Shown piece after piece: positions 1 through 64,000 of a DNA stretch of 64,000 nt. Made by a program: the position numbers and the translations under genes. The notes beneath the pieces are model-generated. The model was not told the origin of the DNA. It searched no databases and saw only the letters and a list, made by a program, of their open reading frames with translations. The DNA lies in the NCBI GenBank assembly GCA_002441245.1, contig DJVP01000008.1:106540-170539 (forward strand), given 5' to 3'. How positions within the stretch are numbered: the first letter of the stretch is position 1; each line of letters opens with the position of its first letter. This DNA comes from Candidatus Omnitrophica bacterium UBA6253. Its GTDB lineage: Bacteria > Omnitrophota > Gorgyraeia > Gygaellales > Profunditerraquicolaceae.

Positions 1-75
1 GAGCCTACGGAGATAGGCCATGAAGCCAAGATTAAAGAGCGTCTGGAAAAAATACGCAAGGAAGATAAAGGATAA
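1..75 (+). CDS. 3' end of an upstream CDS (partial, enters from window start)
   Basis: Frame-1 reading runs in from the window edge (…KIRKEDKG) and stops at TAA 73-75. 24 residues are too few to assign a family. Confidence 0.3.
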   Translation, partial: EPTEIGHEAKIKERLEKIRKEDKG

Positions 76-81
76 GCAAAA

Positions 82-3000
82 ATGGTGTCGGCAATGTTAA
101 TATTGGCGGTTTTAGGCGTAGGGATGGTTATTTATGCTGTCTTTGGAGTATTTAGCTCGCCGAGTGAAACAGGGGTTAAAAAAAGCGATAAAAAGCCAAC
201 TCTATCAGATGACCCGAACAAAGAACAAAAAATACAACGACTGCAAAAGCAAGTCTCTGATTTAGAGAATGAATTAAGCCAGATTGAGATTGTGCATGAG
301 AAAGAAAAATACGAATTTATAGCAGCTAAAGAAAAAGAGGCTAGTTTTTCCGATGAGCTAAAACGCAGAGAAGAATGGGTGGCCAAAGCGGAAGCGGAAT
401 TATCCAAGATAAAGCCGGAGAACCTGGATTTAAAGAATAAATTTATCGCCAAAGAAAATGAATTGCAGGAGGAATTTGCTAAAAATGTTAACTTGTCACG
501 GGAGATCCGTGAAATCAAGGTTTCTTTAGAAGCAAAAGAAGCAGAGGCCAAGGCTAAGGAAGAGCAAGTGCAAATACAAAAGCATCAGATTGAAAAGCAG
601 ATAAAGGATATTAATGAGTATTTGGCAGTTATTGCCGAGTTTAAGCGCAAAGAGAAGATCAGCGAATGGATTCCTAAGTCAGAGTTTAATAAATTGAATG
701 AAGAATATACCCAATTAGAAAAGGATTTGGAGGCCAGCCAGGAAAGATTAAAGAGTTTTGCTGAAGAGATTGCACATCTTCGCCAAGGGTTAAAAACAAA
801 AGAACCTCCGGTGGAAGAAATTAAAAAAGAAGAAGCCCCGCAAAAAGAATCTCCAGCAGAAACAGTTCAGAAGGCAGAGGAGGCCCCAAAGGAGGAAACC
901 CCGGTAGAGATTGAGCAAGAATTATCAGGATCCTTAAAAGAAGAAGATCATCCTGTAATAGCTGAGCAAAAGGAAGAAGAGTCCAAGGTAAAGCCACAGG
1001 CAACCCCGCGTATAAGTCTGGACAAGGTAAGGAATATCGGGATCATGGCGCATATTGATGCTGGTAAAACTACTACTACTGAAAGGATACTTTTTTATAC
1101 CGGCCGGTCATATAAAATCGGTGAGGTGCATGATGGTGCTGCAACCATGGATTGGATGAAGCAGGAGCAGGAACGCGGCATAACTATTACTGCTGCAGCT
1201 ACTACCTGTTTTTGGAAAGATCACCGGATCAATATTATCGATACCCCCGGACATGTTGATTTTACAGTTGAAGTGGAACGTTCTTTGCGTGTTTTGGATG
1301 GGGCTGTCGCGGTATTTTGCGCCGTTGGCGGAGTGGAACCGCAATCAGAGACAGTATGGAGGCAGTCCGATAAATATCATGTTCCCAAAATTGCCTTTAT
1401 AAATAAAATGGACCGCACCGGCGCCGACTTTTTTAGCGTATTAAACGGTATCGAAAAAGATTTGGGGGCTAACGCTATCCCTTTAGAGATTCCTATAGGA
1501 AGTGAAGATAAATTCCGTGGCGTGATTGATTTAATCGACATGAAGGCTTATATTTACGATGAAACATCTTTGGGTAAAGAATTTACTGTCACTGAAATTC
1601 CAGAGGAGTACAGGGAGCAGGCGATAAAATACCGGCACATTATGGTAGAGCGTGCAGTCGGCTTAGATGAGAATCTTATGAAGAAGTTTTTGGAATCAGA
1701 AGAATCAATTACGCAAGCTGATTTGTATCAAGCTATCCGCCAGGGAACTATTTCCAATAAGATGGTTCCGGTTACCTGTGGGGCATCTTTTAAAAATAAG
1801 GGGGTACAGAAATTATTAGATACTATTGTTGCTTTCCTGCCTTCGCCGCTAGACCTGCCGCCGGTAGAAGGCGATGATGCAAATGATCTGCAAAAGAAAT
1901 TACAGCTTAAGGCGGATATCAAAGAACCTTTTTGCGGTCTGGCTTTTAAGGTGCAGGCTGATCAGCATATGGGTAAACTTGTTTATGTTCGGGTGTATTC
2001 GGGAATTTTATCTACAGGTACATATATTCTTAATGTGCTGAAAAATAAGAAAGAAAGAATCGGCCGCATTGTACAGATGCATGCTAACCAGCGTGAAAAT
2101 ATCGATTATGCCTTTGCCGGTGATATCGTGGCTGTGCCGGGGTTAGCTAACACTATAACCGGAGATACGCTTTGTGATGTGGATAATCCTGTAATTCTGG
2201 AAGCGATAAAATTTCCTACGCCTGTGATCTCTTTGAGCATTGTGCCTAAAAGCCGTGGCGATCAGGATAAATTGGGTAAGGGCTTGGCCAAACTCACAGA
2301 AGAAGATCCTACGTTTAAAGTAGAAACTGACGAAGAAACTAAAGAGGTTATTCTTACCGGAATGGGAGAGTTGCATTTGGAGATTATTGTTGATAGGTTA
2401 AAAGAAGAATTTGGGGTTGAGGCGATCGTAGGCCAGCCAAAAGTCGCTTATCGGGAAACTATTTTGAAGCCGGCAAGCGCGGAAAGCAAATACATTAAAC
2501 AATCCGGCGGGCGTGGTCAATATGGCCATGTAGTTTTAGAGATCGCTCCCAATAAAGCCGGAGAAGGGTTTGAGTTTATTGATAGTATTAAGGGGGGCGC
2601 AATCCCGCGTTCATTTATCCCAGCGGTTGAAAAAGGGGTAATTGAGGCCATGCAAAAAGGCGTCTATGGAGGATATCCGGTTGTGGATGTAAAAGTAGAA
2701 TTAGTCGATGGCTCATATCATGAAGTGGATTCATCAGAAATTGCCTTTAGAATGGCAGCCATATTTGGATTTAAAGATGCATTCATGAAGGGCAGCCCGG
2801 TTTTTCTTGAGCCCAGCATGAAGCTGGAGGTTTCAACTCCCGAGGAGTATGTAAATGGCTGTGTAGGGTTTATATGTTCGCACCGCGGGAAAATCTTAAA
2901 CATAGATGCTAAAGCCAATCAAAAGATCATCTCAGCTGAGGCGCCTTTAGCAGAGATGTTTGGATATGCTACTAATTTCCGTTCGCTTTCCAGCGGTCGG

Positions 3001-3105
3001 GCCAATGCTACTATGGAGTTTGATAAATACACCCAGGTTCCCGGTGAAATTGCCCAGAAAATTCTTCTAGAAAGGCAGAAACAAAAAGGAGCCACTGGGA
3101 GCTAA
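82..3105 (+). CDS. fusA: EF-G family translational GTPase with ~310-aa N-terminal extension (predicted TM helix + K/E-rich coiled coil)
   Basis: The C-terminal ~690 aa has G1 [10 protein letters not shown]3 [12 protein letters not shown], the EF-G domain IV loop SGGRGQYGH, and domain V. The N-terminus [24 protein letters not shown] is hydrophobic, followed by a long E/K-rich heptad region. The ORF is continuous with no stop. Confidence 0.8.
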
Positions 3106-3197
3106 TCACATCCGATATTGACAGGCATTGCCTTGGTGCGTGTTAGGTAGCTCAAATTGCGCGGGTGTTATCCATGTAGATAAAAGGAGGATAAGGC

Positions 3198-3737
3198 ATG
3201 AAGAAACTGTTTGTGGTTTTATTAACCTTGTGTTTGATTAACTGCTATGGAGGAATCTTGGCTATGGACGAAAAGACTGTGGTTTTAGAAACTAATCAAG
3301 GGAATATTGAGATTAAATTAAAAGTTGATGTTGCGCCCAAGGCGTGTGAGAATTTTGTTAAATTAACAGAAAAAGGTTATTATAACGGTTTAATCTTTCA
3401 TCGTGTAATTAAAGGTTTCATGATTCAAGGTGGAGATCCTACGGGAACCGGCATGGGCGGAGAGTCGATTTGGGGTAAGCCTTTTGAAGATGAAGTTACT
3501 CCGGCAGCTAAATTTGACAGCCCGGGGATCTTAGCCATGGCCAATTCTGGTCCAAACACAAACGGGAGTCAGTTTTTTATCACCTGCGCCAAAACCCCTT
3601 GGTTGAATATGCGCCATACTATATTCGGTGAAGTTATTTCAGGTTTAGAGGTTGTAGAAAAGATTGAAAATACTCCGGTTAATGCCGAAGACCGGCCGAT
3701 TACTGAGCAAAAGATCATTCGGGCTTATATTAAATAA
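3198..3737 (+). CDS. cyclophilin-type peptidyl-prolyl cis-trans isomerase, secreted (signal peptide)
   Basis: Contains FHRVIKGFMIQGGDP, GESIWG and SQFFIT cyclophilin motifs. The N-terminal hydrophobic segment is signal-like. RBS AAGGAGG lies upstream. Confidence 0.85.
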   Translation: MKKLFVVLLTLCLINCYGGILAMDEKTVVLETNQGNIEIKLKVDVAPKACENFVKLTEKGYYNGLIFHRVIKGFMIQGGDPTGTGMGGESIWGKPFEDEVTPAAKFDSPGILAMANSGPNTNGSQFFITCAKTPWLNMRHTIFGEVISGLEVVEKIENTPVNAEDRPITEQKIIRAYIK

Positions 3738-3770
3738 AATCCAGCCTTAAAATCTCCCCATAAACAAAAA

Positions 3771-3796
3771 GGGCCCTAACTGCTAGGGTCCTTTTT
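3771..3796 (+). terminator. rho-independent terminator after PPIase gene
   Basis: Stem gggcccta/tagggtcc (one G-U) with loop actgc, followed by TTTTT. Confidence 0.6.
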
Positions 3797-3913
3797 GGAG
3801 GGGATAATCCTCAATGGCTTTCGCTATCGCCGTCCTCCGCTTCAGTTAACAAAAAAGAGTAACCCAAGCATGCCACATAAAAAATAAAAATCAAGGGGGT
3901 TTTAAAGTTTTTT

Positions 3914-3927
3914 AGAAAGCGCTTTCT
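3914..3927. promoter_or_regulatory. 14-bp perfect palindrome AGAAAGCGCTTTCT upstream of giant gene (candidate operator)
   Basis: An exact inverted repeat in the 287-nt intergenic region, about 100 nt upstream of the 4025 start. Confidence 0.3.
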
Positions 3928-4024
3928 TAAAAAATAATTTTTAGCCTTGTAATCGCTTACCTATATAGCATACTTATCTTATTAAGGCCGATGAGCCGCT
4001 AGAGTTGTTAAAAAAGCTTAAATA

Positions 4025-7000
4025 ATGAAAAACAAATTTCCCAAGGTAGTTTATTTTTTACTTTGTTTTCTGCTTATCTTTGAGCAATCCGGATTTGCTC
4101 AAATAGCCGGACAGCTGGATATCTCCGGATATTTTACCGGTCTGCGTAATGTACTAAGCCAAGATAAATTTCGGCCTTTACACTTAAGATATCTTGCCTA
4201 CGACAATGTCAATAACAACTTTAAGCTGCTTTTAGATAAAGGCGATTTTGGCAAAGCGCAAGGATTATCTCAGGATGGGGCTGTTCCTGGGGAGAAGTTG
4301 GAAAGTTCAACCAAAGAGCTTTTAAACTATTTCTTTATCGGCATCTCTTTGCCTAATGATAGCTTTTGGGTTAACCTCCGGCCTGATTCTCCGGATAATA
4401 TTATAGATCCCTATTTGGCCCAGACTGATGTAGGCAAGATTCTTCTTGAGGCTGACTTGCAATTAAAAAAGGATACCGCAAGCTTTACTTCTCCGCAGAC
4501 CAGAGAAGGTAAAGAATATTGGGATAAACTCTACAAGAAGTCGGAAGAACTTTTTGGTGCAGAATCCATAACCATTCCTACTTTAACCAGGCCTTGGATA
4601 GTACCGAATGAGATAATTATAAGAGAGTCAACCGATAATGCGTATATTTACAAAGCAACTCTTAAAGTAATGCTGGAGCAGGATTATCTAAAAGACTCGA
4701 AAATCTACAATTTTACCGATGAAAGATTTAAACAGCTTAATGAATATGCATCTGGATTGATCAGGAAGAATATTCTCCCTAAGCTAAATAAAGATATAAA
4801 CACCGCCAAAAGATACGCACCTTTAAGGCAAGTTTATTATTCGCTTATCCTCGCGCAGTGGTTTAAACAGAAGTTTTCCGGCAGAAGCGGGCTTTATAGC
4901 AATCTTATCGACAAAATGAACTTAACCGGGCTTACTTCTAAAGATTCATGGTCTAAAGCCGTTTATTTTCAGGCTTATCAGAAATCATTCAAGGAAGGTG
5001 AATATAGCATTAAAGAGCCTGTCTATACCATTAAAGGGCAGACTATTAGAAGCTATATGAGCGGGGGCATAAGCCTTGGGGGAGAGGCTATGAGAGGAGC
5101 GATAAGATCTGGAGTGAAGATTGCAGGTAACCCACTCATGCCAATAGCTGTTATTAATCCTAAAGGAATTTCAGGTGAGTTCCTCCCGAGTGGCCAAATG
5201 CAAATCGATCCATATTCAGGAAGTATAAATATTGAATTTGAAAATGCCCCGCAAGCCAGCTCTCCGGTAATTGAACAGTTGCCGGTTACCCAAACTGATA
5301 TTAATATGGCCAAGTATATAATTGGCCATATTAACTCCCGACCTCTTGAGCCCGAATCAAGATATAGCTTGAATGCGGAATTAGAGAAAGAACCGACCCT
5401 TCCTTCTCACATTGTAGTTAGGCTTAAGGAAAATATAGGGGATGGCGGAGAGAAGATAGGCAGACGGGTATTGGATTTAGATGTAAGGGCGGGCGGCACA
5501 AGATTAATTATCGGCCCTTTTAATCTCTATAATCTTAGTGATAATGGTTTAGGTTCACAGATATTTGGTATCTTGGGCCAGGCAATAAAAGATAAAATTC
5601 CCGAAGTATTTGTTGGATATGTGACTAATAAGGAAACCCTGGAAAAGCTACGCATAGCAATAATTAGAGACGGCAAAGCAGAATATTTAGATAAAGAGGA
5701 TAATTGGAAGAAGGCAGAATATAAGGCAATGAATCGGGCTGCTGAAGATGAGATATTAAGCGAGGTAGTTGCCCAAACTCTTTGGGGTAGTTTATTAAAG
5801 CGGCTTGGTTTTGATAACTTTGACATCAGGGTTGACTTAAAAGGCAGAAGTATTACTGGCCTTCAGGCTCTTGGGTATATCCCCAGCCCGGAAGAGATGG
5901 AAAATAAACCAACGGCCATATTATCCATAACGGCCACAAAAAAATCTTCCAGTTCGCCAATTACAACTATAGATGTAATTCGTGACGATAATCAATTCCT
6001 TCCAAAAGGCAGAACAGAAATTTTAAAAGCCGATCTTAATGTATGTTTGGTCGTTGTGGCTATGGACAAAGACGGTAACAGGTTTATGGCACATTTTCTA
6101 CCTAGCGGCCATATTCAGGGGGGTCTTTCTAACCCGGATCTCGTTAGATACTATTTTGAAACTCATTTGGAAAAGATGTTGCAGGATATGCCGAAAGATA
6201 ATGTTAAGGTGGCAATAATTTCTTCAACAAAAGATGATAGTTTAAAAGGACTGTTAGCAGAGTTGGAAAAAAACGGTCCTGCCCCATATTTAATTACTCT
6301 TGAAGATATAGAAAACTTTCTTAAGAAGCGGAATATAAATGTTCCTTTGGAGCAGAAGGATGATAAGGAATACATGAAAACAGTTACGTTTGACCAGGAA
6401 GGTAATGTGAAGATTGTTTATTTGGATGCTAAAGGGAAAGATAAAGAAAGAATTATTCAGCTTGCGGGAGTAAGTTCCGCATCCTCACCAGTAGTTTATT
6501 CGGGAATCAGGGGTGCGGTAGAAAACTTACCCGCTTTTTCGTCGATTCAACAGTCAACAGCCAGCTCGCCGGTTAAAAAACAGAAGCTTGTTTCTTCCAA
6601 TCTCAATGAGTTGAGAGCTGAATTTAATGCCTATCTAAAGAACGAAGGGTTGGATCAGTATGGTAATCTCAAAGGTTTATTTTCAAATGAAACCATGGAA
6701 ATCTTAATAAATGACCGTTCAGCCAAGCCAGTTTTTTTACAGGTACTTGAAAAATCAGACACGGAGTCTTTGCAATTCAGGGACTTAGGGCCCGCAAGGC
6801 AATTATTGGGTTACCAGGATATTGAAAAAGTTAAAGAGTTAATTTCTTCTTACAGCGTTATTGGCATTGGAAGCGTCAAGCTAGCTAATGAATTGGCAGG
6901 AAAAGACAAGAAGGTTGTAGTTGGAATTACAGACCGTTATACCTCTGAGGAATTTACCTTGATTCCTAATTACCGGGTAGCAAACAACAGGAGATGTTAT

Positions 7001-10000
7001 ATCCCGCTTCCCGGAGGACTGTTTTTATCAATAAAAGGTTCAGGGCAAAATTCCTATAGCAATAGACCAGCGTATTATATTAATGACAGAAAAGGAAAAC
7101 GCGTTGAAGGCGCCGTTGGTATAGATGAAATCTCTGAATTAGGAAACTTAGCGGGTGTTAGTTTAAGAGAGTCTGGCATGTCCATGGATTTGGGTTATCT
7201 TCCCATCAATAATAAGTTGATCGGGTTGGAAGGCGCTAAGGAAGAAAATGTAGCGCTTGTGTTTAGCTTAAGCCTGGATTATCATCGCTTGTCAAAATTA
7301 CCCCAGATAATTGCAAATAACGGGTTAGGATTTTTATGTGAGAGGATATCCGCGGTATTGGATGCGATAGGAGAGTTAGATAATCTAACCGATAAAATGC
7401 ATATTAAATTATCATCAGACAGGATACTAAAGCCTGATCAGCTTATGTTGATAATAATGCTGAATATGGGCAAGACTGAGGGGTATAAACAGAACAATGG
7501 GCTGTATCATGAAACTCTTCACGATCAGGATGTTGATTTTACCGGAATTACTTATGATGTGGAAGAGCTTATTGGGACTCAATCCCCGGAAAATTCCGGT
7601 AAAAATAAGGAGCTGTATCTTAACGGAATTAGTCAAAGGGTTAAGATGTTATTAAGAATGCTTAATAACAAAGATACAGTGTTTTTATTCCCGAACCCGG
7701 TACAAACATTAAGAGTATTATTTAAAGGGTATTTTGAGAATTTAAGCGAAGAATACCTGAATCTGCTGGAAAATAATCAGAATGGCCTTGCTGAAATATT
7801 TCAGCCGTTGTCTAGCCAATACAGCCAGAAATGGTTTAGTATTTTCGGTAAAAATAGCCCAGAAGAGGTATCAGCTGAATTTAGCAAGCTATTAAAGGAA
7901 GAATTAGAAAGACGTGGTAGGGATATCTCTAAGGGGTCAAATCTCGCCAGCTCGCCGGTTACGGAATTGCGCGAGGCTGTGCAAAAATTGCACAACAAAG
8001 AATTTAATATTAATGGCGGGGTATATGTGATCAACATTGAAAAAGGCAATTCTATCTGGGATAGCAGGATTGTTTTAAAGAATAAAGATAATCTAGAGGT
8101 GGGGCATTTTGATCTTGATACAAAAAGAGACGCTATCAATAACGGCGGAATGTTAAATGTTGCGGAGGGGGAGAGAGGGAGGGGCTTTGCGGTATTTATC
8201 TTAAGTAAATTAAGAGAGGTCTTCCCTAAGGGTAAGGAGCTCATTACGGAAATTGTACACGAGGAATCTCTGGAATCCCTGAAGAATAATGGGTCAATTA
8301 ATGTGGTCCCGATAGTGCAATTATTCAATACTGCCGGCTGGGAACTTATCGCTGCCGGCTATTACGACGGTATCGGCCAGTATCATGAGAGAGATTTTGC
8401 CGAGCAGATGAGCGTGGATGAAAGCAATGGAGAAGGAGGAACCGTAATTGCCAGATTCAAACCTAAAATCGCGCAGGCATATTTACCCGGGTTTGATTAT
8501 CTTTCTTCCGCTTCTTCGCCGCTGGGGCCGGATACTCAGGTAAAGATTAATGAAGCAAAATTGTTTAATTCTAGGGAGTTTGGCCTTATTAGAAAACCCG
8601 GGATTTCCATTGATTTATCTCAACAATTTTCCAGACGACACGTTGTTATAGGGGATATCCATGGTGATTTTGAAGGTCTTAAACAGGACCTTAGAGATGC
8701 GGGGTTAGTAGATATGGGCGGAAACTGGATTGGCGGGGACACTGTGTTAATCCAGATGGGGGATATGATAGACCGCGGAGAACAGTCATTTGAGACTTAT
8801 CAGTATCTTTCTGAGCTAAGGTCAAAAGCCCGGTTTCAGGGTGGAGACGTGAAGATGTTGTTAGGCAATCATGAAAATATGTTTTTCCGGGGAATGTCGG
8901 GAGATAGCAAGCAGTTCTCTGATTGGATAAATAATCTTGGTAGTAGCGAGTTTAAGAATATTTTGCAGGATACAATAAAAAATAAAGGCATTGGAATAGC
9001 CAGGAGAATGATTTTGACCGGAGAATCCGGTGAGTTTGCAAAATGGAGGGAACTTTATCTTGGGTTCTCCGAAGATATTAAAAAAGGGGAAATTCAGGCA
9101 GCCTATGAGGAATCAGGGGTGTTGTTTGTTCATGGAGGAATAACAGCCAGGAATAAACATAGTGTTAGCGCTAAAGGAGAAGCAGATTTCTTGAACCGGC
9201 AGTTGGCGGTTAAGAACTTTGACGGGGTAAGGGGTGCGCTGTGGAATAGTTTTGGGTATGAGGTTGACGGCGAAGGAGTAGATTATTTACAAATAGTCGC
9301 TCATACTCCGGAATTGAGAGAGGGCGCACAGGTAAGAGTTTCTCCTAATGGTAGAGTTGTGAATGTTGATGTCGGGCATTGGAAGGGTTACGGTGGCAAC
9401 CGCGGATATGCTGAGATTAAAGGTAACAGGCTTCAGGCCTATGCTTTGGTAAAAGACGAAGCTGTTTCTTCTGCGGCAGACGTTTTTTTTGTAGATAAAG
9501 TCAATAGAGCTTTGTTAGAAAATCCCCAGTATCCGATGCGCATGGTTGAAGTTGCTAATCCTGAATACGGCCTGCGTAATCCTAACGAGGAAGGATTAGG
9601 TTTACACGGCACAGATTTGACTAAACTTAAAAACATCCTGGAGAAAGGGTTAGGCGTAGGTCAAGAGGCCAAGGCTGTTTTTCTGGGCGTTAATCAAAAA
9701 GGAGAGCCGTTTACCCGGAATGAAGCTTATTTATCTTTTGGTAATGTTAATTCTCCGGGGAAAGTAATCCTGGTTTTTGATGTTACTAATGTGGATGTTT
9801 TAAGTAAATGGGATTCGGGGAAAAGAATAGCCATAGGTATAGAACGTATTAATAAGGAAGCTGTAATTGGAATAATAGCAAACATAAAGGATAAAGAAGA
9901 GATTAAGGATATAGTCGGCAACAGGCGCATCCCGGTATATTTCTTTGAACCAAAATTCCCAGGGTTAAAGAGTTTATCTAGCGCCAAACTGCGGGACGTT

Positions 10001-12103
10001 ATTGAGAAAATAAATGAAATTGAACAAGAGAATTATATCTTGTCGCTTAAGGTTGGTTCTATGGAAGAGCAAAAGCGCATAGAGGGAGAACGCGGGGATA
10101 GGATGCGCGAACTGTTGGAGCAAATGACTCCGGAACAGCTAACAGCTTTATCGTCAGTTTCAGAAAGATCCTCCTCAGAAAAGACCGTTTCTTCTCCATT
10201 GGAAGAAATTATAGTATTGGCGCGTACTGTTTTCACCCGCGATCCCCAGGTTGAGTTAAATGGATTATTTGAAGATTATTCGAGCCAACGAAAGAGGTTG
10301 CTTAATTTATATGACGGAGTTGCAGGGATTGCTAAGAAAATCGCCAAGATGAATCCTGGCGTTGTGTTGTATCCGGCAAGTGGCAGTGATATTTCTGCCG
10401 CGGCATCCTATGCGGATACAATAGTAAGCATTGATAATCAGGATATTTTTACGGTTATTAATAATTTTAATTTATTTTTGGATAAAGAAGAAGCGCTTAA
10501 GGAGCAGATAAATAGCTATTTAGAGAAAAAGCTCGAGCTAGGTTTTAATTCCTCAGGCATCAGGCAGGGTTTTATCGAGTATCTTGCGGAATTAGTGTTG
10601 TTAGGAGCAGATTTAAGTACATTTAAGATAGCGGATGATCGATTCTTAGGCGATAATCGCGTTACTACAGTGGAATTTAGCATTGTGTATAACAATGGCT
10701 CAGAGCGTAAAATTCGCCATACGCATATTAAATATGTATTTGACGGCCAGCCTTTACCAGAGGATATATATGGCGAGTTAAAAAAAGTAATTGGGGACAG
10801 GGCAGATGTTTTATTATTATCTAAAGCTGGTGCTGACCTGGCTGGAGATAAGAAGTGGGTGGAGCCGATTAGCAATATATTGGCTCCGGGGACAACTATT
10901 GTTTCTGACTCTGTTTTAAATATCGCTTCTGCTAAGAAATTAGGTGTTTCTGGAAAAGATGTCGGGAACTTAGGTTTGTCGAGAAAGAATAACTATGGCT
11001 ACGCCGATAAATCAGAGAATTTAAATTTTTACGAGATACCGCTTGCCGCCTCTTCGGCTATCCAGCAGCCAAGGGTGGAGCCAAAAGAAGATCTAGGGTT
11101 TATTTCCATTAGTAATGGAGAAAAATTGTTCATGCGTAAAGGGCAGGAAGAAAATATAGTTTCAATAGCATTTGATAATAAGGATGGTGAACAAATTGGC
11201 TTTGTTGATATAATGCTTAGAGAGAGTCTTATAAATTACATATATATAGATCCAAGATTTAGAAGCGAGGGTTATTCCAAGATTATTTTGGATACCATTT
11301 TAAATAAATTACAGGATCAATCATTTATGGGCAGAGAATTTAGTTTTGTTACCTTGTATGTACAGAATCCCTTGTTAGTGGGGTATTTATTGGAAAGAAA
11401 ATTCATCCTGAATCCTTATACCCCGGATGAGCAGAAACTTATGATCGAAGTTATAATACCTAAAAAAGAAGCAAAAGAAATAAAGAACGAAGATAGTATT
11501 CCTTTATACGTGAAGGATCCTGCGAAAAGAGATGGTATTAGAGGCTACGTGAACAAGATGGGATTTAGATTAGTGGAACAACCTATTGAAGGCGAAACAA
11601 GCAACGTAACTATATATGTAAAATATACACTTTATTTCTCGGATAAAAATAGTAATACTCAAATTAACAGCGCTTCACCTGTTTATAACGAAGGACAGAG
11701 AACAGGCGGAATTGACTTTCGCGCGCTACCTATAGCCAGACAACCGGCATTGATTAAGCAAAAGGTCAACGAAAGCTTTATCCATTCGATTCCGTTAGCC
11801 CAGCTAAATAGCGAATGGCTTCAAATAGAGAATATGCTCGCGGCAGGTATTACGCCGTCAAGCGAAAGAATTAAAGAATATCTACAGTCCTGCTGTCAAA
11901 AACAGGATTTTAAGCCGGATATTGATAAAATACTGTCTTGTATTGCCGATATACTCAGGCTGGAAGAAGAACGAGTATCTAGTACGGATATATCTTTAAA
12001 AGAAATGTTGGCACTTTTAGAATCAGCTAAGCCGACTAATGAAATGCAACTTGCATTAACGCAGATTACGGTAGAAGCTAAAGAACCTGGATTAATAGAA
12101 TAA
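4025..12103 (+). CDS. giant secreted multidomain protein (2692 aa) with calcineurin-like metallophosphatase (PPP-type) domain and GNAT-like domains
   Basis: Signal peptide MKNKFPKVVYFLLCFLLIFEQSGFA. The central region has GDIHGD, GDMIDRG and GNHEN phosphoesterase motifs. GNAT motif-A-like RGRGFAVFIL and RSEGYSKIIL segments are present. A recurrent (A/S)SSPV motif is noted. Confidence 0.8.
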   Translation: MKNKFPKVVYFLLCFLLIFEQSGFAQIAGQLDISGYFTGLRNVLSQDKFRPLHLRYLAYDNVNNNFKLLLDKGDFGKAQGLSQDGAVPGEKLESSTKELLNYFFIGISLPNDSFWVNLRPDSPDNIIDPYLAQTDVGKILLEADLQLKKDTASFTSPQTREGKEYWDKLYKKSEELFGAESITIPTLTRPWIVPNEIIIRESTDNAYIYKATLKVMLEQDYLKDSKIYNFTDERFKQLNEYASGLIRKNILPKLNKDINTAKRYAPLRQVYYSLILAQWFKQKFSGRSGLYSNLIDKMNLTGLTSKDSWSKAVYFQAYQKSFKEGEYSIKEPVYTIKGQTIRSYMSGGISLGGEAMRGAIRSGVKIAGNPLMPIAVINPKGISGEFLPSGQMQIDPYSGSINIEFENAPQASSPVIEQLPVTQTDINMAKYIIGHINSRPLEPESRYSLNAELEKEPTLPSHIVVRLKENIGDGGEKIGRRVLDLDVRAGGTRLIIGPFNLYNLSDNGLGSQIFGILGQAIKDKIPEVFVGYVTNKETLEKLRIAIIRDGKAEYLDKEDNWKKAEYKAMNRAAEDEILSEVVAQTLWGSLLKRLGFDNFDIRVDLKGRSITGLQALGYIPSPEEMENKPTAILSITATKKSSSSPITTIDVIRDDNQFLPKGRTEILKADLNVCLVVVAMDKDGNRFMAHFLPSGHIQGGLSNPDLVRYYFETHLEKMLQDMPKDNVKVAIISSTKDDSLKGLLAELEKNGPAPYLITLEDIENFLKKRNINVPLEQKDDKEYMKTVTFDQEGNVKIVYLDAKGKDKERIIQLAGVSSASSPVVYSGIRGAVENLPAFSSIQQSTASSPVKKQKLVSSNLNELRAEFNAYLKNEGLDQYGNLKGLFSNETMEILINDRSAKPVFLQVLEKSDTESLQFRDLGPARQLLGYQDIEKVKELISSYSVIGIGSVKLANELAGKDKKVVVGITDRYTSEEFTLIPNYRVANNRRCYIPLPGGLFLSIKGSGQNSYSNRPAYYINDRKGKRVEGAVGIDEISELGNLAGVSLRESGMSMDLGYLPINNKLIGLEGAKEENVALVFSLSLDYHRLSKLPQIIANNGLGFLCERISAVLDAIGELDNLTDKMHIKLSSDRILKPDQLMLIIMLNMGKTEGYKQNNGLYHETLHDQDVDFTGITYDVEELIGTQSPENSGKNKELYLNGISQRVKMLLRMLNNKDTVFLFPNPVQTLRVLFKGYFENLSEEYLNLLENNQNGLAEIFQPLSSQYSQKWFSIFGKNSPEEVSAEFSKLLKEELERRGRDISKGSNLASSPVTELREAVQKLHNKEFNINGGVYVINIEKGNSIWDSRIVLKNKDNLEVGHFDLDTKRDAINNGGMLNVAEGERGRGFAVFILSKLREVFPKGKELITEIVHEESLESLKNNGSINVVPIVQLFNTAGWELIAAGYYDGIGQYHERDFAEQMSVDESNGEGGTVIARFKPKIAQAYLPGFDYLSSASSPLGPDTQVKINEAKLFNSREFGLIRKPGISIDLSQQFSRRHVVIGDIHGDFEGLKQDLRDAGLVDMGGNWIGGDTVLIQMGDMIDRGEQSFETYQYLSELRSKARFQGGDVKMLLGNHENMFFRGMSGDSKQFSDWINNLGSSEFKNILQDTIKNKGIGIARRMILTGESGEFAKWRELYLGFSEDIKKGEIQAAYEESGVLFVHGGITARNKHSVSAKGEADFLNRQLAVKNFDGVRGALWNSFGYEVDGEGVDYLQIVAHTPELREGAQVRVSPNGRVVNVDVGHWKGYGGNRGYAEIKGNRLQAYALVKDEAVSSAADVFFVDKVNRALLENPQYPMRMVEVANPEYGLRNPNEEGLGLHGTDLTKLKNILEKGLGVGQEAKAVFLGVNQKGEPFTRNEAYLSFGNVNSPGKVILVFDVTNVDVLSKWDSGKRIAIGIERINKEAVIGIIANIKDKEEIKDIVGNRRIPVYFFEPKFPGLKSLSSAKLRDVIEKINEIEQENYILSLKVGSMEEQKRIEGERGDRMRELLEQMTPEQLTALSSVSERSSSEKTVSSPLEEIIVLARTVFTRDPQVELNGLFEDYSSQRKRLLNLYDGVAGIAKKIAKMNPGVVLYPASGSDISAAASYADTIVSIDNQDIFTVINNFNLFLDKEEALKEQINSYLEKKLELGFNSSGIRQGFIEYLAELVLLGADLSTFKIADDRFLGDNRVTTVEFSIVYNNGSERKIRHTHIKYVFDGQPLPEDIYGELKKVIGDRADVLLLSKAGADLAGDKKWVEPISNILAPGTTIVSDSVLNIASAKKLGVSGKDVGNLGLSRKNNYGYADKSENLNFYEIPLAASSAIQQPRVEPKEDLGFISISNGEKLFMRKGQEENIVSIAFDNKDGEQIGFVDIMLRESLINYIYIDPRFRSEGYSKIILDTILNKLQDQSFMGREFSFVTLYVQNPLLVGYLLERKFILNPYTPDEQKLMIEVIIPKKEAKEIKNEDSIPLYVKDPAKRDGIRGYVNKMGFRLVEQPIEGETSNVTIYVKYTLYFSDKNSNTQINSASPVYNEGQRTGGIDFRALPIARQPALIKQKVNESFIHSIPLAQLNSEWLQIENMLAAGITPSSERIKEYLQSCCQKQDFKPDIDKILSCIADILRLEEERVSSTDISLKEMLALLESAKPTNEMQLALTQITVEAKEPGLIE

Positions 12104-12105
12104 TA

Positions 12106-12178
12106 AGGGGCGTCCTGCCTTTTAAGATCTCATCGGCCTTGAAGGGTATCCTTGAACGAACGCCCCTTTATTTATCTT
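12106..12178 (+). terminator. putative terminator/structured 3' element after giant gene
   Basis: An 8-bp stem aggggcgt/acgcccct encloses a long loop and is followed by the U-rich ttatttatctt. Confidence 0.35.
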
Positions 12179-12191
12179 CCCAATATTTGTC

Positions 12192-12219
12192 TTGCAATAA
12201 ACTCCTCAGAGGATAGAAT
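12192..12219 (+). promoter_or_regulatory. sigma70-like promoter for uvrD-like gene
   Basis: TTGCAA, a 16-nt spacer, then TAGAAT, about 20 nt before the ATG at 12240. Confidence 0.35.
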
Positions 12220-12239
12220 AATATGCACAAAATATCCTC

Positions 12240-14267
12240 ATGAATAAAAAAATAGATTATAAAAACGAACTTAATAAAGCGCAGCTGGAGGCGGTCGAAT
12301 CAATTAATGGCCCGTATTTGGTGATTGCCGGTGCTGGAAGCGGAAAAACACGCGTCTTAGTGCATCGGGTGGCCTATCTAGTTGAACAGGGGGTCAGGCC
12401 GGACCAGATCCTATTGCTTACCTTTACGCGCAGGGCAGCTGAGGAGATGCTGCGCCGGGCAAGCCTGCTTTTAGATGAGCGCTGCAAAAAGATATCCGGA
12501 GGCACCTTCCATTCTTTTGCAAATATGATCTTAAGGAAATATGCCAAGCTCCTGGAGATTAACAACAATTTTACTATTCTTGATCAGGCAGATGCTGAAG
12601 ATACGGTAAACTTAGTACGCACACAATTGGGTTATAATAAATCCGAAAAACGTTTTCCACGCAAACACGCAATCTTAGAAGTCATCTCTAAAAGCGTAAA
12701 TAAATCCGAAGATATCTCCGACGTACTTTATGATGAATACCCCCAGTTTATGGAGTTTGGCGAAGAGATTAAGAATATCCGCCAAGAATATAATAAATAT
12801 AAGCGTCAAAAATCACTCTTGGATTATGATGATTTGTTGGTTTTTTTGAAGAACCTGCTCAGCAAGCATGAGGATGTGCGCGCAAGCCTTTCTGTCAAGT
12901 ATAAATACATTATGGTTGATGAGTACCAGGATACCAATAAGCTTCAGGCGCATATTGCCTGTCTTTTGGCGGCAGACCATACTAACATTATGGTAGTTGG
13001 GGATGATGCCCAAAGCATTTATTCTTTCCGGGGGGCGAATTTTAAGAATATTATTGATTTCCCGAAGATCTTTAAAAATACCAAGGTTATTACTTTAGAA
13101 GAAAATTACCGTTCTACCCAGCCGATTTTAAACCTGACTAACGCCGTTATCAGTCAGGCTAAAGAAAAATTCGAAAAACACCTTTACACCAAAAAAAAGG
13201 AAGGCAATATGCCGATTTTCCTGGATTGCCCGGATGAAAATTCCCAATCCCGTTATGTCGCGAATAAAATACTTGAATTAAGGGAAGAAGGGGTAGGCTT
13301 AAAGGATATAGCCGTACTTTTCCGTTCAGGTTGGCATTCTAATGATTTAGAAATTGAACTTGCCAGCCGCAATATCCCTTTTGCAAAATATGGCGGCCAG
13401 AAGTTTGTGGAAGCAGCGCACATAAAAGACCTTTTAAGCTATCTGCGTATTGCCTATAATGCGCTCGACCAGGTGAGTTGGCTACGTGCTCTTTTGTTGA
13501 TTCCTAAAATAGGCCCTAAAACTGCAACTAAAATTATTGAGACGGTTATAGATGATACTAAAGACAAGGTGTGGCTGGATAAAAACGGGGAATTAGTCAG
13601 GTTGCTTGAATTGTTGCAAAGCGTAAATTGCCAGCGCGATGCACCGGCCAAAATAATCGAGAAATTTCTTAGCTATTATCAGCCATTATTAAAGATTAAG
13701 TACGATGATTTTAATAAACGGTTAAATGATCTGGATTCGTTATTGAGAATCGCTGATCGTTATAAAACAACAGAACAATTCCTGGTGGATATGGCTTTGG
13801 AGCCCCCGGAAAGAAGTCTGGTTGAGGCAGGCAAGAGAGATAGGGATGATTCCCCGCTTATTCTGTCAACCATACATTCAGCAAAAGGTTTGGAATGGCA
13901 TACGGTATTTTTAATTTATGTCGCTGAAGGCCATCTCCCTTCTTATCTATCGCTGGAGACAGATGACCAGATTGAAGAGGAGCGCCGTTTATTTTATGTC
14001 GCGGCTACGCGGGCCAAGGTAAATTTATTCCTATTAAAACCGCATATTGATAGATCCCCCAGGAGTTTTATGGATGGGGGCGGTTCAGTGTTTACCCAGG
14101 TTTCCCGTTTCCTGGATCAAGGCGGCCTGATTAATAAATTCGTAGATGTGCAGGGGGTTGGAGATTCAGGCGAATGGGATGACGTGGAATTGGAAGATAT
14201 TATTGGGGAAAAAACGAAAAGAAATAAAGAATTCTTTGAAACCATGGAGGAGTATTTCAGGGAATAA
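12240..14267 (+). CDS. uvrD: UvrD/PcrA-family ATP-dependent DNA helicase
   Basis: Walker A AGAGSGKT, DEYQDT (motif II), GDDAQSIY, and the C-terminal VATRAK motif. Confidence 0.85.
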   Translation: MNKKIDYKNELNKAQLEAVESINGPYLVIAGAGSGKTRVLVHRVAYLVEQGVRPDQILLLTFTRRAAEEMLRRASLLLDERCKKISGGTFHSFANMILRKYAKLLEINNNFTILDQADAEDTVNLVRTQLGYNKSEKRFPRKHAILEVISKSVNKSEDISDVLYDEYPQFMEFGEEIKNIRQEYNKYKRQKSLLDYDDLLVFLKNLLSKHEDVRASLSVKYKYIMVDEYQDTNKLQAHIACLLAADHTNIMVVGDDAQSIYSFRGANFKNIIDFPKIFKNTKVITLEENYRSTQPILNLTNAVISQAKEKFEKHLYTKKKEGNMPIFLDCPDENSQSRYVANKILELREEGVGLKDIAVLFRSGWHSNDLEIELASRNIPFAKYGGQKFVEAAHIKDLLSYLRIAYNALDQVSWLRALLLIPKIGPKTATKIIETVIDDTKDKVWLDKNGELVRLLELLQSVNCQRDAPAKIIEKFLSYYQPLLKIKYDDFNKRLNDLDSLLRIADRYKTTEQFLVDMALEPPERSLVEAGKRDRDDSPLILSTIHSAKGLEWHTVFLIYVAEGHLPSYLSLETDDQIEEERRLFYVAATRAKVNLFLLKPHIDRSPRSFMDGGGSVFTQVSRFLDQGGLINKFVDVQGVGDSGEWDDVELEDIIGEKTKRNKEFFETMEEYFRE

Positions 14268-14325
14268 ATATAAGGTGTCCGATTTTGAGCTTGAGATAGG
14301 CAGAAAACTGTGTTAAAATTTTATT

Positions 14326-14976
14326 ATGATTATTAGCCAACAAAAGCCATTGGGCGAACTACTAGACTGCCTGAAAGATTATAAGAAAATATTTCTGGTG
14401 GGGTGCGGTGAGTGCGCCACTACCTGTAAGAGCGGTGGCCAGCCTGAATTGGATAAAATGAAGGTATCTCTTGAGGCTGCAGGAAAGACGATTTCAGGTA
14501 TGTGTTTACCCGGGGCCCCTTGTATTGCTGCGCAGATCAAAACAGAACTAGCTAAGAATATGAAAGATTTTCGTAGTTCCGAGGCTGTTTTGGTTTTGGC
14601 CTGTGGTTTGGGGGTGCAGTCAGTAAAAGACAATAACCGTTTTAATCAGGAAATCATCCCGGCCAATAATACTATTTTTGGTGCAGTTATGGATGCGCAG
14701 GGCAATTTTTATGAAAAGTGTTCTATGTGTGCGGAGTGCGTTTTATCCCAGACGGCTGGAATCTGTCCGGTTACGCTTTGCCCCAAAGGGCTTTTAAACG
14801 GACCGTGCGGTGGGATGAATAATGGTAAATGTGAGGTGGATAGCGAAAAGGATTGTGCCTGGGTTTTAATTTACAGGGAATTAGAAAAAAATAACAAACT
14901 TGCGTCTCTTAGAGAAATCCGCGGCCCTAAAGATTTCAAGAAATCAGCCAGGCCGCATAAGTTGATCATGAAATAA
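14326..14976 (+). CDS. methylenetetrahydrofolate reductase C-terminal-domain-like (MetV-like) Cys-rich zinc-binding protein
   Basis: Cys-rich with GCGECATTC, and CPKGLLNGPCGG typical of the MTHFR_C family. The gene sits next to folate-related MTHFS. Confidence 0.5.
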   Translation: MIISQQKPLGELLDCLKDYKKIFLVGCGECATTCKSGGQPELDKMKVSLEAAGKTISGMCLPGAPCIAAQIKTELAKNMKDFRSSEAVLVLACGLGVQSVKDNNRFNQEIIPANNTIFGAVMDAQGNFYEKCSMCAECVLSQTAGICPVTLCPKGLLNGPCGGMNNGKCEVDSEKDCAWVLIYRELEKNNKLASLREIRGPKDFKKSARPHKLIMK

Positions 14977-14978
14977 AT

Positions 14979-15416
14979 ATGGCAGAGCAACTTCCTTATA
15001 GCGAAAAAGTTATGGATCATTTTACCAACCCCCGTAATGTCGGAGAGATACCTGATGCCAGTGGTACCGGAACTGTCGGGAATCCCGTCTGCGGGGACGT
15101 GATGAAGATGTATTTAAAAATAGAAAACGAGATAATTGTAGATATAAAATTTAAGACTTTTGGCTGTGGTGCGGCAGTTGCCACCAGCTCCATGGTTACG
15201 GAGATGGTTAAGGGGAAAACTATTGCTGAAGCGTTAACTATTACCAATAAAGCAGTCGCTGAAGCCCTGGGAGGCTTACCGGCTAAGAAAATGCATTGTT
15301 CGGTTTTAGCGGAAGAGGCCTTACGTTCGGCTTTAAAAGATTATTATAAAAAACAGGGGAAACCTGTTCCGTTTGATGATAAGGCCCACGCCCATGATGG
15401 GGAGGCTTGTTTATAA
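14979..15416 (+). CDS. nifU: NifU/IscU-like Fe-S cluster scaffold protein
   Basis: NPxNVG, GNPVCGD, FKTFGCGAA and HCS motifs of the IscU/NifU N-terminal domain. Confidence 0.85.
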   Translation: MAEQLPYSEKVMDHFTNPRNVGEIPDASGTGTVGNPVCGDVMKMYLKIENEIIVDIKFKTFGCGAAVATSSMVTEMVKGKTIAEALTITNKAVAEALGGLPAKKMHCSVLAEEALRSALKDYYKKQGKPVPFDDKAHAHDGEACL

Positions 15417-15423
15417 GGCGCTT

Positions 15424-15969
15424 ATGTTGACAAAAGCCCAAATACGTAGTAAAATTCTTTTGGCGTTAAAAACTCAGAAGGAGGAAGACCGAAACCGAAA
15501 AAGTAAGGTTATTCAGGGTAAACTTTTAAGGAATAAGGTTTTTAAAAAGGCAAAGATAGTGATGTTTTACGTTGCTTTTGGTGGTGAAGTAAGCACGGAA
15601 GAGATGATTAGGGAAGCCAAAAGAATAGGTAAGCTTATATGCGTGCCAGTTTGCAGAAAAGATAGAGAAGCTATGCAGCCAGCTATATTAGAAGACCATT
15701 CTAAATTAAAAAAAGGTCCTTACGGTGTTTTAGAACCCGTGTCAGAAACATTGGTTAAGCCAGAGGATTTGGACCTGATTGTTGTTCCAGGCCTTGCTTT
15801 TGATAAAAAGGGTAATCGCCTGGGCCGCGGCAAGGGCTGTTACGACCGTTTCTTAAGCACGCTTTCTAATAATACGCCTTCCATAGGCCTGGCTTTTGAT
15901 TTTCAAATCTTACCTTTAATACCTACCACCAATTACGACGTAAGCGTCAAGCAAGTTATCTTCTCCTAA
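15424..15969 (+). CDS. 5-formyltetrahydrofolate cyclo-ligase (MTHFS)
   Basis: VPGLAFDKKGNRLGRGKGCYDRFL C-terminal signature. The ORF track begins at 15373, overlapping nifU. The internal ATG at 15424 (MLTKAQIRSKIL) is the more likely start. Confidence 0.75.
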   Translation: MLTKAQIRSKILLALKTQKEEDRNRKSKVIQGKLLRNKVFKKAKIVMFYVAFGGEVSTEEMIREAKRIGKLICVPVCRKDREAMQPAILEDHSKLKKGPYGVLEPVSETLVKPEDLDLIVVPGLAFDKKGNRLGRGKGCYDRFLSTLSNNTPSIGLAFDFQILPLIPTTNYDVSVKQVIFS

Positions 15970-16016
15970 ATCTCCTATAGGCAGTTTAATAAGCAAGATC
16001 AACAGGGAGGATAGAA

Positions 16017-17573
16017 ATGATTCTTAATATAGTAATAATAATATTTATTGCTTTGGTTGCTACGTATTCCGGTTATTCCTTAAGGAAATATGTTGCCGAG
16101 AAAAAGCTGAAAAGCGCCGAGGCTGAAGCTGAGCATATTCTGGAGGTAGCCAATAAAGAAGTTTTGGACAAGCGCCGGGAAGCGGAGCTGGAAGCAAAAG
16201 ATCTTTTGCATCGCATGCGCCAGGATTTCGAGCATGAGACCAAAGATCGCAAGCAGGAGATTGTAAATCTTGAAAAAAGGTTAACGCAAAAAGAAGAGAA
16301 CATTGACCGCAGGCTGGATCTTTTAGAGAAAAAAGAAAAGGAAATTGACGCCCGCAACGACAACCTTAAAAAGCAGGAAGAAGCTTTAAAGTCAAAAGAC
16401 AATCAATTACATGCCTTGGTTGCAGAAGAAAAAGAAAGACTGCAGAAGATTTCTTCTCTTTCGGCTGAAGAGGCAAAGCAGATCTTGCTTGGCCGTCTTA
16501 ACGAAGAATTAAATAATGAGAAAGCGGTATTTATCAGGCGGCAGGAGGAAGAGGTGCGTAGTATCGCGGATAAAAAAGCCCGTGAGATTTTAAGCTTGGC
16601 TATCCAGCGTTGCGCAGCAGAGCATACCGTAGAGTCAACCGTAAGCGTGGTAACGTTGCCTAATGACGAAATGAAGGGCCGGGTTATCGGCCGGGAAGGC
16701 AGAAATATACGCGCTTTAGAGATGGCAACAGGCGTAGATGTAATTATTGATGATACTCCCGAGGCAGTTACTTTATCTGGTTTTGATGCTGTACGCCGGG
16801 AGATTGCCCGTTTAAGCCTGGAAAAACTTATCTCTGACGGAAGGATTCACCCCGGGCGCATTGAAGAGATTGTAGAGAAGACCAAGAAAGAGATGGATGA
16901 GAAAATACGCGAGGAAGGCGAACGGGCGGCTTTTGAAGCAGGGGTTAATGGCCTGCATCCTGAAATAATTAAACTTTTAGGAAGGCTTAAATACCGAACC
17001 AGCTATGGTCAAAATGCTTTGCAGCATTCCAAAGAAGTTTCCTTTTTATTGGGGATAATGGCTTCGGAGCTGGGGCTTGATTTTAAATTGGGTCGCAGGA
17101 TTGGCCTTTTACATGATATTGGTAAAGCGGTAGATCACCAGGTTGAAGGCACGCATGCTAAGTTAGGAGCGGATCTGGCGAAAAAATACAATGAAACACT
17201 TGAGGTTGTAGGGGCGATTGAATCGCACCACGAAGAAGCTGTGCCGCAGAGTTTATATGCGGTTTTAGCTGTAGCTGCAGATGCTGTCAGCGCCGCCCGC
17301 CCCGGAGCAAGGCGGGAAACCCTTGAAACGTATGTCAAGCGTTTAGATAAACTGGAGTCAATCGCCAACCTTTTTAAAGGGGTTGAAAAATCTTTTGCAA
17401 TTCAAGCCGGCAGAGAGATTCGCGTAATTGTCCAGCCGGAAAAGATAAATGATAATGATGCCACTGCTATGGCCAGGGATATACGCAAGAAGATCGAGGA
17501 AGGGATGGAATATCCGGGTCAGATTAAAGTCACAGTAATTCGCGAGATGCGCGCTATTGAGTACGCCAAGTAG
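16017..17573 (+). CDS. rny: ribonuclease Y
   Basis: N-terminal TM anchor, a coiled coil, a KH domain ([15 protein letters not shown]) and an HD domain (LHDIGK…H). Confidence 0.9.
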
Positions 17574-18353
17574 ATGAAAATACTTTTTATCGGGGATATT
17601 GTTGGCAGCCCAGGAAGAGAGGCAATTAAGAAATTAGTTGTTCCTCTCAAGCAGGAGTATTCGGCAGATTTTGTGATTGCTAACGCGGAAAATGCCTCCG
17701 GCGGATCAGGGATTACTTCTAGGGTTTCCGCTGAGCTTCTTGTTTCGGGAGTGGATGTGCTTACCTCCGGAGACCATATTTGGAAAAAGAGCGAGATCTT
17801 TGAGTTAATTAAGCAGGAAGAAAGGATTCTGCGGCCTTTGAATTTTCCTAGTGGAGCGCCTGGCCGGGGGGCAGCAGTGTTTAAATCCAGAAACGGGCTA
17901 AAAATCGGAGTAATTAATGTTAATGGCCGGGTTTTTATGGAAGCCCTGGACTGTCCTTTTAAAACTGTATTAAAGGCTGTCGAGGAGCTAGCGAAAGAAA
18001 CCAAGATTATTATAGTAGATATCCATGCAGAAGCAACTTCTGAAAAGATAGCCTTAGGCTGGTATCTGGATGGTAAGGTTTCTGCTGTTTTGGGCACGCA
18101 TACGCACGTCCAGACCGCTGACGAGAAAATCCTGCCCAAAGGTTCTGCCTATATAACTGATGTAGGTATGACCGGCCCTTATGATTCAGTGATTGGCAGG
18201 AGAGTAGAGGATGTGCTTACCCGCTTCTTAAGCTCTATTCCGGTTAAATTTGAAGTTGCGCAAGATAATATCCAATTGCATGGTGCACTTGTGGAGATAG
18301 ATGAGGAAACCGGTAGGGCGGTCTCTATCTTAAGGGTGCAGAAAAAACTTTAG
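17574..18353 (+). CDS. ymdB: YmdB-like (TIGR00282) metallophosphoesterase
   Basis: GDIVGSPG, ANAENASGG and HTH motifs. It lies immediately downstream of rny, as in other bacteria. Confidence 0.8.
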   Translation: MKILFIGDIVGSPGREAIKKLVVPLKQEYSADFVIANAENASGGSGITSRVSAELLVSGVDVLTSGDHIWKKSEIFELIKQEERILRPLNFPSGAPGRGAAVFKSRNGLKIGVINVNGRVFMEALDCPFKTVLKAVEELAKETKIIIVDIHAEATSEKIALGWYLDGKVSAVLGTHTHVQTADEKILPKGSAYITDVGMTGPYDSVIGRRVEDVLTRFLSSIPVKFEVAQDNIQLHGALVEIDEETGRAVSILRVQKKL

Positions 18354-20132
18354 ATGAATAAAAGGCAGCCAACTATACTGTATCGAATTTTATTATCTTT
18401 AGTCGTATTGCCGTTTCTTTGGGGTAATCTTTGTTTTGCTCAAACTCCTGATGAGCTAGAGATAAATTTAGATCTCGGCTCTTCTTCAACACCTCTTCCT
18501 GGAATATATAAAACAAATATTGATCTTAGCGGCCGGGGGGCACATCGCGATATAAGCTGGCCGCAAACACTGGCTGCCAAAGATGTCCTGGATATTTGGC
18601 AAAAGGATTTAGGTTTTAATTGTTTGTATCGTATTCAATATAACCTTTGGGAGATTGCCCAACTGGCCAAAGATGAATCTGCCCAGGCAAAACTTTTGGA
18701 AAACTATGAGGAGATTATTAAGAAAATCAGCGATAGCGGGGGGACGGTAATTCTTGATTTGTTCGGTACTCCTTCAGGTTTAGGCAGGGTGCTTGATAAA
18801 AACAGTTCTGTGTATAATTTAATGGCTTATAAAGAGCTTGTTAAAGATATAATACGTAAATTGAGCTGCAATAAAAAATATAATATCTGGTATGAGGTTT
18901 GGAATGCCCCTGACCTGGAAGATTTTTTCTTGGGAGAAAAGTCTGAATATTTTGCTCTCTATCGCGTTGTTGCTGAAGCAATAAAAGAACTGCGTCAAGA
19001 ATCCAGGATACATATTCCTTTAGGCGGTCCGTCAACGAGTTCTTGGTTTGCGAATATCGGAATTAATAACATTCTTTTTCCCGAACGCAGTTTGATTTAT
19101 GAATTGATAAAATATTGTTCTAATTATAAGCTGCCTTTGGATTTTATATCATGGCACGCATATTCTTCCGACCCAGCCCTTGAAAAACAGGAAACTATTT
19201 ACGGCAAATCCCTTGTTAAACTTATCCGTGAATGGTTAAGTTACTTTAATTTTCAAGGTAGCCTGCCTTTGGTTATCGATGAATGGAATTTTGACGCCGT
19301 TGCTAATATTTCTCCCAAGAGAGGCACAGACGCTTATATTGCCGCCAGCTACATCCCGGCACGTATAAAAAATATGCAGGAGTCTGGGATAGATTGTCAG
19401 ACATATTTCTGTCTCGAGGATTTTGCAGGCAATAAAGAAAAGGTAGCCAGAAATCTTGGGGTTTTTTATTTTGACGCTGAACGCTCAGGATATAAAGGAT
19501 ATGCCAAGGTTAGCTATAATGTTATGCGTATGCTTGGCCTACTGGGCAATGAATTATTACCGGCTCAGCTGGCGGATGAATTTGTTGGGATAATCTCTAC
19601 GAAGTCCCAGGATTATTTTGCCGTGCTCATCTATAATTATATTGATCCGGCGGCAGCGATTAATTATCTATCCCGTAATATCGTTTATTTAAACAGTGCA
19701 GAAAAAAAGGCCGTCTTGAATATAGTGAAATCTGACCGTATCGATAAAATTATTTCCGGACAGACTGATCTGTCTAATTTGCGCCTTAGCCCTAAGGTTA
19801 AAGATATGTTTACCCGGGCTATAGAGTTGAATAGTTCAGCTAAGAAGTTCTCAACAGCCAGCCGGAAAATAAAAATTTCTTTTAAAGGTGCAAAGGAAAT
19901 ATATTTGCTGAGCCGGTATTTGATTAACAGTAGCTGTAGCGGAGATTGTCCTTTTGAGGCTAAAGATGGAAAAGAAGTGGATTTTACCCAGGAATATATT
20001 GAGACACTGGAGATGAGCCCTTATTCGGTGCAGCTTCTGGTTTTTAAAAAGAAGCCCCTGCCTCCCCCCGTTGAGGTAAAACCAGAAGTTAGCGTAACCG
20101 AAGAACCGGTAAAAAATGCAGAAAACAAGTAG
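18354..20132 (+). CDS. secreted TIM-barrel glycoside-hydrolase-like protein (GH39/GH5-like)
   Basis: Signal peptide present. YEVWNAPD (NEP-like, but E replaced by A) and IDEWN segments; C-terminal Pro/Glu-rich tail. Confidence 0.45.
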   Translation: MNKRQPTILYRILLSLVVLPFLWGNLCFAQTPDELEINLDLGSSSTPLPGIYKTNIDLSGRGAHRDISWPQTLAAKDVLDIWQKDLGFNCLYRIQYNLWEIAQLAKDESAQAKLLENYEEIIKKISDSGGTVILDLFGTPSGLGRVLDKNSSVYNLMAYKELVKDIIRKLSCNKKYNIWYEVWNAPDLEDFFLGEKSEYFALYRVVAEAIKELRQESRIHIPLGGPSTSSWFANIGINNILFPERSLIYELIKYCSNYKLPLDFISWHAYSSDPALEKQETIYGKSLVKLIREWLSYFNFQGSLPLVIDEWNFDAVANISPKRGTDAYIAASYIPARIKNMQESGIDCQTYFCLEDFAGNKEKVARNLGVFYFDAERSGYKGYAKVSYNVMRMLGLLGNELLPAQLADEFVGIISTKSQDYFAVLIYNYIDPAAAINYLSRNIVYLNSAEKKAVLNIVKSDRIDKIISGQTDLSNLRLSPKVKDMFTRAIELNSSAKKFSTASRKIKISFKGAKEIYLLSRYLINSSCSGDCPFEAKDGKEVDFTQEYIETLEMSPYSVQLLVFKKKPLPPPVEVKPEVSVTEEPVKNAENK

Positions 20133-21348
20133 GCCAGAGAAACATATTTATACCGTTTTCGAGATAACTCAAGCGATTAAGGGGTTACTTGAGGATAAAA
20201 TTGGAGAGGTTTGGCTTGAAGGCGAGATCTCTAATTTTAAAGCAGCTACCAGCGGGCATTTTTATTTTTCATTAAAAGATCAAAGCGCTTTAATTTGGGC
20301 AGCAATGTTTGCCTATGCTAACAAAAATTTAAAGTTCAAACTTGAAGACGGTCTTAAAGTTATTTGTTTCGGAAAGATTGATGTTTATGGTCCCAGCGGG
20401 CAATATAAGATTATCGTTGAGAGGATAGAGCCTAAAGGTATCGGTGGGCAGCAATTAGCTTTTGAACAGCTGAAGAAAAAGCTGGGCCAGGAAGGCCTGT
20501 TTAATCCGGACCATAAGAAACCTTTGCCATTAATGGCTTTCTCAGTGGGCATTGTTACATCCAGTAAGGGGGCGGCAGTGCGTGATATCCTGCAGATCCT
20601 TAAAAAAGGCGCGCCATGCGTAGATATAGTTGTTCGTTCCGTGCGCGTACAGGGGGAGCATGCATCCGGAGAAATAGCCGCAGCGATAGAGGAATTAAAT
20701 TCTTTTGGTAAAAGTGATTTAATTATTGTCAGCCGCGGAGGCGGCAGCAGCGAAGACCTTTGGTCCTTTAACGAAGAAATTGTTGCCCGGGCAATTTATA
20801 ATTCCAGGCTTCCGGTTATTTCGGCAGTGGGGCACCAGATTAACATAACTCTTTCAGACCTGGCAGCTGATATTTTCGTAGAAACTCCTTCCTCCGCAGC
20901 AAAGATTATCGTAGACAGAAAGAATGCCCTGATTTCTGAGCTGGCTGGCCTTAGGCATAAACTTGATTTTTCCATTAACGATGCACTGGGCAATTTAAAA
21001 AACAGGCTTATCGCTCTTACCCACATGCTTAAAAGCCCGGCTGACCGCCTGTTAGAAAAACAGCAATTACTGGATGAGTTATCCTCTGGATTGAATTATA
21101 ATATGCGGCATTTCCTGGAACTAGCAAAGGAGCGCAGTGGTTCATTAATCCAGAGGCTGGGGGCATTAAGTCCTTTATCAATTTTGTCGCGTGGTTACAG
21201 CTTAAGCATGCTTGTCCCCCAGGGCGTAATACTTAAAGACGTCAGTCAAATAAAGAAGGGCGATCAACTGAAAACAGTTTTACATAAAGGTGCCTTTACG
21301 AGTTTAGTGCAGGAGGTATTTACAGATGAAAGAAAAACTGATGTTTGA
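20116..21348 (+). CDS. xseA: exodeoxyribonuclease VII large subunit
   Basis: OB-fold N-terminus. The catalytic region SRGGGS.EDLW is conserved. Confidence 0.85.
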   Translation: MQKTSRPEKHIYTVFEITQAIKGLLEDKIGEVWLEGEISNFKAATSGHFYFSLKDQSALIWAAMFAYANKNLKFKLEDGLKVICFGKIDVYGPSGQYKIIVERIEPKGIGGQQLAFEQLKKKLGQEGLFNPDHKKPLPLMAFSVGIVTSSKGAAVRDILQILKKGAPCVDIVVRSVRVQGEHASGEIAAAIEELNSFGKSDLIIVSRGGGSSEDLWSFNEEIVARAIYNSRLPVISAVGHQINITLSDLAADIFVETPSSAAKIIVDRKNALISELAGLRHKLDFSINDALGNLKNRLIALTHMLKSPADRLLEKQQLLDELSSGLNYNMRHFLELAKERSGSLIQRLGALSPLSILSRGYSLSMLVPQGVILKDVSQIKKGDQLKTVLHKGAFTSLVQEVFTDERKTDV

Positions 21349-21568
21349 AGAGGATTTAAAAAAGTTGCAGAAAATCGTTGAGGATCTTTCAGGGGGCAAG
21401 CTTACTTTGGGTGAGTCACTTAAGAAATATGAAGAAGGGGTTAAGCTTGCGCAATCCTGTTCATTAACTTTGGCTGATGCCGAGCGTAAGGTGGAATTGC
21501 TGATGAAGAAAGAGGGAAAGTTTTCTCTGGAAAAATTTGATGATACGGATGTAGCGGAAGAGAAATAA
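21326..21568 (+). CDS. xseB: exodeoxyribonuclease VII small subunit
   Basis: 80-aa helical protein with FEE.L..LE.IV..LE.G motif. It overlaps the end of xseA. Confidence 0.8.
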   Translation: MKEKLMFEEDLKKLQKIVEDLSGGKLTLGESLKKYEEGVKLAQSCSLTLADAERKVELLMKKEGKFSLEKFDDTDVAEEK

Positions 21569-21570
21569 AC

Positions 21571-23439
21571 ATGTTATTAGAAAAAATAAACTCATCAGAA
21601 GATTTAAAAAAGTTGAGTTTAGGTGAACTTAATTCTTTGGCTGTAGAGGTCCGCGCCAGATTAGTCGAAGTTGTTTCCCGCACCGGCGGACATCTGGCTT
21701 CAAGCCTGGGGGCCGTAGATTTGATTATCGCCTTGCATTATTGTTTAAATACCCCCAAAGATAAGATTATTTTTGACGTTGGGCATCAGGCTTATGCACA
21801 TAAGATATTGACCGGCCGTAATTCCATGTTCCATACACTTAGGCAATACCATGGTCTAAGCGGTTTTCCTTCCAAGGATGAATCAATTTATGATTCTTTT
21901 ACTACAGGCCACAGCTCAAATGCTGTTTCTTTAGGTTTAGGTCTTGCCTGCGCCAGGGATCTTTTGTCTAAGGAGGAGCAGTTTAAGGTTGTATGTGTAA
22001 TTGGTGACGGATCGCTAAGCGGCGGTCTTTGTTTTGAAGGCCTGAATAACACCGGCCACCTGAAAAAAGATATCTTAGTAATTTTGAACACCAACGAACT
22101 AAGCATTGCTCCAAATGTAGGGGCAATTAGTAACTATTTGAATAAGATTATTTCTCTGCCGGTTTACAACCGTTTTCATGACAACCTGGTTAATTTCTTG
22201 ACAACTCGCGTTCCTCGCGGAAGCCGCCTGATAAAACTTATGGCTAAATTTGAAGAAGGGTTGAAGGGGCTGTTTGTCCCGGGGATGTTTTTTGAGGAAT
22301 TGGGATTTCGTTACTTTGGGCCCATTGATGGTCATGATTTGGAGAAATTAATACCCACCTTGAAGAATATTATTAGCATAAAAGGGCCGCGGCTTTTGCA
22401 TGTGGTTACAAAAAAGGGCAAAGGCTGCTCTTTTGCCGAGGAGGACCCTGTAAAATTCCATGGCATCAGCTGTTTTGATATAAATACTGGTGAAGTTATT
22501 CCCAGAAGGAGGTATTCTTCTGAGTCAAAAAGTTATACAGAAATATTCCGTGATAAAATAGTGGAGTTGGCGCATAAGGATAGCCGGATTTTGGCAATAA
22601 CAGCAGCCATGCCGGAAGGATCCGGTCTTGATAAATTCCGCGATATCTTCCCGGGCAGATTCTTTGATGTGGGGATCGCCGAGGCCCATGCTGTTTGCTT
22701 TGCGGCTGGGCTTGCCAGGCAGGGGTTTAAACCGGTGGTGGCTGTGTATTCTACATTTTTGCAGCGCGCATATGACCAGATTATCCAGGAGGTTTCATTG
22801 CAGGAGCTGCCGGTAATATTTGCTGTTGACCGGGCTGGGATTGTAGGAGAAGATGGGGTTACGCACCAGGGCATATTTGACATTGCCTATTTGAAGAGTA
22901 TCCCGAATTTAGTGATTATAGCGCCAAAAGACGGCCGGGAATTTGAAGCAATGCTGGAATTTGCCGTTTCTTTGAATAAGCCGGTGGCAATAAGATATCC
23001 TCGCGCCAACACCTTTTTAAGCAGTGATTTGCCGCAACCATTGAAATTAGGCAAAGCAGAATTAGTTAAAGAGGGTAAGGATTTTACAATTATTGCCCTG
23101 GGTAGCATGGTATTGATTGCCAAGGATGCAATTGAGTTATTAAAAGGTGAAGGGTTATCCGGTAGCCTGATTAATGCCCGGTTTGTTGCCCCTTTAGATA
23201 TCGGGTTAATGAAAAGTGCTTGCGCAAAGACAAAATTGGTATTTACTATAGAAGAAGGGATCCGGGATGCGGGTTTTGGCAGTGCGGTTGCCCAGGAGTT
23301 AGGTAAGCAGGTTTTACGTATAGGACTGCCATCTGAATTTATCCCGCACGGGCAAAGAGAATTGCTTTTAGAAAAATATGGATTGACTGCCTTGGGGATT
23401 GCCGAAAATATCCGTCAGGCGCTAAAAAATAATGGCTAA
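21571..23439 (+). CDS. dxs: 1-deoxy-D-xylulose-5-phosphate synthase
   Basis: GGHL.S.LG, the TPP-binding GDG motif, and a transketolase-like C-terminus. Confidence 0.9.
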   Translation: MLLEKINSSEDLKKLSLGELNSLAVEVRARLVEVVSRTGGHLASSLGAVDLIIALHYCLNTPKDKIIFDVGHQAYAHKILTGRNSMFHTLRQYHGLSGFPSKDESIYDSFTTGHSSNAVSLGLGLACARDLLSKEEQFKVVCVIGDGSLSGGLCFEGLNNTGHLKKDILVILNTNELSIAPNVGAISNYLNKIISLPVYNRFHDNLVNFLTTRVPRGSRLIKLMAKFEEGLKGLFVPGMFFEELGFRYFGPIDGHDLEKLIPTLKNIISIKGPRLLHVVTKKGKGCSFAEEDPVKFHGISCFDINTGEVIPRRRYSSESKSYTEIFRDKIVELAHKDSRILAITAAMPEGSGLDKFRDIFPGRFFDVGIAEAHAVCFAAGLARQGFKPVVAVYSTFLQRAYDQIIQEVSLQELPVIFAVDRAGIVGEDGVTHQGIFDIAYLKSIPNLVIIAPKDGREFEAMLEFAVSLNKPVAIRYPRANTFLSSDLPQPLKLGKAELVKEGKDFTIIALGSMVLIAKDAIELLKGEGLSGSLINARFVAPLDIGLMKSACAKTKLVFTIEEGIRDAGFGSAVAQELGKQVLRIGLPSEFIPHGQRELLLEKYGLTALGIAENIRQALKNNG

Positions 23440-23635
23440 AATTATAATTAATCAGGATAGATGTAAAGGCTGTTTTTTATGCATGAGTTTTTGCCCAAAG
23501 GGATTGATTAAAAGAAGCCCAAAGTTAAATAAACGGGGCTTAAACTTTGTTGAGTTTGATCCGGTGGGTGAATGTATTGGTTGTATGCAATGCGCGCTAA
23601 TTTGCCCAGATTGCTGTATAGAGGTATATAAATAG
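23432..23635 (+). CDS. 2-oxoacid:ferredoxin oxidoreductase delta subunit (2x[4Fe-4S] ferredoxin)
   Basis: Two CxxCxxCxxxCP motifs; first gene of a 4-gene overlapping operon. Confidence 0.8.
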   Translation: MAKIIINQDRCKGCFLCMSFCPKGLIKRSPKLNKRGLNFVEFDPVGECIGCMQCALICPDCCIEVYK

Positions 23636-23637
23636 AT

Positions 23638-24705
23638 ATGTTAAAAAAAAGAATATTGATTTCCGGTAATGAAGCAATTGCCGAAGGGGCAATCCAGGCG
23701 GGGTGTAATTTCTATGCAGGCTATCCGATTACCCCGCAAAATGAGCTTATTGCTTATATGGCTAAACATATGCCTGTCTGCCGGCCAGACAGACAATCCG
23801 GGGGGGTTTTTATCCAGGCGGAGTCAGAGTTAGCTGCGATTAATATGGTTTATGGGGCATCAGCTGCAGGGGCTCGGGCAATGACTTCTTCTTCCAGTCC
23901 GGGCGTAAGTTTAAAACAAGAGGGGGTATCTTATATTTCCGGCTCTCAACTGCCGGCGGTAATCGTAAATATTATGCGCGGCGGGCCAGGCCTGGGCAAT
24001 ATCGCCCCTGCTCAATCGGATTATTTTCAGGCTACGCGCGGCGGAGGCCATGGGGATTATCGTTTGATAGTCTTGGCTCCTGCGGGCGTACAAGAGGCGT
24101 ATGATTTGACGCAAACAGGTTTTCGTTTAGCGGATAAATACCGCATTGCCGTTATGATCTTAGGGGATGGAATTTTAGGCCAGATGATGGAGCCGGTAAA
24201 GTTGTCTACCAAGAAAATAACCGCCAGCCCCCTAAGGCCCTGGGCGCTTACCGGTTGTAAAGACAGAAAGCCAAACATTGTTAAGTCATTTTTTCTTCGT
24301 GAAGGCGATCTCGAGAAGTTTAATCTTAAACTCCAGAAGAATTACCAAATTATCAAAGAAAATGAGGCGCGTTACGAAGGCTTATTATTGGATGACGCTA
24401 AAATTATCCTGGTTGCTTATGGGACAATGGCGCGTATTGCAAAAAGCGCCCTTAACCAATTAAGGCTGACGGGCAAGAAGGTCGGGTTGATTCGTCCGAT
24501 CAGCCTGTGGCCATTTCCGGAAAAAGCGTTCCAGTCGAGAAATAAGAAAGTTAAATATCTGGTAGTTGAGATGTCTTATGGCCAGATGGTTGAAGATGTA
24601 AAACTTGCAGTTAATGGTTCTGCGCAGGTAGATTTTCTCGGCCGTTCAGGCGGCGGGATACCCAGCGAAGAAGAGATTATTAACAGGGTGAATAAACTAA
24701 TATAA
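23638..24705 (+). CDS. 2-oxoacid:ferredoxin oxidoreductase alpha subunit
   Basis: POR/KOR alpha N-terminal signature GNEA.A.GA...G..F.AGYPITP. Confidence 0.85.
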   Translation: MLKKRILISGNEAIAEGAIQAGCNFYAGYPITPQNELIAYMAKHMPVCRPDRQSGGVFIQAESELAAINMVYGASAAGARAMTSSSSPGVSLKQEGVSYISGSQLPAVIVNIMRGGPGLGNIAPAQSDYFQATRGGGHGDYRLIVLAPAGVQEAYDLTQTGFRLADKYRIAVMILGDGILGQMMEPVKLSTKKITASPLRPWALTGCKDRKPNIVKSFFLREGDLEKFNLKLQKNYQIIKENEARYEGLLLDDAKIILVAYGTMARIAKSALNQLRLTGKKVGLIRPISLWPFPEKAFQSRNKKVKYLVVEMSYGQMVEDVKLAVNGSAQVDFLGRSGGGIPSEEEIINRVNKLI

Positions 24706-25433
24706 TGGAAAAAATATTTGCTCATCCAGAAGCGCTATATGATGTATCCACACATTATTGTCCGGGTTGCGGCCACGGCATTGCCCATCGTTTGGTTGCC
24801 GAAGTAGTTGATGATCTGGGCATAAGAGAGAAAACCATTGGTATAGCCCCGGTGGGTTGCGCTGTTGTTGCTTATGATTATTGGAAATTTGATTGTTCGG
24901 AGGCAGCCCATGGTCGGGCCCTGGCTGTTGCTACTGCCATAAAAAGGGTACGGCCGCAAAATGTCGTTTTTACTTATCAGGGAGACGGAGATTTGGCTGC
25001 CATAGGCACGAATGAGACTATCCATGCGGCTAACCGCGGAGAAAATCTGACCGTAGTTTTTATCAACAACGCGGTTTACGGGATGACCGGAGGCCAGATG
25101 GCCCCGACTACGCTATTAGGGCAGAAGACATCTACAACCGTTAACGGAAGGGAAAAAGCAAAGCACGGTTATCCCTTAAAGATATCTGAAATGTTAGCAT
25201 TGTTGCCCGGCGTCTGTTATGTTGAGAGGGTTTCTTTGCATAACCCGCAAGGGGTATTCAAGGCCAAGCAGGCGATAAAGCAGGCATTTAAAAATCAAAT
25301 GGATAATTCAGGTTTTTCTTTAGTGGAGGTACTTTCGCCTTGTCCGACTTATTGGGGCTTAAGCCCTAAAGAGGCGCTGGATTGGATCAGGGATGTGATG
25401 CAGAAAGAGTTTCCTTTAGGAAGGATTAAATGA
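24705..25433 (+). CDS. 2-oxoacid:ferredoxin oxidoreductase beta subunit (TPP-binding)
   Basis: CPGCGHG and GDGD.A.IG TPP-binding motifs. Confidence 0.85.
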   Translation: MEKIFAHPEALYDVSTHYCPGCGHGIAHRLVAEVVDDLGIREKTIGIAPVGCAVVAYDYWKFDCSEAAHGRALAVATAIKRVRPQNVVFTYQGDGDLAAIGTNETIHAANRGENLTVVFINNAVYGMTGGQMAPTTLLGQKTSTTVNGREKAKHGYPLKISEMLALLPGVCYVERVSLHNPQGVFKAKQAIKQAFKNQMDNSGFSLVEVLSPCPTYWGLSPKEALDWIRDVMQKEFPLGRIK

Positions 25434-25966
25434 TTGAAAGCGTAATTATTGCCGGCAGCGGCGGACAGGGTGTCATGCTTTTGGGTAAGGTTTTGGCTGA
25501 AGCGGTAATGCGCCAAGGTCAGCAGGTTATTTGGTTCCCTGCTTATGGCCCTGAAGTCCGCGGAGGGACCAGCCATTGTATGGTCACTATATCTGACCAG
25601 GAGATAGGCTCTCCTTATATTACTAAAGCCGATACGCTTATAATTTTAAATAACCCATCATTAGAGAGATTTAAAAGCAGGGTTAAGGATAAGGGTTTGT
25701 TGATTCTTAACTCCTCTTTAGCTAAAACCTCCGGTTTAGGAAAAATAAAAGTATTGCAGTTTCCTTTTACAGATATTGCTATAAGCTTGGGCAATATTAA
25801 AGTAGCTAATATGGTGGCCCTGGGCTGTTACTTAGGGGCTAAGAAGACCGTGAAGATTAAAGAGGTGCTGGAGGTATTTAAGTCTATGGTCCCTGCCGGG
25901 AAAACGGATATTTTAGAGATTAACCAGAAGGCTTTGCAGGAAGGAGTAAAGTTGATAGATGGTTAG
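25430..25966 (+). CDS. 2-oxoacid:ferredoxin oxidoreductase gamma subunit
   Basis: IAGSGGQGV N-terminus typical of POR gamma. Confidence 0.8.
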   Translation: MIESVIIAGSGGQGVMLLGKVLAEAVMRQGQQVIWFPAYGPEVRGGTSHCMVTISDQEIGSPYITKADTLIILNNPSLERFKSRVKDKGLLILNSSLAKTSGLGKIKVLQFPFTDIAISLGNIKVANMVALGCYLGAKKTVKIKEVLEVFKSMVPAGKTDILEINQKALQEGVKLIDG

Positions 25967-27251
25967 AGTAAGGTTTGCCCCAAGCCCCACAGGTAATTTA
26001 CATATCGGCGGCGGACGTACCGCTTTATTTAATTGGCTTTTCTCCCAGTCGCAAAAAGGAAAATTTGTTTTAAGGATTGAAGACACGGATAAAGAGCGCT
26101 CCAAGAAAGAATTTGTGGATGAGATACTTTTTAGCCTTAAATGGCTGGGTTTTAACTGGGATGAGCTTTATTACCAGAGCGAGCGTTTTGACAGGTACCG
26201 GGGGTATGCAGATAAACTGCTTAAATCCGGTTTAGCTTATATTGAGAAATCCCCCGAAGGCAAAGAAGCGGTGATCTTTAAGGTTACCGCGCAGAAGATA
26301 AGGGTTAACGATCTTGTCCGCGGCGAAATTGAATTTGATTCCAGCTTAATTAAGGACCAGGTATTAATTAAGTCCGACGGTACCCCAACTTATAATTTTG
26401 CCTGCGTAGTGGATGATGCGGAAATGAATATTACGCATATAATCCGCGGGGATGACCATATTTCAAACACTCCGAAACAGGTTCTTTTTTATGAGGCTCT
26501 AGGATTCCCCTTGCCTAATTTCGCGCACCTTCCTTTGATTATGGGGATGGATGGAGGCAGGCTTTCCAAGAGGACTGGGGCAACTGCGATCAGCGATTAC
26601 CGTAAGATGGGATATTTGCCGGAGGCGCTGGCAAATTATCTTTTACTGTTAAGCTGGGCCCCGGGTGGCAACCGCGAGATCGTTAACCTTAACGAGGCAA
26701 TAGGATTATTTGATATAAAGAATGTTAATAAGACAGCGGCTACCTTTGATTTAAAGAAGCTGGATTGGATGAATAACCAGTATTTAAAGAATGCTGATCC
26801 TCAAAAATTGCTTGATGAGCTTATGCCGTTGCTTGTTGAGAGGGGCTATATCGCAGAAAAACAATTCGACCGTGATTATGTGCTGGGGTTGATAAGGTTG
26901 TTCCAGCCGAGGCTGGCTCACTTAAATGATTTTGTTGATTGGGCGGATTTTTTCTTTATCGAAGAGATTAAAACTGACCCGCTTGCGCAAGAGAAGTTTT
27001 TGTCTAAAGATTTATCCAATGAATTCAAGCTTTTTATTGCCGAACTTGAGAGTTTAAGTAATTTTAATGTTGAGAATATTGAAAAAAGTTTCCGCGGCCT
27101 GGTGGCAAAGCTTAATACTGAAGCCAAGGTATTAATTCACCCGCTTAGGGTCGCTTTAACGGGCAAGACGATCGGTCCGGGGCTTTTTGAGTTGATATAT
27201 TATTTAGGTTTAGAGCGGACAAAAAGGAGGTTGTTAAAATGGACAAAATGA
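25959..27251 (+). CDS. gltX: glutamyl-tRNA synthetase
   Basis: RFAPSPTGNLHIGG (HIGH) and KMSKR-like LSKR motifs. Confidence 0.9.
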   Translation: MVRVRFAPSPTGNLHIGGGRTALFNWLFSQSQKGKFVLRIEDTDKERSKKEFVDEILFSLKWLGFNWDELYYQSERFDRYRGYADKLLKSGLAYIEKSPEGKEAVIFKVTAQKIRVNDLVRGEIEFDSSLIKDQVLIKSDGTPTYNFACVVDDAEMNITHIIRGDDHISNTPKQVLFYEALGFPLPNFAHLPLIMGMDGGRLSKRTGATAISDYRKMGYLPEALANYLLLLSWAPGGNREIVNLNEAIGLFDIKNVNKTAATFDLKKLDWMNNQYLKNADPQKLLDELMPLLVERGYIAEKQFDRDYVLGLIRLFQPRLAHLNDFVDWADFFFIEEIKTDPLAQEKFLSKDLSNEFKLFIAELESLSNFNVENIEKSFRGLVAKLNTEAKVLIHPLRVALTGKTIGPGLFELIYYLGLERTKRRLLKWTK

Positions 27252-27832
27252 GACTTTGCATCTTTTGCGCCGCTTTTCTTGCTTTTTGCCAAAGCTTAGT
27301 TCTTGGCGAGACCGTTTTACTTAAATCAGGACAAAAAGTTGAAGGCAGAATTATTGAAAATACAGACAAATATGTAAAATTAGATTTCCATGGGGTTGAA
27401 TTGACTTATTATAAAGATGAAGTAGCTTCTATTGCCCAGGGGGTTCAGGGGAGCGGGGATACCGTAAGCCCCCAATTAGAATCTCTTTATCAGGCTTATA
27501 CGTCTTCTTTGAGTATCCCCCAAAATAGACAAGAGGAAAAGACTGCGGAAATTCCGTTACCAGTTGTCCCGCAGCCTGCAGAGGCTAGTCAGGCAGCCTC
27601 TACGTTTACTCCAAGTGCGGATTTATCACAGCTGCCTCCTGAATACCAAAAGATGATTCAATCTATTATGCAGGGGGCTCATGTCAGCCAGCAGGCAGGT
27701 GGCAAGCCTATGGCGGCGATGCCAATAGGAATGGATCTTTCAAAACTTCCACCTGAATACCAGAAGGTTATAAAATCAACCATGACCAATCTTCAGGCCG
27801 CTAAATCCGATTCTGCAGGGGGAAATAAATAA
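27239..27832 (+). CDS. secreted protein with internal duplicated LPPEYQK repeat
   Basis: Signal peptide. The segment DLSQLPPEYQKMIQSIM / DLSKLPPEYQKVIKSTM is duplicated at both protein and DNA level. Confidence 0.6.
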   Translation: MDKMRLCIFCAAFLAFCQSLVLGETVLLKSGQKVEGRIIENTDKYVKLDFHGVELTYYKDEVASIAQGVQGSGDTVSPQLESLYQAYTSSLSIPQNRQEEKTAEIPLPVVPQPAEASQAASTFTPSADLSQLPPEYQKMIQSIMQGAHVSQQAGGKPMAAMPIGMDLSKLPPEYQKVIKSTMTNLQAAKSDSAGGNK

Positions 27833-27905
27833 TCAAGATAAAATATTTCCTTGAACCCCTTGAAATTTATAGTCAATTTGTGTTATATTTTATCAGTGAG
27901 ATGTA

Positions 27906-27984
27906 AGGCAAGGGGTAAACTACCAGCGGGCAGGCAATGCCCAGAAATAAAAGCCAATAAAATTTCCCCTTGCCTTTTATTTTA
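27906..27984 (+). terminator. extended hairpin (10-bp stem aggcaagggg/ccccttgcct with inner stem-loop) followed by U-rich tract; terminator or small structured RNA
   Basis: Inverted repeats seen directly; tttatttta follows. Confidence 0.4.
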
Positions 27985-28033
27985 TCCCGTTAGAAGTCAA
28001 CTTGAAAAAGTCCCAGTATAAATTATAAAAGTA

Positions 28034-28061
28034 TTGACTAGAGCTATTTATTGCATAGAAT
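28034..28061 (+). promoter_or_regulatory. sigma70-like promoter
   Basis: TTGACT, a 16-nt spacer, then TAGAAT. RBS AAGGGAGG and the ATG at 28106 follow. Confidence 0.5.
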
Positions 28062-28105
28062 AAAGCTATCAAGCATAAGTATTCCTAACAGTTAAGGGAG
28101 GAAAT

Positions 28106-28513
28106 ATGTGCAAGAAGGTTCTATGGCTGTGGTTGGTTATCCTGTTTCTTACCATAGGGTTAGCTTTTGCGGAGAATAAAAAATCAAATCCGCCAGTGGA
28201 TGATAGCTCTATCGCCTTGTTTTCGGGAGAGGATATAATTGAAGTTGATGATATAACCGTTTTTGACGTATTGCGTGCGATAACCTTCTGGCTTAGCCCG
28301 GTTATATTCTTTGTAGGATTACTTTTGGTACTTTACGGAAATTTCAGGAAGCTTGAAACAATTTTTTCCAAAGAACTAGGCATACGCAAGAAAGTCTTTC
28401 CCAAGCTGGAAGCCTATAACTTTACTTTTCATGAATGGCTTTTAGAGAGGAATGTTTTAGTGGGCCTAATTTGCATGGTTTGCGGGTTAATCTTCTTCTT
28501 TGTTTTAAGATAG
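28106..28513 (+). CDS. small membrane protein (signal/TM N-terminus, 2 further TM helices)
   Basis: Strong RBS; hydrophobic segments; no family recognised. Confidence 0.55.
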   Translation: MCKKVLWLWLVILFLTIGLAFAENKKSNPPVDDSSIALFSGEDIIEVDDITVFDVLRAITFWLSPVIFFVGLLLVLYGNFRKLETIFSKELGIRKKVFPKLEAYNFTFHEWLLERNVLVGLICMVCGLIFFFVLR

Positions 28514-28826
28514 CGTTATAATCAGGGGGGTGGGCATGTTTACTGCACTTGTAGTTTCAGCGTTAATGCTGGGTTTAATATTTGTTTTCATCGTCGATGT
28601 ATCATTTAACTTACGCCGGGTGAATAAAAACATTATGAAACTTTTGAAGAAGTATGAAGATGTCCATGGCACAATAAAAAAATAAGGGTAAATATTACAA
28701 TCTGCGTATAATTAAACCACCCTTTTTGACTTGGGAATACACAATTAATAAATATAAACCATAACTAGGAGAACAAACATTTTTATATTATCTAATTTTC
28801 TAATTGCAGCAGCGCATGTTTTAAAT

Positions 28827-29081
28827 ATGCTTCTTGGGATACTTTATTGGTTAATATTGATCCGCGCCCTGATGAGCTGGGTAAATCCGGATCCTTTTAA
28901 TCCGATAGTACAGTTTTTGGAAAAAACTACTGAACCCATACTGTACCCTATAAGAAAAATATTACCATTTAATTTTAAGTTAGGCATCGACATATCTCCG
29001 GTAATCGCATTCTTGGTAATTATGTTTCTGAAGTCTTTCTTGGTCAACACCTTATTGGATCTAGCTGTAAGATTAAAGTAA
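28827..29081 (+). CDS. yggT: YggT-family membrane protein
   Basis: The ILYWLILIRALMSWVNPDPFNP signature is typical of the YggT family. Confidence 0.7.
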   Translation: MLLGILYWLILIRALMSWVNPDPFNPIVQFLEKTTEPILYPIRKILPFNFKLGIDISPVIAFLVIMFLKSFLVNTLLDLAVRLK

Positions 29082-29321
29082 GCAATTTCCGCGTTATGGA
29101 CATAATTTGCAGCTATTTTCCTATCCCACCATAGACCTTTATAATCTTGCGTCCAGGAACGTTTTAATTCCCAGGCTATTTTACCCCGAATAGTGAACTT
29201 ATATTTGGAAAGATCAATAACGTTGATATCTGGGCATTTTTAAGAGTGCCGGTTACATAATAATTCTCCTTGATTTAGTTTTTTATCCACGATATACTTT
29301 TTATACTATTTAAAAATTAAC

Positions 29322-29395
29322 TGCCCTGTCGTCTAATGGTAGGACACAAGATTCTGGATCTTGTTGTCATGGTTCGAGTCCATGCGGGGCAACCA
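29322..29395 (+). tRNA. tRNA-Gln (anticodon CUG)
   Basis: Cloverleaf folded by hand: acceptor tgccctg/cggggca, D-arm gtct…ggac, anticodon stem caaga/tcttg with loop ttCTGga, T-arm catgg-ttcgagt-ccatg, discriminator A and encoded CCA. Confidence 0.85.
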
Positions 29396-29402
29396 TATAA
29401 AT

Positions 29403-29427
29403 CTCTCAAATTACAGATAGAGAGATA
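29403..29427. repeat. imperfect palindrome TCTCTC-N11-GAGAGATA immediately 3' of tRNA (candidate attL core)
   Basis: Seen directly. A similar AACTCTCT…AGAGAGATA site lies at 52583-52613. Confidence 0.35.
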
Positions 29428-29702
29428 ATGTAAACCCTGGTTAGCAACGCTAGCTAGGGTATTTTTTATGTCCCCACGTGCCAAAGAGTTAGGGCATTAT
29501 TTTTTCTACCGTTACATTGTAGTTAATTTTAAATTTTAATCCTGGCAAAGGTTCGCTAAAAATAGCCAATCAAATCTCCCCAGCCTATCTCTTTATCTCA
29601 GTATTGGCTATTAGTTTCTCAGATTTAGTGTCGCAGTTATATGGCAATATAATGGGAATTATTGGCTTAAAATTAGGTGAGAAACTGGAAATTAGGCGAT
29701 GA

Positions 29703-31346
29703 CTATTTTTTGCTTTCAATCAGGGTTTGCCACTGGGTCAGCTGTTTATGCCAGTCTACTTCTTTTAGGAGAGGTCGAATCTTAAACTCTGTGAGAGCAT
29801 TAATGACAGGGGTGTTGGAAGAGATGATTCCATTTTGAATCGCAGGACACAAGAAGAGTGTATTCATAACTTGATCCATGCGTGTTACGCTTAAATTAAG
29901 CCACTTACAGGCCTCGCGAGGGTGCTTAAATCTACCTTCATTAACGAACTGTTGGATTTGATGGGCTAAGATAAGCATTTTGCGTACTTGGGGTTCTTTT
30001 TCAATCTCCTCTTCTTTATGCCACTTATTTAAAGGCCGTACTTGTTTTAAATCAACTTCAAATTCAAGCCGTATGTCGCTGTCGTTAAGCATAAGCCCCA
30101 GTTTTTTACTGGTTGAGTCATAGTTAATCTCCTTGACTAACGCTTTAAGGATACGTCGTTTTTCTTCAGGATAAAGGGTATCCCAGATTGGAGATAGAAT
30201 AGCTTCCACTTCTTGTTTATTCGGATGGTCATTTTTCTTGTTGTTATCAATGAATACTTTCTTTAAGCAATCAACTGTAGCATCTTCAATTGCCTGGGCG
30301 TTAACAGATTTAGTTGGGCAAGAGTTATAGCCGCGTTTCTGAGCGTTTGAACAAACATAGTAGCGGTATTTGTGCGTTTTATGCTTTAAGGTATAGGTAT
30401 GGAACATAAAATGTCCGCAGATCTTACAGTGCAGTAAGTGGCTTAATAAGCCAGTACATTCGGTATTTTTGGTTGCTCTACGTTCTATGCGGTTATCTTT
30501 AAGTATTTCTTGGGTTTTTTTAAAGGTTTCTTCATCAATTATTGCCTCCTGTTGGCCGTCATAGATTTGGCCTGCGTAATACACCTTGCCGAGATAGAGG
30601 ACATTAGTAATCATGGAGCGAATATGGGTTATTCCAAACTTAATCCCGCCAAATGTTTTCCCGCCCTTAGAAGTAGCGCGTTTTGTCCTGAAGCCTTTCT
30701 CATTGATAATCTGTGCTACTTTAAGCAGGGAGTTGCCTTTAAGGTAAAGAGCGAAGATTTCACGAATTAACTTGGCATCTTCTTGGTTAACTACCAATTT
30801 TTTCGAGTCTTTCGTTATATCGTAGCCTAACGGCGGCCTGCCCCCCAGCCATTGCCCGCGTTTACGCGCGCTAGACATTTTATCTTTAGTTCTTTCAGAA
30901 ATTAATTCCCTTTCAAACTCGGCAAAGGAAGACAGAATATGCAACATTAGCTTGCCTGTAGAGGTGCTTGTATCAATTGGCTGGGTAATTGAGGCAAAGG
31001 CTACGTTATGTTCTTCAAATAATTTAAGGAGTTGGACAAAATCTGCAAGGCATCTGCTGAGTCGGTCTAATTTATAGGTAACCACCATGTTGACCTTGCC
31101 TGTCTTGATATCATTGATTAGTCTCTGCAGAGAAGGGCGGTTGGTGTTTGAGCCAGTGAATCCGTTATCATCGTATCTTTCGGGTAATGCTATCCAGTCT
31201 TCGTGTTTGTGGCTTGCGATAAAACTTAGGATAGCTTCGTGTTGGTTTTCAATTGATCCGAAGGTCTCATCCGCACGTTCTTCTACTGATTTGCGGCAGT
31301 AGGCTGCGCAGTAGACTCGTTTTTTACCTTCTTTTGTATCTATCAT
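29703..31346 (-). CDS. large serine recombinase (resolvase N-domain + recombinase + zinc-ribbon domains)
   Basis: N-terminal YCRKS…Q catalytic Ser motif with LDRLSR. A Cys cluster C..C…C..C lies in the C-terminal half. Length is 547 aa. Confidence 0.85.
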   Translation of the reverse strand: MIDTKEGKKRVYCAAYCRKSVEERADETFGSIENQHEAILSFIASHKHEDWIALPERYDDNGFTGSNTNRPSLQRLINDIKTGKVNMVVTYKLDRLSRCLADFVQLLKLFEEHNVAFASITQPIDTSTSTGKLMLHILSSFAEFERELISERTKDKMSSARKRGQWLGGRPPLGYDITKDSKKLVVNQEDAKLIREIFALYLKGNSLLKVAQIINEKGFRTKRATSKGGKTFGGIKFGITHIRSMITNVLYLGKVYYAGQIYDGQQEAIIDEETFKKTQEILKDNRIERRATKNTECTGLLSHLLHCKICGHFMFHTYTLKHKTHKYRYYVCSNAQKRGYNSCPTKSVNAQAIEDATVDCLKKVFIDNNKKNDHPNKQEVEAILSPIWDTLYPEEKRRILKALVKEINYDSTSKKLGLMLNDSDIRLEFEVDLKQVRPLNKWHKEEEIEKEPQVRKMLILAHQIQQFVNEGRFKHPREACKWLNLSVTRMDQVMNTLFLCPAIQNGIISSNTPVINALTEFKIRPLLKEVDWHKQLTQWQTLIESKK

Positions 31347-31355
31347 GATATTTTC

Positions 31356-31826
31356 CTACAAATTAAAGAATAAGTAGCCATTCCAGTGCGCTCCGGTTAC
31401 TTCTTTAGCAATAGCCGTGAGGGTCTTATATGTTTTGCTGTTATATTCAAATCCTGTATCCAACACTTTAACTTGAAGTGAAATACCCTTGTATTTCTTA
31501 GTAATAACTGTACCTGGAATTGGTAATCTATTATCCCGGCTAAGGCATTTCTTCTTAGGGCAATTTTCAGTGGCGGCATTAGGTCGAAAAGCTTTGTTAT
31601 TGATCGGATCATATTGTTGGATCAAATGTTGGATTTTACTTTGGGTTTCAGCGGAAATTCCGCCATATTCGAGCTCCTGTATCTTGTAAGCGATTTTACG
31701 CCAGAGAAATACCTTATTGTTAGATGGAGCATTCTTACCATCAAAAACCTCTTCATACCTCTTCTGTAGTTTGTTGAGCGGCAACTCTTTTAGCACCATT
31801 ATTTCGGTTAGGGTATTTTCACTCAT
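31356..31826 (-). CDS. DUF2924-like recombinase-associated protein
   Basis: LQKRYEEVFG…IAYKIQELEYGG pattern. It sits immediately upstream of the serine recombinase, as is common for DUF2924. Confidence 0.55.
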   Translation of the reverse strand: MSENTLTEIMVLKELPLNKLQKRYEEVFDGKNAPSNNKVFLWRKIAYKIQELEYGGISAETQSKIQHLIQQYDPINNKAFRPNAATENCPKKKCLSRDNRLPIPGTVITKKYKGISLQVKVLDTGFEYNSKTYKTLTAIAKEVTGAHWNGYLFFNL

Positions 31827-31977
31827 ATTTATCTCCTCCCATTAGGACATATATGTCCATACAATTAGAGATAAGTCAAGTCAATTAGGGAGGTATCTTT
31901 AGATTGTTTAAGATATCAAAAGGGGGTATAATTATTTTAACTTTACATTCGGTAAAAATTCATTAGAAGTATCCTTT

Positions 31978-32844
31978 GTGAGTAAATTACTTTTTAAAGA
32001 GCAAAGTATGAAAAAATCGCACGATAGAGACTATTTTTATAAATATGTTACTGCTGATGTAGCAAAGAACATTCTTAATACACTTAAGGTGAGGTGTAGC
32101 TCTCCAGTTCTTTTTAATGACCCTTTTGATAGTCAAATAGAAATTTGGCACAATGCAGAAAGTAAAGAAGATTTTATAAAAAAGAGCACTAAAATTATCT
32201 GTAATGTTTTGCAACCATTGCTAAAGAATAGAGATACTGAGCAGAATCATCAGTTCGTCTATAACGAAATACTAAAAGACAAAGATTTTGTAGATCAGCG
32301 CTATGTAGCTTTTGAAAAAATTTATAAAAGTGTAAATGAACTGATATGTAGTCTTTTAAAAGAAGATAGAATTTTCTGCGTTTCTGAGACAAATGATAAC
32401 CTATTGATGTGGGCTCATTACACCGATAATCACAAGGGGGCAGTAATAAAATTAAAATGTATTCCAGAAAAAGATACGGCTCTTTGCGTAGCAAAACCAG
32501 TACTATATTCAACAAATATGCCTTTATTAAAAGTCGAAGAGTTATTTAACAGTCCACAACAAATATCGCGAAAGATATTAGATGAAATTCTTTTTACCAA
32601 AAGTTTAGATTGGCAGCATGAAAATGAATGGCGAGTAATCCTTATGAAACAACAAGATGGCTGTGATTTTGATATGCGAGGAATATTTGAAGAAGAGCTT
32701 GATACTATTTACTTGGGATGCCGCATATCAGAATCTGATAAAAAAGACATCGCAGAGATTGTACGTACAAAGAGAAAGAATGTAAGAATTTTTTGTGCGC
32801 GAAAAAATGACCATGAATTCAAGCTTGATTTTGAAGAATTATGA
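31978..32844 (+). CDS. DUF2971-like protein
   Basis: N-terminal YKY.…L...LRCSSP.LFNDPFD motif. Confidence 0.5.
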   Translation: MSKLLFKEQSMKKSHDRDYFYKYVTADVAKNILNTLKVRCSSPVLFNDPFDSQIEIWHNAESKEDFIKKSTKIICNVLQPLLKNRDTEQNHQFVYNEILKDKDFVDQRYVAFEKIYKSVNELICSLLKEDRIFCVSETNDNLLMWAHYTDNHKGAVIKLKCIPEKDTALCVAKPVLYSTNMPLLKVEELFNSPQQISRKILDEILFTKSLDWQHENEWRVILMKQQDGCDFDMRGIFEEELDTIYLGCRISESDKKDIAEIVRTKRKNVRIFCARKNDHEFKLDFEEL

Positions 32845-33701
32845 TAGAACCAACAGAAGAATGGTTAATAGCAATAAATGAAAAGTTTCGCAAAGCAGAT
32901 ATTCCTCCAAAAGGAAGACCATTCCTTGCCCTTGAGGCCTTTTCTAAAGAATTTAAGTGTAGCATTATTATACCGTCTGAGACAATAAATACTATTTTTG
33001 AATGGTTTTACAAGAATACCAAAGAGGGATCGCATAGTATGGGGCCTTTATATCGTGGCGTTTATTACTTTGATTCATGTTTTTGGCCTGTCTATATTTT
33101 AGATCAATTCGGACAATGTAAAATTAATGCTTTTGATTCTTTGCAAACCATGCCTATAAACTTTAAAGAGCAAATTAAAGCTGATAAGAAGCAATCGTGG
33201 GATTTCTTTTTATTATGGGTTAATTGTTTAGATTATGCTTGGGGATATGAAGATATTATCGTGAAAAAGAAATTTCAAGGCCTATCTTTAAACTTTATTA
33301 AAAGCGCAGATAAAGAATTACGAGCCGCCGCCTCTTTATTATTGCAAGAAACCCCCGAAGTTAAAGCAATTGAGAGTGCAAGGATGGCGGTAGAGATGTT
33401 TCTCAAGGCAGTGCTGATTATAGCGAATAACTGGGGCGAAGATGAGATAAAAAAGAAAATAGGTCACAATCTTGTTAGGGCCGCGCAAGAAGCGTTTAAT
33501 AGCACGCAGAGTCAGGAAATTAAAGCGATAGAAAAATATCTCTCGATTTACCCTGAGATTCACGAAAGATACTCCGGAAAGGATTGGAAAGCCAGAGACC
33601 TCTGGAAAGGATATTGTATTGTTCAAGCTGTTGCTGCGACTTTTACACGATTATATTCTGAGAGAGATGCAAGGCAGCAGGTTTTTCGAAAAGGAGATTA
33701 G
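32841..33701 (+). CDS. hypothetical protein (island cargo)
   Basis: ORF translationally coupled to the previous gene; no family recognised. Confidence 0.5.
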   Translation: MIEPTEEWLIAINEKFRKADIPPKGRPFLALEAFSKEFKCSIIIPSETINTIFEWFYKNTKEGSHSMGPLYRGVYYFDSCFWPVYILDQFGQCKINAFDSLQTMPINFKEQIKADKKQSWDFFLLWVNCLDYAWGYEDIIVKKKFQGLSLNFIKSADKELRAAASLLLQETPEVKAIESARMAVEMFLKAVLIIANNWGEDEIKKKIGHNLVRAAQEAFNSTQSQEIKAIEKYLSIYPEIHERYSGKDWKARDLWKGYCIVQAVAATFTRLYSERDARQQVFRKGD

Positions 33702-33747
33702 GTATATAAATCTAGGTTAAATAATATGTTAAAAGGGAGGTAGAAAG

Positions 33748-34074
33748 ATGTCAGGATTTAAAATGGAAGGTTTTGACGAATTTAATAAGAAGTTAAATAA
33801 TCTACAGCAAAATATTGAAAACCTCAAAGGTGAACAGGAGGTTTCATTCAATGAACTTTTTACGCAGGATTTTATGAAAAAGAATAGCCGCTTCAAATCT
33901 CTTGAGGACATGTTTAAACAAAGTGGTTTTGTTATTAATTCTCAAGAAGATTTTAAGAAAATACCAGATGAGGAATGGGGTAATTTTATCACTAGCAATA
34001 CAAAATTTAAGAATTGGGAAGAGATGTATGGTGCTGCTATAAATGAATGGTTAAAAATTAAGTTAGGTTTGTAA
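33748..34074 (+). CDS. hypothetical small acidic protein
   Basis: RBS GGGAGG present; 108 aa. Confidence 0.45.
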   Translation: MSGFKMEGFDEFNKKLNNLQQNIENLKGEQEVSFNELFTQDFMKKNSRFKSLEDMFKQSGFVINSQEDFKKIPDEEWGNFITSNTKFKNWEEMYGAAINEWLKIKLGL

Positions 34075-34215
34075 AATAGGTGATTTGTGGATGCAATACA
34101 AAACCCCAAATTTGTCGAAAGAATATAAAGAATTCTAAAAATGTATAAGAAAATATAAAAAAGCATAAAATTGTATAATCCTCGTCGATAAGCAAAAAAA
34201 TATTTATTTTGCCCC

Positions 34216-34244
34216 TTGAAATCTCAAGAAAAACTGTGTATACT
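34216..34244 (+). promoter_or_regulatory. near-consensus promoter TTGAAA-17-TATACT
   Basis: Seen directly, about 250 nt upstream of the ParB/methylase gene. Confidence 0.5.
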
Positions 34245-34249
34245 TTTAC

Positions 34250-34407
34250 TGTAATTTGATCTTTCTCTCGTATAGACTTAAGACTAAAACCACAACGGAA
34301 AGACTCTTGAATAACTAGACCGTTGGGTGTAGCTTGAGGAATTGATTTTCTCGGAGGCGGCTACTGATAGCTTTGTGACGGACACGGCTATCGGGGCCGC
34401 TTTTTTT
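34250..34407 (+). ncRNA. candidate small RNA / leader transcript (promoter to intrinsic terminator, ~150 nt)
   Basis: Bounded by the promoter at 34216-34244 and a strong terminator at 34357-34407. The terminator hairpin is GCGGC-tact-GATAGC…GCTATC-gggg-GCCGC, followed by TTTTTTT. No ORF lies between. Confidence 0.4.
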
Positions 34408-34500
34408 GTTTTTCGGAGGTAAAACCACAGAAAGGAGGTTCGATATTAGCATTGATTTTAAGAAAAAGCAAACTTAACCTATTAAAACAAGGAGATTAAC

Positions 34501-35766
34501 ATGAAAAGAATAAAGATGGTGATTGAAGAACTTAAATATGCACCCTACAACCCGCGCACTATGAGAAAAGCAGTCTTTGAAAGACTCAAAGAAAACATCA
34601 GGTCTTTTAAAGTCTACTCACCGCTTATCGTCAATACGCAGACTAATCATGTTGTTGGTGGTAACCAGCGCTTGCGGGCACTACGTGAGCTCGGCTATAA
34701 GGAGGTAGACGTAGTTTTGGTTGATCTTCCGCTCGATAAGGAGATGTCTCTCAATTTAGCTTTAAACAAGCTGGTTGGAGAATTTGACAATCCAGCTCTG
34801 CCGGTGATCTTTCAAGAGCTTATGAAAGACCAGGAGCTACTTAGTTTAAGCGGCTTTGAGCTCCCTGAGGTTTTTAGCCTCATAGACATGCACACCATGC
34901 ATCCTGATGAGGACTTTGATCTTGAGAAAGAGATTTCAGAGATTGAAAAACCCATAACCGCTCCAGGCGATCTGGTAGAGCTTGGGCCCCACAAAATAAT
35001 CTGCTCAGACACAGCCAAGAAGGATACCTTGGACAGGCTACTTGGTGATGAAAAAATTGCGCTTCTGCATATGGATCTACCATATGGTTGCGTTTATAAT
35101 TCTTGCAACCGGCCAAAGTCTCCTCAGAAGAGGAAACAAAAAGCTATGTGGAAGCCCATCGAAAATGATGATTTGGTAGGTGAAGAGTATTTAAAATGGT
35201 TCAGGGAAGTGGTTATAACGGCCAAGCCGTTTCTTATTGATGGCGCTCCGGGTTATTTCTGGGGTGGATTCCGTAACTTTGGCATGATGACGCAGGTTTT
35301 GGAGGAAGAAGGATTTTACGTTGCCAATGTGATAACAGGGGTTAAGCCTAGAGCCTGTCCGGGATTCGGGGATTATAACTTTGCCTCGGAATTCTTGTTG
35401 TATGCATGGCTTAAGGGCAACGGCCAGCATCGCTGGTTTGGTCCCAAAAATGAGACCAATGTCTGGGAATTTAACCGCGATGAAGCTTCTGGACGCCTGC
35501 ACCCTACGGCAAAACCTGTATCTCTTGCCCGCCGCATCCTGGCTAACAGCAGTCAAAAAAATAACATCGTATTTGATGGTTGTACTGGTGCCGGATTTAA
35601 CCTTATCGCCTGCCAACAAATGGGAAGAATATTCCGGGGATGCGAGATTGAACCTTTGTATCTGGATATCTGCATTAAAAGGTACATCCGCGCTTTCGGC
35701 ATGAATTCGGTTTCACCGGAAGTGAGGCAAAAGTATTTTGGAGGAGGCAACCATGGCAAAAAATAA
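34501..35766 (+). CDS. ParB-like nuclease N-domain fused to N6/N4 DNA methyltransferase
   Basis: N-terminal ParB-N-like segment. LHMDLPYG (DPPY-like motif IV) and the C-terminal HPTAKP motif are characteristic of N4/N6 methylases. Confidence 0.7.
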   Translation: MKRIKMVIEELKYAPYNPRTMRKAVFERLKENIRSFKVYSPLIVNTQTNHVVGGNQRLRALRELGYKEVDVVLVDLPLDKEMSLNLALNKLVGEFDNPALPVIFQELMKDQELLSLSGFELPEVFSLIDMHTMHPDEDFDLEKEISEIEKPITAPGDLVELGPHKIICSDTAKKDTLDRLLGDEKIALLHMDLPYGCVYNSCNRPKSPQKRKQKAMWKPIENDDLVGEEYLKWFREVVITAKPFLIDGAPGYFWGGFRNFGMMTQVLEEEGFYVANVITGVKPRACPGFGDYNFASEFLLYAWLKGNGQHRWFGPKNETNVWEFNRDEASGRLHPTAKPVSLARRILANSSQKNNIVFDGCTGAGFNLIACQQMGRIFRGCEIEPLYLDICIKRYIRAFGMNSVSPEVRQKYFGGGNHGKK

Positions 35767-36394
35767 AAATCCCTCTGAAAAACCCACAGCCTTCTACATC
35801 CAGGGCATTCAGAGTGGCACAGTTAGGGTTTCGAGCCTTCCTGTCGAAACAATTGAGGAAATTGTTGCTGTTCTGTACGCTGAAGGGTCTTCTGTGTCTC
35901 AGATAGCCCAACTCTTAAATAAATCAGATCGCACTGTGTACAGATATCTTGAAGAAATCCGCAGGAAGAACGCTCTTACGCCAAGCTTAAAACAGGCCCA
36001 GGAGTTTATGGGCGAACTGGTTCAAAAGGCAAGGTCAAGCCATTCATATCTTATGCGGCTTGCCCGTTCAAAGGACGGTTCAATTTCCGAGAAAACCCAG
36101 GCTGAATTTGCCGCCTGGAGAATAATCAAGGAGCTAACCGAGAAACTTCAGAGTCTCGGACTCTTGCCGCTAAAAGAGCAGGCTCTCACAGGGGATTTCT
36201 TTCACCACTTTTCTACCTCGGATGGACAGGCGATGTGTGATGAGATAAAGAATAGCATCAAGGATATTGAAGTCATTGCCAGCCAAACCGGCGGAATCGC
36301 ACCAGATGATCAGGAGAAGATAAAGAAAATCCAGTCAGAAATTGAAAATTTTGAGAAGGGAGTAACCCAGGAACAGGAGGATAAAAATGAATAA
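35738..36394 (+). CDS. terminase small-subunit-like DNA-binding protein (HTH)
   Basis: HTH VSQIAQLLNKSDRTVYRYLEE. It lies immediately upstream of terL and overlaps it. Confidence 0.5.
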   Translation: MEEATMAKNKNPSEKPTAFYIQGIQSGTVRVSSLPVETIEEIVAVLYAEGSSVSQIAQLLNKSDRTVYRYLEEIRRKNALTPSLKQAQEFMGELVQKARSSHSYLMRLARSKDGSISEKTQAEFAAWRIIKELTEKLQSLGLLPLKEQALTGDFFHHFSTSDGQAMCDEIKNSIKDIEVIASQTGGIAPDDQEKIKKIQSEIENFEKGVTQEQEDKNE

Positions 36395-38054
36395 TACCCA
36401 ACTATATCAAATAAAAAACGAGGCAATAAAGTTACGGCGCTATTTTGGAAAGAACTTTGAGTCTTTTAGAAAATATTATTTTCCACTTTACCATTCTATT
36501 CCCGATGCGCCATTCCACCGGGATATAGGAGCGTTATTAGCGGAAGCATCCAGGAAGCGCGGGTTTCGTATTGCCTTAGCTGCTCCGCGTAACAGTGCTA
36601 AAAGCACCATTGTGTCCCTTGAGTTTGTAGCTTATTGTATTTGCTACCACTTGGAAGAGTTTGTAGTGATTATTTCCAACACTAAGGAACAGGCTGAGAG
36701 TTTCCTAACCAATATCAAGTTTGAGCTTGAGACTAACCCTCGCCTTAAGGAGGATTTTCCTGATGTTTGCGAAATAGGCGAAAAACCAAAGCCGCCACGC
36801 TGGAGACAGGATGACATTATCACCAAAAATGGCATCGAAGTTCTTGCGCTTGGCTATAACCAGCAGATCAGGAGCCGTAAGTACAAACAATCACGGCCGA
36901 GCCTGATCATTCTTGATGACCTTGAGGCGGGTAATGCTATTCAGTCTGCCGAAAACTTCGAAAGACTTTACGATTATCTTACCCGGTCAGTATTGAAATC
37001 CGGCACAAACGCAACCAATGTAGTCTTTCTTGGGACAATCCACAATTACGGTTCACTCTTGGCGCAATTTACAAGTTCCGACGCACATCCCGGCTGGGAA
37101 AAGCGCATCTATCGTTCGATCATATCGTGGTCTGTGCATCCTGAGCTGTGGGAGAAATGGGAAAGGATATATAGTTGCCAAGATGCCTTTGAAGGGAACG
37201 AAGGGCCTGAAGCGGCGCTAAAGTTCTTTGAGCAAAACAAAGCCCCAATGCTTGAGGGGACTCAAGTTCTTTGGGAAACAAAGTACAGTTATTATGAGCT
37301 TATGGTTATGCGTTTAGAGGAAGGAACAGCAAGTTTTGACAGTGAAATGCAGAATGAGCCAGTAAATCCCAGGGATCGGATATTTGATGTTGATAGTTAC
37401 GGTTATTTAGAGGATAAACATTCTAGTACAGAAAATCTACTGGTAAATTTAGGCGAAAAGAAGAGGATATATGGCGGTTGCGACCCTAGTCTTGGAAAAG
37501 AGAGCAAAAGGAGCGATTATGCTGCTATTGTAACCGTAGTAAAAGACACTGAAAAAGGAACTCTTTATGTTGTTGACGCGGACGTGGCGAAGCGTAAACC
37601 CGATAACATAATTGAGACGATTATGTCGTACCATAAGATACGCGGTTACATGAAGTTCGGGGTTGAGACGAACCAGTATCAGGAGTTTCTTGCTACTGAG
37701 TTGAAAAGGCGTAGTGAGTTAGCGCAGATTTATGTGCCAGTTGTGGGTATTACGAATACCACGGATAAGCTGGGGCGCTTTCAATCGCTTCAGCCTCTCT
37801 TTGCCAGTGGGGTAATCCAACTTAGCAGGAGACTCCATATTCTGCTTGAACAAATGAAGCATTGTCCGAAAGGCGCGCACGATGATGCCTTGGATGCTTT
37901 GTATCTAGCTGTAAAATTGGCTCTGGAGGACAATCACTTTCAGTTTTGGTTTGCCGGTGATGGCAATAAACCACCTTATAATCCCGATATATATCCGGAT
38001 GCAACCGGAAGAACACCTTATGGCTGGTATTCTTGGCACAGGCGATCTTACTAG
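36387..38054 (+). CDS. terL: phage terminase large subunit
   Basis: ATPase Walker-A-like AAPRNSAKST and Walker B IILDDLE. C-terminal RNaseH-like nuclease region (GCDPS…DYAAIV…VDAD). Confidence 0.8.
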   Translation: MNNTQLYQIKNEAIKLRRYFGKNFESFRKYYFPLYHSIPDAPFHRDIGALLAEASRKRGFRIALAAPRNSAKSTIVSLEFVAYCICYHLEEFVVIISNTKEQAESFLTNIKFELETNPRLKEDFPDVCEIGEKPKPPRWRQDDIITKNGIEVLALGYNQQIRSRKYKQSRPSLIILDDLEAGNAIQSAENFERLYDYLTRSVLKSGTNATNVVFLGTIHNYGSLLAQFTSSDAHPGWEKRIYRSIISWSVHPELWEKWERIYSCQDAFEGNEGPEAALKFFEQNKAPMLEGTQVLWETKYSYYELMVMRLEEGTASFDSEMQNEPVNPRDRIFDVDSYGYLEDKHSSTENLLVNLGEKKRIYGGCDPSLGKESKRSDYAAIVTVVKDTEKGTLYVVDADVAKRKPDNIIETIMSYHKIRGYMKFGVETNQYQEFLATELKRRSELAQIYVPVVGITNTTDKLGRFQSLQPLFASGVIQLSRRLHILLEQMKHCPKGAHDDALDALYLAVKLALEDNHFQFWFAGDGNKPPYNPDIYPDATGRTPYGWYSWHRRSY

Positions 38055-38066
38055 GTCAACTCAGTG

Positions 38067-38109
38067 TTAGAATAAGCGCCACGATTGTTAACCGTGGCGC
38101 TTATTCTAA
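38067..38109. terminator. bidirectional terminator: 17-bp perfect stem ttagaataagcgccacg / cgtggcgcttattctaa, loop attgttaac
   Basis: Seen directly, between convergent terL (+) and the XRE regulator (-). Confidence 0.65.
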
Positions 38110-38119
38110 ATAGGTAATT

Positions 38120-38335
38120 TTATTTGAAATTCAACAACTTTGGTAGGGAGGTATTGAACGCTTTGGCTAATTTTTGTAAGGTGTTTAAGGTGGGCGAAGA
38201 AGGCCTCTTGCTCTCAAGACGCTGAATATATTTGTATTCTAACTCAGCCAAATAAGCAAGTTCCTCCTGGGTTATCTTCTTTTTTCTGCGTAGTTCTTTT
38301 AAGCGTTTCCCAAATGCGATATTGATATTTTCCAT
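38120..38335 (-). CDS. XRE-family helix-turn-helix transcriptional regulator
   Basis: ITQEELAYLAELEYKYIQRLE HTH; 71 aa. Divergent from the defence-like operon. Confidence 0.8.
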   Translation of the reverse strand: MENINIAFGKRLKELRRKKKITQEELAYLAELEYKYIQRLESKRPSSPTLNTLQKLAKAFNTSLPKLLNFK

Positions 38336-38365
38336 TGCTATAATCTTCTCACAATATTCTATATC

Positions 38366-38394
38366 TTGACACCTACGATAGTGGGTGTTATAAC
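38366..38394 (+). promoter_or_regulatory. promoter TTGACA-17-TATAAC with embedded inverted repeat ACACC-N10-GGTGT (candidate XRE operator)
   Basis: Seen directly in the divergent intergenic region. Confidence 0.5.
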
Positions 38395-38461
38395 TATTTT
38401 TAGACTTGCTATTTGCTATGATTTATGGCAATGATTACCATGAGAGGAACTTTTACCGGAG

Positions 38462-39514
38462 GTGACCATGGATATAGAAAAGCGCAATGTGTGGCAGGTT
38501 GGGACTGGCAGTCATGAACGTTCTTATGGGGATATCTTCTTAAAATATGATGTAATGGCAGTAGGGCCGGGAGATAGGGGGCTTTATAATGAGAAAGTAT
38601 ATTCTCATTATGGTGATATTAAGAACAGTATTAGGCGTTTTTATCAAAATGCCAAGAAGGGCGATTTAGTAGTTTTACGGCTAGGCACCGGTCAGGTGCT
38701 TGCACTTGGCGAGATAGCAGATGACGGTCCTGTTATAAATGAAGAATTTGGTGACATTGACGATTATCACTTACAGCATGTCCGCAGAGTAAGGTGGTTT
38801 CCCTGTACGGCGAAAGGTTTTCCTGTAAGAACGCTTGGCGGTCAGGTAAGGACTTTTGCAGGAGTTAATACTTCTAGCGTACTTCGTTGGATAGAAAGGG
38901 TGAGGGTTTCTCCCAAGGCACTACATAGGAAATTAAGGCATCTTCCTAAACCATCAGTTAGTCTGTCGTCTCAGGAGTTAAAAAGAGAACTTATTGCCGC
39001 TGGTTTGACTGTGGAGCTAACTAATAAGGTGGTTGCTAGACTCAATTCTTTGCGAATGATAGCGCAATGGTATCAAGATGAAGAAAAGAGGCTCGGGAAA
39101 CGGCCTTCCGAACATGAAACGATTGCTTACATGGTTATTCCATTCCTCCAGTCATTAGGCTGGGCGCGCGAGAATGCTGCTATTGAATGGAACGGGATTG
39201 ATATTGCCCTTTTTGATCGACTGCCGTCCAAGGATGCGTTTCTTCGTTATATAGTGGAAGCAAAGGTTTTTAGGAGCTCAGTCTTTAAGCCATTTGAACA
39301 GGCTGCTGATTATGCGCGAGTAAAAGGGCGTGAGCATTGCAAGAGATTGATTGTCACAGATGGCATACGCTACACATATTTTAAAAAACAGAGTGGCGGG
39401 TTTAGCCCCCAGGTTAGGCCTCAAGCTTATTTGAATATTCTGCACATGAGAAAACATTATCCTCTATATGGTTGTGGCGGAGCCGTGGAAGCGATTATAG
39501 GGATGGTTAAATAG
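38462..39514 (+). CDS. hypothetical protein with C-terminal PD-(D/E)xK nuclease-like motif
   Basis: C-terminal half has IDIALFD…YIVEAKVF (D…ExK). The N-terminal ~170 aa is unassigned. No nucleotidyltransferase GS…DxD motif was found. Confidence 0.6.
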   Translation: MTMDIEKRNVWQVGTGSHERSYGDIFLKYDVMAVGPGDRGLYNEKVYSHYGDIKNSIRRFYQNAKKGDLVVLRLGTGQVLALGEIADDGPVINEEFGDIDDYHLQHVRRVRWFPCTAKGFPVRTLGGQVRTFAGVNTSSVLRWIERVRVSPKALHRKLRHLPKPSVSLSSQELKRELIAAGLTVELTNKVVARLNSLRMIAQWYQDEEKRLGKRPSEHETIAYMVIPFLQSLGWARENAAIEWNGIDIALFDRLPSKDAFLRYIVEAKVFRSSVFKPFEQAADYARVKGREHCKRLIVTDGIRYTYFKKQSGGFSPQVRPQAYLNILHMRKHYPLYGCGGAVEAIIGMVK

Positions 39515-39525
39515 GTATAATTAGA

Positions 39526-39553
39526 TTGACAAGGTATCGTTTAGCGCTACAAT
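39526..39553 (+). promoter_or_regulatory. near-consensus promoter TTGACA-16-TACAAT upstream of MBL/E2-E1-JAB/patatin operon
   Basis: Seen directly. Confidence 0.5.
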
Positions 39554-39622
39554 TATTACAGTGCTAAATTTTGGTAAGTGGTGCAGTTTGAAGGGGGAAC
39601 CTCCACTTTAAAATAAGAAAAA

Positions 39623-39661
39623 CCTTCGTTTGCTTAATAAGCGGACGGAGGTTTTTTGTTT
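39623..39661 (+). terminator. intrinsic terminator-like hairpin inside the operon leader (possible attenuator)
   Basis: 11-bp stem ccuucguuugc/gcggacggagg (with G-U pairs), loop uuaauaa, then UUUUUUGUUU. It sits between the promoter and the ATG at 39691. Confidence 0.45.
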
Positions 39662-39690
39662 ATCGGACTTAACTGAAAAAGGAGATTAAT

Positions 39691-40797
39691 ATGCATAAAC
39701 TAACATTTTACCCCTTAGGGAATGCGGATTGTTGTTTAATTGATCTAGAGAACAAAAAGAAGATTTTGTTTGATTATGCGAATTGTAAGAATCCAGATGA
39801 TGATGAGGATAAGCGGGTAGATCTAGTTTCTGCTCTTAAATCTGATCTCGAGAAAGATAAAAGAGATTATTATGATGTTGTTGCTTTCACCCATGCGGAT
39901 GATGACCATATAGGAAAGTTTTCGGAATTTTTCTATCTTCAGCATGCTGAAAAATATCAAGAAAAAGGAAGAATTAAGATTAATGATTTATGGGTGCCAG
40001 CGGCCTTGATAATTGAAGAGGGGTTGGAGGGTGAAGCTGCGATACTAAGGGCGGAGGCTAGATATAGGTTAAAAGAAGGAAAAAATATCATGGTATTTTC
40101 ACGACCAGATCGTCTTAAGGATTGGCTTGAGAAGGAAGGGATAAAACCCGAAGAAAGAGAAAGTCTTATTACAGATGCAGGACGACTTGTTCCAGGTTTT
40201 GATAAATTGACAGAAGGAGTAGAGTTCTTTGTACATTCTCCTTTTGCTGTCCGACAGGAAGATAAGCTGATCGATCGCAATGAAGCCTCTTTAATAATGC
40301 AGGCAGTTTTCAGCTATGACAATGTCGATACCAGGCTTTTTCTAAGCAATGATGGTACTTATGAAATTCTGTCTGATATTGTTAACATAACTAGGGGGCA
40401 CAAAAGGGCTGATAGATTGGGATGGGATATTATGAAGATACCCCATCATTGTAGTTATTTATCCTTAAGTGATGAAAAAGGTAAAGAAATAACTGAACCT
40501 GTAGAAGAAGTTAAATTTTTATTTGATCAGGGAGGAGAGAAGGGGTTGCTTGTTTCTACTAGTGATATTATTCCCGATACAGATGAAGAGCAGCCACCAC
40601 ATAAACAGGCAGCTAGTTATTATAAGAAAAGGGCTGATGAAATTAAAGGAGAATTTGTTGTTACTATGGAACATCCTAACAAGGTAAACCCCCAACCTAT
40701 TGTTATCAACGTAGACAGTTATGGCGCTACCTTAAGAAAATCAATTGCTGTTGGTGGTTTTGATGTTATCAATCGATCTGCTCATCGCGCAGGTTAA
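39691..40797 (+). CDS. ComEC-type metallo-beta-lactamase-fold hydrolase (putative nuclease)
   Basis: GNADCCLIDL followed by THADDDHIG (HxDxDH variant, as in the ComEC C-terminal MBL domain). The C-terminus ends …SAHRAG. Confidence 0.65.
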   Translation: MHKLTFYPLGNADCCLIDLENKKKILFDYANCKNPDDDEDKRVDLVSALKSDLEKDKRDYYDVVAFTHADDDHIGKFSEFFYLQHAEKYQEKGRIKINDLWVPAALIIEEGLEGEAAILRAEARYRLKEGKNIMVFSRPDRLKDWLEKEGIKPEERESLITDAGRLVPGFDKLTEGVEFFVHSPFAVRQEDKLIDRNEASLIMQAVFSYDNVDTRLFLSNDGTYEILSDIVNITRGHKRADRLGWDIMKIPHHCSYLSLSDEKGKEITEPVEEVKFLFDQGGEKGLLVSTSDIIPDTDEEQPPHKQAASYYKKRADEIKGEFVVTMEHPNKVNPQPIVINVDSYGATLRKSIAVGGFDVINRSAHRAG

Positions 40798-40809
40798 TTT
40801 ATTAAGATT

Positions 40810-43038
40810 ATGGATTTTCCTCTACCATCGAAGATAGTTAACGCAAACGATCTTGTTATTCCTAGGGCGCGCGATATTGCTTTTTCCATGCAATCTGGAG
40901 TTTTGGCTTATGTTAAACTTCTAGAATGTCGTTCTCTTAACGCAGGATTTGAGAGCATTATTTTTGATGTAGAAGTTGAGCTCGGACAAAAGAATAACGT
41001 ATATGCAATCGAAAAAATAGAAAAAATAGCTATAATCTTTGATCCAAGGGATAGCTCTGTTCCGCTGGTTATTTCTTTGCGCAATAATTTTCCTAAAGCG
41101 CCGCATACAACTCTCGGAGATGAACATTTTCCTGCCAGCCTATGTCTTTATGACCAGCCTTTTAGCGAAATTAAGATTTATCTTACTCCTACAAGGCTAA
41201 TAGAGCGAATTCGTCAATGGCTTGCCGATACAGCAAGAGGAAAGCTGCACGGAGAAGATCAGCCTCTCGAACCCCTGTTTCTTGAAGCAAATAAACAGCT
41301 TATTATTCCATTTGATCTATTTGATTGTTTTAATCCCGATAATCCTCCCAAATTAGAAGTTTATATAACAGAGTTTAACAAGACGCATACTTTTATCGCT
41401 GAGAAAGAGGGAAATGGTTCAGTCAGAAAAAAGGCTAATTTTACCGCGGTTATCTTTCAATGTTCTCCTCAAGTTCATGGCGCTATTTCAAATATACCTA
41501 GAAACCTATACTCACTTCATCAATATACTTCTTCTCTGGGGTTTGATTTATTAAAGAAACTTAGGTCTATTTTACAGAAGTGGCATATTGAAAAGAAACT
41601 TTCTAGTATTCAGACTAATTATCTTATGTTGATAATCGCTTTCCCTAAAACAAGAAGTAAAGGAAAAGCGATAGAAGCTACAGATGTATGGGGATTTTTA
41701 TTGGAAGCGGATATTAAGGGCATCGGTATCGAATTGGGTTTATGGGAAGACCTCAATGGTGTTTTAGGAATGCTTTTCCCTGTTGATGAAAATAAAAAAG
41801 GAGAAGCAATTCTTCTGGACATGTGTCGTACTATGTATTCTTTTTCTCGAGAAATGGCCGCCGGACAAAATGGCCTGACAATAATTAACAAAAACAAAAT
41901 TTGCTTAATTGGCGTTGGTTCTCTTGGATCTCAAGTTTTTCTAAATTTAATAAGAGCAGGATTTGGGGAGTGGACATTAATTGATAATGATTTATTTTTA
42001 CCACACAATCTTGCTCGACACATCCTTGATAGGAATGCTATAGGATATGCAAAGGCACAATACTTAGAATGGATAGCAAACAATATGATCGATGGGGAAC
42101 CTATAGCGAGGGCCATCCTGAAGGATGTTCTAAAGACAGATGATTACGCGGATGATTTAAAAATAGCGCTATCTCAGGCAGATGTTATTCTTGATTGTTC
42201 TGCGTCATCCGCTGTTGCTAGGCTTATTGCTCGTGATTTGTCTTCGACAGCCCGAAGGATGTCGTTATTCTTTACTCCATTAGGGAACGATTCTGTATTA
42301 TTGGCAGAGGATTCTAAACGTGAAATTACTTTAGATCATGTCGAAATGCAATATTATAGACTTCTTGTTTATGAAAAAGATTTAGAGGGACATTTATCCG
42401 TGCCTGGTATTCAACTGCGGTACGGGAATTCGTGCCGTGATATTAATACCTCTTTGTCTCAGGAACTTGCTGCTTTACATTCCGCGATAGGGGCTAGAGC
42501 TTTTAGGAATATTTTCTTAGAAACAAGTGCAAAAATCTTAATTTGGAGGACAAATCCAGCTGACTTAAGTGTTAAAGCATTAGCTTTTTCTCCAGGGAAA
42601 CTATCTGAAATCAAGACTTTAAATTGGACTATTTGTGTTGATCCGTGGGTAGTCGAGAAGATTCTTGCTGCTAGAATTTCTAAGCTTCCCAATGAAACCG
42701 GAGGAATATTAGTCGGTTCATTTGATTTACAAAGAAGAGTTGCATATATTCTTGACACGGTATTATCTCCTCCAGATAGTAAAGAATGGCCTACTGTATA
42801 TATCCGCGGATGTCAAGGGTTAGCTAATAGGATGAAAGAAATAGGTGATATAACTATGGGAAGATTAGAATATATGGGTGAGTGGCATGCCCATACTGGA
42901 TCATGCTGTTCCCCTAGTGAAGAGGACAAGCTCGCTTTTTCATGGCTTTCAAATTGGCGTCTACTTGATGGGCTTCCTGCTGTAATGTTAATTGCTGCTG
43001 AAGGCAAATATGCTATTTACATCGAAGCTATGAACTAG
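40810..43038 (+). CDS. E2-like / E1 (ThiF) / JAB(JAMM) triple-domain ubiquitin-like conjugation enzyme (Cap2+Cap3-like fusion)
   Basis: Central ThiF Rossmann motif LIGVGSLGSQVFLNLIRAGFGEWTLIDND…NLARH. C-terminal JAMM motif E…GEWHAHTGSCCSPSEED (HxH-x7-S-x2-D), preceded by ETGGILVGS. The N-terminal ~300 aa has candidate E2 Cys in HFPASLCLYD. Confidence 0.75.
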   Translation: MDFPLPSKIVNANDLVIPRARDIAFSMQSGVLAYVKLLECRSLNAGFESIIFDVEVELGQKNNVYAIEKIEKIAIIFDPRDSSVPLVISLRNNFPKAPHTTLGDEHFPASLCLYDQPFSEIKIYLTPTRLIERIRQWLADTARGKLHGEDQPLEPLFLEANKQLIIPFDLFDCFNPDNPPKLEVYITEFNKTHTFIAEKEGNGSVRKKANFTAVIFQCSPQVHGAISNIPRNLYSLHQYTSSLGFDLLKKLRSILQKWHIEKKLSSIQTNYLMLIIAFPKTRSKGKAIEATDVWGFLLEADIKGIGIELGLWEDLNGVLGMLFPVDENKKGEAILLDMCRTMYSFSREMAAGQNGLTIINKNKICLIGVGSLGSQVFLNLIRAGFGEWTLIDNDLFLPHNLARHILDRNAIGYAKAQYLEWIANNMIDGEPIARAILKDVLKTDDYADDLKIALSQADVILDCSASSAVARLIARDLSSTARRMSLFFTPLGNDSVLLAEDSKREITLDHVEMQYYRLLVYEKDLEGHLSVPGIQLRYGNSCRDINTSLSQELAALHSAIGARAFRNIFLETSAKILIWRTNPADLSVKALAFSPGKLSEIKTLNWTICVDPWVVEKILAARISKLPNETGGILVGSFDLQRRVAYILDTVLSPPDSKEWPTVYIRGCQGLANRMKEIGDITMGRLEYMGEWHAHTGSCCSPSEEDKLAFSWLSNWRLLDGLPAVMLIAAEGKYAIYIEAMN

Positions 43039-43065
43039 CAAAGAAAAGTTGCAATAGGCGGAATA

Positions 43066-44097
43066 ATGGGAGACCAAATGAACAAAAGAGGAATTGGTTT
43101 AGCTCTCTCTGGTGGAGGGAGTAGAGCGATAGCTTTTCATTATGGGGTTTTGGAAGCTATGCATGAACTCGGAATTGACCAGAAAATAGATGTAGTTTCT
43201 GCCATATCAGGTGGAGCTGTTATTGGCGCATTATGGAATTTGTACTCTAAAGACTGGTCATGTTTTTCATCAAAGATAGAACTAATTCTCAGGGATGGGC
43301 TAGAAACCTCAATATTAAGCAGATTAATACATCCAAAATTAATTTTTGCAACGATATGTCAGTTGGGGGTTGATTGTGATATTATGGCAGATGTTTTGGA
43401 CAAAAAGGTGTTAGATTATATTAAACTTAATGAGATTCCAGAAAAGCCGTTATTGATTTTAAATGCCACCGAACTAAAAACCGGAACTAATTTCAAATTT
43501 TCCAAGACTATTTGTGGTTCATATAGATCATCAGGTTGTGTATCTGGTTTACGTTTAAGCCAAGCGGTAGCTTGTTCAGCAGCTTATCCGTTAGTATTTG
43601 CTGTAAAAAAACTTATTTTAGATTCCGCTGATGATGTTTATTTGACGGATGGTGGAGCTTATGATTGTATTGGAGCTAATGCTTTAATGCCAGATAAAGG
43701 CGAAACGTCTATTCTAGTGCAAAATTGTGAGACGATTATTATTAGCGATGCTTCATTCCCATACATTGAGAATCGGCCAAGATTAACTAGGAGTATTGTA
43801 GATGGACTTTTAGCTTCTTATGGGGCATCATCAAACAGAAACAGAGCACTTATCTATAATAAACTTTATATGCTAAATAAAAGTGGCGAAATTCCCTTTC
43901 TGGGGACCATAAAAATGGATAGCAAACATCCTGATTTAACTACTGGCTGGAATAAGAAAGAGTTAGAATTGATAAATAACTATAAGACTAATTTTAAACC
44001 GGTTACCGGTAATGCATTGGTAAGTTTAAAAAATCGCGGTAAGGAATCGGCAAAAATCATTATTACTAAGTATCTCAGCCATCTTTTAAATAATTAG
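43066..44097 (+). CDS. patatin-like phospholipase (CapE-like effector)
   Basis: Oxyanion motif LSGGGSRAIAF, nucleophile region SAISGGA and DGG catalytic Asp motif LTDGGAYD. Confidence 0.75.
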   Translation: MGDQMNKRGIGLALSGGGSRAIAFHYGVLEAMHELGIDQKIDVVSAISGGAVIGALWNLYSKDWSCFSSKIELILRDGLETSILSRLIHPKLIFATICQLGVDCDIMADVLDKKVLDYIKLNEIPEKPLLILNATELKTGTNFKFSKTICGSYRSSGCVSGLRLSQAVACSAAYPLVFAVKKLILDSADDVYLTDGGAYDCIGANALMPDKGETSILVQNCETIIISDASFPYIENRPRLTRSIVDGLLASYGASSNRNRALIYNKLYMLNKSGEIPFLGTIKMDSKHPDLTTGWNKKELELINNYKTNFKPVTGNALVSLKNRGKESAKIIITKYLSHLLNN

Positions 44098-44106
44098 GAG
44101 GCAGAC

Positions 44107-45054
44107 ATGTCGTTTATTAAAATACATATGCTTGATGTTGGGAAAGCAGATTCTATTATTGTCGAGTTAGCTGATGCTTTTGGAAATACTACTACTTTAT
44201 TAATTGATGGTGGAAAAAAGGAAAATTCCAAAAAAATTATCAGCTATTTTAATGAAATGAAGAAATTTCCCGAATGCATTATTTGTACTCACTTAGATCG
44301 GGATCACGTTGGTGGTTTATCTTCTATTGTAGAAGAATTTAAAGAAAAGATTAGATGTATTTGGACTCATGTTCCGGCAAGACACAACAAAACTCTTAAA
44401 AGTGCTCTTTATGAAAAGATCAAGGTAGACGGAAGATCGAGAATCATTTTTTCTTCTATTGAAGATCTCGAAGGTTTTGTGAATATCGCTGAAAAATATG
44501 GAATTCCTATTTTTGAACCGTTTTCGGATTATTCCGATGAAAAAATTAAGAAATTTTGTTCGGTTTTTGGAATTAGGATATTAAGCCCTTCGCGAGAGTT
44601 TTATAATGGTCTTTTAGAAAAGATGAAAGAAGATTTTGGAATTATTAGCAGTAGGTCAATCAGAGACGCTATTGAATATGTGTCTGCGGCAACTTCTGAC
44701 CCATGTTCTGTAATTGGCATAGATGGTGCTGATACTCCTGAAAATGAATCTTCTGTAGTTTTTGAAATTAACATTTTTGCTAAGAAATTTTTGTTTACTG
44801 GAGACGCTGGAATTTTAGCTTTTGATAAGATTCGACACGATCTTAAAGAAGTATACTGGTTAAAAGTCCCACATCATGGAAGCATAAAGAACCTAGACGG
44901 GGATTTGGTAGAAAGATTGAGACCCAAAGTTGCATTTATTTCTGCCGATGGGTCTTCTCATCATCCAGATAGTTCACTTTTAGCTTGCCTTGAAAAACAT
45001 CAAGTTAAGGTCAGAAGTACTAATTCTGAAGGCAATATAACAATAGAAGTATAA
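44107..45054 (+). CDS. second ComEC-type metallo-beta-lactamase-fold hydrolase
   Basis: VGKADSIIVEL followed by THLDRDHVGG (HxDxDH); later PHHGS motif. A paralog of the 39691 gene. Confidence 0.65.
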   Translation: MSFIKIHMLDVGKADSIIVELADAFGNTTTLLIDGGKKENSKKIISYFNEMKKFPECIICTHLDRDHVGGLSSIVEEFKEKIRCIWTHVPARHNKTLKSALYEKIKVDGRSRIIFSSIEDLEGFVNIAEKYGIPIFEPFSDYSDEKIKKFCSVFGIRILSPSREFYNGLLEKMKEDFGIISSRSIRDAIEYVSAATSDPCSVIGIDGADTPENESSVVFEINIFAKKFLFTGDAGILAFDKIRHDLKEVYWLKVPHHGSIKNLDGDLVERLRPKVAFISADGSSHHPDSSLLACLEKHQVKVRSTNSEGNITIEV

Positions 45055-45163
45055 TAGATTTGAAATATAGCTATCTAGAAGAAAGTCATGTGGACTTTTT
45101 CTCCACAAGACAAATGAAATAAAGATTCTTCGTTTATTTTTATTTAAAACGAAAGGAATTACG

Positions 45164-45703
45164 GTGCCTCCAAATAAGCGTTTAAATAGACATATGTTTC
45201 TTCTTAAACTGGCTAAAGAGTATATAAAGGAATCAATAGATAATTTTGAAGATAAAAAGAACATAACTCCTATGCCAGAAGATTATCATAAGTTGCATTA
45301 CAGCATTGATTATCATATATTTACATTTAGCCAGCTTATGTATTGTATCTTTGAAAGATTAGAGAGTGACTATCCTGGCGATAAGAAAGAAATAGAGAAG
45401 TTTTTTAAGAAAAAAGGTAGCGCCATTTATGGCACAATTATAATCGCCAATAATATTAAGCATGGTGAACTTGATTTAGCTCCAATAGAGGCAATAACAG
45501 TTCAAGTAGATAGATATGACAAGCCCATCAAAGTAACTAGACATAAGGCAGACCGTATTCTCACCGTTAATGATAAAAATAATACAAAGTTAGAGCTTTC
45601 TTTAGAAAATAAAGAATTAAAAGGCGCAAAAATAAGTAAAATATTCGAAAAATCGTATGAAGAACTGATAAATTTTTTGGATCTTAAGAAGTATGATTAT
45701 TAG
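45164..45703 (+). CDS. hypothetical protein (GTG start)
   Basis: ORF with RBS AAAGGA; no family recognised. Confidence 0.45.
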   Translation: MPPNKRLNRHMFLLKLAKEYIKESIDNFEDKKNITPMPEDYHKLHYSIDYHIFTFSQLMYCIFERLESDYPGDKKEIEKFFKKKGSAIYGTIIIANNIKHGELDLAPIEAITVQVDRYDKPIKVTRHKADRILTVNDKNNTKLELSLENKELKGAKISKIFEKSYEELINFLDLKKYDY

Positions 45704-45712
45704 CTGCTTTCT

Positions 45713-46393
45713 GTGAAATTAATAAAGATGAAGAAATGCCCTTTTTGCGCTGAAGAAATCCAAGAAGAAGCCATTAAGTGTCGCTATTGTGGCGAGTTTT
45801 TAGATCAAAGATCTCTCCAGGAAGCCTCAGTAATTAAGAAAACCGACCGGCAAGTCTTTAATGAAAAGGAAGTAGCTGATTATTTGCGCGTACCAGCAAA
45901 AACAATAAGTGGCTGGGTTAAGCGTAAAGCCATGCCTTTCTCACAGCTTTCAAAGAATAGGATTATCTTTCGTAAAGGGGTTATAGATAAATGGATTTCA
46001 GAGAATAACATAACTGAATATCAAAGGTTTGTTTTTGATAAGAAGACTATAGATGATCTCCTACCAACTGCCTATAAACCTGTTACAGAAGATGAAATGT
46101 TAATGGATTATGTCAGAGAGCTTAGAGAGAAGTATATCCTTAAGCATTGTAAGAGGTATGGCGTAAACGAAGAGGAACATGCAAGGGGCTTAAAAAAGGC
46201 ATTTTCTACTTTATCCACAAGAGCGCCAGATAAGACAAGGATTAAATTCGAGTGGGATTTCAGGAAAAGGAAATATCTTCTTGCAGAAGGCGAGGAAGCG
46301 TATAAGCACTATTTAAAGAAAGATAAAGGATTTGATGGCGCCTTGTTTGAAATGACAGTGCTTATGCAGTATTTATGTGCTTGTTATAAGTGA
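45713..46393 (+). CDS. zinc-ribbon + excisionase/MerR-like HTH DNA-binding protein
   Basis: CPFCAEE…CRYCGEF zinc ribbon, then an HTH_17-like segment KEVADYLRVPAKTISGWVKRKAMPF. Confidence 0.55.
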   Translation: MKLIKMKKCPFCAEEIQEEAIKCRYCGEFLDQRSLQEASVIKKTDRQVFNEKEVADYLRVPAKTISGWVKRKAMPFSQLSKNRIIFRKGVIDKWISENNITEYQRFVFDKKTIDDLLPTAYKPVTEDEMLMDYVRELREKYILKHCKRYGVNEEEHARGLKKAFSTLSTRAPDKTRIKFEWDFRKRKYLLAEGEEAYKHYLKKDKGFDGALFEMTVLMQYLCACYK

Positions 46394-46502
46394 ATAACTA
46401 AAGTATCCATTAGCATTTTAAAGTAACAAATAAACTTTAAATAATTGCCAATATTGTTTCTAAGAGCTATAATTAATCAAACGTATATTCTCAAATCAAA
46501 AT

Positions 46503-47381
46503 ATGCCTAAAAAACGCCAAGCCTTTAAACATAATATCGTTGCGATAATCTATGATTTTGATGGGACTCTAACTGAGAAGCCCATGCAAGAATATACCGT
46601 CCTTCCAAAGATTGGCATACCTGCAAAGAAATTCTGGGATACAGTGAACGAAGAAACAAAAAAGACGAAAGGCGAGCAGATAGTTACTTACATGCGATTG
46701 ATGCTGAAATACGCCGATAATAAAGACATAGCTATCAAGCCTGCAGATTTTCGTAAGCTCGCAAAAAACATAAAATATTATCCTGGAGTAGAAAAATTCT
46801 TTGAAAGGATCAATAAATTTGTTGATTCCTTATCAAACGGTAAGGTTGAATTAAGACATTATATTATTTCTGCAGGATTGAAAGAAATCCTTAACGGTAT
46901 CCCATTTAAAAATAAATTTCATAATATCTTTGCTTCTGAATATCATTATGATAAGTATTACCATGCTGATTTTCCCAAAATTATAGTGAATGATACCCTA
47001 AAAACACAGTTTATTTTTAGAATTAATAAAGGAAGAGAAAAAATGCATGAAAGCATAAATACACATATGTCTCATCTTGATCGCGCCATTCCTTTCCGAA
47101 ATATGTTGTATATTGGAGATGGAGAAAGTGATGTTCCCTGTATGACAGTTATAAAGAAAGAGGGGGGATATGCTATAGCCGTTTGTAAAAAAGGAAGTTC
47201 CAAGGGGATAAATAAGGCAAAAGATTTATTAAAGGCAGAGAGAGTAGATTTTATAACTAGAGCAGATTATAGTAAAAATAGCGAATTAGAAAAAATAGTT
47301 AAGATTATTTTGCGTAATATTGTTGAGGGAATAACATTTAGGAAAGAAATTTTTAAACAATATCTTACTTATATAGCATAA
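46503..47381 (+). CDS. HAD-superfamily hydrolase/phosphatase
   Basis: Motif I IYDFDGTLT and motif IV IGDGESD. Confidence 0.7.
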   Translation: MPKKRQAFKHNIVAIIYDFDGTLTEKPMQEYTVLPKIGIPAKKFWDTVNEETKKTKGEQIVTYMRLMLKYADNKDIAIKPADFRKLAKNIKYYPGVEKFFERINKFVDSLSNGKVELRHYIISAGLKEILNGIPFKNKFHNIFASEYHYDKYYHADFPKIIVNDTLKTQFIFRINKGREKMHESINTHMSHLDRAIPFRNMLYIGDGESDVPCMTVIKKEGGYAIAVCKKGSSKGINKAKDLLKAERVDFITRADYSKNSELEKIVKIILRNIVEGITFRKEIFKQYLTYIA

Positions 47382-47393
47382 GGAGAATTAACT

Positions 47394-47555
47394 ATGAATA
47401 AGAATGCGAATTCAGATTCTAGGGGTTCGGTTTCGACAAAGAGGGAAAATGCAAAATCTTCAGAACACTCTCAATCTAAAAAAACCGAAGACGCTTATTT
47501 TAATTCTTCAAGAGGAGAACCAGCCCAAGTAACAGCTGCATCTTATAACAGATAG
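47394..47555 (+). CDS. small hydrophilic protein (53 aa)
   Basis: Good RBS AAGGAGA 7 nt upstream of the ATG. The product is low-complexity and Ser/Lys/Glu-rich. Confidence 0.3.
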   Translation: MNKNANSDSRGSVSTKRENAKSSEHSQSKKTEDAYFNSSRGEPAQVTAASYNR

Positions 47556-47594
47556 CCAGAGGTCAGTATTCTTAAGCCAAGGAAAGGGGGCTGT

Positions 47595-48227
47595 ATGTAT
47601 CGCAGGATTAAAATGGGGATTATTATGATAGTTGCAGCTTTATCATTAGCAGGTTGTTGTAAAGTCATTCCTTGTATGCCTTGGTGTCCTCCTCCTGAGC
47701 CTCCCAAGCCTACTCCTCCACAGATTGAAGCTAGGCTGGCAATTATGAGAAACCGGGAAGTGGCAGAATCGAAAGTTTTGGCAATTAAGGAAAGGTTTAA
47801 AGGTAAAGAAACAGAAGCAGCTTATGTCGAAGCCAGCGATCTATACGCCAAAGCTATGAGTGAGAATAATGCTTGGCTGTCAGTGCTTACCACGAGTATA
47901 GAAAACAACGAGAATTTGGAAGGCATAAAGTCTTACGAAAAGCAGTCAATAGTAGCGACCGATGCTACAGAAGCCTTCGTGAAATATGGAAAAGAAATAT
48001 TGGTTGGGAAACCAAGTACGGGTATAGTAGCGGCCAACCTTCCATCAAAGGGTTTGGAGTTATCGCCTATCGGTGATTTTATAACGGCACTTGTGAATAA
48101 TGGGATAACTATATATAAAGAGTATGTGGCTTTGCAAGCCCAACAGAGAAAAAATAAAGCAGAGGTTATTAGGAAAGAATTAATCTGGAAGATGTGGACA
48201 GATATTAAGCAGGCAGGAGCTAAATAG
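47595..48227 (+). CDS. lipoprotein (lipobox LAGC) with Pro-rich linker
   Basis: Signal peptide plus Cys lipobox; no family recognised. Confidence 0.55.
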   Translation: MYRRIKMGIIMIVAALSLAGCCKVIPCMPWCPPPEPPKPTPPQIEARLAIMRNREVAESKVLAIKERFKGKETEAAYVEASDLYAKAMSENNAWLSVLTTSIENNENLEGIKSYEKQSIVATDATEAFVKYGKEILVGKPSTGIVAANLPSKGLELSPIGDFITALVNNGITIYKEYVALQAQQRKNKAEVIRKELIWKMWTDIKQAGAK

Positions 48228-48471
48228 CTTTATTGTAGCTTAGGCTAGATTATGATTATAGCTAAAAGTAGGTAATATAGCGGTGCAGCTTGATGAGATA
48301 AGTCTGCCACTCTAATGTAACATCAACCTTCGTTGGCCTTTATGTGGCTGGCGAAGGTTTTTGTTTTTAGGTCTGGTCATTATACTGTTTTCAGAAAACA
48401 ATATTATTTGCAACTCTGTTTGATTCTATAATAGAAGAAATACAACTTTTTGTGATGTAGGGAGAAAGACA

Positions 48472-49860
48472 ATGACCAAGATTATTATATGTCTTTTTAT
48501 TACTGTAGGTACGTTAACATTTATTGTTAGCGATGCCCCATCTATTTATGGGCAAACATATTCGGATACTGGTTATGGGGATTATCCTTGCCCAAGATGT
48601 GGAAAATACACACCCTATACTCCGACCAGCCATCCTGCGTACTGTAAATGGTGCGGCGCACCTCTTTTTGGTTCATCCGAAAGTTCTAACTCATCTGAAA
48701 ATTATGAAAATAGTTACATTTCTTATGTCCTGAGAAATAAGATATTGGGACTTGATATTTTTGATGTGCAAAGTGATTTGCAAACCTCGCGCAATGATGA
48801 AATGGTTGCACGGCGTTCAATGGAAGAGTGGAAAGAGGCAGCAGAGAGTTCATCAAAATTATTAGCTCAACGTAAGAGTGCCTTGTCAAAGAAAGATTCT
48901 AAGGATCGGGAAGAAATTTCAAACGAAATGGATCGTAATAGGAAGCTGCTATCAAGATTGTCTGCCCTACAAAAGCTTTTAGAAGGTTTAACCGTGGATA
49001 CTGCTTCGCTTGTACCGGGCACCGAGATAAGATTTCTTTGCGCTCCTAGATTAGATGATGAGATGATTTCTAAAGGAATAAATCCCGTTTTTTTTGTTAA
49101 TCCCTCAATATGCAAGCAATTCTTCCGTTATCGGGATATCCTTCGAAAGAGAATAGAAGAAAATACTAAACTAATGCATCAGTTTTATTGGGATATTGAT
49201 ATACAACAAAGAGATATGCTTTACGCTCGTATAAATAAAATACAACTCTTTCGTGATTTTGGGTCAATTGCATTAAAGATGTTAACAGACCCTATGGCTG
49301 AATTAGAAAAATATGGCTTTCCTCCAGAAAAGCTGAAGCAATTAAATGAGGCTTTTATCTCAGCGAACCTTATATTTTCCGAAGTCGGAACTATTGCAGC
49401 ACCAAATGATAAAGAAGCGAAAGACAAGGTTCGCGATTGTCTCAAGCATATGATTAATGCCGGAATAGTTTTGAAATCTGGTAAGTCTTCACCTGAATTG
49501 GAAAAAATAAATAATGCAGCGTGGGGTCTTCTAAAGCTTGATGCTGATTCTAAGGGGCTTATTTTTCAAGATGACAAAAAAGTTATGAAGGTGATTGAGG
49601 ATAAGCTTGACATGGGGGGAATCTTCTACCGGCCTATTTATATAGTCTCCGGTTTTGTTGGCTTAACTCGATTACGAGAAGACTATGTTGATTTAAGCTA
49701 TCAATCAGAATATATAGAAAAAACGATGGGGCGTGATTTGGATTGTCTGAAGCTTACTAGACGGTTGTTATCAGATGATCAGTCTTACATGGACGAGGTT
49801 GAAAGGATGATTGGTTTATGTGACTATGCAAAATGTGGCGTAGAGGAAACTACTAAATGA
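48472..49860 (+). CDS. membrane-anchored double zinc-ribbon protein with coiled-coil/helical C-terminal domain
   Basis: N-terminal TM segment, then CPRCG…CKWCG. Confidence 0.5.
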   Translation: MTKIIICLFITVGTLTFIVSDAPSIYGQTYSDTGYGDYPCPRCGKYTPYTPTSHPAYCKWCGAPLFGSSESSNSSENYENSYISYVLRNKILGLDIFDVQSDLQTSRNDEMVARRSMEEWKEAAESSSKLLAQRKSALSKKDSKDREEISNEMDRNRKLLSRLSALQKLLEGLTVDTASLVPGTEIRFLCAPRLDDEMISKGINPVFFVNPSICKQFFRYRDILRKRIEENTKLMHQFYWDIDIQQRDMLYARINKIQLFRDFGSIALKMLTDPMAELEKYGFPPEKLKQLNEAFISANLIFSEVGTIAAPNDKEAKDKVRDCLKHMINAGIVLKSGKSSPELEKINNAAWGLLKLDADSKGLIFQDDKKVMKVIEDKLDMGGIFYRPIYIVSGFVGLTRLREDYVDLSYQSEYIEKTMGRDLDCLKLTRRLLSDDQSYMDEVERMIGLCDYAKCGVEETTK

Positions 49861-52520
49861 AGAAGACTCTCTTAATGATCCTCCGATATGGCATATTGAT
49901 GGCAATGGTGATGGTTAACTCTGGTTGTGCCATTGCTCGTTATATTATGAATACTCAAAGGATAAATTCACAGGATAGGAAGAATCAGCTATATTCTGAA
50001 GCATATCAGTATCGGCAGCAATATGAAAATAATCAGAAAGAATTGCGTTTAATCGATCATGACGCTGCTTTGCCATCCACAAAGATTATGTATCATAATG
50101 AGAATGTTGTTCTAGAGGATAATATACATAAATTAGAGGATAAGATAGATAAGTTACAGATTAAATTGGCTGAGGCTGAACGAATGAGGGGGAATGGTCT
50201 TAGTATTTTTGGCAAGACGTTATCTGAAGAAGGTTTTAAGAAAGTCTTATCTGAGCGAGTGTTTTTGAACAATCTAGAGAAAGAGTGTGAAAAAAAGCAA
50301 AGAGAACTTTCTGCAAGGTCATCAAATCCGGAAGAGCTCGCTCGTTACGAAGAGATTATTCGTTGCGAAGCGTTGGTGGACTTGATTGTGGAAGCGTTAG
50401 ATACATTCGAGATTCCTTTGAAGGAAAAAGATCTTAAGCGATCTGTTTTAAATAATCAAGGATGTCAAGACTTAAGTCGGTTATACGATTGCTATGAGAA
50501 TGTTAGGAATCTTTCAGCCTATGCAGAAGGGGGAAGTGAATTTGCTAATCTCTATAAGGCGGCCAAGGATTTACTAGAGCCTAGTAAACAGACAGAGGTA
50601 GTTTTAATCCAGGGGGAACTCTTGCAGGCCGTAGCCGATCTTTCTGCCGCCGGCGAAAAAATTTGCCATAAGTTAAAACTATTATTAAGTACTCAAAAAG
50701 TAGAGAGAAGCGATAATAACGGGATGCTAGATATTAATCCTATTCCTGCCACGATGGTTTTGGAGAGCGCGGCTGGTGAAGAAAGCTCGCTTTGGGCTTT
50801 ACGGTATCGGTTGACAATACAAAATATTATGATGTCTATGGCATGGTGTTTAGGCAAAGATTGGTCAGCTGATTCTTATCTTCACAAGCAGGCAAGCAAA
50901 ATCCAGGAAGCCAAATTGGCGAATCGAAAGATTATTGAAGGGTATCATGAAAAAATACAGGCTAATGTTCGACCGTTAGCATTGACAACAAGATTTTTAA
51001 GACAACCATCAGGCGTAGCATATGGGGGTCGGTTCAAATATTTTAATGGCTCCGTTTATGTTTACGGTATAAGCGGTGTAAAAAATGAATATGAATTTAC
51101 TAAAATAATTGCAAAGTATAATATTCTTTCGAAGAATAAAGGCGTCTCGCCGATGTGGATTGCAAAGTTATCTGAATTAGATCGGTCATGGGGCATTGAT
51201 TGTATTAGCGTTGCGCATGATGGTTTATATTTGGCGACTCTAGTCGATACTGGTGGCCATAAATATGACAAGTGGTTGTTAGCAAAGTATCCTTTTGGTA
51301 CTAAATTTAATTGTTCCGTTAATAAGGAATGGTCTCGTTATATTCTGGAATATCGAAAAACTTTAGCATATTCTAATATTAATAGTAGTCTAATGGGTTT
51401 AATGGTTGTTAATGAGAATAATATTGATTATGTCTATGTGGTTGGAGGCAAACAGGGTTCATTTTGTATTTCGAAAGTTGCTGGTGATGGTACGGTTGTA
51501 TGGGAGCGTATGAATCCAGAGGGTTCAGGATATGGTATTGCGATTATGGATGGAGCTGTTTATACGGGGGGTGTTTCTTCTTGTCACCCTTATTTGCAAA
51601 AATATGATACCAATGGTTCACTGATTTGGGCACGCACGAGCGATCCTTTAGGATATTATGAGAGCTTGATAGTTATGGGGAAAACGATTTATGCTGTAGG
51701 CAAGAATGGTCTTGCTAAATCCGATTTATTAATAGAAAAATGGGATGAAAATGGCAATAAAATCTGGTCCCGTATATATGATTGTAATTATAATTACAAT
51801 CATTCTGGGGGAGCAATAAATGTAAATGGACATTTGTTTATTTTGTCTTCTATGGAATCAGTGATAATAGGTGGTAAAATATTTCTTATAGAGATTGATC
51901 CTGAAATTGGGGAAATACTTTCTGTAACATCTTGCGGTGAAGGTATCGCTACGCTGGATGCAGGTGATGAACACCTCTACATTATGCTAACTAGGAATGA
52001 CGGTAAAACGATAATCTTAGAATATCCCTTACAGGCTTCGCTGGGCAAGAACGATGAAAAGAATTCCCCAATCCAGAAATATAAGCGTAATGAGAGTATG
52101 TTGGTTAAATCTGATCAGAATAATATCTTCACAGAATCTACTAATTTAGGATCCATTTTATCCACCGTTACTAAAGGATTAATCTCATCTACAGAAAGCG
52201 ACGTATTTTATGATACTAATCTGAATATGGAAGAAACGGCAAATGAATATATTTTTAAGATGAATATTGTAGGCTTGGACAAAAATAAAGTTCGTGTGAA
52301 AATTAATGGAAGTTCAATTACTGTAACTGGAAACTATTCTAGTAAGACAGAACAAAAAAATCCGTGGAGTATTTATAGTTCACAGACAACCAGTTCTTTT
52401 ACGAAAACAGTTTCATTACCGGAAAATGCCAATCTCAAGAATATTAAATCGGAAACCAAAGGCGATACATATATTATTCATATTGGTAAAAAAGTCATTG
52501 GGAGTTTTCGGCAGATATAA
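49857..52520 (+). CDS. lipoprotein with coiled coil, beta-propeller (PQQ-like repeats) and C-terminal Hsp20/alpha-crystallin-like domain
   Basis: Lipobox NSGC. Repeated …G.V.W / …G..IW.R. strands (VVWERM, SLIWART, NKIWSRIY). The C-terminus FKMNIVGLDKNKVRVKINGSSITVTG is Hsp20-like. Confidence 0.55.
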   Translation: MKKTLLMILRYGILMAMVMVNSGCAIARYIMNTQRINSQDRKNQLYSEAYQYRQQYENNQKELRLIDHDAALPSTKIMYHNENVVLEDNIHKLEDKIDKLQIKLAEAERMRGNGLSIFGKTLSEEGFKKVLSERVFLNNLEKECEKKQRELSARSSNPEELARYEEIIRCEALVDLIVEALDTFEIPLKEKDLKRSVLNNQGCQDLSRLYDCYENVRNLSAYAEGGSEFANLYKAAKDLLEPSKQTEVVLIQGELLQAVADLSAAGEKICHKLKLLLSTQKVERSDNNGMLDINPIPATMVLESAAGEESSLWALRYRLTIQNIMMSMAWCLGKDWSADSYLHKQASKIQEAKLANRKIIEGYHEKIQANVRPLALTTRFLRQPSGVAYGGRFKYFNGSVYVYGISGVKNEYEFTKIIAKYNILSKNKGVSPMWIAKLSELDRSWGIDCISVAHDGLYLATLVDTGGHKYDKWLLAKYPFGTKFNCSVNKEWSRYILEYRKTLAYSNINSSLMGLMVVNENNIDYVYVVGGKQGSFCISKVAGDGTVVWERMNPEGSGYGIAIMDGAVYTGGVSSCHPYLQKYDTNGSLIWARTSDPLGYYESLIVMGKTIYAVGKNGLAKSDLLIEKWDENGNKIWSRIYDCNYNYNHSGGAINVNGHLFILSSMESVIIGGKIFLIEIDPEIGEILSVTSCGEGIATLDAGDEHLYIMLTRNDGKTIILEYPLQASLGKNDEKNSPIQKYKRNESMLVKSDQNNIFTESTNLGSILSTVTKGLISSTESDVFYDTNLNMEETANEYIFKMNIVGLDKNKVRVKINGSSITVTGNYSSKTEQKNPWSIYSSQTTSSFTKTVSLPENANLKNIKSETKGDTYIIHIGKKVIGSFRQI

Positions 52521-52582
52521 AAATATACTCGCAGTTTTATTCATATTATCAGATGTCACCTATCTTGGAGATGGCATCGGTT

Positions 52583-52613
52583 AACTCTCTGTTTATCAAT
52601 AAGTTAGAGAGAT
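52583..52613. repeat. AACTCTCT-N15-AGAGAGATA imperfect palindrome (candidate attR core)
   Basis: Shares the 9-mer AGAGAGATA and its CTCTC partner with the site at 29403-29427. Confidence 0.3.
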
Positions 52614-52833
52614 ATGTCTCTAAGAAAAGGTGACAAAAGTGACATTAAATCTATCTCTTATAGCCTATAACTTCTTGATATTTGCTTAATTTCCTATATA
52701 ATTAGCCTGTGCGTATTGAGAGATATTGTTATTACCTATAGCTTCGCGCGCAACCAGTTTAAACCTTGATTATTAACACTAGTCAGGGTATTTTTTTATA
52801 TGCTGATGTGCCAATTAACATGTACTATTTGGT

Positions 52834-52862
52834 TTGGAATTGTGACGAAAATGTTATATAAT
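52834..52862 (+). promoter_or_regulatory. promoter TTGGAA-17-TATAAT upstream of moxR operon
   Basis: Seen directly. Confidence 0.45.
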
Positions 52863-52943
52863 ACAAAGTAATATTTTCCGATGAGTTATTAATAGGCTTG
52901 ATTTGCTATCCTGCACAGAGCGGGTAAATTAAGGAGGCAGCTG

Positions 52944-53870
52944 ATGGGCAATGAAGATATCTATAAACTAGTTGCAAACATAGAAAAAGTTATTGTTGGT
53001 AAGACTGAAACAGTAAAGATGCTGATTATAGGGTTATTGACTAACGGCCATGTTTTAATTGAGGATATTCCCGGCATGGGAAAAACAATGCTTGCATTGA
53101 CGTTAGCGAAATCTATAAGCGGAGAGTTTAAAAGGATACAGGCTACTCCGGATTTATTGCCTACGGACATCACCGGTGGGTTTGTTTACAGCCCCAAGAC
53201 AGGAGAATTTGATTTTAAAAAAGGCCCGGTGTTTGCACATATTCTTTTGGTTGACGAAATTAACAGGACCACGCCGCGTACGCAATCTGCGCTTCTGGAA
53301 TGTATGCAGGAGTATAAAGTCACCGTTGAGGGGCTTACATATTCGCTACCAACTCCTTTTATGACCATTGCCACACAGAATCCTATTGAATACCAGGGTA
53401 CGTATGCCTTGCCCGAAGCCCAGATAGATAGGTTTTTGATGAAAATAAACATAGGGTATCCGTCTCTAGTAGAAGAAATAAAGGTTATTTCTGACCAAAA
53501 GATTAAGCATCCCGTGGAAAGCGTTATGCCGGTTATGACCCTCGAGGGAGTTTTAAAGCTCCAGGAACAGGTAAAAAGAGTTCAAGTTTCATCTGAGGTA
53601 ATGGAATACATCGTCAAATTGGTATCTTCAACCCGTAAGTCCGATGTAGTAAAGCAGGGCGCCAGCCCACGTGCATCGATTGCCATCATGAAAGCAAGTT
53701 GTGCCTGGGCATTCATCGAGGGCAGGGATTATGTTGTACCCGACGATGTTATTAAACTCCTTCCGCGCGTCTTGAAACATAGGATTGTATTGCATCCAAA
53801 GGCGATAATTTCCGGAATGACGCCCGAATTAGTCGTAGAAGGTATATTGAAGCAAATCCCAATTTCCTAA
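52944..53870 (+). CDS. MoxR-family AAA+ ATPase
   Basis: Walker A GMGKT, Walker B LLVDEINR, and overall MoxR length. Confidence 0.85.
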   Translation: MGNEDIYKLVANIEKVIVGKTETVKMLIIGLLTNGHVLIEDIPGMGKTMLALTLAKSISGEFKRIQATPDLLPTDITGGFVYSPKTGEFDFKKGPVFAHILLVDEINRTTPRTQSALLECMQEYKVTVEGLTYSLPTPFMTIATQNPIEYQGTYALPEAQIDRFLMKINIGYPSLVEEIKVISDQKIKHPVESVMPVMTLEGVLKLQEQVKRVQVSSEVMEYIVKLVSSTRKSDVVKQGASPRASIAIMKASCAWAFIEGRDYVVPDDVIKLLPRVLKHRIVLHPKAIISGMTPELVVEGILKQIPIS

Positions 53871-53877
53871 CCTAAGC

Positions 53878-55101
53878 ATGTATAAGAAATTTCTGGGAAA
53901 GTGGATTCTTTTCCTTATTCTTCTGGCTTTTAGCCTTTTTATGAGCCTGAAGACCTCTTTTATTATCTTTTATTTCTTCTTTTGGATCCTCCTGTCTATT
54001 TTAACAATAAGTTCTTTATGGCTGATTTTGATGTATTTTTGCAAAAGGCTATATTTGGAACGAAAAATAACGCTTAAGATAGAAGAAGATGATGCCTTGG
54101 AAATCGCCTTAGAAATAAAGAACAAAAGTTTCTTGCCTATTTTTGATGTTGTTTTGGAAGATTATTTAAGTTGCGCGTATGCCCAAGAAAGGAAAAAGTT
54201 TATTATGCTGGATTTATTAATGCCTCATTCAGCAAGTAAGCTTAAATACCGTTGTATTTGCCCTCAGAGAGGCAGATATGAAATAGGCCCATTGGTTGCT
54301 TATTTTTTTGATCCGCTGGGCCTGTTTTATTTTAAGAAAGCGTACCCGGTGTATTCGGAAGTTTATGTTTATCCGCGGACATTTAACATTCATAAATTCC
54401 CAGCTTTAAACAAGGGCAGTTCTCCGTTTCTTGGCGTTGAAACATCGCGCGTAAGCGGTGATGATGACGATTTTTATGGGGTGCGGGAATATAAAAGAGG
54501 GGATCCATTAAAAAAAATACATTGGATGGTCTCTGCGCGTAAAAACCAGTTGATTGTAAAGGAGTTTCAACGTCAAAGTTTCTTTAGGGCGACGATAATG
54601 TTCAATTTGGAAAAAGAAGGTAACCTTGGGCAAGGCAGAGAATCCGTTGGAGAATATACCATAAAGATCGTAGCATCAATTGCCAAATACCTTATTAATT
54701 TGGGTGTATCCGTTGAGATAATTTCTCACGCAGGCGAAGTAGTCCATATGCCATTTAACAAAGGGGCAGATCATTTGGAAGAGATACTTAAATTTCTGAC
54801 TATTGCGCAAGCAGAGAGCAGGATAACATTATTTGAGCTCTTTGCTACCTTCCAGCGCGATATTCTGGAAGATTCGAGCTTGATTGTTGTAATGACGGAT
54901 AAGAATAAAGTATTTTTGCCTGCGATGCTTTCTTTGGGGGTCAGAAATGTATCTCTGGTGCCCATATTCCTCAAATCTTCGACATTTCTTAATGACCCCG
55001 GACAAAAAAATACTGAAGATTATGACATTGGCATATCTGAAAATATAAACCTTAAACCTATTTATATTTCGTGCAGAGATAATTTAGAAGAGAAATTCTA
55101 A
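53878..55101 (+). CDS. DUF58 (vWA-like) protein, MoxR partner
   Basis: DDFYGVREYKRGDPLKKIHW signature. Two N-terminal TM helices. Confidence 0.8.
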   Translation: MYKKFLGKWILFLILLAFSLFMSLKTSFIIFYFFFWILLSILTISSLWLILMYFCKRLYLERKITLKIEEDDALEIALEIKNKSFLPIFDVVLEDYLSCAYAQERKKFIMLDLLMPHSASKLKYRCICPQRGRYEIGPLVAYFFDPLGLFYFKKAYPVYSEVYVYPRTFNIHKFPALNKGSSPFLGVETSRVSGDDDDFYGVREYKRGDPLKKIHWMVSARKNQLIVKEFQRQSFFRATIMFNLEKEGNLGQGRESVGEYTIKIVASIAKYLINLGVSVEIISHAGEVVHMPFNKGADHLEEILKFLTIAQAESRITLFELFATFQRDILEDSSLIVVMTDKNKVFLPAMLSLGVRNVSLVPIFLKSSTFLNDPGQKNTEDYDIGISENINLKPIYISCRDNLEEKF

Positions 55102-55109
55102 GGTAGGCT

Positions 55110-57809
55110 ATGGAAACCAAAGACCGTTATTTTAATCTGGAATATTTTTTGACGTTTTTACTTTTTCTTCCGCTATTGTTTTTATTCCCTGAAGAAGCAG
55201 CGCCTCTACGCATTTTTCTCGTTGGAGGAACCATCCTAGGCGCTTCTGTTGCGTATATTAGTCGTAATCAGTTTTATTCATTTAGGAAATTATCGACCTT
55301 GCTGGCCAGCCTGTTGATTTTGGCGGGAACAGTTTACTTTGTGCTTAAATCTACCTTTCTCTACAGAGAGGTAATTGTTATCTGCATCAAAAGTTTATCG
55401 CTTTTAATAGTAGCCAATAGCTTCAGTTCGTGCATGCAGGGCTACCTAAATTCCATGCAGATTTTTAGTATTTTATTATTTCTTTGCATCTGTGCGCTGA
55501 CTAAAGGCTACAACAACTTTTTTTTGATTCTGTCCTCGGGGTTTGTTTTTAATCTCTTGGCAGTGGTAAGGATAAAGTTTTATATTCTTTTCAACGATCC
55601 AAAGAAAGCGCGGGAAAAACATCAAGGGATTAATACGCTTTTTATTATAGTTCTTGTTTTGTCGGCACTATTAGCCTGGGCATTATTTATTAATTTACCC
55701 CTGGGGAAGATTAAAACATTGGAGTATCTGAAAGAAGATGATTTAAGCTCGATGGAGCAGCAGGAAGCAGAAAAAGGTGCTTCTCTTTCGGAAGAAGAAA
55801 TCCAAAAAGAATTGACCGAATTGACATTTAAGCTGTCCTCTACCGATGAAATGCATCTGGTGCTTGCAGCAATCCAGGATTTATTGATTAAGGAGAAGCC
55901 CTTTGCTTATGAAGTGAACAAGGCACAAAAAGATATATTAGAGGTGATCAATAATCCAATTTTAGCCCAGGATGAAAAGAAAACGAAAGAATTACGTGAT
56001 TTAATCAAAGCGTATGTAGGTAGAAAGATATCAAATAACCTGGTCCGGATAAAGAGCGGTATAGATAAAGTTATTGAGGATAACCGTCTTGGCTTGTGGC
56101 ATAGGTTTGCAATATTAAGTCCGGTCAACAAATTAGGATACAGTAACTCTTTGGAGGAAATCGATAAATATAGTGAGCAGTTAAGGACTGCTGTTAATGA
56201 TGAATCTATTCCTGGTGAAGCAAGGAAGCAATTAAAACAACTTAATAACCAGCTCAAGGAATGGAAGGCTTATCAAACCTATTCTGAGAAATTAGATTCT
56301 TTTCAAATGAGAATTAATGCTTTGGATGAAAATAAAAAACAGGATTTTAATAATTTGGCCCAGCAAATCAGTGATGTGAATACGATTTCTGATTCTAATA
56401 TGGTAGATAAGTTGATTGAAAGAATGCGCAAGGAATCGTTTTTAGAGGACGATAAGCTAATTGATGAGGGGCAACAGCTGCTTAAATTAAAGAAAATTAT
56501 GCTTGCATCAAAGGAAATTAGCCAGTTACGCAAGAAGTTAGAAGAATCCGGGCAGTCAGTAGATAGGCCGCCTGAACTTGAAGATGCGCTTAATGCCATT
56601 GAGGAATCCAGGGATGCGCAGGAGATCTTGAGAAAAATATCCAAGCTTCTTGATCGCATGCGTGAAGAAAGTTATTTTCAGATTCCCAAGGAAGCAAAAG
56701 ACGTGTTGGAGGAAAGCATAGAAAACCTGATTAAGGAATCGGTCGAAGCCTTTAAGAAACAAATCCAGGAAAATAACCTTCCGGATTCCGGAGAAACTCT
56801 TTTAGAAGGTTTAAAGATGATGGACTTGGAGCGCACAAAAGATGGAGTAGCTGTTGCTTCTGAACAAATGCAGAAATCGCTGGAAGTATTTTACAGACAA
56901 GGCAGCATTACTAAAGAAGCCAGGGATAATCTAATAAAGGAAACGAAAGAAATAGAACGGCTTTTTATCACTAGGCTGGAATTGGAAAATATGGGTAAGC
57001 AGGAGAGGTCTGCGGATAGGGAGAGCTCCTTGGATTATAAGGAAAAAGTAATTAAGCTTATGCAGGATCTAGCTGTCGAAGATGAGCAGAAGGAACGGAT
57101 TAAAAAACTTATGGATAAGCTGGAGGATGCGCAAACAGTTTCTCAGGTTGAGGATATACTTGAAGTTATTAATCAGGGAATAGACGCATTGGCCAAGAGA
57201 GAGAATGCCAGGGGTATTGAAGAAATAAAAGAGCTTATACAGCAGGCATCTGAGAAGAAAAAGATGTTTATCCTGGAAAAAGACAGCTGTAATTTACGTA
57301 GAGAGATTGAGGCTTTAAAAAGTGCATTACCCCAACAGGCAGCTTTCTTAGAAAATAAATTAGATAAAATAAGGGAAAGCAAAACCGAACAGGATTTATT
57401 AAAGAACGCAAGTTCACTTAAAGAATTATCCGAATTAAAGCAGTTTGAGAATAAGTTTAAAAAAGATGAATCTTTAGAGGTCTCTGAGAATACCGAGCAG
57501 CAAGAGGGGTTAAAAATAGACCTGTTGCCCAGTTACGCCGTTCTGCCTCTTAAATCAAGTGTTTCTTTTAAAAGTGTAGCAATTTACAGTAACTTTGTAA
57601 AAGAAATTTCTCCTGAGTTGGAATGGTTTTCTTCGAATCCATCCGTAGCTTTTGTTAATCAACTTGGCGTGGTTTATGCCAGGGGTTTAGGTGAGGCAGA
57701 GATAGCCTGCCGGTACGGAGGGAAGGAAAGCAGGAAATGCAAGGTTACGGTAGTTGAGATGCTCCCTGATTCTGAAACCTTGTTTATCAAGAAGGAATTA
57801 GGAATATAG
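55110..57809 (+). CDS. polytopic membrane protein with very long coiled-coil and C-terminal Ig-like (BIG2) domain
   Basis: About 6 TM helices in the first 200 aa, then a K/E-rich coiled coil. Third gene of the MoxR/DUF58 operon. Confidence 0.6.
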   Translation: METKDRYFNLEYFLTFLLFLPLLFLFPEEAAPLRIFLVGGTILGASVAYISRNQFYSFRKLSTLLASLLILAGTVYFVLKSTFLYREVIVICIKSLSLLIVANSFSSCMQGYLNSMQIFSILLFLCICALTKGYNNFFLILSSGFVFNLLAVVRIKFYILFNDPKKAREKHQGINTLFIIVLVLSALLAWALFINLPLGKIKTLEYLKEDDLSSMEQQEAEKGASLSEEEIQKELTELTFKLSSTDEMHLVLAAIQDLLIKEKPFAYEVNKAQKDILEVINNPILAQDEKKTKELRDLIKAYVGRKISNNLVRIKSGIDKVIEDNRLGLWHRFAILSPVNKLGYSNSLEEIDKYSEQLRTAVNDESIPGEARKQLKQLNNQLKEWKAYQTYSEKLDSFQMRINALDENKKQDFNNLAQQISDVNTISDSNMVDKLIERMRKESFLEDDKLIDEGQQLLKLKKIMLASKEISQLRKKLEESGQSVDRPPELEDALNAIEESRDAQEILRKISKLLDRMREESYFQIPKEAKDVLEESIENLIKESVEAFKKQIQENNLPDSGETLLEGLKMMDLERTKDGVAVASEQMQKSLEVFYRQGSITKEARDNLIKETKEIERLFITRLELENMGKQERSADRESSLDYKEKVIKLMQDLAVEDEQKERIKKLMDKLEDAQTVSQVEDILEVINQGIDALAKRENARGIEEIKELIQQASEKKKMFILEKDSCNLRREIEALKSALPQQAAFLENKLDKIRESKTEQDLLKNASSLKELSELKQFENKFKKDESLEVSENTEQQEGLKIDLLPSYAVLPLKSSVSFKSVAIYSNFVKEISPELEWFSSNPSVAFVNQLGVVYARGLGEAEIACRYGGKESRKCKVTVVEMLPDSETLFIKKELGI

Positions 57810-57817
57810 GTATACTA

Positions 57818-59974
57818 ATGAAAATAAAGAAAATCTTTTTAGTGGTTGTTTTAATCAATTTATTCTGTTACGGGTTTGGTTGTGCAGAACAAGTATATCA
57901 AGAGAAGATAATCTCTCAGGGAAAGGTTATCTACGGGCTTAGGGAGGAGGAGGCGCTTAATAAATATGGGTTACCCGCAGCTATTAAAGATAATTTGTGG
58001 TATTATGACAGCCCAGAAAAATTATATATTTATTTGGAAGATCCCCTTGTGGTGTACCTTTATCCTCGTTTTATTAAAGGATATGTAGATTTACCTATAG
58101 AGTTAAGGGCGCTCGCAGGATCACAAGAAATAACCGATGTAACATCTAAATCTGAAATTCTTTTAAGTGAGCCAGATAGTTTCAATATAGTTGGACAGGG
58201 GGTCCTGGTACCTAAAAAACCCGGCGACTATCAAATTATAGCTATGTACAGGGACCACTATAGTAATGCCAGTTTTATATCAGTGACTGAGGCTAAAAAA
58301 GTGGCTGAGGAAGAGGAGCGGTTAATTGACATAGACATCTTCCCTCATAAACCTTATGTGAATCCAAATGCTACGGTTTATTTCTATGCTTTTGGAACCT
58401 TTGTTTTTAAAGGCCGTTATACAGTAAGAGAGATAACCAGGCAGGCAGAATGGTTTAGCGAGCAGAATGGTCAAACCTTGAAACTAAAAGACTCGAAAGT
58501 TGCATTATTGCCGCCAGGAAAGTCAAAAGTATTTTGTAGATATAAAGGATTGCAGGGTATCCCTCAGGATGTTGAGGTAGGCAAAAGTCCTGTCCAGCTT
58601 AACCATTTTCTGAAGCAAGTTTCTATTGTCCCTGGAGATGTAGCCATAGCCAGCCAAGCCAGCGTAGCCTTCCATGCCTTCGCTACTTATGAAGATAATA
58701 GCGTAGAAGAAGTGACCAAAAGGATAGGTTGGGTTATTAAGGACAAGGCAATTCTAGAAAGGGAATCAGATGACTTATTTGTCGCAAAACTTGTAGGGGT
58801 AACCGAGCTGCAGGGGGTGTTGGATAATTTACGCAGCTTGCCCGTTAAGGTTGTAGTTTCAAGTTCTCCGGTTAATAAGGGTCAAGTGGATAAAGCAAAT
58901 AAGCAAAAAAAAGACCTTGGGGATTTGTTTGAAGATATTAAGGGTGATATAAAAAATTTAAACCGGAAAATTACGGAGGAGAAAAAGTTTAAGTATATAA
59001 AAATAGTTCCAGACTATTGCGATATTTCAGTGGGAGATCAAAAGCAGCTTTCTGCTTTTGGCTTGCGGCAGGATAGTACCGAAGAAGATATAACCATATT
59101 AGGTAATTGGAAGGTCCTCGATGATAATCTTGCTACTGTAAAAAGCGGATTAATTAATGCTATCTCTGCCGGAGAGACAAAGGTTTGCGTCCAATACAAA
59201 AACATAGAAAATCAATGTATCCCGGTTATCGTAAGAGAAGCAAAATTAATTTCAATAGCGGTTTCTCCGCCACAATTAAAAATAGCTAAAGGCGAGCATC
59301 TGGGCTTGAAGGCGGAAGGATATTTTGGGGATTCATCCCATAGGGATATTACTCTTTTGGTTGACTGGTTATGCGTTGATTCAGGTATAGCAAAAATGGA
59401 CAAAAACGATGTTTTGCCTATAAGGGCCGGTCAAACGCAAATATATGCTGAGTATTTAGGGGCACGGAGCCTTCCGGTGGATGTAGAGGTGGTACAAGAG
59501 AAGTACTGGATATTAAAACTTATTGCGAAAATAATATCTTTTATATTTTTAGCTGCACTCATGCTGTATTTTTATTTCTATATATTAACTGAGAAAGTTA
59601 AAAAGCATATTCTGAGCCTGTATTCTAGCCCGAGAGATTTAACCATTGCCCTTTATAGGAATCTTAGTAAAATAATTTCTATTTTTGGCATACAGCAGAA
59701 ATTTTATATGCCGCCATTATTTTTAGCCGGCTTGAGCGATGAAAAATATGCCATAAAGGACAACTTGTTTTTTAAATTTGCGCAACGATATGAAGAAGCA
59801 AAATACAGCTCCCATATTTTCCCCCCAGAAACATCTCGTTCGGTGATGGATGCATATAACCATATATTGAAAACAGTTTTTGCGCAGCAAAAAAAAAGAA
59901 TATTGGTATATAGGCATTTGAAGGCCGTAATAAGCAGGACGCCATTTTTTATATACAAAATACAGCCAAGTTAA
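57818..59974 (+). CDS. secreted multi-BIG2 (bacterial Ig-like) domain protein with C-terminal TM anchor
   Basis: Signal peptide. Repeated units of about 90 aa with the ..G.T.I.A.Y pattern. TM segment KLIAKIISFIFLAALMLYFYFYIL. Confidence 0.6.
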   Translation: MKIKKIFLVVVLINLFCYGFGCAEQVYQEKIISQGKVIYGLREEEALNKYGLPAAIKDNLWYYDSPEKLYIYLEDPLVVYLYPRFIKGYVDLPIELRALAGSQEITDVTSKSEILLSEPDSFNIVGQGVLVPKKPGDYQIIAMYRDHYSNASFISVTEAKKVAEEEERLIDIDIFPHKPYVNPNATVYFYAFGTFVFKGRYTVREITRQAEWFSEQNGQTLKLKDSKVALLPPGKSKVFCRYKGLQGIPQDVEVGKSPVQLNHFLKQVSIVPGDVAIASQASVAFHAFATYEDNSVEEVTKRIGWVIKDKAILERESDDLFVAKLVGVTELQGVLDNLRSLPVKVVVSSSPVNKGQVDKANKQKKDLGDLFEDIKGDIKNLNRKITEEKKFKYIKIVPDYCDISVGDQKQLSAFGLRQDSTEEDITILGNWKVLDDNLATVKSGLINAISAGETKVCVQYKNIENQCIPVIVREAKLISIAVSPPQLKIAKGEHLGLKAEGYFGDSSHRDITLLVDWLCVDSGIAKMDKNDVLPIRAGQTQIYAEYLGARSLPVDVEVVQEKYWILKLIAKIISFIFLAALMLYFYFYILTEKVKKHILSLYSSPRDLTIALYRNLSKIISIFGIQQKFYMPPLFLAGLSDEKYAIKDNLFFKFAQRYEEAKYSSHIFPPETSRSVMDAYNHILKTVFAQQKKRILVYRHLKAVISRTPFFIYKIQPS

Positions 59975-60016
59975 ATTATAACAGTCGTTTGCTAAATTAA
60001 ATTACCATAGTTTAAA

Positions 60017-61114
60017 GTGAAAAAAATCCTGTTGATAATTTTGTTTTGCTTGAGCATTTCCTTAGCAGATGCTTGGGCTCAAGAATCTTCTCGGCCAAGC
60101 TTACATCCAGCAAGTTATTGGCGGACTATAAAAAATACCACTTTGCAATGTCTTCTGTGTCCGCGCAAATGCGTTCTTGCCCCTGGGCAGCGTGGCGTCT
60201 GTACTGTGCGTATAAACAAGGAAGGGAGGCTTTACAGCCTTGGTTATGGCAATCCGATAGCTATTCATATTGATCCTATTGAAAAAAAACCGTTTTTCCA
60301 TGTTTCTCCGGGTTCTTCAGTTTATTCGCTTGCCGTTGCCGGATGTAATATGCGTTGCGTATTTTGTCAGAATTGGCAGATATCCCAATCTAAACCCGAT
60401 GAATCCAGAAATTATAATCTTTCTCCGGAGGAAGTCGTTAATCAAGTTATCCAAAGTAATTGTCGTTTTATTGCTTTTACCTATACAGAACCAACTGTAT
60501 TCTATGAATATATGCTGGATATTTCAAAGATTGCTAAGGCCAAGGGGATAAAAAATACAATGCATACCTGTGGTTATATAAATCAGGAACCGTTAAAGGA
60601 ATTATTGAAATATATGGATGCGGTTAATGTTGATCTCAAAGGTTTCTCCCCGGAGATTTACGCTAAAATCTCAGAGATGGCCAAACTTGAACCAGTTTTA
60701 GAAACTCTTAAAACAATCAAGAATGCAGGAATTTGGCTTGAGATAACCTGTTTGATCATTCCCGGATTAAATGATGAAGCTATCAAGATTAAAGAAATGT
60801 GTTTATGGATAAAGGAAAACTTGGGTGAGGAGGTGCCGGTGCATTTTAGCCGTTTTATGCCGGCTTTTCGTTTAATAAGTCTTCCCCCTACTCCGCTAGA
60901 GAAGCTCGATGAAGCATATAAAATCGCAAAAAACGTAGGATTAAAATATGTTTATATTGGGAATGTTCCTGGTCATGCTGGAGAAAGCACGATTTGCCCG
61001 AATTGTGGAAAGATTGCCATAAAGAGAATAGGGTATGAAATCTTAGAGAATAATATCAAAGACGGTAAATGCGGATTCTGTGGTAATAAGATAGCCGGCA
61101 GATGGGACCTTTGA
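60017..61114 (+). CDS. AmmeMemoRadiSam-system radical SAM enzyme
   Basis: CLLCPRKCVLAPGQRGVC, radical SAM CNMRCVFCQNW, and the C-terminal Cys pair CPNCG…CGFCG. GTG start. The first ~27 aa look like a signal peptide and may be a mis-start. Confidence 0.75.
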   Translation: MKKILLIILFCLSISLADAWAQESSRPSLHPASYWRTIKNTTLQCLLCPRKCVLAPGQRGVCTVRINKEGRLYSLGYGNPIAIHIDPIEKKPFFHVSPGSSVYSLAVAGCNMRCVFCQNWQISQSKPDESRNYNLSPEEVVNQVIQSNCRFIAFTYTEPTVFYEYMLDISKIAKAKGIKNTMHTCGYINQEPLKELLKYMDAVNVDLKGFSPEIYAKISEMAKLEPVLETLKTIKNAGIWLEITCLIIPGLNDEAIKIKEMCLWIKENLGEEVPVHFSRFMPAFRLISLPPTPLEKLDEAYKIAKNVGLKYVYIGNVPGHAGESTICPNCGKIAIKRIGYEILENNIKDGKCGFCGNKIAGRWDL

Positions 61115-61761
61115 TTTATTTTCAACTTTTTGGTATTGGTTTAAGTTTTGGCGTTGCCGGACCATGTTTTTTATCCTGCACACCTTTTTTTATCACATAT
61201 CTTGCCGGCAAGCAGCTTAAATGGAACCAGGGATTAATAGAGGCATTGGCATTTCTTTCCGGCAGGCTGTTTGCCTATCTTATTTTAGGATATCTTGCTG
61301 GTTTATCGGCAACGCTGCTTAGGCAATTCTGCAGTTTGAACTTTGTCTTGTTTTTAAAACCTATAAGCGGGGTAATTATTATTATGCTGGGAATTATTAA
61401 CCTGTTTTTTAGGTGGTCGGATTGTTGCGGGGGTAAGTTTTTAGCAAATAGGCTAATGACTTTTGGTGGCTTGTTCATTTTAGGTTTTATTATTGGGATG
61501 TCTCCGTGTGTGCCACTTTTGGCGCTGCTTTTTGAAATTACGGTTATCTCAAAAACGGCATTTCAAGGATTACTTTGTGCTTTGTCATTCGGTTTAGGCA
61601 CATTTATTTCAGGTTTTATGGTTATTGCCGGATTATCAGGGGTGATTACCTGGCTTCCGGGAAAAGCCCTGAAATCAAGTTTAGCCTTATTGATATTTCG
61701 TATTATTTTTTGCGTACTTTTAATTTTACTGGGATTAAGCCTTATTTTATCAAAAACCTAA
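61102..61761 (+). CDS. CcdA/DsbD-family thiol:disulfide interchange membrane protein
   Basis: Six TM helices. Cys motifs AGPCFLSC and MSPCVPLL, the latter resembling the CcdA SPC(V/I)LP motif. Confidence 0.55.
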   Translation: MGPLIYFQLFGIGLSFGVAGPCFLSCTPFFITYLAGKQLKWNQGLIEALAFLSGRLFAYLILGYLAGLSATLLRQFCSLNFVLFLKPISGVIIIMLGIINLFFRWSDCCGGKFLANRLMTFGGLFILGFIIGMSPCVPLLALLFEITVISKTAFQGLLCALSFGLGTFISGFMVIAGLSGVITWLPGKALKSSLALLIFRIIFCVLLILLGLSLILSKT

Positions 61762-61773
61762 TAAATATTTAAA

Positions 61774-64000
61774 ATGGCAATCTTATTTTCTATTTTTTTA
61801 ATCGGCTTTACCGCTATGGCAGCGCAAATTGTTATTCTGCGCGAGCTGCTAATTGTTTTCTACGGCAATGAGATATCTATTGGTTTTATTCTTGGCAGTT
61901 GGCTTATCTGGGGAGCTGTAGGGAGTTGGTTGCTGGGGAGGTTTGCCGATAAGGCTAAGTCAAGGCTAAGTTTATTTTCAATCTGCCAACTTGTTTTAAG
62001 CCTCCTTCTTATTTTTAGTATTCCAGTGATCAGATTAATAAAGCATTACTTTGGGCTTGCTCCGGGGGAAATTATCGGATTTATGCCGATGGTTATATCT
62101 AGTTTCCTTGTCCTAGCGCCAATCTGTATGCTTTTAGGTTTTATGTTTTCTTTAGGCTGCAGGGTATATCAAACAAAATCTTCTGAAATGGCGGAAAATA
62201 TTGGCATGGTCTATGCCTGGGAGTCTATAGGTGCTATGTTTGGAGGGGCCCTTTCAAGCTTTATCTTTATTCGACTGCTGAATTCCATTAACATCTGCGT
62301 AATCCTTGGCTTATTGAATATTCTTTCCGCTATTTGTTTACGGCGAATGTTAAGAAAGAGTAGGATGGGAGCTTTATTTACAAGTGCGCTCATGGTTATT
62401 TTCTTTGCGGCGCTCGTTTTATGGTTTTATAAAGGCTGGGATAACCTCGATGAATATTTACGTAAAAAGCAGTGGCAGGGGTACCAAATTCTAGAAACAA
62501 AAAATTCAATTTACGGAAATATCATGGTAACAAAACGGGATAGTCAGTATTCTTTTTTTAATAACGGCCTGCATCTTTATAGTTTACCGGATAAATTAAC
62601 TTCTGAAGAAGCAGTGCATTTTGTCCTCCTGGAACATAATAATCCGCAGAATTTGCTTTTAGTGGGGGGTGGCATAGGAGGGTTGGTAGCTGAAATGCTC
62701 AGGCAGCCGGTAAAAAGCATTGATTATCTTGAGCTTGATCCTGTAATCATAGAAATGGCTGCAACGTATCTTCCTGCAAAGGAATATGAGCCTTTAAGAA
62801 ATGCAAAAGTTTCAATCTATAATTTAGATGGAAGGTTTTTTATCAAAAGCACGCATAAAAAATATGATTGCGTAATTACGCATCTTGGAGACCCGTATAC
62901 AGCGCAGGTAAATAGATATTATACCGTTGAATTTTTCAAAGAAGTGAAGAATATTTTAAATGAGGGGGGAGTCTTTTCTTTTGCCTTAAGTTCTTCGGAA
63001 AGTTACGTCAGCCCGGAACTGGGGGAATATTTAAGGTCTGTTTACCTGGGGCTAAAAAAGGTGTTTAAAGACGTTTTGGTCATTCCCGGAGATACCGCAT
63101 ATTTCTTGGCTTGCGATAAAACAGGCATTCTTACTTATGATTATAATATCTTGATGTCTAGAGAAAAAGAAAGAAACTTGGATTTAAAATACGTACGGGA
63201 ATATTATCTATTTTCTAAATTATCCCCTCGTCTTTTGGCCTATACCGAAGGCCTGTTGTTACAAGAAGGTCACGTGAAGTTAAACCGGGACTTCCAGCCG
63301 AGTACCTATTATTACAATATGGCTTTTTGGGCAGCGCGTCTTGGCGATTCGTTTTTTAGGAAAGTTCTTAAAGCCGTAAGTTTCAAGAAAGTTCTTTATG
63401 CTATATTTGGTATTTGTTTTTTGATTATTTTAGCGGGCTTAATTAAAATAAACGGAAGTAATGATTTTTATAAATATGCCGGCCTTATGGCGCTTATGGC
63501 TACAGGTTTTTCTGCGATGGCTATACAAATAATAATATTGCTAGCTTTTCAGATTATTTACGGGTATGTGTTTTATAAAATTGGTTTTCTGCTTACGGTT
63601 TTTATGGCAGGTTTAGCGATAGGCAGTTTTTTGATGACAATATTTATGAGACAATTCAAGGGAGCGATAAATGTTTTAATGCGAACGAGTTTCCTGTTTT
63701 GTATGTTATCATTGGGGCTTCCAGTATTTTTCTCCTGGCTCCTACTCTCTAACAAAGAAATTGTATCTGAATTAGGGGTAAATATTATATTTCCGCTATT
63801 ATCGGTTGCCGCTGGCTTGCTTGCAGGCGTACAATTTCCTTTGGTGAATAAAATATATCTGGGGAATAAACAGGAGAAAGGGCAAATTGCTGGGTTGACT
63901 TATGGGGTTGATCTGGCAGGCTCTTGCCTTGGCGCATTCCTGACCGGTATTTTCTTGATTCCTATCCTTGGAATAGTTTGGAGTTGTCTTGCAATTGCGG
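61774..64000 (+). CDS. membrane-fused spermidine synthase-like (polyamine aminopropyltransferase) protein, 3' partial
   Basis: Open frame from the ATG at 61774 to the window end. Multi-TM N- and C-terminal domains flank LLLVGGGIGGLVAEMLR…DYLELDP, an AdoMet-binding motif of the SpeE family. The gene is absent from the ORF track, presumably because no stop falls inside the window. Confidence 0.65.
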   Translation, partial: MAILFSIFLIGFTAMAAQIVILRELLIVFYGNEISIGFILGSWLIWGAVGSWLLGRFADKAKSRLSLFSICQLVLSLLLIFSIPVIRLIKHYFGLAPGEIIGFMPMVISSFLVLAPICMLLGFMFSLGCRVYQTKSSEMAENIGMVYAWESIGAMFGGALSSFIFIRLLNSINICVILGLLNILSAICLRRMLRKSRMGALFTSALMVIFFAALVLWFYKGWDNLDEYLRKKQWQGYQILETKNSIYGNIMVTKRDSQYSFFNNGLHLYSLPDKLTSEEAVHFVLLEHNNPQNLLLVGGGIGGLVAEMLRQPVKSIDYLELDPVIIEMAATYLPAKEYEPLRNAKVSIYNLDGRFFIKSTHKKYDCVITHLGDPYTAQVNRYYTVEFFKEVKNILNEGGVFSFALSSSESYVSPELGEYLRSVYLGLKKVFKDVLVIPGDTAYFLACDKTGILTYDYNILMSREKERNLDLKYVREYYLFSKLSPRLLAYTEGLLLQEGHVKLNRDFQPSTYYYNMAFWAARLGDSFFRKVLKAVSFKKVLYAIFGICFLIILAGLIKINGSNDFYKYAGLMALMATGFSAMAIQIIILLAFQIIYGYVFYKIGFLLTVFMAGLAIGSFLMTIFMRQFKGAINVLMRTSFLFCMLSLGLPVFFSWLLLSNKEIVSELGVNIIFPLLSVAAGLLAGVQFPLVNKIYLGNKQEKGQIAGLTYGVDLAGSCLGAFLTGIFLIPILGIVWSCLAIA

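Follow-up and report, generated by a model that had tools for sequence, protein, structure and literature searches.

Operons that pair a fused E2-E1-JAB protein with an MBL-fold enzyme were already described as operon type 6a by Iyer, Burroughs and Aravind in 2006 (Table 1, row 6a; PMC1779556), where these systems are said to consist usually of two genes. The type is now catalogued as the 6A-MBL system, of which NCBIfam models two components only. In the later literature that we examined, citing papers list 6A-MBL among the known jumbo-phage defences, name van den Berg et al. 2024 as its source and treat it as a phage defence that has been validated and is akin to Type II CBASS; one discussion sentence there claims that the MBL protein is conjugated. 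In Type II CBASS itself, Cap2 works through C109 and C548 and conjugates the cGAS C-terminus (10.1101/2022.03.31.486616). The BilABCD (Bil) and Bub systems likewise combine E1, E2 and JAB-type activities and are antiviral or presumed antiviral, and their peptidase can pre-process a C-terminal extension and so expose a glycine.

We analysed a stretch of 64,000 nucleotides (the window) and compared one of its operons with these systems. Positions 40810..43038 on the forward strand form one unbroken open reading frame of 742 aa in the ORF list of the window. The encoded protein scores 588.5 bits over residues 62-728 against the NCBIfam model NF058523, "anti-phage 6A-MBL system cap2_3 protein" (cutoff 320), and is called Cap2_3 below. 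The ORF directly upstream on the same strand (39691..40797) encodes a 368-aa MBL-fold enzyme with a ComEC-like metallo-hydrolase body, and scores 409.8 bits against NF058524, "6A-MBL system MBL-fold protein" (cutoff 220). The locus thus shares with 6A-MBL the order of the two-gene core, with the MBL-fold enzyme followed by the E2-E1-JAB protein, and both genes lie above the equivalog cutoffs. The sequence features that define membership are all present, namely the E2-E1-JAB fusion, the adjoining specialised MBL-fold gene and intact E2, E1 and JAMM residues. As in other members, the operon is located in a mobile element, where it stands beside defence genes. No fewer than 538 species genomes and 207 plasmids carry a relative, and one relative sits on a plasmid of Gluconobacter oxydans 621H, a species named in the 2006 table (PMC1779556). 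We put the probability at roughly 85% that 40810..43038 encodes the Cap2_3 protein of a 6A-MBL anti-phage system, with its partner MBL enzyme 12 nt upstream and, by analogy, a mechanism like that of Cap2 and Cap3. Since the fusion has been known since 2006 and is catalogued as 6A-MBL with an adjoining metallo-hydrolase gene, the locus is an ordinary member of its family. Phage protection by 6A-MBL is taken from the citing papers and the NCBIfam name, and would extend to the Omnitrophica locus by family membership.

The original prediction placed E2-like, ThiF-type E1 and JAMM domains on a single polypeptide, and this is borne out by profiles, by conserved catalytic residues and by the match of an AF2 model to Cap2. 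The E2-like domain covers residues 1-170 (40810..41319), with Pfam Prok-E2_A matching residues 55-169 at 73.4 bits (E 1.9e-20; gathering score 25), and the N-terminus is therefore E2-like by profile. It is followed by a linker domain at residues 171-345 (41320..41844), which is folded and beta-rich in the AF2 prediction; its boundaries, drawn from the AF2 fold and Foldseek, are approximate. The ThiF-type E1 adenylation domain occupies residues 346-600 (41845..42609), and Pfam ThiF matches residues 348-474 at 55.3 bits (E 7e-15; gathering score 28.1). The JAB/JAMM metallopeptidase domain then runs from residue 601 to 742 and the stop codon (42610..43038). Here Pfam Prok-JAB matches residues 615-711 at 33.9 bits (gathering score 25) and the PADLOC JAB models match with E 7e-20, while the NCBIfam Cap3 model gives E 3e-7, which is under that model's cutoff. 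All four domains are on the forward strand.

The AF2 model of Cap2_3 has a pLDDT of 82.5, and its top PDB match in Foldseek is full-length E. cloacae Cap2 (7to3_A, E 8e-25, 638 aligned columns). With phmmer, the Cap2 entries 7tsq/7to3 are matched at E 1e-10 in the E1 domain. In the structural alignment, Cap2_3 and Cap2 share about 15% of residues over the whole length and about 22% within the E1 domain. The next PDB match is Atg7-Atg10, and the alignments to both full-length Cap2 and Atg7 take in the linker region. Atg7 with Atg3/Atg10 resembles Cap2_3 in that the E1 is non-canonical and homodimeric and recruits its E2 through an N-terminal or linker domain; it differs in using separate polypeptides and the Ubl substrates Atg8 and Atg12, and in having no fused peptidase.

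Conservation of the active sites was judged across 21 homologues with 39-66% identity to Cap2_3. The motifs quoted in the original prediction are all found in the protein. In the E2 domain, Cys112 (SLCLYD, encoded at 41143..41145) is invariant, as is His99. Cys112 had been called the lone candidate catalytic cysteine of the N-terminal domain; a second cysteine, C40, is there as well, but C112 is the sole invariant cysteine of that domain across the homologues. The loop preceding C112 has low pLDDT in the AF2 model, which is expected because a flexible loop bears the catalytic cysteine (compare the description of Cap2 in 10.1101/2022.03.31.486616). In the E1 domain, the adenylation residues G368/G370/G373 (GVGSLGSQ), D392 and D394 (LIDND), N400, R403 and H404 (NLARH), K415 and D462 are intact and invariant. 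So is Cys542 (SCRD, encoded at 42433..42435), a residue on which the original prediction was silent, and the loop 536-542 that carries it has pLDDT below 50. Cys542 is probably the E1 catalytic cysteine and the counterpart of Cap2 C548, as judged by position and loop flexibility rather than by residue-level structural alignment. The five JAMM residues E629 (ETGG) and H693, H695, S703 and D706 (HAHTGSCCSPSEED, with the canonical HxHx7Sx2D spacing) are invariant too. When compared with the family consensus, the JAMM motif is one residue shorter after HxH, a deletion common to the closest relatives. The reading of Cap2_3 as an inactive pseudo-enzyme is rejected in view of this conservation.

The original prediction does not mention the partner gene, which is an obligatory neighbour of Cap2_3: of 80 related loci from different species, 77 have an MBL gene immediately upstream on the same strand. 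In a protein database search Cap2_3 was found exactly and the best match of the MBL protein was 86% identical, a difference that probably comes from prefiltering or gene calling. Ahead of the MBL gene is a gap of 176 nt that contains a promoter-like site on the forward strand (39526..39553; TTGACA, a 16-nt spacer and TACAAT, with 11 of 12 positions matching) that might be the operon promoter; it is a positional hint only, for the sigma-70 promoter and terminator scan of the region was overall no better than on shuffled sequence. The C-terminal tail of the MBL-fold enzyme, residues 353-368, ends in SAHRAG and is predicted to be disordered. Relatives share a conserved (P)R-[AV]-G at the C-terminus, in which R366 and G368 are invariant among homologues; in 47 of 69 loci the protein ends on this motif, and in the other 22 it continues for 2-7 more residues, as in locus L001 (...PRAGGTNVY). 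Such a disordered R-A-G tail is what C-terminal conjugation would predict, as for the CD-NTases in CBASS. From the sequence of the tail, the MBL-fold enzyme is probably the substrate of the E2-E1-JAB enzyme and would be conjugated through Gly368.

A mechanism can be proposed by analogy with Cap2 and Cap3 of Type II CBASS. The flexible tail of the MBL enzyme, with R-A-Gly368 at its end, would enter the ThiF-type adenylation site (G368/G370/G373, D392, R403, K415 and D462), where its terminal glycine would be adenylated. In thioester linkage the glycine would next move to Cys542 in the E1 loop and from there to E2 Cys112, and finally be ligated to an amine of some target, which may prime or localise the hydrolase when a phage infects. 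MBL conjugates would be removed by the fused JAMM peptidase (E629, H693, H695, S703, D706), which in the relatives with 2-7 residues past the glycine would also cut the tail back to this glycine. What our data show directly is the family assignment, the domain architecture, the conserved catalytic residues, the MBL neighbour and the conserved tail with its predicted disorder; we infer the chemistry of conjugation, the MBL enzyme as its substrate, the target, and defence in the Omnitrophica host. The likeness to E. cloacae Cap2 (PDB 7TO3) extends to the fold order of E2, linker and E1 and to the catalytic cysteines on flexible loops. It would also hold for the predicted substrate, an enzyme rather than a Ubl, whose C-terminal tail is disordered and has a small last residue, and for the predicted reversal of conjugation by a JAB peptidase. 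On the other hand, the JAB domain is fused in cis here whereas Cap3 is separate, the tail is R-A-G as against G-R-F-A in E. cloacae CdnD (10.1101/2022.03.31.486616), and the partner is an MBL-fold hydrolase in place of a CD-NTase, with no nucleotide second-messenger synthase here.

The two-gene core is followed by two further genes on the same strand, and the successive gaps between the four genes are 12, 27 and 9 nt. The third gene (43066..44097) encodes a patatin-like phospholipase of 343 aa (Pfam Patatin, E 9e-14), probably an accessory effector, in whose clade the catalytic SGGGxR, [ST]xSGG and DGG motifs are conserved. The fourth (44107..45054) encodes a second MBL-fold protein of 315 aa, ComEC/LmuA/Avs1a-like and probably also accessory (Pfam Lactamase_B, E 8e-11; PADLOC LmuA, 122.7 bits; PDC-M48B, 106 bits). 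An uncultured Omnitrophica-type host and these two genes, which follow the core without a real gap, set this locus apart from the usually two-gene systems of the 2006 description (PMC1779556). The locus might be read as an extended four-gene system, in which the core works together with the patatin phospholipase and the ComEC-like second MBL protein as exchangeable effectors; the first MBL enzyme would then be a sensor or priming enzyme rather than the sole effector. This reading extends the 6A-MBL assignment and is compatible with it. We counted accessory genes in the 80 related loci, which were drawn from different species among the at least 538 genome loci. Accessory genes stand beside the core in 58 of them (about 70%): a patatin homologue adjoins it in 20 loci, 14 times directly downstream on the same strand, membrane proteins of about 250 aa and about 170 aa occur in 29 and 5 loci, respectively, and a homologue of the second MBL gene lies within 4 kb in 24. 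The accessory types are interspersed on the Cap2_3 tree, and even sister loci differ (L040/L047, L001/L002 and L005/L007). Against this, 22 of the 80 loci carry none of these genes, both the 2006 description and the NCBIfam models stop at two components, and neighbours can be independent systems since defence genes cluster in islands. The 2006 description and the later citing papers that we examined make no mention of these accessory genes. We regard the four-gene reading as plausible, though on balance we lean against it.

It is improbable that the E2-E1-JAB enzyme modifies some protein of the host or of a phage, or a Ubl from another locus, with the MBL enzyme as a merely co-regulated effector. 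In the 6A-MBL literature examined the MBL protein figures as conjugation substrate by inference, and Bil and Bub do employ separate Ubl proteins. However, those systems encode their own beta-grasp Ubl, their E1 and E2 are separate proteins that belong to other families, and Bub uses Ser/oxyester chemistry, whereas the E2 here is of the Prok-E2_A (Cap2/Atg3/Atg10-like) type. Apart from the listed enzymes, the operon and its flanks hold no ORF of 60 aa or more that is a candidate for a beta-grasp Ubl gene, and no Ubl family is matched in Pfam or NCBIfam. The tail of the MBL enzyme also speaks against another substrate; its invariant R-x-G, its predicted disorder and the short extension after the glycine in 22 of 69 loci would be difficult to account for if the C-terminus were not the reactive end.

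A Type II CBASS Cap2-Cap3 fusion whose CD-NTase gene was lost or lies elsewhere is a very remote prospect. The Cap2-like E2-E1 part and the Cap3-like JAB part are both present, but fused in Cap2_3; the nearest solved structure is Cap2, and PADLOC 2023 matches only the CBASS 'E1-E2' and 'JAB' models (best PDLC00827, E 1e-27, covering E1 and JAB). PADLOC-DB 2.0.0 is without any 6A-MBL model and files Cap2_3 under CBASS E1-E2/JAB, which is misleading if used alone. No ORF from 34501 to 52520 matches a CD-NTase (cGAS/DncV-like) in Pfam, PADLOC or NCBIfam, the 6A-MBL equivalog cutoffs are passed, and the MBL partner is kept in 77 of the 80 relatives, and on these three counts an orphan CBASS Cap2-Cap3 is rejected. 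The public annotation 'ThiF family adenylyltransferase' and weak matches to ThiF and MoeB models would favour a sulfur-carrier adenylyltransferase of the ThiF/MoeB type that serves cofactor biosynthesis. This reading has next to no chance of being right and is rejected on domain architecture and genomic context: all equivalog scores are far under cutoff (best TIGR02356, 44.1 bits against 275), E2 and JAB domains are present as well, the neighbourhood has neither ThiS nor MoaD nor any other biosynthetic gene, and defence genes adjoin Cap2_3 within its mobile element.

With the locus read as 6A-MBL, the E2-E1-JAB fusion adds nothing new, being one further member of a family that hundreds of species and hundreds of plasmids carry. 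The locus is a clean example of the system, in which every active site is intact and the partner has a conserved disordered R-A-G tail. More speculatively, and rather unlikely in our judgement, the two-gene core may be a conserved sensing or priming half, with the third and fourth genes as interchangeable effectors that attack membranes or DNA, swapped as in CBASS; in this locus they would be a dedicated clade of patatin phospholipases and the second MBL protein, and in other loci the membrane proteins of about 250 aa or about 170 aa. If this modular reading is true, conjugation of the first MBL enzyme would control a downstream effector and would not be the killing step itself. The swappable third genes could help to work out what 6A-MBL does downstream of conjugation.

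The open reading frame at 40810..43038 (+) runs without interruption and encodes a protein of 742 aa, called here the ligase. Three Pfam domains were found in it over their gathering scores: Prok-E2_A (residues 55-169, 73.4 bits), ThiF (348-474, 55.3 bits) and Prok-JAB (615-711, 33.9 bits). Against the NCBIfam equivalog NF058523, "anti-phage 6A-MBL system cap2_3 protein", it scores 588.5 bits compared with a cutoff of 320, and within the catalogued 6A-MBL family the ligase is nothing out of the ordinary. The fusion of E2-like, E1 (ThiF) and JAB/JAMM domains described in the original prediction is confirmed and its biochemical reading is supported; all the motifs it quoted lie where it placed them. 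It had also named a lone cysteine in the N-terminal domain. C40 is present there as well, and C112 is the only invariant cysteine of that domain. The name 6A-MBL traces to Table 1, row 6a, of Iyer, Burroughs and Aravind 2006 (PMC1779556). In later papers the system counts among the known defences of Pseudomonas aeruginosa against jumbo phages, and van den Berg et al. 2024 are credited with validating it.

The ligase was aligned with 20 homologues of 39-66% identity. In this alignment H99 and C112 (SLCLY) of the E2 domain are invariant, as are G368, G370, G373, D392, D394, N400, R403, H404, K415 and D462 of the E1 domain, C542 of the E1 loop within a conserved R-Y-x3-C-x-D, and E629 (ETGG), H693, H695, S703 and D706 of the JAB domain. 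The family consensus has one more residue after the HxH than the window ligase and its closest relatives, and the shorter form gives the canonical HxHx7Sx2D spacing. Because the active-site residues are invariant, neither objection set beforehand against the prediction, a missing E2-like N-terminus or missing adenylation residues, applies; both are present. An AlphaFold2 model made from the same alignment has a mean pLDDT of 82.5. Among PDB entries it matches full-length Enterobacter cloacae Cap2 best (7to3_A, E 8e-25, 638 aligned columns), followed by crystal structures of the Cap2 E1 domain and then yeast Atg7-Atg10. The two least confident loops are 105-107, immediately before C112, and 536-542, which holds C542. 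This agrees with what is described for Cap2, where an extended hairpin and a crossover loop carry the catalytic cysteines C109 and C548 (10.1101/2022.03.31.486616). Judged by its position, C542 would be the counterpart of C548.

The MBL partner, an MBL-fold enzyme of 368 aa, is encoded at 39691..40797, 12 nt upstream of the ligase, and scores 409.8 bits against NCBIfam NF058524, "anti-phage 6A-MBL system MBL-fold protein" (cutoff 220). Among 80 related loci from different species, a homologue lies directly upstream of the ligase on the same strand in 77; the other three loci are cut by contig ends or disrupted. With 56-86% identity, the MBL protein is better conserved than the ligase. The partner carries a variant metal motif (H68-x-D-x-D72-H73, H182, H252-H253-C254, H304), and its final 16 residues are predicted to be disordered. 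A conserved (P)R-[AV]-G is found in the tail in 69 loci, with R366 and G368 invariant. It forms the exact C-terminus in 47 of them, and the window protein likewise ends at the glycine (...SAHRAG); in the remaining 22, for example loci L001, L015-L017, L020, L023, L025 and L029, two to seven residues follow. Such a tail is the hallmark of a reactive C-terminus.

Cap2 acts on its CD-NTase at the disordered C-terminus (10.1101/2022.03.31.486616). By analogy, we infer that the E1 domain would adenylate Gly368 of the MBL partner, which would then be passed via C542 and C112 to the amine of a target, and that the fused JAB would undo the conjugate. The extensions after the glycine imply proteolytic trimming before activation, presumably by the same JAB, which would cut them off much as BilC processes BilA. 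That one enzyme couples conjugation with deconjugation, as originally proposed, is a reasonable reading in line with the published view. A substrate other than the MBL partner is improbable for the ligase; it would not account for the conserved tail. A Bil- or Bub-type pathway requires a Ubl gene, and the ORF survey found none in or beside the operon. An orphan CBASS Cap2-Cap3 is contradicted by the MBL partner, which is specific to the 6A-MBL family, and by the absence of a CD-NTase from 34501 to 52520 in Pfam, PADLOC and NCBIfam searches. A biosynthetic ThiF is contradicted by NCBIfam scores far under the cutoffs and by an unsuited architecture and context.

The family is widespread. A word-indexed protein search with the ligase gave 378 significant matches, nearly all of the best 120 having the same three Pfam domains, and the exact protein is listed at NCBI as a "ThiF family adenylyltransferase" of a Candidatus Omnitrophica MAG. 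The ligase was thus recovered at 100% identity; for the MBL partner, encoded on the same contig, such a search gave 86% at best and no exact match, a difference that may stem from prefiltering or gene calling. Relatives occur in at least 538 genomes (one per species), and near full-length ones on 207 plasmids, including one of Gluconobacter oxydans 621H, a species in the table of Iyer et al. (PMC1779556).

Ordinary chromosomal genes (EF-G, UvrD, RNase Y, DXP synthase) make up the left part of the window. A very large ORF of 2692 aa at 4025..12103 matches only a calcineurin-like phosphoesterase (residues 1540-1763), with no annotation elsewhere along its length. From about 28 kb onward the GC content falls from about 0.44 to about 0.35. 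The stretch 29703..38335 opens with a large serine recombinase (29703..31346, - strand), after which lie a ParB-N6/N4 methylase fusion, terminase-like genes of the small and large type and an XRE regulator. Past these come the cluster of four genes that includes the ligase, an HTH/zinc-ribbon protein and a protein of the HAD family. This gene content and the GC fall place the 6A-MBL system on an integrated element of phage origin or in a defence island, beside housekeeping genes. The HAD-IB family protein (46503..47381) matches PADLOC candidate family PDC-S34 over its full length (317.6 bits), which suggests a second, separate defence gene of the island. Directly upstream of the operon, a 350-aa ORF (38462..39514) has weak PADLOC PDC-S02 matches (E 2e-4) and none in Pfam or NCBIfam. 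An 887-aa ORF at 49857..52520 shows only a C-terminal Hsp20/alpha-crystallin domain (791-868), and its size is not typical of Hsp20 proteins.

Downstream of the ligase lie a patatin-like phospholipase (43066..44097, after 27 nt) and, 9 nt further, a second MBL of ComEC/LmuA/Avs1a type (44107..45054). The flanking ORFs of the 80 loci were clustered and neighbours within 4 kb counted. Four neighbours recur, and 58 loci have one or more of them: a membrane protein of about 250 aa with several hydrophobic segments (29), the second MBL (24), the window's patatin clade (20, of which 14 directly downstream on the same strand) and a hydrophobic membrane protein of about 170 aa (5). An IrrE/ImmA-type peptidase is upstream in 25. 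In the patatin clade the oxyanion, serine and aspartate motifs are intact, and the order core-patatin-second MBL is shared with loci L048 and L057. On a neighbour-joining tree of the ligase the accessory types are intermixed and differ even between sister loci, a distribution that looks like modular exchange. These genes, which go unmentioned in Iyer et al. (PMC1779556), may belong to an extended system as its exchangeable effectors, or they may merely share defence islands with the core as independent neighbours. Recurrent and swappable, they are the only mildly new element of the locus.
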